Assembly (NCBI RefSeq): GCF_902652985.1
Contig: NC_047015.1
Location: forward strand, 46,934,001-46,998,000
Reading direction: 5' to 3'
From: Pecten maximus
Taxonomy: Eukaryota
DNA: 64,000 nt
The notes beneath the pieces are model-generated. The model had not been told where the DNA came from and did no database searches. It saw nothing but the letters and a program-made list of their open reading frames with translations. Shown here piece by piece: positions 1-64,000 of the stretch. Both the position numbers and the translations under genes were made by a program. The first letter of the stretch is position 1. Every line of letters starts with the position of its first letter.

Positions 1-125
1 ATTAATGAATAATGGTACAAAGACGTATCACTTTCTTCATAACTTATTATTTCCACTCCTATACTGGAAAATGGTTTAACAGAGACTGATAAACATTATG
101 ATTTTATTTGGAAAAAGAAACTTAC

Positions 126-1129
126 TTATGGCAGTTTCTGCAATGATCATCATACTGGATGTTGCCTTCATTCATAATTTCTTCTCTCACATTGTTTGTA
201 ACTAGAAACAGGTCAGTAAGAGTCTTCAAAACTTTAAGTCTCTCTTCAACAGGCACAAAGGGGAATTCTTGATGTTCTAGCGATTCTATTGCCACTTTAT
301 ACTCTGGATATCGGTCAGATTCTGTGTCAAGTAGTGCTCGGATTGATTCTGGCCATGTAAAAGCATCAACAAAGAACAACGATATATTGATGCTGTCCTT
401 CATATCTGAAGGACCAAACGCTGTATTATTACCATCTTCTTCACGCCATAATGCCTTATATAATGTTATATGAATTTCTGTCAGCAGAGAAGAAACTTCA
501 TCACTCAATATTGCCGCACAAAAGTCTTCAAAGGTAAACGGAGATATTCTGAGAATGGTACGGAAATGTCGAAGCACTTCATAAATGCTTAAACTTTGCA
601 TAAGGTTTTCAATCGGTATCAACAAGTCTGTTGAACTGGGAGGCAGGTTTAATGGTGTAATATCTTTGTCATCCAGTAGCTCTGGAGTTTTAGGTCTTCT
701 GCCAAAAAACAATTTTCTTCTACCAGCTGAGCTACCTATAGTACTGAAGCTATCATCACTATAATCTGAATCTGAATCTTCATAACTGGCATCTGAAACT
801 GGTTCGTTCTCATCTAGATCATCAAGAACATCACTCACTTTCTCCTCTGTGTCAAGACTTGATCGCGATTGATCATCATCTTCAAATATCATGTTCTGAA
901 TGAAATGTCTACCTCTTTGTGCAGCCTCACGGGACCTACCCCTCCCTTGTCCCCGCACTGGAGTGCCAGGTGTACTGACCGGCGTACTCGACCGAGAACT
1001 TGGGTCACTTGATGGAGTTCCATGGTTTTGATAGGCTTTGGGCTTTCTCAAAAAAGTACTTCTGGGCCTTACGGATGACAAAGGCGTCTTTGGCGGTCGC
1101 CCTCTTCCGCGTCTTCCTCTAGTGGACAT
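126..1129 (-). CDS. BPTF: Nucleosome-remodelling factor subunit BPTF/NURF301, first coding exon (gene continues beyond the left edge of the window)
   Basis: AT-hook-like RGRGRPPK N-terminus, acidic tract, DDT domain (LSIYEVLRHFRTILRISPFTFEDFCAA), WHIM1-like region and start of a PHD finger (YDDHCRNCH). ATG at 1129; phase-2 donor AA|GTAAG at 126/125. Confidence 0.95.
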
Positions 1130-1244
1130 AATGCACACTTTAAAATAATTCCAGGTGCTCTAATGTTCCCTGCTACTGGAAAAAGGCGGCCCTTGTGCAC
1201 ATCGGCAGCCCTCTATATCGGTTTTAGTGTCCATGTTTCAACTT

Positions 1245-1700
1245 TCGGAAGCCGCCATTTTTCTCCAAATTTGATCACGTGATCAACGCAATCGTAATAT
1301 ACAATGGAAGTCCTACAGTTATGTGCGCCTACCTCGAATTTTCATACAGCAATTTCACGATATTTACCTACACTTTGATGATTGTTATCATTTGAACTTT
1401 TTCGTGTGGTGAAATATAGTGTAAAAGCGACTTAAATCGAATAATGTTATTGTTTCTTTCTGATCCGTCTTTCTCGCACCCGATATAAGAGAAACTCGCA
1501 TTGGACGGTTCATTTTAGACCGCATGCAATCAGAACGTTATTATTATGCCCTCTGGTGCCATGATAAGGTATTTCTCAGTTTCATTTGTATATTTTGAAG
1601 ACACTTAAACAGTCAAAGTGATAGTAGACCTATGTGACACAGTTTTAGGAAGAAATGAAAGTTGTTGTTGCATCTTTTATTGACCAATCAAATTTGACTT
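1245..1700. promoter_or_regulatory. Bidirectional BPTF/AIMP2 promoter region
   Basis: Divergent start codons about 700 bp apart. YY1-like GCCGCCATTT at 1251-1260, perfect 16-bp palindrome TTGATCACGTGATCAA (E-box) at 1271-1286, CCAAT boxes near 1500 and 1684. Confidence 0.65.
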
Positions 1701-1836
1701 TACAAACGGATTGCGTTATTGTTTCATTTGAAACACCTTGGGGGTTTTGATCGTATTCAACCGTAATAAGTTATGTACATAAAGAATGGATAAAAAAGAG
1801 ACTTTCCGAACGTCAAAGCGATCCACATGTGGCAGA

Positions 1837-4800
1837 ATGTCGCAAGTAGATGTAATGTATGAAGTTCAGCCTTATTACGACTCAAATGTTGCCTTAAATT
1901 TGCCAGATAATATGTACAAGCTACCAAATATGCAGACACACACAGGCGATACAGGAAAGGTATGTAGTTGACGACAAAACAGATATTTACTATCGAGTCC
2001 ATCAGTACAGTAACTTGCCGGTGATGACATGTACAGGTGTTTAGAAGTTGAAAATATACTTTGTTGTAATCATATATCGATATATATCCGATTATTTATA
2101 AATACTCTTATGATACATAATCTTATAAAACGTCAACTTGTGTCAAATTATAACAATGGCACCACTTTCGTTTTCTCCACAGGGACAAGTCTACTTGTAG
2201 TGACAAAATAAGCCAATCACAGATACCTATGCGGTCTTTTAGCCATTTATACCTGTAATCATTATATAGAAAAACTCTTACTTTAAGTATTTCTGGTTAA
2301 TATTATCAAATAACAGAAACGTTTCATTGTTTTCTCTAATCAGCTTACAAAATTAAGATTAGTTGTGTATGTAAACCCAAGTAATTATATAAGATTTTGC
2401 CATTTTGTGTCATCCTGTCTTCATCCTTAAATTGGGCCATGGGGTATGGCTTTGGGAGCAAAGATCATGTTTCAGAAGATAAAATATGGTTATACAAATA
2501 ATAATTGTCTCATATGGTATGTAGTTATGGGGCCTGAATAATCCGAAATCAATTAACATTTGGCTGGCAAAAAAAAAATGCATCAGTTGAAGTTATTACC
2601 ACCTTTCCATATTTTATGCATTTTTATACAAAAGTCGTTAAAGATGAAACAAAGCTAGGGATTCTTTTATTATGTTTTGTTAATAGATTCCAAATCACTT
2701 TGGCATTTTAAAATTTCAGGATTTACAAATCTCACATAAGACTTTGTCACTAGTTTGTAGCTCTCCTTAATAAGCAACTTATGTAGTTATTAATATGATG
2801 CCTCTCTATCAATGATGTCCTGACTGCTTGTTCTTTTTGAGTGACAATTCAGAAGTATTGATTAAGAGAACATATCATTTAAATCATTTAACTTTGTAAA
2901 AAGATAAATCCTTGATTGATTATGGAAGCATATATTATGTATCATTAAATCATTTACCTTTACGGAAAATAAATCCTCCATCAATTGCAGAATTTAGAAA
3001 TGGAATCTATTTCATGATCCATCAATATTTTTGTCCATAACTGAGTACCTTTATAACTTACATCTCTGATGCCATGATATGTACTGATACAATGGGTTCT
3101 CCACTGAACAGAAGGTGCAGATGCTAAATTTGCCCTATGAATATGCTTCAGTAAAGTAGATATGAAATACATGGTTAAAAATATATCATCCAAAACTGAC
3201 AAATTTATAGTTATCATTAATTCTATGTGCAGTGACATCATTGTTAAGAAGTTGTCCTGTTTTCAATTGGATGCATTTACCATTAGAAATTATTACTTCT
3301 GTTACACACTAGTTAAAGAAATCTTTTAAGAAAAAATTGGAAAGAAAATCTTCATACCAATTTTTAAAGAACATGCCATAAAAATTAAGGGTGACTGTGT
3401 ATGATTGTTTTTTGCATGTTTGAGTGTGTGTACTATAAGTCCGTCCATAGCACTAAGATATCCTGAACAGATCTAGTTTACGTCAGCACCATTATAGCAT
3501 ACCAAAATCAAATTCTACACCAGACCAGACTGATAGTCATCAGATTAGGTAAAATGGTCAAAGGTCACACTTTACCATTTTGAAAAAAATGTTTTTCAGT
3601 AAATGTACACCATTGACTAATGAGCAAATTGGGGGGATACCTTTTCAAACAGGCCCTTGCTTACCTTCTTTTATATTTCGTGTATCACTGCCTAAAACTC
3701 TTCAAAGATGTATCAGTAAATTCTCATGACACAGAGGAATGTCCCTTTGTTATTTCATATTTGTTGCAGAAGTTTATTAGAATATCTTCATTGCATGTCA
3801 CGCCTAGTTTTTCCGAGATTTTTTTGATTTTCATCTATGCTTTTGGTCTTTTATCCAATTCACTCTTTGTATATAATTCAGGATTACCAGGTCACTATGA
3901 TTGGCCATCTATCACTACGCCATAAAAACATATTTTTTCAGGGATATGGACTTGTGTAGTCCAAAATTATAAATTCAAAGGAAATTACAATTAATGCAGG
4001 AAATGCGTCTCTCTCAAGATTCAAACCTTTTCTAATGGAACATACCCAGTATTATAGTGCATGGGAAATCTGACTATGGGAATATAGATCAATGTTGAAT
4101 GATATATAAATGTTACATTTAGTATATCTTTATTTTTCACATTTTATTCATTGTTTATCTGTCATCCTGTTGCAGATATTGCTGTTTTCCATTGTCTAGC
4201 TTAATTATGTGCTAGCTAATTCATAATCTTCTTATCTGTAGCTGTCCAATAAATTAATTCTTTGTGCACTTATTCGACAGCTACAGTTGATGCTTATGAT
4301 TTCTGCTGGATATAGTACGTAATGGATATGACATCACAGTTGTGTTTTTAACACCAGATGATAGTCACTATAAGCATGTCAGAATACTGTGCTTCCAACA
4401 ATGTCTGCACCATTGCAACTTCCTTTTTTAGGGAAATGGACCTGGGTATAGTGGTGAAAGCTGCAGGTATTTCTTACTAGGTGATTAGGTGGCAAAGGTC
4501 ATGAGTTTAAGGCCCAGTTTAAGGACCCAAGTTGTTAAAATTGTATTCCTTAGTAATTTGTTTTCCTATGTTTATTGTTATATTAATGTTATCATTTGAA
4601 TTTCCTGTTGTAATGGTAAAGTGTTGAATACATTCAGACTTGCCATGGTATAAAAAAGATGCAAAATTTATCAGCACCTTTAAAAATATACAGCAATGAT
4701 GTCACTGCTGCTGCGCTGCCGACGTCCTCAGACAAGGCCATCCCTCATGGTGTGTTTCGACCCTTAGCTTGGTACACTCTTAGGATGTGGGTCCACAGTG

Positions 4801-7800
4801 ATGATCAGTCACTGCTTGGCGGTGGTCGGTGTCCAGCTACTCCCTCTTCATCCATACCCAGCATGAAAATCTTTTTGCTGGCTTGGCAATGCTCTGCACC
4901 GCTGATCTTTTAGTCCTGCTAGGTACTCCCAATGCAGATAGCATTCTCCAGACAGACTGTGTGGGGAAGCCTCTACATCCAACCTCCACTGGGTAGCTCC
5001 ACGTCTGCCACCCTCTCTCCCTGCACTCCACCAGCAATGCTTCATACTTTGCTCTCTTCCTTTCGTGGGCTTCTCTGCACCTTTCCTCCCATGGAGCTGT
5101 AAGCTCTATGACAATGATCTTCTTTGTCGTTGGTAATTTAAGAACCATATCCAGTCTAAGGTTGGTTGGTCTGGAAAAGTTAGTCTCTGGTCAAGGTCTA
5201 CAGTCTCCTGTAGACTGCCTGACTGATGATTCCGGAAGTTCTCTCTGAACTTGGAGTGATGTTTCACCTTCCTTCACAGACCTGATCTGTGTATGTATGT
5301 CTGGTGACCCTGGCTGTTACTAGGATATTAAACAAAATAAACCATAAACAATAGTTGACTGGCCTTGTTTACAAATTAGCCATTGACACAGTAGAAAGTT
5401 ATGAATATAAAACTGCCTAGTGCTAGGACTCATCAGTGATGCGAGGGGCTGATAAGGAAAATAAGAACGACAAAAACAAATCAATATGTTAAGATATAGA
5501 AAACCCTATAATTTTATCTATTTCGTGATACAGTCCTTGGATTACGGATATTGGATTACCGTACGTATTAACGGTATTATACCCCCATCAGTAAAGGTTA
5601 ATGGTCAAAGGTCAAACTTTAACACTTTGAAATGAAACCTCATATACAAAATATTTCATAAATCCTTGAGTAGATTAAAATCATTGCATAACATCACATC
5701 AAATTCTACATCTGATTAGATTTTGGTCGTCGTCGGTCAAATGTAAAAGGTCATGCTTGACCACTTTTGAAATAAAAAAATTTTGTACAAGATATCTCTG
5801 AAAACCTGGATAAAAATAGTTCATATCACACAGTCAAGTTCTACACCTGATTAGGCTTTGGTGGTCATCAGTAAAGATTAAACATGAAAGGCCACACTTG
5901 ACCATTTCTAAATACGAAGCTGGTGTACAATAGATAATTTTACCATGTTTGCTATGTAACGCCGGTTTTGATTGGTTTAAAACCATGTATTATTTTCCAA
6001 TAACCCACGCTCGTGCCAATAATACACGGTCGTGAGTCACGGCTATCACAATTTTAAATATCTAATATTCACCTATTTCATAAAAGGTTACTATAGCCGA
6101 GTGGGCTAATGGGTTAGTCTTTCAATATATTTTTATCACGACGCGAGTTCGAATCCTACGGAGGCCCCCCTTTTTTTCTTTTTCTTTTCTTTTTTTTATC
6201 CCTTTTTTTTTTAATTTTCAAAATCAATGCCATATGATAGATGCTCTTGATCGTAGTACTGTATTGCCTGTATATTTCGAATTCATCAACAAATAATACA
6301 ATACTCAAGAAATAAGGTTTTCCCGGGGTTTCTTTGCTGTTTTTCTATTAGAAAGAGGTCAATCTCAGAACTGAACAGTACATGGTAGAATAGAAATAAT
6401 CAACTTTGACTCGTGAATTGTTGCAGGATATACAACTCGGACTCGGATATTTTGCAATTTTGATTAATAACTCAGGCCTGCGGCCTTCGTTATTAATTTA
6501 ATTGCAAAATATCCTCGTCCTCTATGTATATCCTGCAACAATACACGAATCATCGTTAATTATTTCTTAAATATATATATATATATATATCATGAATTCC
6601 TGGACAGATTTAATTTAATGGTAAGCAGCATATTTCTGACTATTTTGGGGGGAACAAAAACTTTCTAGAAACTGGTAAAAACTAATGCAAAAAGATGTGT
6701 TAAATTAGGGAAAACCTTTCCAATATTACCAGTAGTTTACATTACAGGTTCATTACAATTCAACTCTATATCACCTAATGATGACATAATGATGCCCCTG
6801 CTATTGTCCCACTCTTATTGTAAATGTAGGTCAAGATCTCGAATGCCTTAAAGCCTGTCCAGTTGTATTGAATTATTACAGACTTCATATCACACATAAT
6901 AAAATAAGGTATTGTGTAGTTAGCACACACATCTATATTCCTTGTTGTGTAGAGGTGGGCTTGTTCTGTAGGTAAGAGGTAACCAGATACTGCCCCCCTT
7001 ATACACACCTCCCCCTCCCCTAGCATTCCTACAGAGCTGACAAGCCAGTGCCTCATTGCAGGAGCAGTACAGTCTGCACTGTGTGTCATAGCTTCTTCCA
7101 GAACTCTCTTTGAGAACCCTGCACCGGGATATCACTCTTAACTATCTGCTGTACACTGGAGTGCATATTAATACCAAATACTGTATCAGCTATGGGGAAT
7201 GTCATTAGTTCATGTAAGGAGAAAATTGCACAACCATTTCACAGCAACAAGAAGGCCCGGCAAAGTGATATGTTAGTGAAGGGAAAAAAAGAGCAGGCCA
7301 AGCAAAGTGAATTAGCAGAGGAAAAATCAGAAAAGGCCAAGCAAATTGAATTATTAGCAGAGAAACAAAAAAAGGATGAGCAAAGTGAATTAGTGGAGGA
7401 GAAACAGGAAAAGGCAAAGCAAAGTGAATTATCAGGGGAGAAACAAGAAAAGGCAAAACAAAGTGAATTATCAGGGGAGAAACAAGAAAAGGCAAAGCAA
7501 AGTGAATTATCAGGGGAGAAACAAGAAAAGGCAAAACAAAGTGAATTAGTAAAGGAAAAGCAAAAAGAGGTCAAGCAAAGTGAATTACTGGAGGAGAAAC
7601 AGGAAAATGCAAAGCAAAGTGAATTATTAGAGGAGAAACAAGAAAAGGCAAAACAAATTGAATCAGTAGAGGAAAAACAAGAAAAGGCTAAGAAAAGTGT
7701 TATTTTAGTAGATGAAAAACAGGAAAAGGCCAGACAAAATAATGATTTGAATAAGAACTCTGATCATGAAGTAAATACCAAACAATGTGAAATTCTTCAA

Positions 7801-10800
7801 ACACAACCAATAGCCATGCAGAGTGAAGCTGGACAATCTAAATGTTTAGTTGACCATAGTTGTAAAGAAATGCGTGATGATTTCTCAGATGAAGCTGACA
7901 GAACTGGTGAAGGAGATGATATACAAACCTGTGGATTTAGAGATTACAGTCATGAGGAGGATATTAGTGATTGTAAACACAGTATGAATTTGTCAAAAAA
8001 GATTTATGATAATGAAACTGACAGTTGTAACCCTCATATGTCTCTAGAGAATATACACTTTGGAGATCCCATTCCATCAGAAAAACCTGGAGAAGATACA
8101 AATTCAAAGGTATACCAACGGTCAAATATGGTTTGCCATGTAGGAATAAATGAAGATTACTTTTTTTAATGTTCATTTCAGAGTCTGAGGTTAAATTGCA
8201 GTTGATAGGTCAAATATACAGGTCAAAGGTGCAGAGGTCAAATATATAATCGAAATGACCATAGTTGTAAAGAAATGCGTGATGATTTCTCAGATGAAGC
8301 TGACAGAACTGGTGAAGGAGATGATATACAAACCTGTGGATTTAGAGATTACAGTCATGAGGAGGATATTAGTGATTGTAAACACAGTATGAATTTGTCA
8401 AAAAAGATTTATGATAATGAAACTGACAGTTGTAACCCTCATATGTCTCTAGAGAATATACACTTTGGAGATCCCATTCCATCAGAAAAACCTGGAGAAG
8501 ATACAAATTCAAAGGTATACCAACGGTCAAATATGGTTTGCCATGTAGGAATAAATGAAGATTACTTTTTTTAATGTTCATTTCAGAGTCTGAGGTTAAA
8601 TTGCAGTTGATAGGTCAAATATACAGGTCAAAGGTGCAGAGGTCAAATATATAATCGAAATGATAAAAAAAAAATTGGGAAATGGTGAACAATATTGAAA
8701 GTTTTGCAATGTTATTTATAAATGTTAATACATGTACAAGTTTATAAATTCTACTGTATGTGTGGATCCCGATGTCTTTCTTGAGATGAGAACAGTGGTA
8801 TTGTTATTGAAGCACATCACAAATAACAGGGGTCATGCATTGTAGATTTTATGGTATATTATACACAAGGCTTCTGTTCATGGTGTCACAATCTGTTGCC
8901 CATGATAAGTTTACATATTGTTGAATATTTCACTCAGAAATTCTGTGTACCGAATATGACGGCTTTCATTAACAGGTGTGTATTGTACATAAATCAAGAT
9001 TTTCATCTCACACAGGAATGGTTCATATTGTTAAATTGTTGAACCTGTAGTGTTCATATGGAGGTCAGATAAAATATCAGGTGGAAATTTAATTGGTCAC
9101 GTCATTCACACACTTTAAATAAGCTGTCGGTACAAAAATGCAACTTAATTGTTATGTAATCACAATATTATACAATAGCTCACTGGATTTGTCAAACAGA
9201 CAGTCACATCCAAATGTTTATCTGTAATGTCAATTGTCTAATAACACATGTCTGTGAGGTGAGGGAACTCAATGGTGAACTAGGTAGGGTCATATATATA
9301 TGAATTGTTTTCTTCAAGGATTGCTTACAAGATGGTAGCTATGACTCGCTTTTCTCATCTTATCTAATCACTGGTGCATACAACTCTAGATTGGCTTACA
9401 TTAATCTTCTAGACAGGAACATGTTGGATATACTTCATACAAATCTTAGTATCATAACAAATATTGTTAAAATAAATAATGACTGACGATTCATGGTTCG
9501 TACAGATGATGAAAAGTGCTGGAGTTTGGGGTTAGTGCTGGAAAGGTGCTAGAATGTGGGGTCAGCACTTGAAAAGTACTGGAAATTCATACTTGCTTTA
9601 AACCTGCTTTTTCAGATTGCTTACAAATGAGTAATTATCACAAGAAAATTATAAACAGTTTTTTATCGTCGGCATCATTTACTTTACCCGGTAATTTTCC
9701 ATAATATCCAGATAATGAGCACTTTACCTTTCACATTCTTTATTTCTATCATGTTTTAGTAAAAATTTACCTCAGTTTCCTACAAGTTTGGGTAAAAAAT
9801 TCACCTGGAAAATTTTCAAGTGCTGGAAATGTGCTTGAATTTTAGTATGAAAAATATGGATGAACCATGTGATATGACAAAAATGATGGTGAGTGACTAA
9901 AATAACTAGTATTGTATTAGAATATGAATGTACTAAGTGAGGTTGGCTGTCAACAAGTGGATTACAAGAATTCTATACCATAGGACTGGGTACTTTACTT
10001 TTGACTTTGGTGTTAAGCAACTGCGCAAGTGGGGAATGTCACAGGTTTCTGCCCTCTGTTTGATGTACAGTTTTACACCAGTACATTTCTTACCTCTGTT
10101 TGATGTACAGTTTTACACCATAATGTTTCTGCCCTCTGTTTGATGTACAGTTTTACACCATTATGTTTCTGCCCTCTGTTTGATGTATAGTTTTACACCA
10201 TAATGTTTCTGCCCTCTGTTTGATGTACAGTTTTACACCATAATGTTTCTGCCCTCTGTTTGATGTATAGTTTTACACCATAATGTTTCTGCCCTCTGTT
10301 TGATGTACAGTTTTACACCATAATGTTTCTGCCCTCTGTTTGATGTACAGTTTTACACCATAATGTTTCTGCCCTCTGTTTGATGTAGTTTTACACCATT
10401 ACGTTTCTGCCCTCTTTTTGATGTATAGTTTTACACCAGTACGTTTCTGCCCTCTGTTTGATGTATAGTTTTACACCATTACATTTCTGCCCTCTGTTTG
10501 ATGTACAGTTTTACACGAGTACGTTTCTTCCCTCTGTTTGATGTACAGTTTTACACAAGTACGTTTCTGACCTCTGTTTGATGTACAATTTTACACCATT
10601 ATGTTTCTTCCCTCTGTTTGATGTACATTTTTACACCATTATGTTTCTGCCGTCTGTTTGATGTACAGTTTTACACAAGTACGTTTCTGACCTCTGTTTG
10701 ATGTATAGTTTTACACCATTACATTTCTTCCCTCTGTTTGATGTACAGTTTTACACCAGTACATTTCTTCCCTCTGTTTGATGTATAGTTTTACACCAGT

Positions 10801-13800
10801 ACGTTTCTTCCCTCTGTTTGATGTACAGTTTTACACCATTATGTTTCTTCCCTCTGTTTGATGTACAGTTTTACACCATTACGTTTCTTCCCTCTGTTTG
10901 ATGTACAGTTTTACATGAGTATGTTTCTGCCCTCTGTTTGATGTACAGTTTTACACCATTACGTTTCTGCCCTCTGTTTGATGTAGTTTTACACCATTAT
11001 GTTTCTGCCCTCTGTTTGATTTACAGTTTTACACCATAATGTTTCTGCCCTCTGTTTGATGTACAGTTTTACACCATTATGTTTCTGCCCTTTGTTTGAT
11101 GTACAGTTTTACACCAGTACGTTTCTGCCCTCTGTTTGATGTACAGTTTTACACCAGTACGTTTCTTCCCTCTGTTTGATGTACAGTTTTACACCATTAT
11201 GTTTCTGCTCTTTGTTTGATGTACAGTTTTACACCAGTACGTTTCTGCCCTCTGTTTGATGTACAGTTTTACACCATCATGTTTCTGCCCTCTGTTTGAT
11301 TTACAGTTTTACACCAGTACGTTTCTAATCCCAACTGAAAATATTTCATATTTATGCCTTGTTCCTAGTTTACTGAATTTTTAGGTCACCTGAGACTTAG
11401 CGAATGTTAGGACCTAAAACCCCAAACCAAGCCTCTAGATTAACTACATAGAGGATCTTACAATCATGGCTGTGTTATATTGAATAAATTTATTGAACAA
11501 ATTTAATAATTTCCATATGGCATTGCCACAAGTGTAAGATTTTGTTAGAATATAAGCGGAAACTCTTGAATTACATGTAGTTTCTACATAAGACAGACGA
11601 TTTTCGACTTGGTATGTTTTTCTTAACATCGTGCAATATCACATAGGTATTGTGATGTCATAAAAAGTTGATGACATCACAATAGTGTTGTTCCATATTT
11701 CTTATGATATCTATGGCATACAGTTGTCGTATGATACGGTAGAATGGGCCGGTTATGTGATAGAATTGAGTGGAATGTAATTAAATAAATTACCTATAGA
11801 CAAGATCTAAATGATAGGATAATCCCATCATAGAAAATGTTTTTGTTCAGGGGAGAATAGTTGAAATAGCAGAAATCACATTTAGTTACATATACCAAGA
11901 AAATTACATATTGATATGTAGCGGGACTGGACTGGGTCGATCATCGGTGACCAGGTAGCTCAATTGGTAGAGCATCCGGCTAGTGTTTGGAGGTCCCGGG
12001 TTGGAACCCCGGTCTGGCCGCTTCATTTTCTCCTCTCCTGTTACAGATATATTTGTTTCAGGTCAAAGCAGCCACAGTAGGGGAGGATAATTCAGTAGCA
12101 GTCCTAGAAAATAAACAAACAGATATACTACAGAGACTTGGGGAGTTGAGGGGTGTTCTGGATCAGATAAACATCAAGTATGGCACCACCCCAACGTCGT
12201 CTTCCGGCAAATCCTCTACCATGCTTCTACCGGTGAGTATCAATTCTTCTTGGTTCAGTTGATTAAAAGTCTTCCTTTACCTTGAAAGTGTGGCAGAAAA
12301 AAAGTTAAAACCCGGGAGATGATTAAAATGGGGGATATTTTTTAGGTTCCATCATCCATCTGTCTGTCTGTCATGCTTATCAGTAATTCTGTGCAATTAC
12401 TGCAACAAATATGAACAGATTTTCTTCTAACTTGGTAACAAGGTGTAAAGCCTTAAAGGCTCAGACAAATTCGATCGCCACTTTTGCCAGACATTTGATG
12501 GAATTATGGTCCCTTCATTAACTAAAAACTTTGTTTTCTGCCATTTCTGTGAGATCCAGCTATTAAGAAATTTTCTTCAAACTTCATAAAAAGGTTAAAT
12601 TCCTTAAGGACTAGGCCAACTTAGATTGCCACTTATGCTGGATGTTATTTGGCAGAGTTATGGCCCCTTTATTAGCTGAAAATGGTGTTTTCTGCTGTTT
12701 TCATGCAATAATATCCGATTATTATCTAAGTTTGTGACAGAGTTATCGTTATTGAATCATGAAAATCATTGTTTTTTTGCGGGTAAATAACTCTCTCAAA
12801 AATTTTCCGAAACTTTACTAACTGACGTTACTTAATCCTATATGTTCAATAAAACATCGAACTTCTGTATGAGGCTTTACTTTTTCCTCGAGTTTCAAAC
12901 AATACCTTATAGACGGAATTTTCATTGTCAGGCTGTAATGTCATGTTTACTTCTAACCTCAAAAGTGTTTACTACTTACAATATGTCAGGAAAGTGGGGG
13001 ATATAAATTCCATGAATTTGCTCGTTAACCTAAGGCTAGCTTCAAGCATGGTGTTTGCCATTTAATAATCTCAAAGGCAGGATTGAGGTTTATATATACA
13101 TACATGTATTCCATTTAGTTATCTTTACCAAACTCTCTGCCTGTAAAAAAAACGTGTTCCAAAATGATGGATGTTATATTCTCAATGTTTTTTCCCTAAT
13201 TTAAATCTATTCATCTGTTTTCCTTTTTTATTTGATTGATATTCTCCATCGAAAACAGATTATATCATATTTTATTGTTTCTGCAAACTCACCTTATTGT
13301 TTCTTTCAATTGAATTATCATGACATCATGCTTATATGGTGGCAGGAAAATCTTAAAACAGGTGAATCAGGAGATGATTCTGTTTGATAGCAGAATATTG
13401 AAACTAGTGGGGGAAGGAAAAATTGGAACTGGAGCTGTAAGTAAGGAAATACACATATCTAGATGCATTCATTAGGAAGCAGAGTAAGGAAAGACACATT
13501 ATCTCCCTTTAATTCACTCTCCCTTGTTGTTTACAGGGTGGAGTCGTCCATGACATAGTCATCAATGCTGATCCAGAGAACCCACCCGCCATTGTATTTG
13601 TACTCTACACACTCCTTAAGGAAAGGTGCCAGGTGTACGGATCAAGTCTCGTCCACTCCAGTGTGACCAATGTCCCTGACCAGCTACGTAATATCTTCAG
13701 TGACCAGGATAAATGTACCCGTGGCAACCACCAGGTGGCAATCACAATTATATGGAAAAAAGGTTTGTAAAAGTATATTTCATACCAAAGTTCTGCAAAT

Positions 13801-15344
13801 GTAATCAAGACTTAAAATATGAAGACAGACTGAATATGTTGCTGTGAATTTTTTGTTTTAATGTCTCGGTCTTAATTAGAGCCCAACACGAAAGTGAGGG
13901 TGCCCTATAGTAATCACAGTGTCCATCCGTCTGTTTGGCCATCAGCACTTTTATTTCTGTGTAATAACTTGAGTTTCCTTGGGCTGATCAACCTCAAACT
14001 TCACAAAGTGCTTGATTGGGATTTCTTCTCAGTGTCAAAGGTCAAAGGTCAAGGTCACTTACTATTAGTAGAAAATCAGTTCCCTTGCAATAACATCCTT
14101 TGGACCAATTGAACTCAAACTTCATACATTGGTTTCTTATTGAAAGAATTGCTTTTCAGCATCAAATTTCAGAGAACAAGGTCACTGCTACTAAATATAG
14201 ATAAACAAATCACCTTTCATGTAGTTTGCTTTGGTCAATCTAACTCAAACTTCTTTTAGTAATTCCATATTTCAAGTGTTTGCTAAGAACTGATTTACAG
14301 TGTGAAAGGTCAAGGGTCACTGTTAATATAAGTAGAAAATCAGTTCCCCTGCAATAACACGAGTTTCCTTTGGACCAACTCAAACTTCATACAATGGTTT
14401 CCTATTGAAAGTGCTTGCATGTTCATGATAGACGTCATTCTTGGTGATATGGGCAAATAGCTTCTTGATGATTATGGAGGGGCATGTTGACTTATAAGCT
14501 ATGAAGGTAATTAAAAACATATTCATGGGTGAAAGTGTCAGATTCTTGAAAAACTGAAATGGCTGGTTTTACCCAAAATTTAAGATAGACATGGTGAAAG
14601 ATGTTTCCTGAATACCAAATGAAGTATTATTACCGAACACTTTCATCCATTCATATTGATGACAGTGCAATAAAATTGCCAAGAGAATTAATTGATACAA
14701 AATTTTGATATGTGACATTGACAAACTAACCACATCATCAAATAACTTATTCATATTTAGCCAAGAATCAATTTTGATTATCCAACCGATAGTGAACACC
14801 TATCACAGCTCAAGTCTGGAGGGTAAGTGGATGTTGTTGATATTTGCTTGCCTTGATAATATACAACACAAATTGTTTTCCTTTTATGCTATTTCTATGT
14901 AGTTGAGATTTACTAGAATGATATTATCATTTACTTGTAGTTGAGAACGGCCCAACATTGATAGTCTCACCACACAACCAAACAGCAATCGAGGGGGAAG
15001 CAAATATTGCCAGGTACATCATGCGACTCATCAACCAGGATTATGACAACTCCAACCCTGTAACCACAACACAAGTAGACGATTGGTTAGATTCTGCCCA
15101 GCAACAGCTCCACCAAGGGAACACAAAGGAAAAGGCTGCCGCTGTAAAGTCTCTTAATGCCAGACTTGGACGAAATGATTGGCTTGTAGGATCTGAAATC
15201 TCATTGGCTGATATGGTAATGTGGGCTGCACTGCTCCAAACCTATCAAATGTCCAATGCTCCAAACAATGTGAAAAAGTGGCTGACAGCTTGTGATAAAA
15301 ATTCAGTTTTTCAGTTTGCAAAGACTGTTTTGAATGGAAGGTAA
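1837..15344 (+). CDS. AIMP2: Aminoacyl-tRNA synthetase complex-interacting multifunctional protein 2 (p38/JTV1)
   Basis: Exons 1837-1959, 12062-12232, 13537-13762, 14941-15344, all GT-AG and phase-consistent. N-terminal MYEVQPY...MYKLPN LysRS-binding motifs, coiled coil (LENKQTDILQRL), DIVINADP, IEGEANIARY and a GST-C-like end. Confidence 0.93.
4690..5310 (-). mobile_element. 5'-truncated, decayed RLE-type non-LTR retrotransposon 3' end (HERO/NeSL-like)
   Basis: ORF 4837-5148: (LRLD)MV...IIVIELTAPWEE...ERKRAKY...PVEVGCRGF is the PD-(D/E)xK restriction-like endonuclease signature. The frame is broken upstream and a 3' UTR follows. Confidence 0.85.
5930..6570 (+). mobile_element. Non-autonomous element with long subterminal hairpin (Crypton-like) and an internal tRNA-like segment
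   Basis: Imperfect hairpin about 6420-6545 centred on AGGCCTGCGGCCT. A-box-like TAGCCGAGTGG (about 6094) and B-box GAGTTCGAATCC (about 6145) followed by a T-run. Superfamily assignment is tentative. Confidence 0.45.
7192..8169 (+). CDS. Uncharacterised E/K/Q-rich repeat ORF nested in AIMP2 intron 1 (independent gene or alternative first exon)
   Basis: 978-bp open frame. MGNVISSC fits an N-myristoylation consensus with a nearby Cys. About 11-12 copies of a 13-aa (39-nt) repeat EKAKQSELxxEKQ without frameshifts, followed by about 140 aa of unique acidic sequence. Confidence 0.55.
   Translation: MGNVISSCKEKIAQPFHSNKKARQSDMLVKGKKEQAKQSELAEEKSEKAKQIELLAEKQKKDEQSELVEEKQEKAKQSELSGEKQEKAKQSELSGEKQEKAKQSELSGEKQEKAKQSELVKEKQKEVKQSELLEEKQENAKQSELLEEKQEKAKQIESVEEKQEKAKKSVILVDEKQEKARQNNDLNKNSDHEVNTKQCEILQTQPIAMQSEAGQSKCLVDHSCKEMRDDFSDEADRTGEGDDIQTCGFRDYSHEEDISDCKHSMNLSKKIYDNETDSCNPHMSLENIHFGDPIPSEKPGEDTNSKVYQRSNMVCHVGINEDYFF
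7851..8663 (+). repeat. 405-bp tandem duplication, apparently exact
   Basis: 7851-8255 is repeated at 8256-8660 with TGA microhomology at the junction. This explains ORF 8275-8574. Confidence 0.95.
9492..9869. mobile_element. MITE with short TIRs and internal AAGTGCTGGAA subrepeats
   Basis: Termini CATGGTTC...GAACCATG. Confidence 0.55.
10045..11326 (+). repeat. 40-bp minisatellite, about 32 copies
   Basis: Unit TGTTTGATGTACAGTTTTACACCATTATGTTTCTGCCCTC. Confidence 0.97.
11917..12045 (+). mobile_element. tRNA-containing solo LTR (Helenus-like TRIM)
   Basis: Imperfect inverted ends TGTAGCGGGA...TCCTGTTACA, 4-bp TSD GATA (11913-16 and 12046-49), internal tRNA-like cloverleaf about 11949-12020 with an AGT anticodon. 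Confidence 0.75.
12320..13025. mobile_element. Degenerate Helentron/HINE-like non-autonomous repeat
   Basis: CCAT/CTGT microsatellite head and diverged internal tandem repeats containing ...GTTATGGCCCC... Confidence 0.45.
13855..14490. mobile_element. Degenerate Helentron/HINE-like repeat
   Basis: GTCCATCCGTCTGT head and repeated AACTCAAACTTCA / AAGGTCAAGGTCAC modules. Confidence 0.5.
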
Positions 15345-15918
15345 ACAAATAAACAATATAGGTCAATTGTTTCAGGAGTATATTGCCTGAAATACACATA
15401 ATTTTATATCTGATAACATATTAATATAACAGCACATGCCTCAATAACTTGTTGGAATACATTTTTTGGAATGAACAGGTGTCAGTTTTTGTTGTGTTTT
15501 AATTTATCGTGAAATTTTGTATAAATAATTTGTTTATAGCTCAAAGAAATAATAATATTTCATATAGTTATTAGATCAAAATTTCCTTTAACTGCGATAT
15601 CTTCTCAGGTTTACCGTTAAAACCTGTGTAATTTGCGGAGGTACTTTTTGGGGCTGAAAGTGCTGGAAGAAACCCATCCGTATATATTTTGCGCATGAAA
15701 ACATTTGACCAAAAACCAATGTTCAGGAGGCCCAAAATCAATATATGACTGGTAATCCGATTTTCATCATAAGCCTTGTACATATTCTCATTGTGGTGAA
15801 TACTTGAGCAGTGACACTTTTCACTGATCTTGCCCCTCAAAGCTTGCTATTAAACAGAAACAAAGTTCCAATGTCAAATAGTACATATAGGAGATTTTTC
15901 TTTGATGAGGTCAAAAGT

Positions 15919-16096
15919 CAGTGGCGTAGCTAGACCTGTTTTTATGTGTACACAGATGTGGTGCCAAAAGTGTGGGGGGGGATGGGGAAAACAATTTTTA
16001 AAAAAACAATGACAATCAAAGCTCCAGGATTTTTTGTTGTTGTTGAAAATTATGTGTACGCAGTTGCGTACCTGCATATAGGAAGCTACGCCTCTG
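15919..16096. mobile_element. hAT-like MITE
   Basis: TIRs CAGTGGCGTAGCT...AGCTACGCCTCTG. TSD not clear. Confidence 0.55.
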
Positions 16097-16219
16097 AAGG
16101 TCAAATTTAGGTTAGAGTGACCTACCAGTACTTTTCATTCATGTCGCCAAGGTGAACCCATACCCCTAGTTTGAAGTTGGATACTAATAACAATGAAAGA
16201 AAACGATATGTTTCTGATC

Positions 16220-19200
16220 TCAGCTGACCTTTTCTTTATTTCTGTGATTAAATTTCAATGTTTTCAATAAGATGATGAAAGATCCTGCGACTGTCATTAG
16301 TAGCGTTCCTACCACCACTAGTAATGTGTGGCTGGTTTGACCAACAGGCACTGTTACTTCAATAGCATCAACATCCTGCAAACAAACAAATGTATTAAGA
16401 ATTGTTAAATCTATGACTTCTAACATTTGCATGACAAGCAAACCTACACAGAAGTAATAATGTTTTCAACATTCCACAAACATAAACAATTTGATAAATT
16501 TACATTTCCAAACATGATTTGATGACTTCAAATCCCCCAAACATAATTTGATAACTACAACATCCCCCAAACATAATTTGATGACTTCAACATCCCCCAA
16601 ACATAATTTGATGACTTCAATATCCTCTCAACATAATTTGATGACTACAACATCCCCCAAACATAATTTGATGACTTCAACATCCCCCAAACATAATTTG
16701 ATGACTTAAACATCCCCCAAACATAATTTGATGACTTCAACATCCCCCAAACATAATTTGATGACTTCAACATCCCCGAAACATAATTTGATGACTTAAA
16801 CATCCCCCAAACATAATTTGATGACTTTAACATCCCAAAACATAATTTGATGACTTCAAGATCTCCCAAACATAATTTAATGACTTAAACATCCCCCAAA
16901 CATAATTTGATGACTTCAAGATCTCCCAAACATAATTTGATGACTTCAACATCCCCCAAATGTAATTTGATGACTTAAACATCCTCCAAACATAATTTGA
17001 TGACTTAAACATCCCCCAAACATAATTTGATGACTTTAACATCCCAAAACATAATTTGATGACTTAAACATCCCCCAAACATAATTTGATTACTTTAACA
17101 TCCCCAAACATAATTTGATGACTTAAACATCCCCAAAACATAATTTGATGACTTAAACATCCCCCAAACATAATTTGATGACTTTAACATCCAAAAACAT
17201 AATTTGATGACTTAAACATCCCCCAAACATAATTTCATGACTTCAAATCCCCCAAACATAATTTGATGACTTCAGCATCCCCCAAACATAATTTGATGAC
17301 TTCAAGATCTCCCAAACATAATGTGATGACTTCAGCATTCCCCAAACATAATTTGTTGACTTCAACATCCCCCAAACATAATTTGATGGCTTCAACATTC
17401 CCCAAACATAATTTGATGACTTCAGCATCCCCCAAACATAATTTGATGACTTCAACATCCCCCAAACATAATTTGATGACTTCAACATCCCCCAAACATA
17501 ATTTGATGACTTCAGCTTCCCCCAAACATAATTTGATGACTTCAGCATCTCCCAAACATAATTTGATGACTTCAGCATCCCCCACATCTAATTTGATGAC
17601 TACAACATCCCCCACATCTAATTTGATGACTACAACATCCCTCAAACATAATTTGATGACTACAACATCCCCCACATCTAATTTGATGACTACAACATCC
17701 CCCACATCTAATTTGATGACTACAACATCCCCCAAACATAATTTGATGACTACAACATCCCCCACATCTAATTTGATGACTTCAACATCCCTCAAACATA
17801 ATTTGATTATCAAAAATCAGCCTCTTCTTCAAAACACAAAATATATTGAGTTTTCATATACATATATTAGCACAGTGTAGTACACCTCTAGTTTCTATTA
17901 CTCGGCATAAACTTTACATTATTGTTAGTTTAGAGAATTGAACATCCAAAAAACTTCAGCATGACTTACTGATAAGTATTTGACTACTGTCCATCTACAT
18001 TTGATCAATGTGGCACTTGTACAAGGGAGATCTTCTACACCAATCACAGCTCCAGTGTAATCTGGTTCAATAGGAAGCTTTATATGAATAATCTGGTTCA
18101 ATAGGAAGCTTTATATAAATATATTTATATGGTGATTAAAAGGTGGTTGTGTCACTCAATAAGTACAGCAATGCTTATATGTCAGTACACCACTAAAGTT
18201 TGATTATGTACTTTTACAATGACAATGATGGATAAATTGATCGAATATACATATACATGCAGTGTTTATTGATTTCATGTTTTGAAACTTTGAAAATAAA
18301 TACAACAATAGAATCATTTTATAATGTCAGTACAATAAATGTGATTAGAATAGACCTTTATTGAGTTACTTTAATATGACTTACATAAAAAAAAGAGTCA
18401 ACTTGTGTACAAAGTAATAAAACAACAAGAATCTGGAATGGGGTTACTTCCCCTTAGGCTGTAAACAATATACATGTGTACACTGTAATTATTATTCAAT
18501 ATCTCAAAGACCAGTTTGATTCCCCCAGAACTGTACAATGATATAGTAAGATAGGTATTATCATATACCAGGTATATCATTTGTTAAGTCTGAAGTCTTG
18601 TAAGTGATTATAAGAGATTTACAAGATACATTTGGCCATGGTTATGAAGACAAGTTTACCTTTGGCTGTACAGGATAAAAGAAGCATAGGGTTTGGTATG
18701 ATGACAGATATGTTTTCTGAACTGGACGAGGGTCTGTGATACCGGAGATGTACTGGTATAGTGACACTGGTCATCAGGCTGTCCACATCATCACTCAGAG
18801 GAGATGTATACAAGGAAACATTCAAAGATGGAGCAAGATATTCAGGCTGTTCTACATCCACTGGATTACTGATGAACTACGATAATTACAAAACATATTC
18901 ATTTTACACAAATTGCAAAACAAGTTATATAAACTTATATCAATCACGCCAGGAGTCTTGGTGTGAAACACCAGAGTACCTTGAGAAAACCTATGTGGTT
19001 GGGCAGGTGACTTTTTCATGTTTGATCGTGGAATGGAAAGTGGTATATCTTAACTAATGAAAAAAAGAATGAAATGTAGCAAGATTACCAGAATCTTTTT
19101 TGGAAGTGTTTATTCTAGGAAACTAATGAAACAAAATGCCCATGGGCCTTAACTGTCACCCGAGATTTGAAATATTTCTGTTAATTTAATTGACCCTTTT

Positions 19201-22200
19201 TGGCCCCACCCATCAGCTGTCTAAGGGGTAAGTCAAGGCCAACATGTCATGAAATTCACAATTTTGGTAAAGCACCTTAAGACCTTTCCATCTATGAAGA
19301 GTGTTTGATTCCATCATATTTCCATCTATGAAGAGTGTTTGATTCCATCATATTTGAGAGTAGAGAAGAAGATTTTTGAAATTTCAGTCAATTTGACCCT
19401 TTTTAGCCCCACCCATCAGCCTCTGTGGGTCAGTCAAGGCCAACATGTGCATACCAACAAACTGTAAACTTAAGCTGATAATGTTAACCAAGTAAGAATG
19501 AATTCTAATAGAAATCCAACAAATTATAGTCAAAAATGTGATTTCCCTACATAAACTGTAGTAAAGTATAAATATAATTCACAATTTTGGTTGACCTTTA
19601 GCCATAGAAGCTCCTTGCGAAATTTCATAATTGTTGGTTAATTATCCCTACCAGCTGTACCTCAACCAAGTTGCCTTGGATATAACAAATTTGAGCAGTG
19701 AATCCTAGAGGTATTGCTTTTTGAAATTTATTTTTAAAAATCCAAGATTTGAATATGTTTTATTTTAGAAGAATATTCCAAGTATCCATTGAAGTCTTTA
19801 CCAATATAGCACATATCAAACAGTATGGTGTGACATAACATTTCCATATCAAATACTACAAAATTTAAACTTTAAACAAATTTAATTATAATTTCAAAGC
19901 AATGATGCCAGAGTTCATGACTCACAACTTGACAGGTTTCTACAAAAAAAAATACCAGGTATTGTAGATGAGATACAACTAACAATGTATTAAAGAGTTT
20001 GTCCTATCTTGTTAAATATTCCAATTATATCTTACCCTTGGACCACCAAACTCCCGAAGTGAACGCAGCTGGAATGGGTCAATATAGGCACCAGGGGGAA
20101 GTAACTCCAATAACATCACATCACAGTTAGACAAATTTCTAAATAGAGATCTTCCAAAGGTAATCTTTGTTGTTAGTTCTCTGTTGATAGAAATATTGTT
20201 AAAACAGACAAATTCAAAAATTAAGAAGAAAAAAATTTGGATACTGTCAGTGTCTTAACAAGAATTCCACGGAAGTGGAGGTGTCGCCTGTGTATGCGAA
20301 TAATTAAAGGGCCATAACTCTTTAAAACTAGGACTTGAATAAAAAAAAAACAATAACAAACTTGTCCACAGTATTATGGTAACAAACATTCTATTTTCGC
20401 CAAAAAATTTAAAGGGCTATAACTCTTTTAAAAAGGTCCGAATAAATTTGGTTAACGAACTTGTCCACAGTATTATGGTAACGAACCTTCCCATGCAGTT
20501 TCAAATTAATCCAGTAATAATTATTCAAGTTATTGAGTGGAAACCATTTTCGCAAAAAATTAAAGGGCCATAACTCTTTTAAAATGGTGCGAATAAATTT
20601 GGTAACGAACCTTCCCATGAAGTTTCAAATTAATCCTGTAATAATTATTCAAGTTATTGAGTGGAAACCATTTTCGCAAAAATTTAAAGGGCTATAACTC
20701 TTTTAAAAAGGTGTGAATAATTTTGGTTATCGAACTTGTCTGAGCTATCATGGTAATGAACCTTCCCATGAAGTTTCGAATTAATCCGTTCTAAACTACT
20801 AAAGTTATCGCACGAAAACCATTTTCCGGACGACGCCGACGCCGACACAGACGCCGAAAAGTAATACCTATATGTCTCCTTTTTCAAAGGCGACACAAAA
20901 ACCACAGGGGAACTGATAAGCATACAAGTCTGCTGTCCCTTGTCCATCAATGATACATTTTTTACAAGAGGTTACTAGGGTCTATGGAGTGATCATCTGT
21001 TTTTCAATGCTGTGAATTTTAGATCCCTGGTGAAGTACCCTCTTCTTCCATACATTATTCAATTTCAATGTCCCAAGCAGCAAGGCTGCCTTTATCTGGT
21101 GAATAGACCATGTCTGGCTATAAAGCCTCTGTGTCAAATAGAATACAACTGAAATGCTAAATGTTGTTTCACTGTTCAGCAATAAACTTATCCACTACCT
21201 AAATCAAGACTAAGTTGGTCCCATGATAATTATTTAATTGTTAAATGGTTGGAGTAGTTTCACCAGTGGTGAAGAAATCACACCCCAATGTCATCTATCC
21301 ATACCCAATAAGCAGAAGTATATGGAAATCTCAACAATATCTATGTTGTGATTTAAGCATTGATGTAATTTTTTTGACATCAACACTTCTAATTAATTTT
21401 TGAAATTGATTTTTAAAATAAAAAAAATATTTTATGTACAATTGAACTAATCTTATAAGGGATTCTTTTTCACAAATCAATTCCCAATGTCAATGGCCGT
21501 ATTGTGACGTCACATATTTCACGCCATTTTCAGATTTTTTTTTATAGAGGTATGAAAAAAAAATCTCAACTAATCAGAGAGCCACATTCTGCGTACAAAC
21601 ACTGGACAATTAATTAAATAGAGGTCTAGTGGAAGGAGACCTATGGGCAAATGCTGATAGATTGAAAGGGTATCTAAACTGTTCCAATGTTACAACCAAT
21701 AGGAAAGTTCAAAGGGCTGAGACTGGACATGGGGGCCTATCCTAGTGACATGATATACGTGTAGTTCAAAGGGCTGGGATTTGACACGGGGCATATCCTA
21801 GTAACATCATTGTGTTCATCTCTTCACAACCAGCTATTTGACAGTTATTGTAGTTATTTGACAATGGGATGGAGGTCTTGACCACCATTCCCCTACAGGG
21901 ATCCAAGGTATGAGGTAAGGGTTGAATGAACCCCAAAGTAAATTCTGGTAGTGAAATTATCTTATTTCATGTCCCTATTACACTGCATGATAAACAACTT
22001 CCCCATCTGCGCTCTTCCCCAATCCCTCTACAATATCCTTTTATATATGACTGAGTATTGAGGTATGTCGTACATCTAGCATAAGCTTTCCTTTGTCAGG
22101 AGACCTATATTTTTTATAATCAGGATAGGTTTTGTTTCCTAAAAGGTATTGAATTTGACTATTTTGGCAAAAGTTATTCCCTTTTTTTATTTCAGAATTT

Positions 22201-22876
22201 GATTTTTGTCTGGAGCTCTCCTTCATTTTTCAACCTATTTCTTTGAAGCTTTTCCTGAAAGACACTTTGATTGGACTGACTACATGTATTTCACAAAAAT
22301 TATTGCCTTTACATGTTTACCTCTGTAAATCCTTACCCTCAGTATTCAATCAATTTCTTCCAAACTTTGTACACTTTGTTGACATGAAATTGTACATTTG
22401 TAGTGGAGAAATTGGACAATTAATCTTATATTTCGTTATTTGTATTCACCCGATACAATAATGCCTTTCTTTTTGGCATGGGATGGATATACATGTATAT
22501 TATTCCACTTCCTTTGGTTATTTTGTTTAACGTCCTATTAAGAGCCAGGGTCACTCCATTACCACTTCAATAGTACTCTAGATCTTGTTTCAAGTTATTA
22601 AATGATGGAACTTCTGGTCCTAAGATTCAGTATCACATTTGGTTGAAATGTAATCAGTCATTCAAGAGGAGTTTTATAACAACAAGTTAAAAGGTGGGAG
22701 AGCAGATAACAGATATTTAAATTGCAAAATGTTTGGGTCAAACTCATTACTCACCTATGAAAGCCATTTTTTGTCAAAGACCTTTCCACTTTGGGCAATT
22801 CCACACAATCGGATTCATGAAATATCAGTATCACGTTGAATATTATGCTTGTCAGGAAATTCACACGAATATCCAT
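16220..22876 (-). CDS. PIGX: Phosphatidylinositol-glycan biosynthesis class X protein
   Basis: Exons 22876-22755, 20180-20036, 18876-18660, 18061-17970, 16375-16220, phase-consistent. Signal-like N-terminus, GFHREL, LPPGAYIDPFQL, DVEQPEY, PVHLRYH, PC...C.W, VPVG plus a C-terminal TM helix. Confidence 0.92.
16508..17808 (+). repeat. 30-bp minisatellite, about 43 copies, in the last PIGX intron
   Basis: Unit CATAATTTGATGACTTCAACATCCCCCAAA. Confidence 0.97.
19128..19600 (+). mobile_element. Partial HINE/Pearl-like element
   Basis: Head resembling GCCCATGGGCC...TCACC, duplicated TTGACCCTTTTTGGCCCCACCCATCAGC module, and a 35-bp tandem duplication at about 19285-19354. Confidence 0.5.
20257..20900 (+). 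mobile_element. Helentron/HINE-type non-autonomous element with internal tandem repeats
   Basis: AACAAG head with GTGTCGCC inverted to terminal GGCGACAC. Repeats of TAAAGGGCCATAACTCTTTTAAAA, GACGCC microsatellite and a terminal hairpin. Confidence 0.7.
21355..21618 (-). mobile_element. Partial copy of the repeat family also at 55655-56380
   Basis: Shares ATAAGGGATTCTTTT...CAAATCAAT...GTCAATGG.CGTATTGTGA.GTCAC...AATCAGA with 56157-56380. Confidence 0.7.
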
Positions 22877-23158
22877 TGTCACTGTTTCCTGAGCAGGTAC
22901 TCAAATAAATGAAAGGAACAAATCCAGAGATCTCCAAAAGCAGGACCTGCAATGACATTTCAAATCTTGTTAATCTATTTATTTCTATGTTTTAAGCCAG
23001 AGACAGATTGCCCTGCTCAAGCACCCAGTCGTCATGGTCCAACAAATATTTAGTTTGTAGAGCAGTCATGTTTTTGGTTCCATCGTGCGATTGCACAAGT
23101 CATTCAGGGGAGGTAATCACAAACCTGGATGGCTCCCCGACTGTTCTGATACAAGATT

Positions 23159-23381
23159 TTGGTTTGTTTGTTTTTGTTTAACGTCCTATTAACAGCCAGG
23201 GTCATTTAAGGACGTGCCAGGTTTTGGAGATGGAGGAAAGCCGGAGTACCTGGAGAAAAACCACTGGCCTGCGGTCAGTACATGGCAACTGCCCCACGTA
23301 GGTTTCGAACTTGCAACCCAGTGGTGGAGGGCTAGTGATAAAGTGTCGGTACACCTTAACCACTCGGCCATCGCGGCCCCC
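23159..23381 (-). mobile_element. tRNA-derived SINE (V-domain type), full length
   Basis: A box TGGCCGAGTGG, B box GTTCGAAAC, GGTTTTTCTCC.GGTACTCCGGCTTTCCTCC V-like domain, (AAAC)n tail, imperfect TSD CTGAYACAAGA. Confidence 0.9.
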
Positions 23382-23589
23382 TCTGACACAAGAGTATGTA
23401 CACTTACAATAAGAATTACCTAACTGACTGAAATGTTTTGCTTATAATTTAAATCATATTGTTACAGGCTTAGTTTGCAAGTGGTTATAAAGTTAATGAA
23501 AGATAATTGACTAATCAAGCCTGTAAAATTATTGTCTAGGGTTTTGTTAGATTTCTTAGTTTTTGGTGATGAAAATAGCATACATATTT

Positions 23590-24275
23590 ATAAGGATGGG
23601 TGTCAAGTTAATAACAACAGCCATGGTCATATGAGGATGGATATCCAAGTTGATGCCAACAGCCATGGTCATATGAGGATGGATATCCAAGTTGATGCCA
23701 ACAGCCAGGGGCATATGAGGATAGGTGTCCAAGGTGATGCCAACAGCCAGGGTCATATGAGGATGGATGTCCATGCAAGGTGATGCCAACAACCAGGGTC
23801 ATATGAGGAGGGACATCCAAGGTGATGCCAACAGCCAGGGTCACATGAGGAGGGACATCCAAGGTGATGCCAACAGCCAGGGTCATATGAGGAGGGACAT
23901 CCAAGGTGATGCCAACAGCCAGGGTCATATGAGGATGGATGTCCAAGGTGATGCCAACAGCCAGGGGCATATGAGGAGGGACATGCAAGGTGATGCCAAC
24001 AACCAGGGTCATATGAGGATAGGTGTCCAAGGTGATACCAACAGCCAAAAAATGAGGACTTGAGGAGGGGTGTCAAGGTGATGCCAACAGACAGGGTCAT
24101 ATGAGGATGGATATCCAAGGTGATGCCAACAGCCAGGGGCATATGAGGATAGATGTCCAAGCTGATATCAATAGCCCGGGTCACACGAGGATGGGTGTCA
24201 AGGTAATACCAACAGCCAAAAAATGAGGACTTGAGGAGGGGTGTCAAGGTAGTACCAACAGACAGGGTCATATGA
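23590..24275 (+). repeat. About 42-bp minisatellite
   Basis: Unit CCAAGGTGATGCCAACAGCCAGGGTCATATGAGGATGGATGT, about 16 copies. Confidence 0.93.
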
Positions 24276-24505
24276 TGATATGTGTCCATCTAGATTTCGG
24301 AGGTACCGGGTTCGAGTTCAGGTCTGGTTTTTTGCCTTTTTCCTCTCTTGTTAATATTTTGTTGTATTCCTTGGGAGGTAATATCATTAGTCTCCATATT
24401 CAATACCGGGTAGTTTTAATGATAAGGATGAATCTAGTCAAATACAATAAATTATTGTCCTATATAATATGCATCCAATGGTTCCTTTAAGGTTCCACAG
24501 TACAC

Positions 24506-24724
24506 TTTGGTTTGTTTTTGTTTAACGTCCTATTAACAGCCAGGGTCATTTAAGGACGTGCCAGGTTTTGGAGGTAGAGGAAAGCCAGAGTACCCGGAGA
24601 AAAACCACCGGCCTACGGTCAGTACCTGGCAACTGCCCCACGTAGGTTTCGAACTCGCAACCCAGAGGTGGAGGGCTAGTGTTAAAGTGTCCGGACACCA
24701 TAACCACTCGGCCACTGCGGCCCC
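24506..24724 (-). mobile_element. tRNA-derived SINE, same family as 23159
   Basis: Highly similar to the 23159 copy; TSD ACAGTACAC. Confidence 0.9.
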
Positions 24725-25294
24725 TACAGTACACAAATATATACATATTAGATTATAAACAAGTAATGAACAATATACATGTGAAAATGTATTAACACTG
24801 AGCAATTTAAAGATTATTGTTGAGGTTCTAGCCGCAGAATCCCATCCCAAAGTAACTACATTATTAAATGTGAATATTGCCACTTATTATGCTAACCTGT
24901 TATATGCTTTACCTTATCAAATATCATTGAAATACATGTTACTAAAATTAGCACATATATTGAAAATGTGTTTGCTATTTTCATAAATACATGGAAGCCG
25001 TGTTCATGACAGTAACAAATTAATATACAATGTACTCATAATTACGTGCTATACTGTTGCATTTACCTGCCTTGTGTTTCCCGGAATATATTAATAGGGT
25101 ATAGGTTTTGTGTATTCACATTTTTAAAGAATAATGTATGTTTTATGGAGTCTAAACATATTCATCTGGTTAAAATGTGGATATTTCTTATATTTATGTC
25201 TAAATAATTCTAATTTTGCTATTATTATTTGGTATTTTTCAACCATTAGTTCTTAATGGCGGGTCAAATTTTCTGGTGTATATTGATAGACGAA

Positions 25295-25395
25295 CATATT
25301 ACCTACTTCCGGTTAAACAACCTTTTCGGTACTGACAATATGTATATCCAGCTATTATAAATCACTCCACAAAATTTGTGTCCTGTGTAAGTATA
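25295..25395. promoter_or_regulatory. Probable bidirectional PIGX/CHMP6 promoter with non-coding first exons
   Basis: ETS-like ACTTCCGG at about 25305, minus-strand donor TAG|GTAATA at about 25301 and plus-strand GTAAGT at about 25387. Both genes have an acceptor upstream of their ATG. Confidence 0.5.
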
Positions 25396-26871
25396 GTATG
25401 TGTTATGATATTCATTCTGTGAAAGTTTGGCCGTGTAAGGCTGTTACTTTGCCTGTAGTCCTTGTAGAACAGAATGGTAGGCCGCATAGGTAGTTGGTCT
25501 TCGTTTGGTCTGTTCGTAGTCTTGGTTATAGTATACCAGTACTAATTAGTTGATCTGATAGTCTATAGGCCTACTGGCTAGCCAGTATGGCTGTAGGTGC
25601 CTTGTTGCAGTCGCTACAATTACATCATATCATGGATTGGTCGGCCTGGCGCCTCTTAATGAGGAACTGGACACAGATTCAGAATCTGTGCCGATGTCAA
25701 TATATATATACTGTACAGTAGACCTAGTTTATGTATGAGAATAAAATACACTGACTTAGGAACGTTTAAAAAAACTTCATAGACATTTTTAAATTCCTCT
25801 ACTGCCAGCAGTAACGTTACTGTTAGACTAGCTAATCCTACAGGATTGTTGTCAATGATGTGTAGTTAATATGTATACACTGTACTCCCAATCAAGTGGG
25901 GTTATTTTTTCAAGTTTTAAGTGTCATACTAGGCCACTGCTGGAAGATTTAGGTAGCTTTATAGTGTAAAAATCATTGAGGTAGGTGATATTATTATGAA
26001 AAAGTGTATGATGGACTGAAGTCTGCCTCTAAATAATTAACTAAACTTAGACGCACCCATACCATAAACATATACACACACACATGCATAAAAAGCCATA
26101 ATTTATAAGGTTGTATTCTCCAATGTTCCATGTTATGGGACATGATGGTTTGATATCTAATATACATAAAAGCATATATGCCCCCTTTTGGCCCTTTTAG
26201 TGGCAGAACCTACAAGAGGAAGTGTGACAATTACAACTACATGTACATGTAACTAGATTGAAATTAGTTATGAAAAAATGTGGGAAAGAATCACTAAAGA
26301 TGTATATTTCTTGATCTGCAGCATATGTCATGGTTGCATATTGTACCACACCTGGGCAGTGCCCTTTGATAATTGTACATGTATAACTGCAATGATTCCA
26401 TAAAAAATGTAAGTGCTGGCCAGGTGCCACCCAATAATAGGTGCACCACAATGCGGCTATATCACAGAATTTATGATGGCACTTCTGGTGTCAAGTAGCA
26501 TCTTCCCTAAAAATGTATACATGTATCTTCATTGTACACTCCAGAGCAGTCTCGATACTCTATGGGTTACAATCACATACACTTTATTCAGTCATGATGA
26601 GAGCGTACCTGGTATGTAATCATATGATCATAACCCTTGGAGTATCAAGGATGACTACAGAATTAATTACTTAAAGAAGAGCTCTAAATACTCACTCAAC
26701 ACCAAGAGATAAAGTTGGAAATGACATAAGGGACCACATGCAAGTTTTATATAAATAAAATAGAGGTACAGACCCAAAACATGCTGCCCAACATTGTCCA
26801 TATTGCCTTGAAATCTTGGTATAGGGTGGGATGATTGTCATAATTAAGATTCTTAACACTTGAGCACTGCA

Positions 26872-27090
26872 AGCCGCGGTGGCCGAGTGGTTAAGGTGTC
26901 CGACACTAGCCCTCCACCTCTGGGTTGCGAGTTCAAAACCTACGTGGGGCAGTTGCCAGATACTGACTGTAGGCCGGTGGTTTTTCTCCGGGTACTCTGG
27001 CTTTCCTCCACCTCCAAAACCTGCACGTCCTTAAATTACCCTGGCTGTTAATAGGACGTTAAACAAAACAAACCAAACCAAACAAACCAA
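26872..27090 (+). mobile_element. tRNA-derived SINE, same family as 23159
   Basis: Same body and (AAACC)n tail; TSD ACTGCAAGCC at 26866-75 and 27091-100. Confidence 0.9.
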
Positions 27091-27356
27091 ACTGCAAGCC
27101 AACTCACTGATTTCTTTAAAGAATTGGTATAAATCGTTATTCACCCAGTGATGCCCATCTGACTAGCCCCCAAAAAAATTAATTTTGGGTATTCAAAGTA
27201 CTGCAGTAGTAACTTCTACTCCGTTGTATGCCATCATCAGTTATAATAATTGTCAATTTGTTCACATCAATTAGCCTCTTTATTTTTATTACAGGTTTGC
27301 TGGGGGGAAAGGTATGAGGAAATCTGTGTGAGAATTGTCTTCATATAAGAATCAAT

Positions 27357-30300
27357 ATGGGCAGATCATCTTCAAAACCGAAGCAACAGCCATCACGAGT
27401 CACTGAACAGGACAAAGCTGTTTTGGTAAATCAATCTTACATGGAATTAGTTTCTTTTGTTTCAGATCTGGAACAATTGTTTTGTTGTAAGTTAAACCTG
27501 GATCTAAACACAGTTCACCCAGGGTAGCCCAGGTTTCCCCTGGCCCTGACACCATGTCTGTCTACTCCAGACATCTCGCTGTCGGACTGTCCAAAGTCTG
27601 GTGTCAGGGCCAGAGGAAACCCAGGCTACACACAGGGAAGAAGGCTTCTATTAGTTTGACAGGGATAAAAAGACTTTAAGGAGTAACATTTATAGATGAC
27701 CTACTTTTATAACAATGCCAGTACTCTTCCACTAATTGCTAACTAGTTGCTAATCTCTTCCATTGTTACAATAAAAGCAACATCATCAGTGCACATGAGC
27801 TTTTAGAAATGAATGCACAAGGCAGTCAGTTCAAACATCTGCAGATATATACAATGTAAATATGTAATGCTATCTGCATAAAATTTTACCTACCACATCA
27901 CCATTTAGTAAATTGTATCCTTATTTTTACAGCAACTTAAGCAGCAAAGAGATAAACTGAAACAGTACCAGAAGAAAATATTTGTGCAGATAGAGAAGGA
28001 TCGACAGGTGGCCAAACAGTTACTGCATGATGGCAAGAAGAGGTACTCAGTGGTGTTTCCATTATTCATATAAAAAGATGTATACAATTCTTAAATTTTT
28101 CATGAAATACATTTCTACATTTTTTCTGAACACTTTTTCCCTCCTTATGGTTATAACTATTGCAGACTTGAATTATTACAAGTAGTAGTGTTGATTTCCA
28201 AAATTTGAATATTTTTTATGTTAAGAAAGATTACATTTCCATATACATGCATGACCATTATAGTTTTTTAGAGCAGATGGATGGAGTTCTAAAATCTTCC
28301 AATTGTGCATTAAATACCATTTAACAGAGCTAAGTATAGTGTCAGTCATTTGATTTTCATAATACTAAGGTTTTAATCTCAAATATAAAATTGTTCACAT
28401 TTCATTACAGTAAAGCGAAGCTCATGCTCAGAAAGAAAAGATTCCAAGAGTCTCTTTTAGAAAAAACAGATGGACAACTGGAGAATATAGAGCAAATGGT
28501 AAATACATTTTTGTTTTAAAGTCAGCAGATACATATCAGTTCACTATTTTCAGTCCTGGGCTGTGTTTGTTGGGACTCCGTCTACTGTATTGTAATGTTT
28601 GTTTGGGAATTGTCCAGCTTTCTAAAAGGATTTCTCTAAAACAAAATCTTTCAGAATCTTTTGAAATGTCTTTCTTTATTGTACTAGTTATCTAGGTTTT
28701 TCCAAACTTCATTGTGTTATGTACTTTAGCAAAATTTTGCATTCAGCTCTGTTTCCATCAAAGCAGTAGTAGTAGCATACATGTTTAACAGGCATACTCT
28801 AGTTGTAAATCAGTTGAACTAATTTTATGATTTCCTTCCTAATCAGTAAGAAAGTTACATACTGCATTTTTCAATTATCATTTTTTCAGGTGCATGACCT
28901 TGAATTCGCTCAAATTGAAGCCAAGGTCTTTGAGGGGTTGAAGGTTGGAAATGAGTCACTGAAAAAATTACACCAGGTAAAAATTAAAACATAAAATGGT
29001 TGGATGTGTTTTAATTTAAATGAAAATTTTTCATGTGAGTTATAGAAATAAAGGTAGTGAGGTTTGGGTACATATCCTCACTTAATGCTGACATTTAAGT
29101 CAGGAACTACAAAGCTCTTAGTCCTGACTATGAAGTATGTAAGAAAATCATTTCATTTTCAAATTTTGAATACTTTCTCAATAAAAATTGACATCATTTT
29201 AATGAAAATTATCAGAAGTAGTGAAGGTCATGCTGCTTTTGAATTTTACTTAAACTTTCAATATACCGGTACATTATTTTCACTCCTTCCTGCTTATACA
29301 TTTACCAGAAAATCTTCCAAACTAAAAATGTGTCAATATGAATGATTAGTGAAAAATCATAGAGGAAAGGAGAGAGGAAAACAAAGAGTCAATCATTATG
29401 TAGTACTGTTATAGGAAAAAAATTTAAGTTGTGCAGTCTGCTCAGAACCACAACAAGCCCTGATCTTACTCATATCCTGTACGCTTTGGTAGAGTATTCA
29501 ACTAAGGTATCCATACCAATGCATAATTTTATTTTGATTGAGGTCACTAATCTCGCAAATTTACCATGAGACCCTATGTTTAATTTTATCCAATATTTGA
29601 AAATTATAGAGTTGTTAGGTACATATACATGTATACGATTAGTCTAAATTTTTATTACTATTTATTTCATTTTGCAGATCATGTCAATAGAAGATGTTGA
29701 AAAACTGATGGATGAAACACAAGAGTCGATTGAATATCAAAGGGTAAATTGAATTTTCTCCACCAGTTTTGATAGGAAGTAACTGAACATGAGTTAATGA
29801 TTTTCTGTCAGAACTAGAGAAAACTGTCAATATTTAAAGGTAAAGCTCATGCTTGTAGAACTTTGAAAAATCTACCACGGCTAGTCATTGGAATAAGAAA
29901 CTGCCCAGGCTAGTCGTGGAATGGGAAACTACACCCTTGAATGTAATGTTAGCAAATACAAAAAATACAATTCATATATGTACAAGATTTATTATAAAAT
30001 TGTAAGTAAAAATGTACTGTATATATATCATTTCTTGTTTTCTTCCTCTCTTAGGAAATAGACGACATTTTAGCTGGAGGTTTGACTGAGGATGATGAAG
30101 AAGATGTCCTAGCTGAACTAGATGAACTAACTAAGGTATTATGTGTTAAATTCACTGCTGTCTTGATAATTAAATACAGGCAAACAAGGATGTTATGGTT
30201 CTCTAAACTTATCACTGTTGTGAATCATTTGAAAAGTTTGGTTTGATGTTAATTGAGTCATTATAAATCGTTTTGGACCTGAATACGGCAACTTGTTCAA

Positions 30301-31254
30301 GTGAGATTGCATGTGTGTGGAACATGTGTGGCTCACGATCGACTTACATAAATCCACGTAATTGCTGATAGATATACAATTTCAAGGAATTAAACATCTA
30401 AATAACTATTAATTTCCTTGATTATTTGTTCAATATTTACTTACTACACGCTTTATATATATAAGTATTAAATCATAATCCTACCTGCGCAGTGGATTTT
30501 TTCACTTGTCAAATTTTTTTTTAAAAAGTGTGCACTATACGTGAATATTTATGGTATACAAAACTTCCTCTTTTTTGTGATTTTTTCTGAAAGATAGAGA
30601 GTGAGGATTGTGAACTATAGATATTGATATTTTTATATTCTATTTGTTTTCTTTAATATTTGATGTACTACAGATTTTAATTAGAAGCAGTGTTTTGTAA
30701 TATGTCAGACAAGAAGTATATTTGATAAGTTTCATTGACCTATTCAAAATACATCTATCTTTCAATGGAAAGAAAGACAAAAGGACCACGTTGTTTACTA
30801 ATATGTAAACAGTTTTTGAATGCCATGTTATTTCTCTCTACAGCAAGACATTGCATTGCCCGACGTGCCTACAGACGAACTACCAGAAATACAAAAAGAA
30901 AAGGAGAGAAGTTAGTAAAATATTATGTTATAGACCCCCTGTCCAAGTTTGTATTGACCGACCAGTGTTGAGAGTACATTGTAATAAGAGGTCAATGAGC
31001 AGAAAATGGATCCTGAGATAGATACTGTCATGAAGATTGCCTCCTTGTCATAGTTTTGCATATTTTCCCCATTGTGGTGTCATAATTATTACAACAGATA
31101 AAACATCACGCCTTTGGGAAATTTAATCTAATTAAATATCATATATCAGTGAAAGTTGTTTTAAAACAAACCGTAATTATTAAAAAATTATTTTCTTTTT
31201 TCAGGGAAGGCTCAGAAAGAGGAGAGACAAGCAGAAGCAATACCAGCATCTTGA
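27357..31254 (+). CDS. CHMP6: Charged multivesicular body protein 6 (VPS20, ESCRT-III)
   Basis: Exons 27357-27425, 27933-28042, 28411-28498, 28890-28976, 29678-29743, 30055-30135, 30844-30910, 31205-31254. MG start, SRVTEQDKAVLQLKQQRDKLKQYQK, Snf7 core and MIM2 motif LPDVPTDELP. Confidence 0.96.
27525..27628. mobile_element. About 100-bp palindromic MITE in CHMP6 intron
   Basis: About 30-bp inverted arms TAGCCCAGGTTTCCCCTGGCCCTGACACCA / TGGTGTCAGGGCCAGAGGAAACCCAGGCTA. Confidence 0.75.
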
Positions 31255-32384
31255 CATTTCATCATCAAACTATCTTTTACTACAATTATGTCATTTTACT
31301 GGAATCAGACCAATATTAACAGTTCAACACATTCATCCAAGTTTGAGGTGGAAGTTTGATAAACCGGAACTAAAGTGCAGTGATATATAGCACACCAGTC
31401 CGCTGACTAATTAGTGTGTTACATTACATTATATAAAAACTGAAACCGTTGTTAAAACCAATACATTAATGAATACATGTATATGTTTTGGTCATGGAAT
31501 TTAAAGATGGTCTCCCCAAAAGCAATATTCCAATAAATTGAGCAAAATTATTGAAAACTTATAAATTTCACATTATGTTGGGTTACGATTATGGACATTT
31601 GATTCCTATAATGTAATTATCAACGTAAATGCACATTTTATGTGTGAACATAAAAAAGGAAAAGTCCTATAAAGCACAGGGACCTGATATGTGATAGAAT
31701 GGTCTTAGGATCAGGATGTTAAATGTTAAGTGTTTGGTCCCTCTGTTAATAAGCCGGTGTGAACATGCTGTTTTGAATGTGGTAATCCTTCATCTCTATT
31801 GATTGGTCATGTATAGGAGGCATTTCATGATTTTTTGATCCCGTTATTTTCATTTTGAATTTAAGTGAAAATTTTTAAATGATTTATAAGAATAGTAATA
31901 CATTACAGGAATTGATATTAAAATAATTTAAGTCTTTATCAAGAATTCAAGATATAGACAGATACTTCGGATAACTAAAAAAAATATTTTATTGTCATGA
32001 AAGCAGTACTACAAACTTTAATCTGATGTATAATCAATTTTTCCCAGCAAATCTTGTCAGTCACATGACCAATGTTTTATATATAATATATTTAATGAAA
32101 ATGGACCTAACTGTAGCATCACAATACAGTAATGATTAAAAAAACCAGTCGGCTCGTGCTCAATCCTATAACTCGCCTAATAATGCTCATATTTTGTGAT
32201 GTATAAGTTGTGAATTAATGAATTACTGCTATCAGTAATATTTTGTTATTATAGTGAAACCTTTGCAATCTATTTCTACAATTTGTCATACCAGACAACT
32301 TCAGCTGTAATCCAACCTCTTATCGAAATGGTATTAGATAGGTTTCATCGTAGAAATATTTTTCCATCATATCTTATATTAATA

Positions 32385-32930
32385 TTGTTAGGTCATCTGA
32401 CCTATTACCATAGTGTTTCGTCTGTCATCCCCAATAATCTTTTCCTTCAAAATGCTACTCCTCATTAAATGCAAATTTCAATCAAATTTGGTCTGCAGCA
32501 TTATTTGGGGAAGACAATTATTTCTTAAATAAATGAGACTTGTTAGACCCCTAGGTACAGAGGGTCAGGGCCCCAAAGGGGAACTTAGTTAAAATTATGC
32601 TTTGAAACACTACTCCTCATTAATGTCCGAGTGGATTACAGCCAAATTTGGTCTGTAACATCATTGGGGTAGGGCAGTCATATCACTTCTTAAATATATT
32701 AGGCTGATCTGACCCCTGGGGACAGGGTCTGGGCCTGAAAAGGGAAACTTGGCTGAAATTTTGCTTTAAAATGCTACTCCTATGGCCGAGTGGCTTACAC
32801 CAAAATTTGGTCTGAATCATTATTTCTATAATTAATTTAATGAATTTGATCCCTAGAGACTAAGGAGGGTGGGGTCCAAAGGGGAAAATAGCTCAAGTTT
32901 GGCCTTAAATTTGACTTTTTGCCACTGCTG
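32385..32930. mobile_element. Diverged HINE/Pearl-like element with about 160-bp internal repeats
   Basis: Three diverged modules containing CTACTCCT...AAATTTGGTCTG...GACCCC. Confidence 0.55.
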
Positions 32931-33816
32931 ACCAAAACTACATCATGAAAAACACATTCTTAGTGGGATATTATTAAAAGTGGTATGTACCATATGGTAT
33001 TTCTGAATTGGGAATTAATATACATGTACATGTATATTCTTAACGAATGCTTCATTCATTTCCGAGCATATTGAGAAGGGAGACAAATTTAAGGAGGGTA
33101 ACTCTGTAACTGATTTTCAACTACTTGACATTTGCTTTTTTATGTAACTTGTTAATGAAGCAATGATTCAGTTCCAAGAGTCTTCAATACTTCTTATTAA
33201 ATATATGGAAAAAAATTAACTTGAAATTTCCATGGTAAAGCATTACAGAGTCCTTGTCTGATATTTTTTTCTTGAATCTAATGATGCTTCCTATGGAAAA
33301 CTTTGAACATAGGAATTTTTTCCTTCATTTAAGGAATGTTGATGAAAGCTGGATAAGGTCATGCTTTGACAGATATATACTTGGTATACTCATCATCGTT
33401 TATCTTGAGTTTGGTGGGTGAATAGACTCGATAATAACAAGTGTAGGTTTATGTTTTCTTTGATACATTGTGTATTTATCATGTATGGGCATGATTTAAG
33501 AAATGAGTAAGTTATCTTTTGTATATGATTATATTATTACATATTTAACATGTATCTTTTCCATGTTCAATACAAAGTTTCATGCTTTTAATTAATATAC
33601 ACTGTTTATTATTTTTATGATATAAAGATAAAGCTACTTGAAATAAATCCATCATTTATTAATCCATCTGGCTTGTTTTATATACATTTTTCAAAGACAG
33701 ATAATAATGGAGGTTCAATTTACTAACCAGGATGTTTTATTTAGAAAACAAAAATCTTCTCTTCTGCTTCCGGTGGAACAACATTTAGATTCAGCATCAA
33801 TGAAATTGAACTCAGT

Positions 33817-34010
33817 ATACAGCAGAACCTTACTTTACCAACACACTGTAGGACCATGTCAATGTGTTGGATATGACAGTGTGTCAGTAAAGTCAGTGTC
33901 AGCTGTGATAGTTGAGCATGTCGCTGTTTGACCCTGTTTCAATAAATATGGTCAGATGGTACAGGATGCCATTAAAAGACATTTGTCAGTTAAGTCTGGT
34001 TTCACTGTAC
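33817..34010. mobile_element. pogo/Tigger-like MITE
   Basis: TA|CAGCAGAACC...GGTTTCACTG|TA termini. Confidence 0.5.
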
Positions 34011-34479
34011 AGAGGAAAGCGATTTCATTTACTGAGTGTTCTAGAAGAGTGGATTCTGTTGAGAATAAATTTGTGATATACAAGAGGCATATTCAGAATA
34101 CAGCAATCTCTTCTGAACAAACATGCACGCTGCTGCATTCAAGAGCACATGCATACTTTGCCATCAAATTCAACATGGTGTTGAATGGAATTACCATGGT
34201 GAGATTGACAATCAAGAGCAAAGATGAGAGAATTATGTACAAATTGTTCATAAAAAAGACACCCAAAGTTATCGTCATTCCAGTAAGAAGAATTACATTT
34301 GAATGAATAATAAGGATCACACCCTAGTGGGTCACTGTTATAACCAAATACAACCCTTGTATTTCACACGTACACAGGAGGGTGCCATTTTGAATTCGAG
34401 CTGAGCACCAATATCTGTTCAGAATAGTCAATATATTGTCACACAAACACTTCAGGTAGTGCTCATCATCTTAACACAC

Positions 34480-36070
34480 CTCTCAAAGATAGTGGTCTTT
34501 CTCTACAGGTATCACAAAGATGACGATCTCTGTACAGGTATCACAAAGATGATTATCTATGTACAGGTATCACAAAGATGATTATCTATGTACAGGTATC
34601 TCAAAGATGGTGGTCTTTCTCTACAGGTATCACAAAGATGACGATCTCTGTACATGTATCACAAAGATGATGATCTCTGTACTGGTATCACAAAGATGAT
34701 TATCTCTGTACAGGTATCACAAAGATGATGATCTCTGTACAGGTATCTCAAAGATGGTGGTCTTCTCTACAGGTATCACAAAGATGACGATCTCTGTACA
34801 GGTATCACAAAGATGATTATCTATGTACAGGTATCTCAAAGATGGTGGTCTTTCTCTACAGGTATCACAAAGATGACGATCTCTGTACATGTATCACAAA
34901 GATGATGATCTCTGTACTGGTATCACAAAGATGATTATCTCTGTACAGGTATCACAACGATGATGATCTCTGTACTGGTATCACAAAGATGATTATCTCT
35001 GTACAGGTATCACAAAGATGATGATCTCTGTACAGGTATCTCAAAGATGGTGGTCTTCTCTACAGGTATCACAAAGATGACGATCTCTGTACAGGTATCA
35101 CAAAGATGATTATCTATGTACAGGTATCTCAAAGATGGTGGTCTTTCTCTACAGGTATCACAAAGATGACGATCTCTGTACATGTATCACAAAGATGATG
35201 ATCTCTGTACAGGTATCACAAAGATGATTATCTCTGTACAGGTATCACAAAGATGATTATCTCTGTACAGGTATCATAAAGGATGGTGGTCTCTCTGTAC
35301 AGGTATCACAAAGATGATGATCTCTGTACAGGTATCACAAAGGACTGGTCTCTCTGTACAGGTATCACACAGGACTGGTCTCTCTGTACAGGTATCACAA
35401 AGGACTGGTCTCTGTACAGGTATCACAAAGGCGGTGTCTGTACAGGTTATCACAAAGGCAGTGTCTGTACAGGTATCACAAAGGTGGTGTCTGTACAGGT
35501 ATCACAAAGATGGTGGTCTTTCTGTACAGGTATCACAAAGGCAGTGTCTACAGGTATCACAAAGGCGGTGTCTGTACAGGTATCACAAAGGCAGTGTCTG
35601 TACAGGTATCACAAAGATGGTGGTCTCTCTGTACAGGTATCACAAAGATGATGGTCTCGCTGTACAGGTATCACAAAGATGGTGGTCTCGCTGTACAGGT
35701 ATACCAAAGGAATGTGGTCTCTCTGAACAGGAATCACAAAGGATGATGGTCTCTCTGTACAGGAATCAAAGGATGGTGGTCTCTATTTAGAGGTATAACA
35801 AAGGATAGTGGTCTTTCTGTACAGGTATCACAAATGACTGGGCTCTCTGTACATGTATAACAAAGATGGTGGTCTCTACTCAGATATCACAAAGGGTGAT
35901 TGTTTCTCTGAACAGGTATCACAGAGATGGTGGTCTCTGTACAGGTAAAACAAAGGATGGTGGTCTCTGTAATATATCACAAAAGATGGTGGTCTCTCTG
36001 TAAAGGTATCACAAAGATGGTGGTCTCTCTGTAAAGGTATCACAAAGATGGTGGTCTCTCTGTACAGGGA
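34480..36070 (+). repeat. 24-28-bp minisatellite array with higher-order structure
   Basis: Unit GTACAGGTATCACAAAGATG(A/G)TG(A/G)TCTCT. Confidence 0.96.
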
Positions 36071-36640
36071 AAGCAATGCAGACTTTATAAAAAAAAATCA
36101 AAATTCATGATCTTCATGGTATTTTACCGCTAAAATATCTGTACTGCACTCTTTCCTAGAAGAAACCCACAACAAAAAGCAGATGTCCATTTACATATCC
36201 CGTGTATTTTGTCCTGTTTTATCGATTCTGGGTTAGAATTACGGTTTGTTTGTGTGTGTCCGTGTTCTTTGATGTTTAAGAATCGGGGAAAAAACAATGA
36301 AGATTTAAGAGCATTTATTCAAGATCTCATAAAGTTTTTTCTAACCAGAATGTACACATAAAAAGGGTAATAAAATATAGTCTATAATCTGTTAAAGAGT
36401 TCATGGTACATTGGAACGACATTCCATATTTGGCTGGTCCGAATAATACTGGTGTTTTCCGAGATTAAACTAAACGCAAGTACAGCCAGTTACCCCACAT
36501 CCCCAATTTTCTCTGGACCATAAAATGCGGTTGTAATCATATAATAATTTAAAAGGGTCCAGACCAAATTAGGGACATGAGAATGTGTTACAGTCTACAG
36601 TTGTCCCTTATGTGTAAAGCCTTCAGATGTCTTCGTGGAT

Positions 36641-36939
36641 TCGGGGCAGTTGCCAGGTACTCACTAGCGGATCCGACGGGGGGGGGGGGGGGGGGGGGCT
36701 TCGGCCTGACCCCTTGGCGGCCCCCTGACACCTTGGCGGCCCCCCTGACCCCGCCTATGGCGCTCGCATGATCACTAAATCACTAAATTACTGAATCTCT
36801 CCCCCCTCCCCCCTTTCGAAAATCCTGGATCTGCGCCTGCGGTACTGACCGTAGGTCGGTGGTTTTTCTCCGGGTACTCCGCCTTTCCTCCATCTCCAAA
36901 ACCTGGCATGTCCTTAAATGACCCTGGCTGTTAATAGGG
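36641..36939 (+). mobile_element. 5'-truncated SINE interrupted by a GC-rich MITE (about 36662-36839)
   Basis: SINE GGGGCAGTTGCCAGGTACT resumes as GGTACTGACCGTAGG, with GGTACT duplicated. Insert termini CACTAGCGGATCC...GGATCTGCGCCTG. Confidence 0.7.
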
Positions 36940-38184
36940 ATTCGGTAAAAATAAATGACACCCTCGGTCACGTGTTAAAATGACTACCGCAGGTTGTCAT
37001 TTTTACCGTTGTTTTGTAACTAGGCCCCAAAACGTCTGAAAATGTGCTATACATACTATAGGGAAGGTCCAAATACACGTAGACTGTAACAAATTCTCAG
37101 GTCTCTGTGGACCAGACTGCCGACATAGAAACAGATACCTGCATGATTTCAGACTGCACTTGATTAGCATTGCCTTGCCTCAAAGTTAGTTCTAATATCT
37201 TACAAAATACCTATTATCATTTGATCATAGGTATTTGAATGCGAGAATGAAAGTGCATGGTTTTGAAGCTTATTTTTATGACCTTGTGTCTTCAAGATGT
37301 TTGAGATCTGATGTTGGGCCTGTAGTACCATGCTGGGATGAGGGACTTAATCTTAATTGTTGGTTAGTCGATCCCTATCATCTTTTCAAAAGGTCGATTA
37401 AACATCGATAAAACATCAGAAACCTACGATGGCTGAATTGTGCCATTTCGTCCTTTCGTTTTTTCGCCCCGAAAAGACGAAAATCAAATATCTTAATTCT
37501 CGTCCTTTCGTACAAACCTTAATTTTCGTCTTTTTGGGGTGCCTGATGGTTTGTTAATTTCCGTCATTTCGGGGCGAAAAGACGAAAATAATAAACCCGA
37601 AAAGACGAGAATTAAAGTCGCTATTTTGCGTGCATTTATTTCGTCTTTTCGCATATGATGCGTCTTTTCTGGGCTAAAGACGAAATTTAATTAAACCTGC
37701 CAAAATCCATGCAAGGGGGCACTTTTATTTTTCATTTATTTTTTTTCTCTTTGATCAGATTCGAAATTGGATGGGCATAACTAGTTTGAGAAATATTCAT
37801 CCAGTACCTCAGGGAGATATATATATATAAATTTAATGGACACAACGAAGGGCCAAGTGGAACTTACAAGTGAGGTTTTAGAAATATCTCTCATTAGTAC
37901 TTCTCCAGAAATAGCGACAGCAAAGATAGTTTACGGAAGATTTGGAAGCCAACCATTAGCCGCGATAACGTAGCTCTGGACGACGGACGGACAATTTCTG
38001 ACAGATGGTCGTCAGTGTAGGTAGGGTATGAATATTAATTTGTTCTAGCCCACCATCCGATCACAGCCGTCTGCTTCTGGTTAGTATTTATTGAAAAGAC
38101 ATTAGCCCCTACTCCTACTATTTCAACAAATAGGGCTAAACAGTCTACTATTTTCCCCATAAATACTAACAAGAAGTAGACACC

Positions 38185-38412
38185 AGGGCCGTTTTTCGTT
38201 TTTTTGCGGTCCAAACGGTTGGTCCAGTTGGACCGATGTTGTTCGTTTATGAAATAAAGACGGACCTGTCGATTTCATATAGTTTCAGACGAGCCTTGAC
38301 AAAGACTCCCAAGGCCTATATTAATATTGGCAGGTCCGTCAAGATATATGTTTGAAATATTACTTTTAAAAGCTGACGAACTGGTTTGTCCGCATAAACG
38401 AACAGGCCCCTG
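38185..38412. mobile_element. MITE with about 35-bp imperfect TIRs nested in another inverted-repeat element (38046-38466)
   Basis: CAGGGCC..TTCGTTT.TGCGG.C / GTCCGCATAAACGAACAGGCCCCTG; outer TAGCCCACCATC / GATGGTGGGCTA. Confidence 0.55.
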
Positions 38413-38738
38413 TGATCAGTTGGTAAAATTTAGATGGTGGGTTGAGATCTTGATGATGGTGGGCTAACATATCTTCATTACTGTAATGAGCATACAAGAA
38501 AGAAGATTTTATGTGTTCTTAAGAAAATTGGATAATACTGTTTTTATAACGTTGGATTCAGTTATTAATAACGGGAATTCTTGGGTTTTTTTAAAGAAGG
38601 TGCAAAATATATTCCGGACTTTTGAAGGAGCACTTGCTTCTGACTATTACATACTACTTATTAAAACGAGATCACACAAGCTCTTGCTTGGGTTTGGGCA
38701 CTAAACAAAGCACCAAATATACATAGATTTTTTGGAAA

Positions 38739-41700
38739 ATGTCGACCGACGACACGGAACTAAAGGAAACAGCGAATTTGGAGGCAGTCGAAGACGCTTC
38801 ATCAGATAAAAAGACGACAGAAAACGATGAAACACTCGAAAACAAAGAACAGCAACCACCGGCTGGTGCTTCGAACACCGTTATTGAAGCAAAATCTAAA
38901 AGTAAGTTTGAAAGTGACTTTATACGCTTCTGATACTGTATCTTACCACAGGTGCCTGACTCGTTTTTATAAAATAATAACATATAGAGTACATATAAAT
39001 GAGAAAGGTTCTGAACTCCCCCAGGCTTGAAATCTGATGTATTTATTTCTAAGTACCGTAGCTTCGGTTGTATTGGGTGGATTTTTTCGAAGTAGGACTT
39101 AAATTGAAGAGAAATGGTCAATCTTTAAAATAAGCCATAACATGTTGTCGATTTCTCGATATTAGTTTACGAAATCGGGCGTGAAACTTCAAAATCCCCT
39201 CGATTTTGTTTAGTCGGACAAGTTGACGTAACGGGGTCACCACACTTTGACTCTATTGGACATAGTTTTAAATACGAAGTCCACGGGTTAATCACGAGGT
39301 ACGCTTCATCAGATCACCGAATACAACTATTACATACACTTACTTTATGTATACGAGCACCCTATCGACGGCCCCGGGACTTTTTATGCATACTGATAGC
39401 AGATTTTCCACCAATCGCAACTTCTCGTACAATTCCGTCAAAGCTCGTCAAAGCTAGTCCAATAGAGTCAAAGTGTGGTGACCCCGTTACGTCAACTTGT
39501 CCGACTAAACAAAATCGAGGGGATTTTGAAGTTTCACGCCCGATTTCGTAAACTAATATCGAGAAATCGACAACATGTTATGGCTTATTTTAAAGATTGA
39601 CCATTTCTCTTCAATTTAAGTCCTACTTCGAAAAAATCCACCCAATACAACCGAAGCTACGGTACTTAGAAATAAATACATCAGATTTCAAGCCTGGGGG
39701 AGTTCAGAACCTTTCTCATTTATATGTACTCTATATGTTATTATTTTATAAAAACGAGTCAGGCACCTGTGATCTTACGATGGCCGATATCAGCCGTCAC
39801 GTTACTCGCATTTATGTGATGCGAGTAACCTGACATAGGCTGAATTACTTGACATGTTACTCTCATGTGATGCGAGAAACCTGACATAGTAAACATCACA
39901 TGACGGGTTACTCTCATGTGATGCGAGTAACCTGACATAGGCAAAATCACTTGACAGGTTACTAGCGTGTGATGCGAGTAACTGTACACAGTCGCAAAGG
40001 AGATGGCTGTACACTTACAAAACCCATTAACATTCCAGTGTATAGTTTTACTAGACCTTTCAAAGAGGCTATCATGGCGACAGTCGAATATCTACGCAAT
40101 TTTGTTTAAACCGGTTTTACAATGGAGCTCGTGTAGTCTAGTCAATTCATGATTTGACCACAGACTAATTGCAACAGAATTTCTTTTTAATTTTTCCTGT
40201 AGATTTGCATATTTATGTGGTAGAAAAATTTCTCCGAAAATCTAAATTGGGGGAAATGGTTTTATTCACCAAAAAGAATTGAGGAAATAAGAGAAATTGC
40301 TTAATTGGCCAAATTTGAAGCCCAATATAATACTCTTGAGTGACATTGGACAAGAGATTTTGTATGCAACACAAATAATCAAAGATAGGTTTTAATTTGC
40401 TATGTTATTGTGAAGCATGTGTTAACCCTGGAATGTTAATGGGTTTGCATGTGTATTGTCACCTACTTCAATATGTTGCGAACAATTACCCGTATCACAT
40501 GGGAGTAACCCGTCATGTGATTTTTAATATGTCAGGTTACTCGCATCACATGAGAGTAACCTGTCATGTGAATTTTACTATGTCAGGTTACTCGCATCAT
40601 ATAAATGGGAGTAACTTGACGGCTGATATCGGCCATCGTAGTATCTGGAGCAGAGGTTGAACGGTTAAAACGAGCAATGCCTGGAACAAACAGAGACCTA
40701 TAGGCCTATACTAAATTAATATAGGTCTCTGGAACAAACAAGCGTTGAAACCTTTCATAACCATCATTATTAACAAACAATGAGCTCTCATAAAGGTAGT
40801 AATCATCGATTGTGCTATTTATCATTTTTCTAACATTTAAAAAAATATAAAGCGTCATAATTATTTAAAAAAAAGAATACATTTAATTTCAAATTTGTAG
40901 TTCAGTCTGAACTTCATGGGAAAACACCACAAGGTTTTGATACTGCTTTCGTAACAATCACTCAAGCATATCATATAAATGAAGTTTTTAGAAAGAGGAC
41001 CATTCTGATGTACCAGAGTTATACATAGAGAATACATAGTCAGTGCCTTAAAAAAAAATATATAAGCTGTATTTTGGCGAGGGTAAAGAAAGACAAATGT
41101 CTTTCTGACCCGAGCCAAAAATACAGCTTTTTTTAAGACACTTAGTCACTTACCATGTATTCTATTTATCATGCAACAGTAATAAAAAATAAGCATTTTT
41201 AAGTGAAACAGTATCATCACTCTCCCAAATATGTCTTTTAAATGTTGTTCCACTTGGAAGTACAAATTGACGCACATGCCAAGATTCTAAAATACAGCTG
41301 TTTTTCATCACTGCTGTATACAGCAAAATATATATGGTGGGTGTATTCCGACAATGCGGTGCCATTTGCTGGAAACATCCTTAGGGGAAGCGGAACAGAT
41401 TTTGCATAAATAGTGGCTCTGACCCCAAAGGGGTGGGGCCCAATAGGGGAAATAGAGGTAATTCCTTTAAATCGCTACTAGTTATTAAGTTATGAATGGA
41501 TTTGAACCCAATTTGGTCAGAAACATCCTTGGAGGAAGGGGAACAGATTTTGCATAAATGGTGGCTCTGACCCCGGAAGGGCCAAAGGGGCGGGGCCCAA
41601 TAAAGGAAATATAGGTAATTCCTTTAAATCGCTACTAGTTATGAATGGATTTGAACCCAATTTGGTCAGAAACATCCTTGGGGGAAGGGGAACAGATTTT

Positions 41701-44395
41701 GCATCAATGGTGACTCTGATCCCAAAGGGGCCAAAGGGGCGGGGCCCAAAAAAGGAAAAAGAGGTAATTCCTTTAAATCGCTACTAGTCATAAAGTGATG
41801 AATGCATGTTCTAAAAACAATTCTTGAGATCTTTCAGACCTTAGAGAGTCTGGACTTCATTAATCTTTAAAGCAGTTAGGATTCCCACACTATAACCATA
41901 TATAGCATTGTTTGAGATTTACAAATAAAACAAATTGAATATGAACAATATTTTGACATTTGGTCTAATCCAACCAGGTGAGCGATACAGGCCCCATGGG
42001 CCTCTTGTTTCAAATATTTTTTTTTATTGGGTTACCAGGGTTTTTTAAAGATTTTTTTATTGGGTTACCAAAACAGGATTGGAAAAATCTGTTTTTCTAT
42101 CAAATTATGTAATATTTACTTGGTTTCTTTCAAACCTAGGATATTAGCATTAAGGCGGAAAGGGATGGCATTTGAAAATGAACTTTTTTATCATTTAAAT
42201 TTTATTGATTTTCAACACAACTGAATTACATCACATATTAAACACGTAATACATTATGGATATGTATGTATTGTACAATGTGAACAAGTGTATACCCCTA
42301 CAAATATGACCACAATTTACTGAGCACAGACTCTGCTTTTGGTATGGTATTATGGACACAAATGGAAATAAAGATGTGATAATGTAAACAATCAAAAACA
42401 CCCTTTTTTTGTAAGTAGTTTAACTGTTATTGAAATTAGAATTATTGTTAGAAATATTGGGATCATTTTTATGATTCAATTAGGAATATGTCCCCATCTC
42501 TTCATTACCATAATGAATTATTTCAGACTAATAATACTCTAAAAGAAGATCCTAAAATGCCCTTGATTTACAATTATCTTTTGCAATGATAGCTAGAATG
42601 GAGGCATCTGATTAGTCAAAAGTTTTTCTAAATAACTCTACACTCTGAACTGCTTGTGTGTATCCATGAAAAGGCGAAAATGTGTATAAAACAACATTAA
42701 GACAAAATAGACATACAAATTTATACCATGGTTACTAGAATGGCAACATTAGATAATTCAGAATTTAGCCATTTTGTGATAAATCTGATAATTTGTAGGG
42801 CACTTAAGGGATGGTGAGTACAACTGTTACTTTTTTGCTTGATCTCTTGACAAGATGGAGGTCTCCGATTGGTTGAAAGCTTCTGGATTATTGCCTGTGG
42901 GGTGTATTGACAGTTAGCATTATTGTGAAGTAAAGTGAGTGGCTCATGCTAACAGCAGGGATACACAGTCAATAGGTAACTGAGATCTGCTCAGAGTTAT
43001 ATCTTATTTAATGGACTGTTTCCTATTTCAGTTGATGTGTTGTTAAAACCAGCTGGTGATGCCCCAATCATGAAAAAGAAGAGATGGGCTGTAGAAAGAA
43101 ACAAGAGAGTGAGCTGGATCAGTGAATTCATCAAGAAATATCTTAAGCTGGATCCAAAGAATCTATGGTATGATGGTTTAGTTTGTCAAGATAATGCCAA
43201 GTAATCATTTACTTGTTAGTTCATCTGACCGGTAAACTTTTCACATTTCAAACTTCTCAAGTTCAATTTGTTGGATTTAGCTCTTACTTACCTGAAGTAA
43301 TCCTGAGATGGTCCTGATCAAGTGTGTCATTTTTCGGGTCCGTCCGAAATCCAAGATGGCTGTCATGGCTGCCATCTTGATTTTTTTTTTTTTTTTAAAG
43401 TTCTTCTCTAGTTCCATTGATACATTGAGCTGAAAATTGGTAGGTATGTTAAGGAAGGGAAGCCAACAAAGTGTTGTTAGCTCACCTATCTGAAGGATAA
43501 AGGGGCCCAATAGGGAAAATATTGCAAAAACAAAAAAAAAAACTCTGAAATCTTCTTTTCATTGGAAAGCGATAGGGTTTGGTCCACATTTGGTGAAATC
43601 TTCTTTTCATTGGAAAGCGATAGGGTTTGGTCCACATTTGGTATGAACCGTTGTTGGGAGAGGTAGTAAAAAATGTAGGAAAAAGTATTTTGCCATGATT
43701 ACTGAAATATCCAGGTGAGAGATGGAGACCCTCTGCGCTTTTTGTTTTTACCTTAACATATATAATGTACTTTTATTTGATCCACCTTTTGACTGCGGTC
43801 AATGTGAAGTGTGAACATGATGATCAAAATAACTGAAACAAATACAAAGCACTTATTGGGCATTTTGTGACAAACTGCTGCCATATTGTGATAATCTGTC
43901 ATTACACTGACTGTTGTTTTTTTTCAGTTTCTGTATGTTCATCAATCCTTCGCCCCTTCACCAGACACCGAAATAGGCACAGTATTTGATGTGAGTATTT
44001 AGTCAAGGTAACTTTCTAATGAGAACACTGTTCAATGTCTGCCACCTGTTATTTAAAAAAGTTAAAACCTAGAAGATTACAATTGTATTGTAGTTTCTAA
44101 TTGGTAAATACACACAACCTTGTTTTTTGTTTGTTTGTTTGTTTTTTTTTTTCTGAAGGACAAAAGGACATTTTATAACTGACTCTTATTTCTGATTAGT
44201 GTATGATATAAATTGGCTCGCAAGCAGGTATGGATGACATTTAACTGGATAAAGTCATGCGTGTCAGACAAAACTTAATAATTTGAAAGATTTTGTTGAA
44301 GGCAGACATAATATTGCTTTGTTTTGCTATTTCAGTGTTTTGGAAGTGATGGCAAACTAGTGGTACACTACTGTAGGACGCAAGCTTGGGGATAA
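38739..44395 (+). CDS. ATG12: Ubiquitin-like protein ATG12 (apparent 1-nt frameshift at the end of exon 2)
   Basis: Exons 38739-38901, 43032-43167, 43928-43990, 44336-44395. IDVLLKPAGDAPIMKKKRWAV, FLYVHQSFAPSPD, CFGSDGKLVVHYCRTQAWG* with terminal Gly. Confidence 0.94.
38947..39771. mobile_element. Foldback non-autonomous DNA transposon (P/Galileo-like)
   Basis: 315-bp inverted arms at 38947-39261 and 39457-39771, CACAG...CTGTG ends, 7-bp TSD ATCTTAC. Confidence 0.88.
39778..40638. mobile_element. TA-flanked foldback/MITE with internally repetitive long TIRs
   Basis: TA|CGATGGCCGATATCAGCCGTCA...TGACGGCTGATATCGGCCATCG|TA. About 50-bp subrepeats GTTACTCTCATGTGATGCGAGTAACCTGACATA in both arms. 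Confidence 0.85.
40691..40731. mobile_element. 41-bp minimal P-like element
   Basis: 12-bp TIR CAGAGACCTATA / TATAGGTCTCTG, 7-bp TSD GAACAAA. Confidence 0.7.
41368..42008 (-). mobile_element. Truncated Pearl/HINE (Helentron-type) element with about 150-bp internal tandem repeats
   Basis: Reverse complement of the head and repeats at 48721 and 52591. Confidence 0.85.
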
Positions 44396-47300
44396 TATAG
44401 GCCTACACTACATTGATTACTAAGCAGGAATTCCAATTTGTGTTCTGTGTGGTTGAATATGAATAACTACAGCTGGCTGTGAAATAAGTATGAAGCATGC
44501 TTAACAAATGACATGGTGTTTTACTGAACATGCCATTCATGTTTAAATGTACTAATGTTGAATTATTATCACTGGAAAAAAATTATTTGTTTGGTTTTTA
44601 GCTCACCTGCCCAAAGGTCAAGTGAGCTTTTGCTCTGGTGTGGCATCCGTCTGCGATCTGATGTCCACTTTTCCTTAAAACAACTCGGTATCCATTAAGC
44701 ACAGAGACCTAATATTTGTCCTGTGGCATGCTGTGGTGAAGGGCTACCAAGTTTATTCAAATAAATGACCTTGGCCTACATTCAAGGTCACATGGGTTAA
44801 ATAAATATAGGCTAAAATCTTTAAACAATGATTTCTGGATAGCCAAGAGACTCCAAGACCTGATATTATGCAAATAGTATGTTGGAATGAAGGACTAGAA
44901 AATTTATTGACTTGAATAATTCTAGGATACACTGATGTTTAATATAAAGTGGTAATCAGCTTAGAATCTGCAGAAATGACCTTTATCAGCTTCAACGCTG
45001 CTGTAGAATTAGGTGAGTGACACAGGCCTACTAGGCCTCTTATATCATAAACCATCACGTTATCAAATAAATCATGAAATTTAAGAGGAAATTACATTTC
45101 TCTTTCTAGTGAATTGCCTAATGCAGAGCAAGCCATTATTTTTAAAGATTTGTATAAACGAGTGAATGCAATCTTTGAAGTATTCAAACTGTCCAATGAT
45201 CACAGAAAAGATGCTTTTCATCGGCTAATGTTTAACTTAGTAAATACATGTATAAAAGAGTGTCTAATACCAAACATTTATTAGAATAAAGTCATGTATA
45301 TGAAAAATAACTTTATAATCCATATTATCAATGCAGAAATTTTCTATCAATGGTAATTATTTAGTTCTTAAAATGATGAAGATCATTTGATATACCGTAT
45401 ACATGAACTGTTTGTGTTTGGTTTCAGCAGAATCATGTGTATGTTTTTTTTACTGTGATATTATTTAAGAGAGCAAGTTCTTTTTTGTTTGTAAATGAGT
45501 GTTGAAAGAAAACGGATGTGTTTTGTTGTTAGATCAAGTTTAATAATTATGATGGATAAGTCACAGGAATCAAGTGCTAGACAAGTATCTGTATTGAACT
45601 TCATGTTACAACAATTATGAAACAAGATCTACATTAACTTTTTAGCAAGCAATCATCAGATGGAGGGCTATTTTATGGGATATGTCAGTAAACAATCCTT
45701 TGTTATTGTTTTTTCCTAGGAAGAGATGGAAGGATATATTTCTTCAATTGCATATGTAGCTTTCCTTGGTCCCTAGTTGTGCTCATTAATTTTGAGTCTG
45801 ATCGGGAAAACATGGCTGGCATGACAGGTGACTATCTTTGATTTTGACAGATGAAGTTTGTTTTTGAGTACTGTTTCTTGAGAAGTCCTGAAAGGATATT
45901 TCTCAAACTTCACATGTAGATTCCTCTTGGTCCCTAGTTGTGCCCATTCATTTTTTAGAGTGATTGGGAAAACAAAATGGCTGACAGACAACCATTTTTT
46001 TATTTTGACAGTTGAACTTTGTTATCGCTGCTAGTATTTCTTGAGAAACTACTGGTTCATAAAAGAAAAAAAATGAGGAAGAAGGGAAAATAATCTTTCT
46101 TACATTGAACTTATTCAGAGAGAGTGCAGGGGGTCTTAATGTGAGAGGTACTCAAATGACTTACTGTGTATGATTGTGTCTCAGAAATTTACCAAACAAG
46201 AATTATTCGTAATCATGTCTTGCCTGTCCTGCTTTGTCAGCATGGTAGGTTTTAAGTAAACTCCAAAATTGACTAAACTTTCTGCATTTTAACAACCCAA
46301 AGGACCTAAATATTGAGACATTGTGAAAGAAATAAGAAATTTTTGCAAAATCACCTAAATATGACATTTCCCCCCTAAAAATCACTATTCCCTAAAACTG
46401 AAAAGGAAATACATCTGTTATGCATGTATTACAGAATGTGTTCCAGTTTGGCGATAACTAATTTGTAAGTGAATTGTAAAAATCATGTCCATACTACAAT
46501 GTAACTATGCACCAGGTTTGGTTGGAATAACACCGATACTTTTTAAGAAACTGAACTGAACACAAAACTTCACTCTAGATTCCCAGCATTCCTAATTTCC
46601 AGAGTCAATGGACCATAAGTTCTGAATGTATTCCATAAATGAAGGGTGTGTTCAGATATCCCCTACTGATATAACAGTACTATTATGCTTTTTGAGCAAT
46701 GGATAGTAAATGCAAAACTTTTAAGTAAGATGTTGACAGATAAGTGACACCAGTCTCTCCTCAATGACTTTTCATCACAGGCAAGACAGAAAATATACCT
46801 ACCTGTTCTGAAGGTAAACGAAGATTATAACATGAATTTGTGGAAATTGTGACCATAAATTCATGAAACAAACAAATGCAAAAGCATATGGCATGCTGGA
46901 ACCATCTCACCTGTAATGAAGTCACAAAGCGAGACTATGGTGTTGCTTTTTCAGCAATGATGGCAGCGCTGTCATAATTGTATTTAGATCTGTTGCTCAA
47001 AAATATAAGTCCAACTGAAACCAAACTTGGTATATAGTTAGGTTATATAATTGATATCTCAACACAGTCTTCCTTTATGCAATATCATACAGAATTTCCA
47101 AAGTTATTTCAAACAAACCCGGAATATAATTGAATTTTGCTTAAAACTGACAATACTGACAAAGCAGGACAGAGGAGACATGTAATTAGATGTGATTTGT
47201 GTGTAACTAATGCTTTAGCATATTGTCTACAATGCATTGTTGATATCAACATTGTATACATGACAAGGGCAACAGGATACCAGGGAAAATCATCCCCTTG

Positions 47301-48720
47301 ATGGCGGGGCAGATCTCAGCCTCCCTACATTCTTCTGACTGCTAATTTAGTAACCAATGAGAATAAGAAGGCAATTCTGAATAAATTTTCCAATCCTGCA
47401 AACAAATTATGTTAAAGATGCATGGTCATGTTGACATTACAATTACAGGGGAAATGTCTCCCCTCGTTGTAATGGATAATATAGATATAGAGTGCTGTTG
47501 AATAATGTGATTTTAGAAGTTAGTTTATGCCACAAAATAATTAGTAGTAACACAAACATAATTCATTAATTATTGTGTATTTCTTTCATGATTTAAGAAA
47601 GAAAGGGAGATAATTTGATAAATACATTTAGTTATAGTTCAGAACAAAATATAAAAAAAAAAAGTTACTTTTGTATCCATTAGACCATTTTGAGTTACAT
47701 TTTGTCTTGGACTCAACAAAATCATATTTTATTCAAGTCTTTTAAATAAAAATTTAATCCTTCAGATTTATTAAAAAAATATATTGCATCAATTTTACTT
47801 CTAAAAATGTTAAACTTGACTGGTCTACTGAATGTCCTGTTCAATTACAAGTTATTTATGGCAGTTACATGTAAACTAGTTGGTGTGATAATTTTGACCT
47901 GTCTGTAAAGGCAACCTGTCTATAGTGACTGTTTTTCTTCCTCCCCTTGGGCGGTCTTTATAGACAGGTTTGACTGTAAATTCTAGGTTCATATATGTAT
48001 ATTGTACTCGCATCACTTTTCACTTTGTAGAATAAGTTAAAAAGATTTTGCCATGAGTTACCTATACTTGTGATACATGTGGCCCACAAAGTATCACACA
48101 CTAAATAATGAATGATCAATAAAATAGTGTATTGTTTATGCTTGATAATTATGTATCTGTATCTGTACTGTGTGTTAAAGAAGTGTAAAAAGCTTATACG
48201 TGTAAATGGAAAGTTGAACAGTTAGCATATGAGAGGTGAGGAAAGTAACAGTATCTGTATGTCAGAGATTGGTAATTACAGTTGTAGGAGAGAGAAAATG
48301 GAACTGAAAATAATGCAATAAAAGAACAAATGAATTAAAATTTGCTATAATGGTTTTTGTCCTTTTTAGAAGTGTCCATTGCGTTTCATCCGTCGTCATG
48401 TGTTGTGCGTAAGCTTTTACTTTCAAATTGCTTTGGGGGGGGGGGGGGGGGGGGGGGGGAAATACTACAATATCATATCTTAATTTTTTGAGAAAACTAA
48501 ACATGAACTTGCTGATAATTATAATTATACTAACATGTTGGATATCATCTATGCAAAGCAAGAAGTTACATTTTTGAATACAGTAGGAGGGGGGGGGGGG
48601 ACGTTATGTTTTTTAGTAAGAACATGCTCTTTTTACATAAAAGCAAAATTTTCCACAATATGGCTTATCAAAATGTGGCACTTCTACTAAACAATTCCCT
48701 TAAAGTTTAAAATTTTTAGA

Positions 48721-49655
48721 ACAAGAGGTCCAAGGGGCCTGTATCGCTCACCTGGTTGGATTTGACCAAATGTCTAAGTAATATTATAATCTTCAATTCG
48801 TTTGATTTGTCAATCTCAAACAATGCTATATATGGTTATAGTATGGGGAATCCAACTGCTTTAAAGAAATAACGAAGTCCAGACTCTCTAAGTTTACAAC
48901 ATGCATTCATTACTTTATGACTAGCAGCGATTTAAAGGAAATACCTTTATTTCCCCTCTGGGGCCCCACCCCTTTGGCCCCTTTAGGGTCAAAGCCATCA
49001 TTAATGCAAAATCTGTTTCGCTTTCCCTAAGGATGTTTCTGACAAATTGGGTTCAAATCCATTCATAACTTTATGATGAGTAGCGAATTAAAGAAATTAC
49101 TTCTATTTCCCCTATTGGGCCCCGCCCCTCAGGCCCCTTTGTGGTCACAGTCACCATTTACCGTATGCAAAATCTGTTCCCCTTCCCCCAAGGATGTTCT
49201 GACTAAATTGGGTTCAAATCCATTCATAACATTATGACTAGTAGCGATTTAAAGGTTTTACATCTATTTCCCCTATTGGGCCCCCGCCCCTTTGGCCCCT
49301 TGGGGGTCAGAGTCACCATTTATGCAAAATCTTATCCCCTTCCCCCAAGAATGTTTCTGACCAAATTGGGTTCAAATCCATTCATAACTTTATGACTAGT
49401 AGCGATTTAAAGAAATTACTTCTATTTCCCCTATTGGGCCCTGCCCCTCGGGCCCCTTTGGGGTCAGAGTCACCATTTATGCAAAATATGATCCCCTTCT
49501 GCCAAGGATGTTTCAGAACAAATTTGGGCAAAATCCAATAAGAACTTTTTAACTAGTAGCGATTTGAAGCAAATGTTGACGGACGACGGACGGACGGACG
49601 GACGGACGCCGCACCTGACATAAGCTCACTGGACCTTCGTTCCAGGTGAGCTAAA
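48721..49655 (+). mobile_element. Full Pearl/HINE (Helentron-type) element
   Basis: ACAAGAGG...GCTCACCTGG head, about 4 repeats of about 155 bp, (GGAC)n microsatellite, terminal hairpin AGCTCAC...GTGAGCT followed by an A-run. Confidence 0.88.
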
Positions 49656-51562
49656 AAGTACCTGGAGTAACAATTTCAAAAATTATGATTGGAGGCCTTT
49701 TTAGCCCACCATCTTCAGGTGGTTGACTGTTCAAATTGCCCTTAGTTCATGGTCTATCTATAAACAATCCTTGTTATCGCTATTTCTTGAGAAGTACCGA
49801 AATGATTTTTTTTAAATTTCATAGGTAGGTTCCGTTTGGTTCCTTGTTGTGTATGATCAGTTTTGAGACTGATCAGAAAAACGAAATGGCTGACAGGTGG
49901 CCATTTATATTTTTCTTACTGATATTTCTCAGTTCTTCAGGGATCTGTCGTATTTTCTCAAATTTTGTATATTGATTCCTTGGTCTCTTATTTTGCATAT
50001 TGAATCAATTTTGAGATTTCATTTTGAATTTTGAATGCTTAAGTCTGTTTTCACTATTTCTGCTAAAGTTCATCAGGGATTTTTTTTTCAAAATTTGTAT
50101 GTGGATTTCCCCTAATCTCTAGCTATGCACATCAAATTTTAAGACTGATCAGAAGACAAATAGCAGACAGGCCACCATTTTGAGAATTTTGACAATTGAA
50201 TGAACTTTCTTAAATTATGTATGTTTAAGGTTTTTACAATGATTATGGGGGAAGAAGATAAAAGTAGAGAACAGATCAGTCTTACATAGACCCAATGAGG
50301 GTCATTCAATGGTGAGTGGCAAGATCCCTCTGGGATCTCTCACAACTTGGACTTGTAATGAACATGGTCATCTTTTTGTGTCAAAATCCAAAATGGCTGC
50401 TGGAATTTCAGGATCTTGAAGAATGCACAACTAGATGACAGATCCCATACTTACTATTGTAGGGCACCTATATTTCAATATGTGTTTTAAATTAATGAAT
50501 AATTCTGTACAGATGAATCTTGGTTAAGTTTTAATGTACATTTGGCAAAATATACATGACATCGTGTATAACAAACATAAACTGTATCACAAAGTTCTAA
50601 ATGGATCACCTTTTACTGCAACTAAAAAGTAGACATTATAATTAAAGAAAAATACAATATAGGCCAAAATAAACATTTGTTTCTCAGGCACCAGTTCCCC
50701 AACTACAGCATTGTTGAGATATATACATTGTACTCTCCCTTGTTTAATAATGTTTGTAATATATAGGAGGGAGACATGTTGAGGTCAAGGGTTTGCCCAA
50801 AAAGGTATGAAAACTGATGATAACAGTCTTCTAATGATATGATAATGGTGGACAGCTCCTAGATATTTATATATACATATATGTATAATAAACACCCCAG
50901 TGCCTTAATACTTAATTCTTTGTAAAAATATTGGTCTGAGAAACTAATTTCCTTTTTGCCTATACTTCTTAAATTAAGACACTATAGCTTCTGAATTTTA
51001 CATAAAAATAGGTGATATTCCATTCATCTCACTTCCGGAAGGTGAAATTGAAACATAATAATAATAATATACAAATGTACATACATTCAGGGTTTAAGGA
51101 AGCAAAAATATACAACTTTGTAGTGTATATATTTGGTTAAACAAACCTGTCTTATTGAGTCATCCTCTGACTACTGAAATTGAAATGTCTATGAGTAGAA
51201 AGTTTCAATAAAGCTGTAATGTACAAAAACATAAAGTAATTCATTCTAAAATGTCAAAAGTCATTTGAAAGTGTCAAGTTCATGTAGATAATATGTATCA
51301 GTTTTCATTCTTTTTTTCCAGAGTGTATATAGAATTGCTGAGCTTGTTGCAAATCCAACACACCATCAAGACTCAGGATTTGTCACAATTTTATCTAAAA
51401 AATTAGGTGACAGGTTAGGCAGCTTAATTGTGTGGCATTTCCTATCATTACTTGATTGAAATTGAGTCTTAAGATGGTCACTCTTTCGATGTTAATGTCC
51501 ACAGAATGTCTGTCTGTTTTTCTTGCCCTTCCTTTGGTAGGTTTTTTGCTATATGTTCTATT

Positions 51563-54500
51563 TTAGAGAAGATGTCGAGGAAATTTCCAGACTAGGATAG
51601 CGCCGTCATCGCTTACACTAACGATACTAGAGTTGTCGGGTGAAATCTTGATCCTCTGGATGTTTCCGCTGTGTCCAAGTCCGACTGATATCACTTCTCC
51701 TTTGTCGTAATTCCACAACTGTAGGAAGAAAATATTATTTTTTACCTATAATTCCTATTATATCAACCAATATCCTGTAATAAGACAAGGAGGTCAATAT
51801 GTACTGTAACCCCTGATTCAAAGTCTGGATAATTAATTACATTCCTTTTGAAATTTTACTGTACGGCAATAGATGTGGGTTGGTTTATAATTACTAGGCA
51901 TGAGCTTATTGTTGGATGATGAGTAATAAAGTACATATGTTTATGAATAGGGCTAAATATTGAGGATAACCAGTCAGCAATTTGATGTATAGTTGCACTG
52001 TGAATTTTGTGACAATTGAAATGAAAGAACAAAATGATTTTTGTTTATTATTATTATTATTATACTTGGAATATGTATATAATTATATTTATTGACAGTT
52101 GACTGAAAATATGTTGCTTGTACATATACTTATAAATTAGATAAAAGCAAATTGAGTAGGGGCTCATTGATATACCCCAATCTTCCTCATCAAGTTAACA
52201 ATAGAATTTCTTGCATGCAAGCTTGACCTTTGACATTTAACCTAAGCCAATGACCATCAATTTATAATCAAGTGTATAACTTGATAAGTGTGATGTTATG
52301 TTGTGAATATAAACTAAATCCGCCAAGGGGTTTATGAGATGTAGTGAATAAATTCATTAATATATATCCACTTTACTAAGTGGAGGTATAATTATAAGGA
52401 ATGTTCTACATAGTGGGGATGGGGTGGGAGAGAGATGGAGAGCTGGTGGAAAAATATATATGCTTAAACCACTATGCAGAAAAAGTGAAGTAAAGGAATG
52501 CAGTTTTTTGGTGTATAAACCTTATAATCATTCCTTACCAAAACTCAACTAAAGTAAAAAAAAAAAATAAGTGGTTGATTTTTAAAATCAACAAGAGGCC
52601 CATGGGGCCTGTATCGCTCACCTGGTTGGATTAGACCAAATGTCAAAATAATCTTCATGTTTAATTCGTTTTATTTGTCAATCTCAAACAATGCTATATA
52701 TAGTTATTGTGTAGGGATCCCAACTGATGAAGTCCAGACTCTCTAAGGGTCTAAAAGACCTCAAGAATTGATTTTAGAACATCCATTCCATAACTTTATG
52801 ACTAGAAGCGATTTAAAGGAATTAACTCTATTTCCCCTATGGGACCCTGCCCCTTTGGCCCCTCGGGGGTCGGAGTCACCATGTATGCAAATTCTGTTCA
52901 TCTTCCCCTAATAATGTTTCTGACCAAATTGGGTTCAAATCCATTCATAACTTTATGACTAGCAGCGATTTAAAGGAAATACCTTTATTTCCCCTCTGGG
53001 GCCCCACCCCTTTGGCCCTTTTAGGGTCAAAGCCATCATTAATGCAACATCTGTTTCACTTTCCCTAAGGATGTTTCTGACCAAATTGGGTTCAAATCCA
53101 TTAATGACTTTATGACAAGTAGCGATTTAAAGGAATTACCTCTATTTCCCCTATGGAGCCCTGCCCCTTTGGCCCCTCCAGGGTCAGAGTCACCATTTAT
53201 GCAAAATCTGTTCTCCTTCCCCCAATGATGTTTCTGACCAAATTGGGTTCAAATCCATTCATAACTTATGACTAGCAGCAATTCAAATGAATTGCCTCCA
53301 TTTCCCCTATTGGGCCCCGCCCCTCAGGCCCCTTGGGGGTCAGACCCACCATTTATACAAAATTGGTTCCCCTTCACCCAAGGATGTTTCAGAAAAAATA
53401 TGGATCAAATCCCTTTATTCCTACAGAACAAGAAGGATTTTAAAGAATTTGCTATATTTCCCCTATTGGGCCCCGCCCCTCAGGCCCCTGGGGGGGGGGG
53501 GGGGGGGCCAGACCAACCGTTTATACAAAATTGGTTCCCCTTAATTCAACCAAGGATGTTTCAGAACAAATATGGATCAAATCCCTTTATTCCTACAGAA
53601 GAAGGATTTCAAGGAATTTGCTATATTTCCCCTATTGGGCCCCTCCCCTCAGGCCCCTGGGAGGCCAGACCCACCGTTTATACAAAATTGGTTCCCCTTC
53701 ACACAAGGATGCTTCAGACCAAACATCGATCAAATCCCTTTATTCCTGCAGAAGAAGAAGGATTTTAAAGAATATGCTATATTCCCCTATTGGGCCCCAC
53801 CCCTCAGGTCCCTGGGAGGCCAGACCCACCGTTTATACAAAATTGGTTCCTCTTTACCCAAGGATGCTTCAGACCAAATATGAATCAAATCCCTTCATTT
53901 CTACAGAAGAAGAAGGATTTAAAAGAATTTGCTATATTTCCCCTATTGGGCCCCGCCCCTAAGGCCCCTGGGGGGGGGGGGGGGGGGGGGGGGCCAGACC
54001 CACTGTTTATACAAAATTGGTTCTCCTTCACCCAAGGATGCTTCAGACCAAATTTGGTCAACATCCACTGAGTAGTTTAGGACTAGTAGCGATTTAAAGG
54101 AAAAGTTGACGGACGGACAACAGACAACAGACGCCGCACCATGCCATAAGCTCACCGGCCCTTCGGGCCAGGTGAGCTAATAAATGTTAACTGACCTTGA
54201 GAATTTTGTCATCACCTCCTGTAGCAATGATACTGCCATCTTCTGTGATGTCCATGGCATTGATAGAGCCACTTTCTGATCCATCAAGAACACGAATCCT
54301 TGAGCCGTCCTTTTTGTCCCAGTAGACTAACTTCCTGTCGGTGCCACTTGTCACAATCTGGTTCTCTTCTCTGTTGAACACCACACATTTGAACAATGTG
54401 TTTGCAAACACAATCTGGAGTCGACGCTTACTCCTGAAACATCAATACAAGCTGCTTCATGAAAATATCTTTGACCTTGAATTCTAGTGTGTAGTGATTA

Positions 54501-57500
54501 ATTCAATGCTTGAGATTCAGATGAAAGCTGATGAATATGCAAACTATAAGTTAATAAATTACTCACTGGAGGTCCCAGATGATGGTTGTTCCATCATGGC
54601 TAGACGACACACAACTCTTGTCATCCTTGCTAATCTTGATGGCAGAGACGGATCCTTTGTGCTCCATCATATTGTGTATCAAGCTGGTTGTGGCATTGTC
54701 GTTATTTGATCCACAACTGACATTCCATAAACGGACTTGTCCCTCTCCGCCTCCACTGATGATGCATATACCATCAGAGGTACAGGCCAGAGCGGTCACA
54801 CCATTACTGTGAGCATCATTTATCACAAACATTGGTTTAAGGGAAAGACCATTTTTTCCTTTTGCAAAACAAAAACCTCGGATTTTCCCATCATCCCATG
54901 CTGGAATGCAAAAATTGGAATTAGTTCATGTGCACATCTTTAGTGTATAAGCTGACTACATTATATGTACATCATTAAGGTTTTTGATGAAAAACTGTAG
55001 ATGTTCAGACAAGATTCAGTTAACAAATAGAGGAAGGGGCATAACTGTCATAAAACACATGAAAAAGTAAATTCAGTTGCACAATATCAGTGTGTGTGGA
55101 CTACATCAGTGAAAGTTCGAAAAAAAACTAGAACAACATTCAGTCTACAATCAAATCAAAAGGAGAATAGGTATTCACCTGACATCTATAAAATGCTGCA
55201 GAGTTCAAGGGTCAAAAGATCTTAATTGGTTGAACTGACCGCATTTGGTTTACAACAATAATGAACCTAGTATTGTAAACCAATTTTGAACTTCATACAT
55301 GAGAAGTGGTCTATATGAAATCTGTATTTCTGCATTTGAAATTAAGAGTATCAGTCTTCATGATATATGCGCCAAGCCTCAGACAGGGTTTCCACTTACC
55401 AGTGTAGACCATACTGCCATCCTCTGTCAAAGCCAGGGAGGTACAGGTCATGTTAGCTATTGTATGTCTCAAAATTTCCTTGCCACCCGCGGCCGTCAGC
55501 CAGAATCGGATCTGTCCCAACTGGGACGTCACAAACAGTTCATTTGTTCTTCTGTAAATGAAAGATTTATTGACTATGTATCTGTGACATCAGGTTGTCA
55601 TGATTTGGAAACTGTACCATTCAAATCCAGGATTTTTTTTTCATTTTCTGTTTAATTAAGCACTGAGGTCAATATGGTTTAGTTTCATAGGGGTATGAAA
55701 AAGAAATGTTTGCAAACTGTACATGTATGAATCTGCGAAGCAAAGCGCAAATTCTTACAAACATTTTTCTTTCATACCTCTATAATTAATTTTCCATTGT
55801 ATGGCTTTCTGATTGGTTGAGATTTTTTTTCATACCACTAGGAAACAAAAATTCCGAGAATGGCGAGAAAAATGTGACGTCACAATACGACGATTGACGT
55901 TGCGTATTGATTTGAGAAAAAGACTCCCATATAAAACCAGTAAAAATGTACATAAAAGATGTTTTGAAATAGAAAATTATTTTCAAAAATTAATTATAAG
56001 CGTTGATTATTTTTTAGTTTCATAGGGGTATGAACAAATTTTTTTTGCAAACTTCTGTAAGAATCCGCTATGCGGATTCATACAGTTTGCAAACAAATTT
56101 TTTTCATACCCCGATGAAACTAAAAAAAATGACATCAATGCTTATATTTGCAATACTTATAATTAATTTCTGAAACTGTACTTCAAAGTTAAAACATGTT
56201 TTATGTACAATTTAACTTATTTGATAAGGGATTCTTTTGAACAAATCAATACGCAACGTCAATGGTCGTATTGTGATGTCACTTTTTCTGGCCATTTCCT
56301 ATTTTTTTCACATAGGTATGAAAAGAAAAACTCAACCAATCAGAAAGCTGCATTCTGCATACCAACAATGGAAAATTAATCATAATTAAGATATTAATCC
56401 TACATATGCAATATTAATTCTTTTCTAACAAGCTATACCTTACAGGCAGTCAGTGTCAAGCACTCATAGAATTGAACTTCAAAGTCCTCTGGAAATATTG
56501 TTTCCTTCTGACAGGACTATAAAAGATAATCTCGAACATTTCTCGAAACACAAAATATCTATGAAATTTCATAAAAAAACTAATTTGAATTAGCACAAAG
56601 TGCCCAGCAGAATCAATTTGTTTTTATTTAGTAAAAGAAAAACAGAATGTCCTCATTGCATACGATACTACACAAGATACTGCTATCTGACGAACTTACG
56701 ATGGGAAAGCAATATCTGTCACCTTCTTGAAGTGGGAGGTTTTGATAAGTTCACATGAGAAGTCTGCGAAATTGAACTTGTAGATCTGGGAGTTGGTCAT
56801 TCCAACAAAAAACTGGAAAAAAAACCAAGATTATATACATTTTGGTAGATTATCGTAATGGTCTATCAAAGTGGAAATGTGTGAAGACATTATATTACCG
56901 GTAGATATGGGATGGCAGTCCATTTGTGGAATGAAATAATTTTGAACTTTTTTAAAGATGATTCATTTAAGTACAGATTCCTCCAGATATATATTTTTAT
57001 ATTATTATTTTTTTTGGGGGAGGGGTGTTGTACTGGTACAGGAATATGAATAATGCAATGGTTTTAACCAATTTGTCTGTAGTTTTACCTGGTGTCCTTT
57101 GCCTCTTAATGCAATGGAAGCCACAGCAACATTTTCATCCTTAGAGCTCTGATCCAACCAAGACCTGTTCAATAACAATAACATTATGTATCGTTTGGTT
57201 ATACTAGAAATGATATATCATAAAAAAAACATGAGGCACAAAGGGCCTGTATTGCTCACATGGATATTGCAATGATTATTGCAAATTAAGAAACACTTTA
57301 CATTTCGAAACCAGAGGAGGGAGAAAAAGAAAATCACTTTATAAAATGATCAAATGCGGCTGTATCAGCCAATCAAAACGAAGTTACATTTTTACATTCT
57401 AGTGATATGGACCAAGCGAACGTCTGTTTGTTAGTATCTATATTGGACCATACCATCGTTATTACTTACAAGAGCCTATATAAATATATATATATATTCA

Positions 57501-60500
57501 AAATAGTTCTAAAGTTTGCTACAAAAGTTGTACCAATGAGTACCTCAAATAGAAGATTTATCTAATGCACATAATAGGTGATAGTTGGACAAGGAAAAAT
57601 ATGATACCTTTTCTTCTCAAACACCCATTCATTTTTCTTGTTAAGACTGTATGTCACTAATGCAACCTCTCCCGCTCCAGATCCTACCAACATCTGTTTG
57701 TCGAAGACGTGAGCAAGGGCAGTAACCCCGCAACTAAAATTTTTCTGTTTTTTAATGTTTGGCCCTCCTGGACCATGAAACTGGAGAAGTTTTGTATCTT
57801 TGTTTACACCAAGTATATCTCCTGTGGTAGTACCGCACAGCAGGTAGTCACCTTTCATCTAGAATAATGAAACAAAAATCACAAGTTTTGATATTTGAAT
57901 CTGATTTTTGATATATGCATTGTAAAATATTTGTACATGTGCCTTAATTAACAAATTTTTTGTCATTGTAAAAAAAAGTATTAACACAAAACAAATCTGA
58001 TGTAATCAGTGAATAAAATATGAATTGGTGACACACCTGTTTATATGAACAGTGAAGTAATGGTGACAGTACAGACAAGTAGATTGTAGAATTTTTTGAG
58101 GCACTTCAAGGTGATTTTCTTGAAAAAAATCACACATGGCCATGCTTACAATAATCCTACTGTGGTCTGCTTCCTATGTCAAGATTAATTCTGTTATATT
58201 TAATTTAAAATGTTTCAGAAAAAAAAATTGTGGTGTAGGGAATTGTCATTTTGGGTAAAAAAATCATGACATTTTGCAATTTTTAAAGGATTTTTGAAGT
58301 GGTTACCATGGTTTTCACAGGTCTAAAAAACAGAGAAAAAATAAGTTTACTTATCCTTCACAGCTGTGTTAAAATTGCAAATGCTGTATATATTAAAAAT
58401 ATATGTATATATATATACTTTAGTATAGGTAATAGGTAGGGTTACTGATTATGATTACATATATAAAACATGTGCCTTATTAAAAGTTATTTTCCAGAAA
58501 TTGGCAGAATTGCGCTCTTTGACTGTACACTGCTACCCTTGCTACCGACAGGTCCTAGCATTTCTGCTTGATGGATCTAATGGTGACTGTTATTGTTAAT
58601 CCTCATATTGAGGGGTGTTTTGGTTCCCCCCAAATACTACATGTGACACTTAGGTGACTTAGCACAAGTAATAAAGTAAAATAAATTGGTCCATGTGCCA
58701 GAAACTGACTGGTGGATACAGTACTTCTGTCTGTTGGTCTCACATTTGAATGAACTGGTACGTGTGATACACCTGTATATGCATACCTGTAACATTGACA
58801 CACCTGTATACATTTCCAGAATTAGGACATACCTGTATACACTTGCAGATTCTGTTGAACTGACCCATGTTGACATCTACTGGCTTTATTTTTCTGTTTT
58901 CCACATCCAGATCCCAAACTCTCAGAGTACGACTGAAAAAAACATCATCCAAATATAATATCCAGACAACAAAAAATAACCATGGTTACACTCTTTAATT
59001 AATAAAAAATTCTGCAGTTACCTAGTAAATTACCGGAAATATATTGATTTCATTTTATCAACTGTTGATTTTCCCATGTAAAAGAGATGAAATGATAATA
59101 ATACTTACTCTCCACATGTGAAGAATATGTTTTCATTACTCTCATGGTATCCGACAGCCATAGTATTTCCAGCACTTTTAAGTTGAGCTCGTTCACCACA
59201 GATTGAATTTTTGGTATTGACATTCCACACCACCACTCTGTCAGAAAAATACACAAAAACAAAAAACGATTTGTAAATAATCAAACTGACAAACAAACAG
59301 TTGGTTGATGATATGCATTACCTTATATGTGAATTCAGTTGCAAATTTAAAGAAAATCATGTGATAAAAGTGATGATCTAACAGTAAGATGGGTTTGATT
59401 CATTTGAACAGTGATGGTTACAGTTATTCCTGTCAAATCAGGTGGAGAAATGACAATTAAATGAATTGAATGACATCTACAAAGGCAATATTGCATTTAA
59501 AAACAAGATGCCCAAATGTTATGCATAGCTTCACAAGGTTTAATTAGAGCCAGCATGACAAATCTATTCCCATTAATAGTTATATTGTGAATGCCCTCGA
59601 AGTTCCAAAGGAATTGGGTCAAATTGCTTATAATCTTGGTAGATGATAGCATTACATGTCAAGTATTAAGTAATTTGCAAACTATTTAAATGGGTCTTTG
59701 TAGAATTTAGATGGCAGTCCCTGCCCCTTTCTTAGCCAAAACTTACGATCCATCATCTTGTCCTCCTAAGGAAAGGAGGTAGTTGTCGTTTGGGGAAAAT
59801 GCCAATGCCTCAATTTTCACTTTGTGCAGTTTTAGTCGGGCATAAAGTTCTTTCTTTTTATAATCCCATATGATTATGTCAGCCTGTAAAAATAGAAGCC
59901 ATTTTAACTTTGCACTAAAGTTAGAATATAAGATGACTTACAGTATTTTCAATATTGAACCATATAAATACAAACAAGAATTGTTTCTATTCCAAAATAA
60001 TTTTTGATATAAATTTTTGATAATACATAAACCTTGGAAACATGATTATATTTATAATATAATAGCAAAATATAGCATTATTATTCTGTCACATGGAATG
60101 TGTAGAAAAACATAACAGTGCAGAATCTGTATTACTTAAAACTGTTGCAGCAAAAGAAGCAATATTGCTGTTTCAATTACAGTAAATTCGATTAGGAAAG
60201 ATAGATGTGGACCTGACAGTAAAAACTCATTAAGAATGACTAACTTTGAAGCCCATATGAATGGCTTGGCCAGAAGCGATGTATTTCCCCGAGTTGGAGA
60301 CAGTCAGACAAGACACATTGCCTGAATGTCCCATAAGAGTTTGCTGTTTTTTTGTTTCGATGTTTTCAATGATGACAGTGACACCGAGTGAGTAGATAAG
60401 ATGTTGCTCGTCAGGATGTACATGGAGGCCATTTGAAATTCCACCTAAAAACAATGTAAAAAAAACCCATTAAAATCAGGTGCCTCTTTAACAGAATTCT

Positions 60501-62341
60501 CATTCCATTTATTTTCCATTTCAGCATCAAAAGGATGTTGATGATATGATACAATCAATGGTTTCCCTGGACATTAAAAAAAAATATATTTTTTTTTAAA
60601 TTCAGAATTCATAAATTACTCTGATTTATAACTGCTGGTTGGCTGTGTTATTATGACATTATTGTGCTTACTGTGACATGTGCGGCAGCGCCAGTCAAAA
60701 TTTACTTGCAGTCCTGATCCTCTAACAATATTGTTGGGAGTATTAACTTATTATGATTAGATTTATAGGATAATATTAAGTCCATGTACACTATTTACAA
60801 TTAAAACCTGTCACACCATTCCCCCTTTTCAAATGTGTTTACCCTCGAACCCAGGTTATATTTGGTTGAAGCGCTGCAGTCAAATGGCATAAAAAGTAAC
60901 TGGTTCTATCTGGTTGGATTGAACTTGCACCAAAGGAAAGAAAGTATTGTACCTCTGCCGGGGATCAAACCCAAACAAATGACCTGTTTCATCACTCTAC
61001 CAACTGACCTAAATGGAACTTCTCCCTAACATGAAGGTAGAAGGCAACTATATCTCCTAGTGTAGAAGTCCTAACAGTAGTCAGCCCAACAAAGAGGAGA
61101 TTAAATTACTACTAGGCTCTATGTCACGTAATAACAGCCAAACATTGGGGATTTCATCATGCCTGAAATGGATTGGGAACATGAAAGGAGTAGAATAGCA
61201 GAACATCATCACTCAACTATTTTTCTAGAGACTAGATCTCTTTCCTCTATCAACACATAAGCAAGCCGACGCGGGTTCGTGGGGATCAGAATCTAATGAG
61301 GAGGGCATGATCAAACATATAGACTACCTCCCAAGTATTGGGAAGAGTGATCACCTGCTTTTATCTTCTAAACTGTACATAAAATATGAGAAGCATGAAA
61401 CGAAGACTAGGAAAAGAAACTCTCACAAAGGCCAATATAAACTATATGTAGGAGGCTAAAAGACGTAGACTGGTAGAAAGTCCTAAGTAAACGCTACACC
61501 TCGCAAACATGGAATACCTTGGTTAGTAATGTATCAAATATTATAGAAGACACTATACACTTAAAAGACGAGCTTGGATCAGTTATCAACACTGTAGATC
61601 TGAAAACAATCTGAAAAAATATATTATCTGCTCGGAATTTGGTTGTAATACTGTTTCTTTCAAATATCCAAGTTTTTTTAAACTCTGCGCAAACTGTACA
61701 TAGTAATGATCATGAAGAAGCGTCATCATTAGCAAACAGCTTACATCGATGTCGAGGGTCATATATTATGAAGGTAGCAAAGCTATAGTAACCATGTACA
61801 GCACTATTTACAATTAAATGCTACAAACAGAATAAATCCGTATATGATTTCAATCGTATAAAATCAATCAATAGCGGAGTAGTTATGGAACGTCACTCTA
61901 TACCTTTATATCAATTGATAATCTAACAACCCTCCCTCCTTCAAAGTCCTTTTTCTTTCTCTAACCGATGTCAACTTGCAGAATGCTTTAACAGAAGCTG
62001 TACAGTAACTCACTCTAGGTTCTACTTATATTTGGATCAATTTTAACGGGTCATATACATTTCAAAATATAATACGAAGTAACCAATATGAATCCGTGCA
62101 GTTTTAATAATTTATATGCTGAGAAATTATTGTAGTTGACCGGTAACACAGTAACAATATAAACACGAATCATGAATTTCGGCGTGTTGGACCTGACAGT
62201 AATGTACTGACAGTACGCAGATAATATCTTTGTACATGAAACAAACGTTGCAAAACTGAACAAACTAGAAATCTATATTTACTTACTATATCCCACGATA
62301 TGCTCCAATTCCAAACGGGGTAAATCATAGCATTTCGCCAT
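51563..62341 (-). CDS. CFAP52: Cilia- and flagella-associated protein 52 (WDR16) or a paralog
   Basis: Exons 62341-62287, 60444-60245, 59883-59747, 59237-59109, 58932-58833, 57858-57608, 57164-57089, 56812-56700, 55551-55400, 54900-54567, 54433-54196, 51718-51563, phase-consistent. Motifs HPDEQHLIYSLG, YIASGQ..MGFKADII.WD, GTTTGDIL, ISGGGEGQVR.W, ANTLF, TSGTDRK, SGSINAMDIT. Confidence 0.93.
52591..54180 (+). mobile_element. Full Pearl/HINE element with two internal repeat subtypes, in the last CFAP52 intron
   Basis: Same head and tail as 48721; about 8 internal units of about 155 bp, with the repeat type switching near 53300. Confidence 0.88.
55655..56380. mobile_element. Two nested, opposite-orientation copies of a hairpin-ended (Crypton-like) repeat
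   Basis: 55785-55995 is inverted relative to 56157-56380. Terminal hairpin centred on GAATCCGCTATGCGGATTC, with a second degenerate hairpin at 55655-55780. Confidence 0.65.
61070..61560 (+). mobile_element. Decayed CR1/L2-type LINE fragment (AP-endonuclease region)
   Basis: Broken frames give GDFIMPEMDW, FLYQHISKPTRVRGDQ and NEEGMIKHIDYLPSIGKSDHLLL. Confidence 0.75.
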
Positions 62342-62377
62342 ATTTACAGTTGTATTTGCTGTTAGCTGGGTACAGCT

Positions 62378-62434
62378 CAAACAAATACAGTGCTTTGAAA
62401 TTTACACGTCGCCAAGGGATACAGACATGGCGAC
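62378..62434 (-). promoter_or_regulatory. Putative ciliary-gene promoter: RFX X-box-like sites and a forkhead-like site
   Basis: GTCGCCAAGGGATAC (62408-22), half-site CATGGCGAC (62426-34) and CAAACAAATA (about 62378), just upstream of the CFAP52 ATG. Confidence 0.45.
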
Positions 62435-63781
62435 ACAGCGAGAGCGCCACCTACGCCTAACAATAAAACCAAGAGAAGATCAATCGTGCAAGTCCAAACA
62501 CGAGACAAGTTTTGAAAAATTGTATAGACAATAAAATTAGGACTAAAGTGTTCACCATGAACAAATATATATAAGTGAAATTATGTAAGCACCGAAAGCA
62601 TTAAAATGGAAAATACACCAGACACATTTTAGTTAAGTATTGTAACAATAACAGCAAGGTTAATAACGTGATTAGGCCCAGCGATTCATTTTTGATTGAT
62701 TAGCTTATCCAAGTACTTTTAAAAAATTGTCGATAGATAGAGACGTTGTATTTTCTCTATTTGTCTGCCCATTAGATTGGATATTAGAATCCCGATCTAT
62801 CACCCACGGAGTAGACTGTAGAAGATGTAGAGTAACGGAAATACAAGTCTAATTTTAATTTGATTGAAGATCCAAAATACATAATTTGTTAATTATATGA
62901 AAAATAACATGGCTTCAGATACCTGACCCGTTAATGTGACAGGGGTATACTTGGCATATCATAAAATGAAACTTGATCATCCGCAACATCATGATCCTCA
63001 CATATATATAATATACAGATTCTATCAATATAGTTATCTATCAATTCTTTCTTTCTTTCTTTCTTTCGGATACAGTCACTAGTTCGAGCCCTAGGCTTCT
63101 GGAACCTATTTGTATATATCACCTATTACCTAGATCTCAGGTTGTCTGTTAGGAACACCAGCGTGGGCGATAATCATGACGTTTTCCCATCACAAAATTA
63201 GCGGTCTATAAATCAGAAATCCCTTGTCTCTAAGACATGTTACAAAAGGCTGCACCGCCCGATGGAATTACTATAGTTTCTAGTTGATATGAACCGACAC
63301 ACACAAAAAAAAAGTCACCGTATACTGTTGTAGTTTCATATGTGCATATCGGTCCATGTGTTGTCCTTTGAACAGTCGCTTGTTTCGATTGAACATTATA
63401 TAAAAACAAAAATATTCGGGCATTTACATTTGTAAGACTGAGATTAGAAACGCAACATGATGATATATAACAAATTTTGATTTAATACAGACCATCGTCA
63501 ATAAGAGTAAGTTATGGTCACATTCCAATACATCACAAGGATATGGGATAGATACAAAAACATTTGAAACTTGTGTTGTGCATGGATATCTCTTTAATGA
63601 CGTCATATAATGTGCCGTAATGTCATCATTGACGGAGCAGTTGCCTAGTAAGCTCTTCAAATCTTGACAGCGTCTTACAGCATTTTATAAAAAAAAAAAA
63701 AAAAGTTGGACACAATCCTATACAAACTTTATTATTAAGACAGGCACATGCCGTAAGCCTAGACAATGGTTTCTATTTGTG

Positions 63782-63997
63782 TATACCAGCAGGAAAGCGT
63801 GATGTACAGGTACCTCCATATTTACCATGTCATGACGACATATCCTGTCCGTCAGTGCCGTACTAGTTTATACCGCTTGGCTAGACAGAACTTCTCTCTA
63901 GCTCGATCGGTTGAGCGAAAACTAAAGTAAGTGGATAAGGGTTCAATCCCTAGCGGAAGCATTGAAGTAAATTTAATTTATTTAGCTCTCTGTTACA
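63782..63997 (+). mobile_element. Diverged tRNA-containing LTR-like element (Helenus-like)
   Basis: TAGCTCGATCGGTTGAGC A box, GGTTCAATCCC B box and a CTCTCTGTTACA end like the 11917 element. Confidence 0.5.
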
Positions 63998-64000
63998 TGT

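What the first reader, a model, noticed from the sequence alone, without database searches (positions are those of the whole stretch)
7192..8169. Lipid-anchor repeat ORF in AIMP2 intron 1 may be an alternative first exon giving a membrane-tethered AIMP2
Seen: a same-strand 325-codon ORF starting MGNVISSC, with about 11-12 frame-preserving 13-aa E/K/Q repeats that include synonymous variants (the non-coding minisatellites nearby carry 1-2 nt indels). A donor-like AAG|GTATAC at 8109/8110 lies exactly at phase 0, and AIMP2 exon 2 (12062) is also phase 0, so ...EDTNSK|VKAATVGE... would be in frame. Known: MGxxxS is the N-myristoylation consensus, a nearby Cys is often palmitoylated, and AIMP2 exon 1 encodes the LysRS-binding peptide. 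Inference: this exon could swap the LysRS-binding peptide for an acylated helical stalk, anchoring the multisynthetase scaffold to membranes. It could instead be an independent nested orphan gene. The donor is weak at positions +4 to +6.
Basis: partly seen in the sequence, partly recalled or inferred. Interest (0 to 1): 0.8.

Follow-up and report, generated by a model that had tools for sequence, protein, structure and literature searches.

The report
Alternative lipid-motif first exon of scallop AIMP2
An open reading frame inside the first intron of the scallop AIMP2 gene is a real, transcribed alternative first exon, shared with two other scallop genera, that swaps the lysyl-tRNA-synthetase docking peptide for a possible lipid anchor and a long helix.

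Summary
ORF 7192-8169 (+, 325 codons) starts MGNVISSC. It holds 11.1 in-frame 39-nt repeats and a phase-0 AAG|GTATAC donor at 8109/8110. It lies in the 10-kb intron 1 of AIMP2 (exon 1 1837-1959, exon 2 12062-12232).

- **Transcription:** spliced contigs from three independent data sets cover 7099-8111. In two data sets they begin at 7099. No contig runs on past the donor.
- **Orthologues:** annotated proteins of Ylistrum balloti (611 and 624 aa, named "myb-like protein X") and Mizuhopecten yessoensis (540 aa) have the same layout. It is MG(K/N)xISSC, E/K/Q repeats, then an acidic tail ending ...SK, followed at once by AIMP2 exon 2-4 sequence.
- **What is lost:** these proteins lack the AIMP2_LysRS_bd domain that canonical exon 1 encodes.

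So the fusion model is well supported. The 8109->12062 junction itself was not read in this species. Myristoylation and membrane anchoring rest only on a conserved motif. AlphaFold predicts helices at 18-91 and 101-201. The extension evolves fast (37-38% identity, against 85-91% for the GST-like exons).

I found no paper on such an isoform. I rate it a new variant of a known scaffold, of moderate interest.

The parts
7099..7191 (+). 5' untranslated leader of the alternative first exon; apparent transcript start near 7099
   Evidence: Contigs of X3 and X4/X15 begin at 7099 with no unplaced letters. Bin depth is fully accounted for by that single contig. Bins 6697-7090 are empty in 4 of 4 runs. 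No ATG in 7099-7191. An in-frame TGA lies at 7111-7113, just before the open frame that starts at 7114.
7192..8109 (+). Coding part of alternative first exon (exon 1b), 306 codons, phase 0 at its end
   Evidence: ORF. RNA contigs cover 7099-8111 in pieces. It aligns end to end with residues 1-343 of P0001 and 1-272 of P0009.
7192..7227 (+). Conserved N-terminal peptide MG(N/K)xISSC(K/R)(E/D)KI: candidate N-myristoylation (Gly2, Ser6) and S-palmitoylation (Cys8) site
   Evidence: 8 of the first 12 columns are invariant in alignment A1, against 73 of 306 overall. RNA alleles 7200 T>G and 7202 T>C give MGKAISSC.
7294..7730 (+). 11 in-frame 39-nt (13-aa) E/K/Q-rich repeats
   Evidence: TRF; units in codon register; predicted helical.
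7731..8109 (+). Non-repeat part of the exon; from about residue 202 (about 7795) an acidic Cys/His/Asp-rich tail predicted disordered, ending ...GEDTNSK
   Evidence: pLDDT below 50 for most of 191-306, namely segments 191-229, 232-289 and 300-306. 30-37% identity to the orthologues, with the terminal S-K invariant.
8110..8115 (+). Splice donor GTATAC (exon side AAG)
   Evidence: X4/X15 contig of 185 nt lies on 7941-8111, then has 14 letters that do not fit. No contig covers 8112-8272 in 4 of 4 runs. The orthologues' exon ends at the same residue.
7851..8663 (.). Perfect 405-bp tandem duplication of the exon's 3' part, the donor and 146 nt of intron (second identical donor at 8514/8515). Either very recent or an assembly artefact.
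   Evidence: TRF 2.0 copies, 100% matches. Own-genome search finds the second copy at 8236-8571.
1837..1959 (+). Canonical AIMP2 exon 1 coding part (41 aa), the LysRS-binding peptide that the long isoform lacks
   Evidence: PF16780 at 27.8 bits against a cut-off of 27. PDB AIMP2 peptides 9dpl, 4ycu, 6ild and 4dpg at E 0.008-0.021. Its last 30 letters are joined to exon 2 in X1 and X3 contigs.
12062..12232 (+). AIMP2 exon 2 (57 aa, leucine-zipper region); inferred acceptor for both first exons
   Evidence: RNA contigs lie on 12060-12233 with exon 1 letters before and exon 3 letters behind. It aligns to P0001 344-401 and P0009 273-330, directly after the extension.
13537..13762 (+). AIMP2 exon 3 (thioredoxin-like part of the GST-like domain)
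   Evidence: PF18569, E 1.4e-19; coordinates.
14941..15344 (+). AIMP2 exon 4 coding part with stop (GST C-terminal domain)
   Evidence: PF00043, E 9.7e-8; single copy in the genome.

Best explanation
7099-8109 is an alternative first exon (exon 1b) of the single-copy AIMP2 gene of Pecten maximus. It has its own promoter inside intron 1.

Gene structure:
- Translation starts at the first AUG (7192).
- The exon is spliced from AAG|GT at 8109/8110 to the phase-0 acceptor of exon 2 at 12062. This step is inferred, not read.
- The predicted product is about 572 aa.
- The 41-aa LysRS-docking peptide of canonical AIMP2 is replaced by a 306-aa module. The module has three parts: a conserved MG(N/K)xISSC N-terminus, a helix of about 180 residues built from E/K/Q-rich 13-aa repeats, and a disordered acidic tail.
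- The rest of AIMP2 is unchanged. That is the leucine-zipper region, which in human AIMP2 binds the AIMP1/ArgRS/GlnRS subcomplex, and the GST-like domain, which binds EPRS and AspRS.

This layout is ancestral to at least three scallop genera (Pecten, Ylistrum, Mizuhopecten).

Likely mechanism (inferred, about 50%): Gly2 is N-myristoylated after Met removal and Cys8 is palmitoylated. The isoform would then sit on a membrane and hold a LysRS-free part of the multi-synthetase scaffold at the end of a long helical spacer. Alternatively it competes with canonical AIMP2 for partners.
For: Transcription:
- The laid runs behave as RNA. Contigs join the end of exon 1 to exon 2 (X1, X3) and exon 2 to exon 3, and most of the intron has zero depth.
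- Pieces cover 7099-8111 in X1, X3 and X4/X15. Contigs start at 7099 in X3 and X4/X15.
- One contig stops at 8111 with 14 unplaced letters.
- The two letters past 8109 (GT) equal the first two letters of exon 2. A random next exon would match with chance 1/16.
- 0 of 4 runs have a contig over 8112-8272.

Start codon: there is no upstream ATG in the leader, the context is G at -3 and G at +4, and there is an in-frame TGA at 7111-7113.

Orthologues:
- A HMMER scan of 1.84 billion representatives gave one hit at E<=1e-10: P0001, XP_060074841.1, Y. balloti.
- Searching with P0001 gave P0009, M. yessoensis. It carries two accessions, OWF46474.1 and XP_021361664.1, so I take it as two annotation pipelines giving the same model.
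- In both, the extension abuts AIMP2 exon 2 sequence with nothing between.

Domains: exon 1 has PF16780; P0001 and P0009 do not, but they keep PF18569 and GST_C.

Coding constraint:
- A frame of at least 272 codons stays open in three genera at only 37-38% identity.
- The first 25 residues are 64-72% identical, and Gly2, Ser6, Ser7 and Cys8 are invariant.

Structure: AlphaFold gives coil at 1-17 and helices at 18-91 and 101-201, with block pLDDT up to 93.

Background:
- NMT prefers GXXXS, and ARF6 with Lys3 is a known substrate (PMC7044312, passages).
- AIMP2 partner map (PMC6760448, passages).
Against: Junction not seen:
- No joint 8109->12062 was listed. All loose ends shown before 12060 are exon 1.
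- The 14-letter tail was not displayed, and read laying has a single call.
- The donor is weak at +4 to +6.

Weak signs of constraint:
- Polymorphism gives no clear sign of purifying selection. Of 12 differences between RNA contigs and the reference, 3 are synonymous, 8 non-synonymous and 1 nonsense. The nonsense change is 7420 C>T, in one X3 contig, depth 4.8 of 15, inside the repeat array. A 1-nt deletion at 7741 has depth 2 of 13.7. The synonymous-site fraction is 0.171.
- Repeat differences fall almost evenly on the codon positions (17/16/23).
- GC3 is 0.28, like the intron, against 0.39-0.52 in the other AIMP2 exons.

Motif: the RNA allele and Y. balloti have Lys3, which fails the recalled PROSITE-type pattern.

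Other limits:
- The orthologous proteins are computational models. Whether RNA supports their junctions is unknown to me.
- No protein from this genome containing the exon is in the collection.
- AlphaFold helices for E/K-rich low-complexity sequence are weak evidence (mean pLDDT 61, pTM 0.24, 4-row alignment).
Confidence: 0.78

Rival explanations
1. Independent nested gene. The transcript from 7099 encodes its own protein, either the unspliced 325-aa ORF ending at 8167-8169 or the 306 codons spliced to a private downstream exon. It only shares the intron with AIMP2.
For: It has its own transcript start. The ORF closes 19 codons after the donor, and an AATAAA lies at 8145-8150. No 8109->12062 joint was listed. 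NCBI names the Y. balloti protein after an unrelated low-complexity protein.
Against: 0 of 4 runs have any contig over 8112-8272, so the unspliced form is not seen. One contig breaks exactly at the donor. Three orthologous models from two genera continue into AIMP2 exon 2. No other covered exon of comparable depth was seen between 8273 and 11800. The few pieces there are short and shallow or lie on repeats.
Confidence: 0.08
2. Transcribed but not functional as protein. An intronic promoter drives a repeat-rich RNA whose open frame is tolerated rather than selected, and the long AIMP2 models in other scallops are products of gene predictors that seek an ATG.
For: The pN/pS estimate of about 0.6 rests on 12 differences and is not distinguishable from 1. 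There is a possible nonsense allele and a possible 1-nt deletion allele. Base composition is intron-like. No Pfam family matches. No homologue outside scallops was found.
Against: At 37-38% amino-acid identity, an unselected frame of 272-343 codons would not stay open in three genera with the same first eight residues and the same last two residues before the splice. P(open) is about 7e-5 for the non-repeat part in this genome alone. The M. yessoensis model carries two accessions, which I read as two pipelines.
Confidence: 0.1
3. Internal cassette exon. AIMP2 exon 1 splices into the region near 7102 (cttcttccag|aac looks like an acceptor), so that the repeat module is inserted after the LysRS-binding peptide rather than replacing it.
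For: An acceptor-like pyrimidine tract with AG lies at 7092-7101, exactly where the contigs begin.
Against: The contigs start at 7099 with record position 1 and no unplaced letters. The bin depth equals that one contig in X3 and X4, so no second, partly laid contig exists there. The ORF's frame has TGA at 7111-7113. Orthologous proteins start with Met-Gly at the homologous position.
Confidence: 0.03

Closest known systems
Canonical AIMP2 (p38/JTV-1), scaffold of the multi-tRNA-synthetase complex
   Same: Exons 2-4 are shared. These are the leucine-zipper region, the thioredoxin-like domain (PF18569) and GST_C. The M. yessoensis long form matches human AIMP2 GST-domain structures 5a34, 5a1n and 6iy6 at E of about 1e-44.
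   Different: The N-terminal KRS-binding peptide (PF16780; human Gly2-Pro33 per PMC6760448, passages) is replaced by a 306-aa module with no family match.
Human AIMP2-DX2 splice variant
   Same: It is an isoform of the same scaffold that removes one partner-binding region while keeping the GST domain (PMC6760448, passages).
   Different: DX2 skips exon 2 and keeps the N-terminal peptide. The scallop form keeps exon 2, loses exon 1, and gains a large new module from an alternative promoter.
Plasmodium tRip, a membrane-bound AIMP-type scaffold that anchors synthetase complexes
   Same: It is a GST-like scaffold of synthetase complexes attached to a membrane (PMC9136112; search listing and start of abstract only).
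   Different: By my recollection, tRip is an AIMP1/Arc1p-type protein with a membrane-spanning segment. Here the attachment would be by acylation of an AIMP2-type protein, and it is untested. There is no sequence relation in the anchor.
ARF6-type Gly2-Lys3 N-myristoylated N-termini
   Same: G-K-x-x-S at the N-terminus, as in the RNA allele and in Y. balloti. NMT prefers GXXXS and ARF6 is a known substrate (PMC7044312, passages).
   Different: There is no GTPase domain or other relation. Acylation of the scallop peptide is not shown.
Soluble/membrane isoform pairs made by alternative first exons that add a myristoylation signal (e.g. NADH-cytochrome b5 reductase; recalled, no call)
   Same: The same genetic device: two promoters and first exons, one giving an MG... 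N-terminus.
   Different: A different protein family. Here the swapped-out exon is itself a docking peptide, so partner choice changes as well as location.

Membership tests
AIMP2 (long isoform as a product of the AIMP2 gene) | Thioredoxin-like plus GST C-terminal domains of AIMP2 downstream on the same strand, in a single-copy gene | tested here: met
   PF18569 at E 1.4e-19 and PF00043 at E 9.7e-8 on exons 3 and 4. One genomic match for exon 4.
AIMP2 (long isoform as a product of the AIMP2 gene) | Splice junction joining exon 1b (8109) to exon 2 (12062) in this species | tested here: inconclusive
   One contig breaks at 8111 with 14 unseen letters, and no joint is listed. The orthologous proteins show the junction.
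AIMP2 (long isoform as a product of the AIMP2 gene) | N-terminal LysRS-binding domain (PF16780) | tested here: not met
   Present in exon 1 (27.8 bits, cut-off 27). Absent from exon 1b (0 families) and from P0001 and P0009. This is the point of the isoform, not an argument against the gene assignment.
N-myristoylated proteins | Gly at position 2 and a small residue (Ser/Thr) at position 6 | tested here: met
   G2 and S6 are invariant in all 4 aligned sequences, which represent 3 species. The GXXXS preference is from PMC7044312 (passages).
N-myristoylated proteins | No charged, aromatic or Pro residue at position 3 (PROSITE-type pattern, recalled from memory) | tested here: inconclusive
   The reference allele and M. 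yessoensis (Asn3) pass. The RNA allele and both Y. balloti isoforms (Lys3) fail. ARF6 with Lys3 is nevertheless an NMT substrate.
N-myristoylated proteins | Demonstrated lipid attachment or membrane association | not testable with these tools
   Needs metabolic labelling or fractionation.
Dual-acylated (myristoyl + palmitoyl) anchors | Cys close to the myristoylated Gly | tested here: met
   Cys8 is invariant. No strict consensus exists. By my recollection, classical cases have Cys at 3-6, so the position is atypical.
Single alpha-helix (ER/K) or coiled-coil spacers | Long uninterrupted helix rich in E/K | tested here: inconclusive
   AlphaFold gives helices at 18-91 and 101-201 with block pLDDT up to 93, but pTM is 0.24 and the alignment has 4 rows. 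I did not resolve whether it is a single helix, a hairpin or a coiled coil. The 13-residue period is not heptad-like (my inference).

The most novel reading that the evidence does not exclude
Scallops make, from a second promoter, a lipid-anchored AIMP2 that cannot dock LysRS. It would still carry the AIMP1/ArgRS/GlnRS and EPRS/AspRS binding regions, held up to about 27 nm from the membrane by a rigid E/K helix. That figure is my arithmetic: 184 residues at 0.15 nm each, if the helix is single and extended. The result would be a membrane-bound partial multi-synthetase complex in an animal, made by acylation, conserved across Pectinidae, and useful for local translation or for regulated release of synthetases.
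Probability: 0.3. Interest if true: 0.75.

Novelty: new variant of a known kind. Interest (0 to 1): 0.55.

Why it matters
AIMP2 is the hub of the animal multi-synthetase complex. Its N-terminal peptide holds LysRS, and release of LysRS is a signalling step in mammals.

A natural, conserved isoform that deletes exactly that peptide and adds a putative lipid anchor and spacer would be a ready-made experiment on three questions:
- what the scaffold does without LysRS;
- whether synthetase complexes are placed at membranes in animals;
- how a minisatellite-like repeat becomes a coding module.

There is also a practical annotation point. The homologous proteins are filed in public databases under uninformative names ("myb-like protein X", "uncharacterized protein"). 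No protein with this exon from this genome was found in the collections I searched.

Tried and rejected
- **Whole-ORF word-index search.** No hit among 8000 scored candidates. The blank is uninformative. P0009 (540 aa) lies in the allowed length range yet was missed, probably because low-complexity words flooded the candidate list.
- **Tail-only search (residues 205-332 of the 351-aa open frame).** 392 candidates, none scored. The orthologues share too few exact 5-residue words there. It shows only that no near-identical protein of 193-614 aa from this genome is in the collection.
- **Pfam on the ORF.** 0 families at E<=1.
- **Paralogues in the genome.** There were 23 matches. Two are the ORF and its 405-bp duplicate. 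The other 21 are E/K-rich low-complexity hits at 19-34% identity, 12 of them with internal stops. I rejected a repeat-family or transposon origin. 6700-7300 is unique in the genome.
- **The other 6 hits of the representative scan (P0002-P0007, E 7e-6 to 5e-4).** I inspected only P0002, a repeat-rich protein with no AIMP2 part. I treated all six as composition matches.
- **Orthologous DNA.** I therefore have no sister-species loci, no dN/dS, and no check that their exon lies in AIMP2 intron 1.
- **Depth comparison of exon 1b with exon 2.** Not used, because the tool states that contig depths cannot rank parts of a gene.
- **Second donor at 8514.** It cannot be told from 8109 because the copies are identical. 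Reading through from 7192 meets the stop at 8167, so only 8109 gives the long protein without a further splice.
- **Spliced model.** The 572-aa length is arithmetic from exon lengths.
- **Literature.** "AIMP2" + "myristoylation" gave 7 papers, none on an acylated AIMP2 isoform by title or abstract start. "AIMP2" + "alternative first exon" gave 1 paper, a cancer splicing review. "multi-synthetase complex" + "membrane-anchored" + "scaffold" gave 2 unrelated papers. "AIMP2" + "scallop" gave 0.
- **Supplements.** They were closed. The 67,741 Augustus gene models of the P. maximus paper (PMC7191990, passages) are not in the text I could read. Whether the authors' own annotation holds the long isoform is unknown.

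Full report
**What is in the sequence**

It runs 7192..8169 on the + strand, is 325 aa long, and starts MGNVISSC.

Tandem Repeats Finder gives a 39-nt unit in 11.1 copies at 7295-7730, with 81% matches and no indels. Cut in codon register, the array is 11 units of 13 aa with consensus KAKQSELLEEKQE. Three units at 7411-7527 are nearly identical.

The exon-like part, 7192-8109, is 918 nt (306 codons). It ends AAG|GTATAC, which is phase 0.

The ORF's stop-free frame of 351 codons is the longest in the window on either strand. Its 160 codons outside the repeat would stay open with P of about 7e-5, at the intron's stop frequency of 0.058. Openness inside the array is no evidence, because two minus-strand ORFs also run through it.

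TRF reports 0% indels in the neighbouring 40-nt and 30-nt arrays too.

It repeats the exon's 3' end, the donor and 146 nt of intron.

**The host gene**

- Exon 1 (coding 1837-1959, 41 aa) ends GDTGK|gtatgt in phase 0. It matches Pfam AIMP2_LysRS_bd (27.8 bits, cut-off 27) and the AIMP2 peptides in PDB entries 9dpl, 4ycu, 6ild and 4dpg (E 0.008-0.021).
- Exon 2 is 12062-12232.
- Exon 3 is 13537-13762 (PF18569).
- Exon 4 is 14941-15344 (GST_C).
- The gene is single-copy.

The assembly size and contig count, 918,306,378 bases in 3,983 pieces, equal those printed for the Pecten maximus assembly (PMC7191990, passages). I therefore take the genome to be P. maximus.

**Transcription**

Twenty public runs from 8 studies of one organism hold 8-45% of the sampled words of 7100-8260. 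None is on record as RNA. I laid four of them (X1, X3, X4, X15) on 6500-12400. X4 and X15 give the same contigs and look like one data set filed twice, so there are three independent data sets.

The runs behave as RNA:
- Contigs carry exon 2 with the last 30 letters of exon 1 in front (X1, X3) and exon 3 letters behind.
- Most of the intron has zero depth.

Over the finding:
- Pieces lie on 7099-7446, 7506-7638 and 7941-8111 (X4/X15).
- Six pieces lie between 7099 and 7869 (X3).
- Pieces lie on 7186-7415 and 7647-8080 (X1).
- In X3 and X4/X15 the first contig begins at 7099 with no unplaced letters, and it alone accounts for the bin depth.
- Bins 6697-7090 are empty in 4 of 4 runs. This fits a transcript start near 7099.
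- The leader 7099-7191 has no ATG. The start context is G at -3 and G at +4. TGA at 7111-7113 closes the frame upstream.

At the 3' end:
- A 185-nt contig (X4/X15, depth 2.7) lies on 7941-8111 and then has 14 letters that do not fit.
- No contig covers 8112-8272 in any run.
- So the RNA leaves the genome sequence at the predicted donor.
- The tool listed no joint, since a 14-letter side is too short to place. Those letters were among the 44 loose ends not shown.
- The alignment runs two letters (GT) past 8109. That is what a junction to exon 2 (which begins GT) would give, and it has a 1/16 chance otherwise.

**Relatives**

The first word-index search was blank. The all-against-one HMMER scan of 1.84 billion representatives gave 7 hits at E<=0.001 and one at E<=1e-10. 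That one is P0001, 611 aa, E 2.5e-17.

- P0001 is XP_060074841.1, "myb-like protein X isoform X2" of Ylistrum balloti. Isoform X1 (P0008, 624 aa) differs by one 13-aa unit.
- Searching with P0001 returned 3 proteins among 8000 scored candidates: itself, P0009 (540 aa, Mizuhopecten yessoensis) and a 337-aa cockroach AIMP2.
- P0009 carries accessions OWF46474.1 and XP_021361664.1. I read that as two annotation pipelines giving the same model.
- Both species belong to Pectinidae.

All three scallop proteins begin MG(K/N)xISSC(K/R)(E/D)KI. They continue with E/K/Q-rich repeats and an acidic tail, and end ...SK. AIMP2 exon 2-4 sequence follows directly.

In pairwise alignments the window's exon 1b covers residues 1-343 of P0001 and 1-272 of P0009. 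The window's exon 2 covers 344-401 and 273-330. Nothing lies between them. Neither long protein has PF16780. Both have PF18569 and GST_C.

| Region | Identity to the orthologues |
|---|---|
| Exon 1b, whole | 37-38% |
| Exon 1b, first 25 residues | 64-72% |
| Exon 2 | 65-69% |
| Exons 3 and 4 | 85-91% |

In alignment A1, 73 of 306 columns are invariant, including 8 of the first 12 (M1, G2, I5, S6, S7, C8, K11, I12) and the last two residues, S305 and K306.

Three things argue that the exon is translated and spliced to exon 2 in this family:
- A frame of at least 272 codons stays open at this divergence.
- The first eight residues are nearly the same in all three genera.
- The end phase is the same.

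No other long AIMP2 form appeared outside scallops.

**Evidence that cuts the other way**

- The RNA contigs differ from the reference at 12 places in the exon: 3 synonymous, 8 non-synonymous and 1 nonsense.
- The nonsense change is 7420 C>T, in one 71-nt X3 contig inside the repeat array, at depth 4.8 of 15.
- One X3 contig, depth 2 of 13.7, lacks a base at 7741.
- With a synonymous-site fraction of 0.171, this gives pN/pS of about 0.6 on very few events. Within-species constraint is therefore not shown.
- Differences among repeat units fall 17/16/23 on the three codon positions.
- GC3 is 0.28, intron-like.
- No protein of this genome with the exon is in the collections.

**The N-terminus**

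All RNA data sets carry 7200 T>G and 7202 T>C. These turn the reference's MGNVISSC into MGKAISSC, the same as in Y. balloti.

- Gly2, Ser6 and Cys8 are invariant.
- NMT prefers GXXXS (PMC7044312, passages).
- The Asn3 forms pass a PROSITE-type pattern that I recalled from memory. The Lys3 forms fail it.
- The same paper describes ARF6, a known NMT substrate, as having Lys3 after the N-terminal Gly.

Myristoylation is therefore plausible but unproven. Palmitoylation of Cys8 is weaker still.

**Predicted structure**

AlphaFold on the 4-row alignment gives these segments:
- coil at 1-17;
- helices at 18-91 and 101-201, with block pLDDT up to 93;
- low confidence and no regular structure after 201.

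Overall confidence is modest, with mean pLDDT 61.4 and pTM 0.24. This fits a spacer helix, but such predictions are cheap for E/K-rich sequence.

**How it most likely works**

Shown or well supported:
- a second promoter in intron 1;
- an exon with the first AUG at 7192;
- a break at the 8109 donor;
- conservation of the module-AIMP2 fusion in two other genera;
- loss of the LysRS-binding domain.

Inferred:
- the junction to 12062 in this species;
- translation;
- acylation;
- membrane binding.

In human AIMP2 the N-terminal region binds the KRS dimer, the leucine zipper binds the AIMP1/ArgRS/GlnRS subcomplex, and the GST domain binds EPRS and AspRS (PMC6760448, passages). The long isoform should therefore keep the last two sets of partners and lose LysRS. 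If acylated, it would place them at a membrane. If not, it would still be a LysRS-free competitor of the canonical scaffold.

**Comparison and novelty**

- The nearest thing in kind is the human DX2 isoform, which removes a different region.
- The nearest in idea is Plasmodium tRip, a membrane protein that anchors synthetase complexes (PMC9136112; listing and abstract start only).
- The genetic device, alternative first exons that add an MG... signal, is familiar. I recall the example of cytochrome b5 reductase; no call supports it.
- Four literature searches found no description of an acylated or alternative-first-exon AIMP2.
- The homologous proteins already sit in public databases under uninformative names.

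I class it as a new variant of a known kind, of moderate interest.

Noticed in passing
window 7851-8663: Perfect 405-bp tandem duplication (2.0 copies, 100% matches) that copies the 3' part of exon 1b, its donor and 146 nt of intron. It is either very recent or an assembly artefact. It creates a second identical donor at 8514.
   Followed up: partly
window 11917-12045: A tRNA-Thr(AGT)-like sequence lies at 11949-12021 (ARAGORN), inside a short element just upstream of the exon 2 acceptor. RNA contigs pile up here (summed depth about 670 to 15,700) with many different flanks. It is therefore a high-copy, transcribed SINE-like family.
   Followed up: partly
window 10045-11326: 40-nt minisatellite, 32.2 copies, 91% matches, no indels, in AIMP2 intron 1. 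A few short RNA contigs lie on it.
   Followed up: no
window 125-1138 (-): A large minus-strand exon encodes a DDT domain (E 9e-17) and a WHIM1 motif. It is a BAZ/BPTF-type chromatin protein gene, head to head with AIMP2 about 700 nt from its exon 1.
   Followed up: partly
window 27318-28516 (+): A Snf7-family (CHMP-type) gene lies downstream of AIMP2. Its first coding exon starts MGRSSSKP, another Met-Gly N-terminus. Snf7 matches on two exons are below the curated cut-off (20.5 and 25.3 bits against 27.3).
   Followed up: partly
window 16518-17877, 23511-24223, 34405-36100 (+): Three long arrays read as open peptide repeats: SPKHNLMT-type over 215 codons, QGDANSQGHMRMD-type, and YRYHKDD-type, the last open in several frames. 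They are probably non-coding minisatellites between genes. I did not check them.
   Followed up: no
window 7200, 7202: The reference individual carries Asn3-Val4. All laid RNA data sets carry Lys3-Ala4 (two linked non-synonymous changes), identical to Ylistrum balloti. The reference allele may be the rarer one.
   Followed up: partly
window 6400-6560: A palindromic stretch, MITE-like by eye, lies about 550 nt upstream of the apparent start of exon 1b. One shallow X4 contig touches 6500-6696.
   Followed up: no
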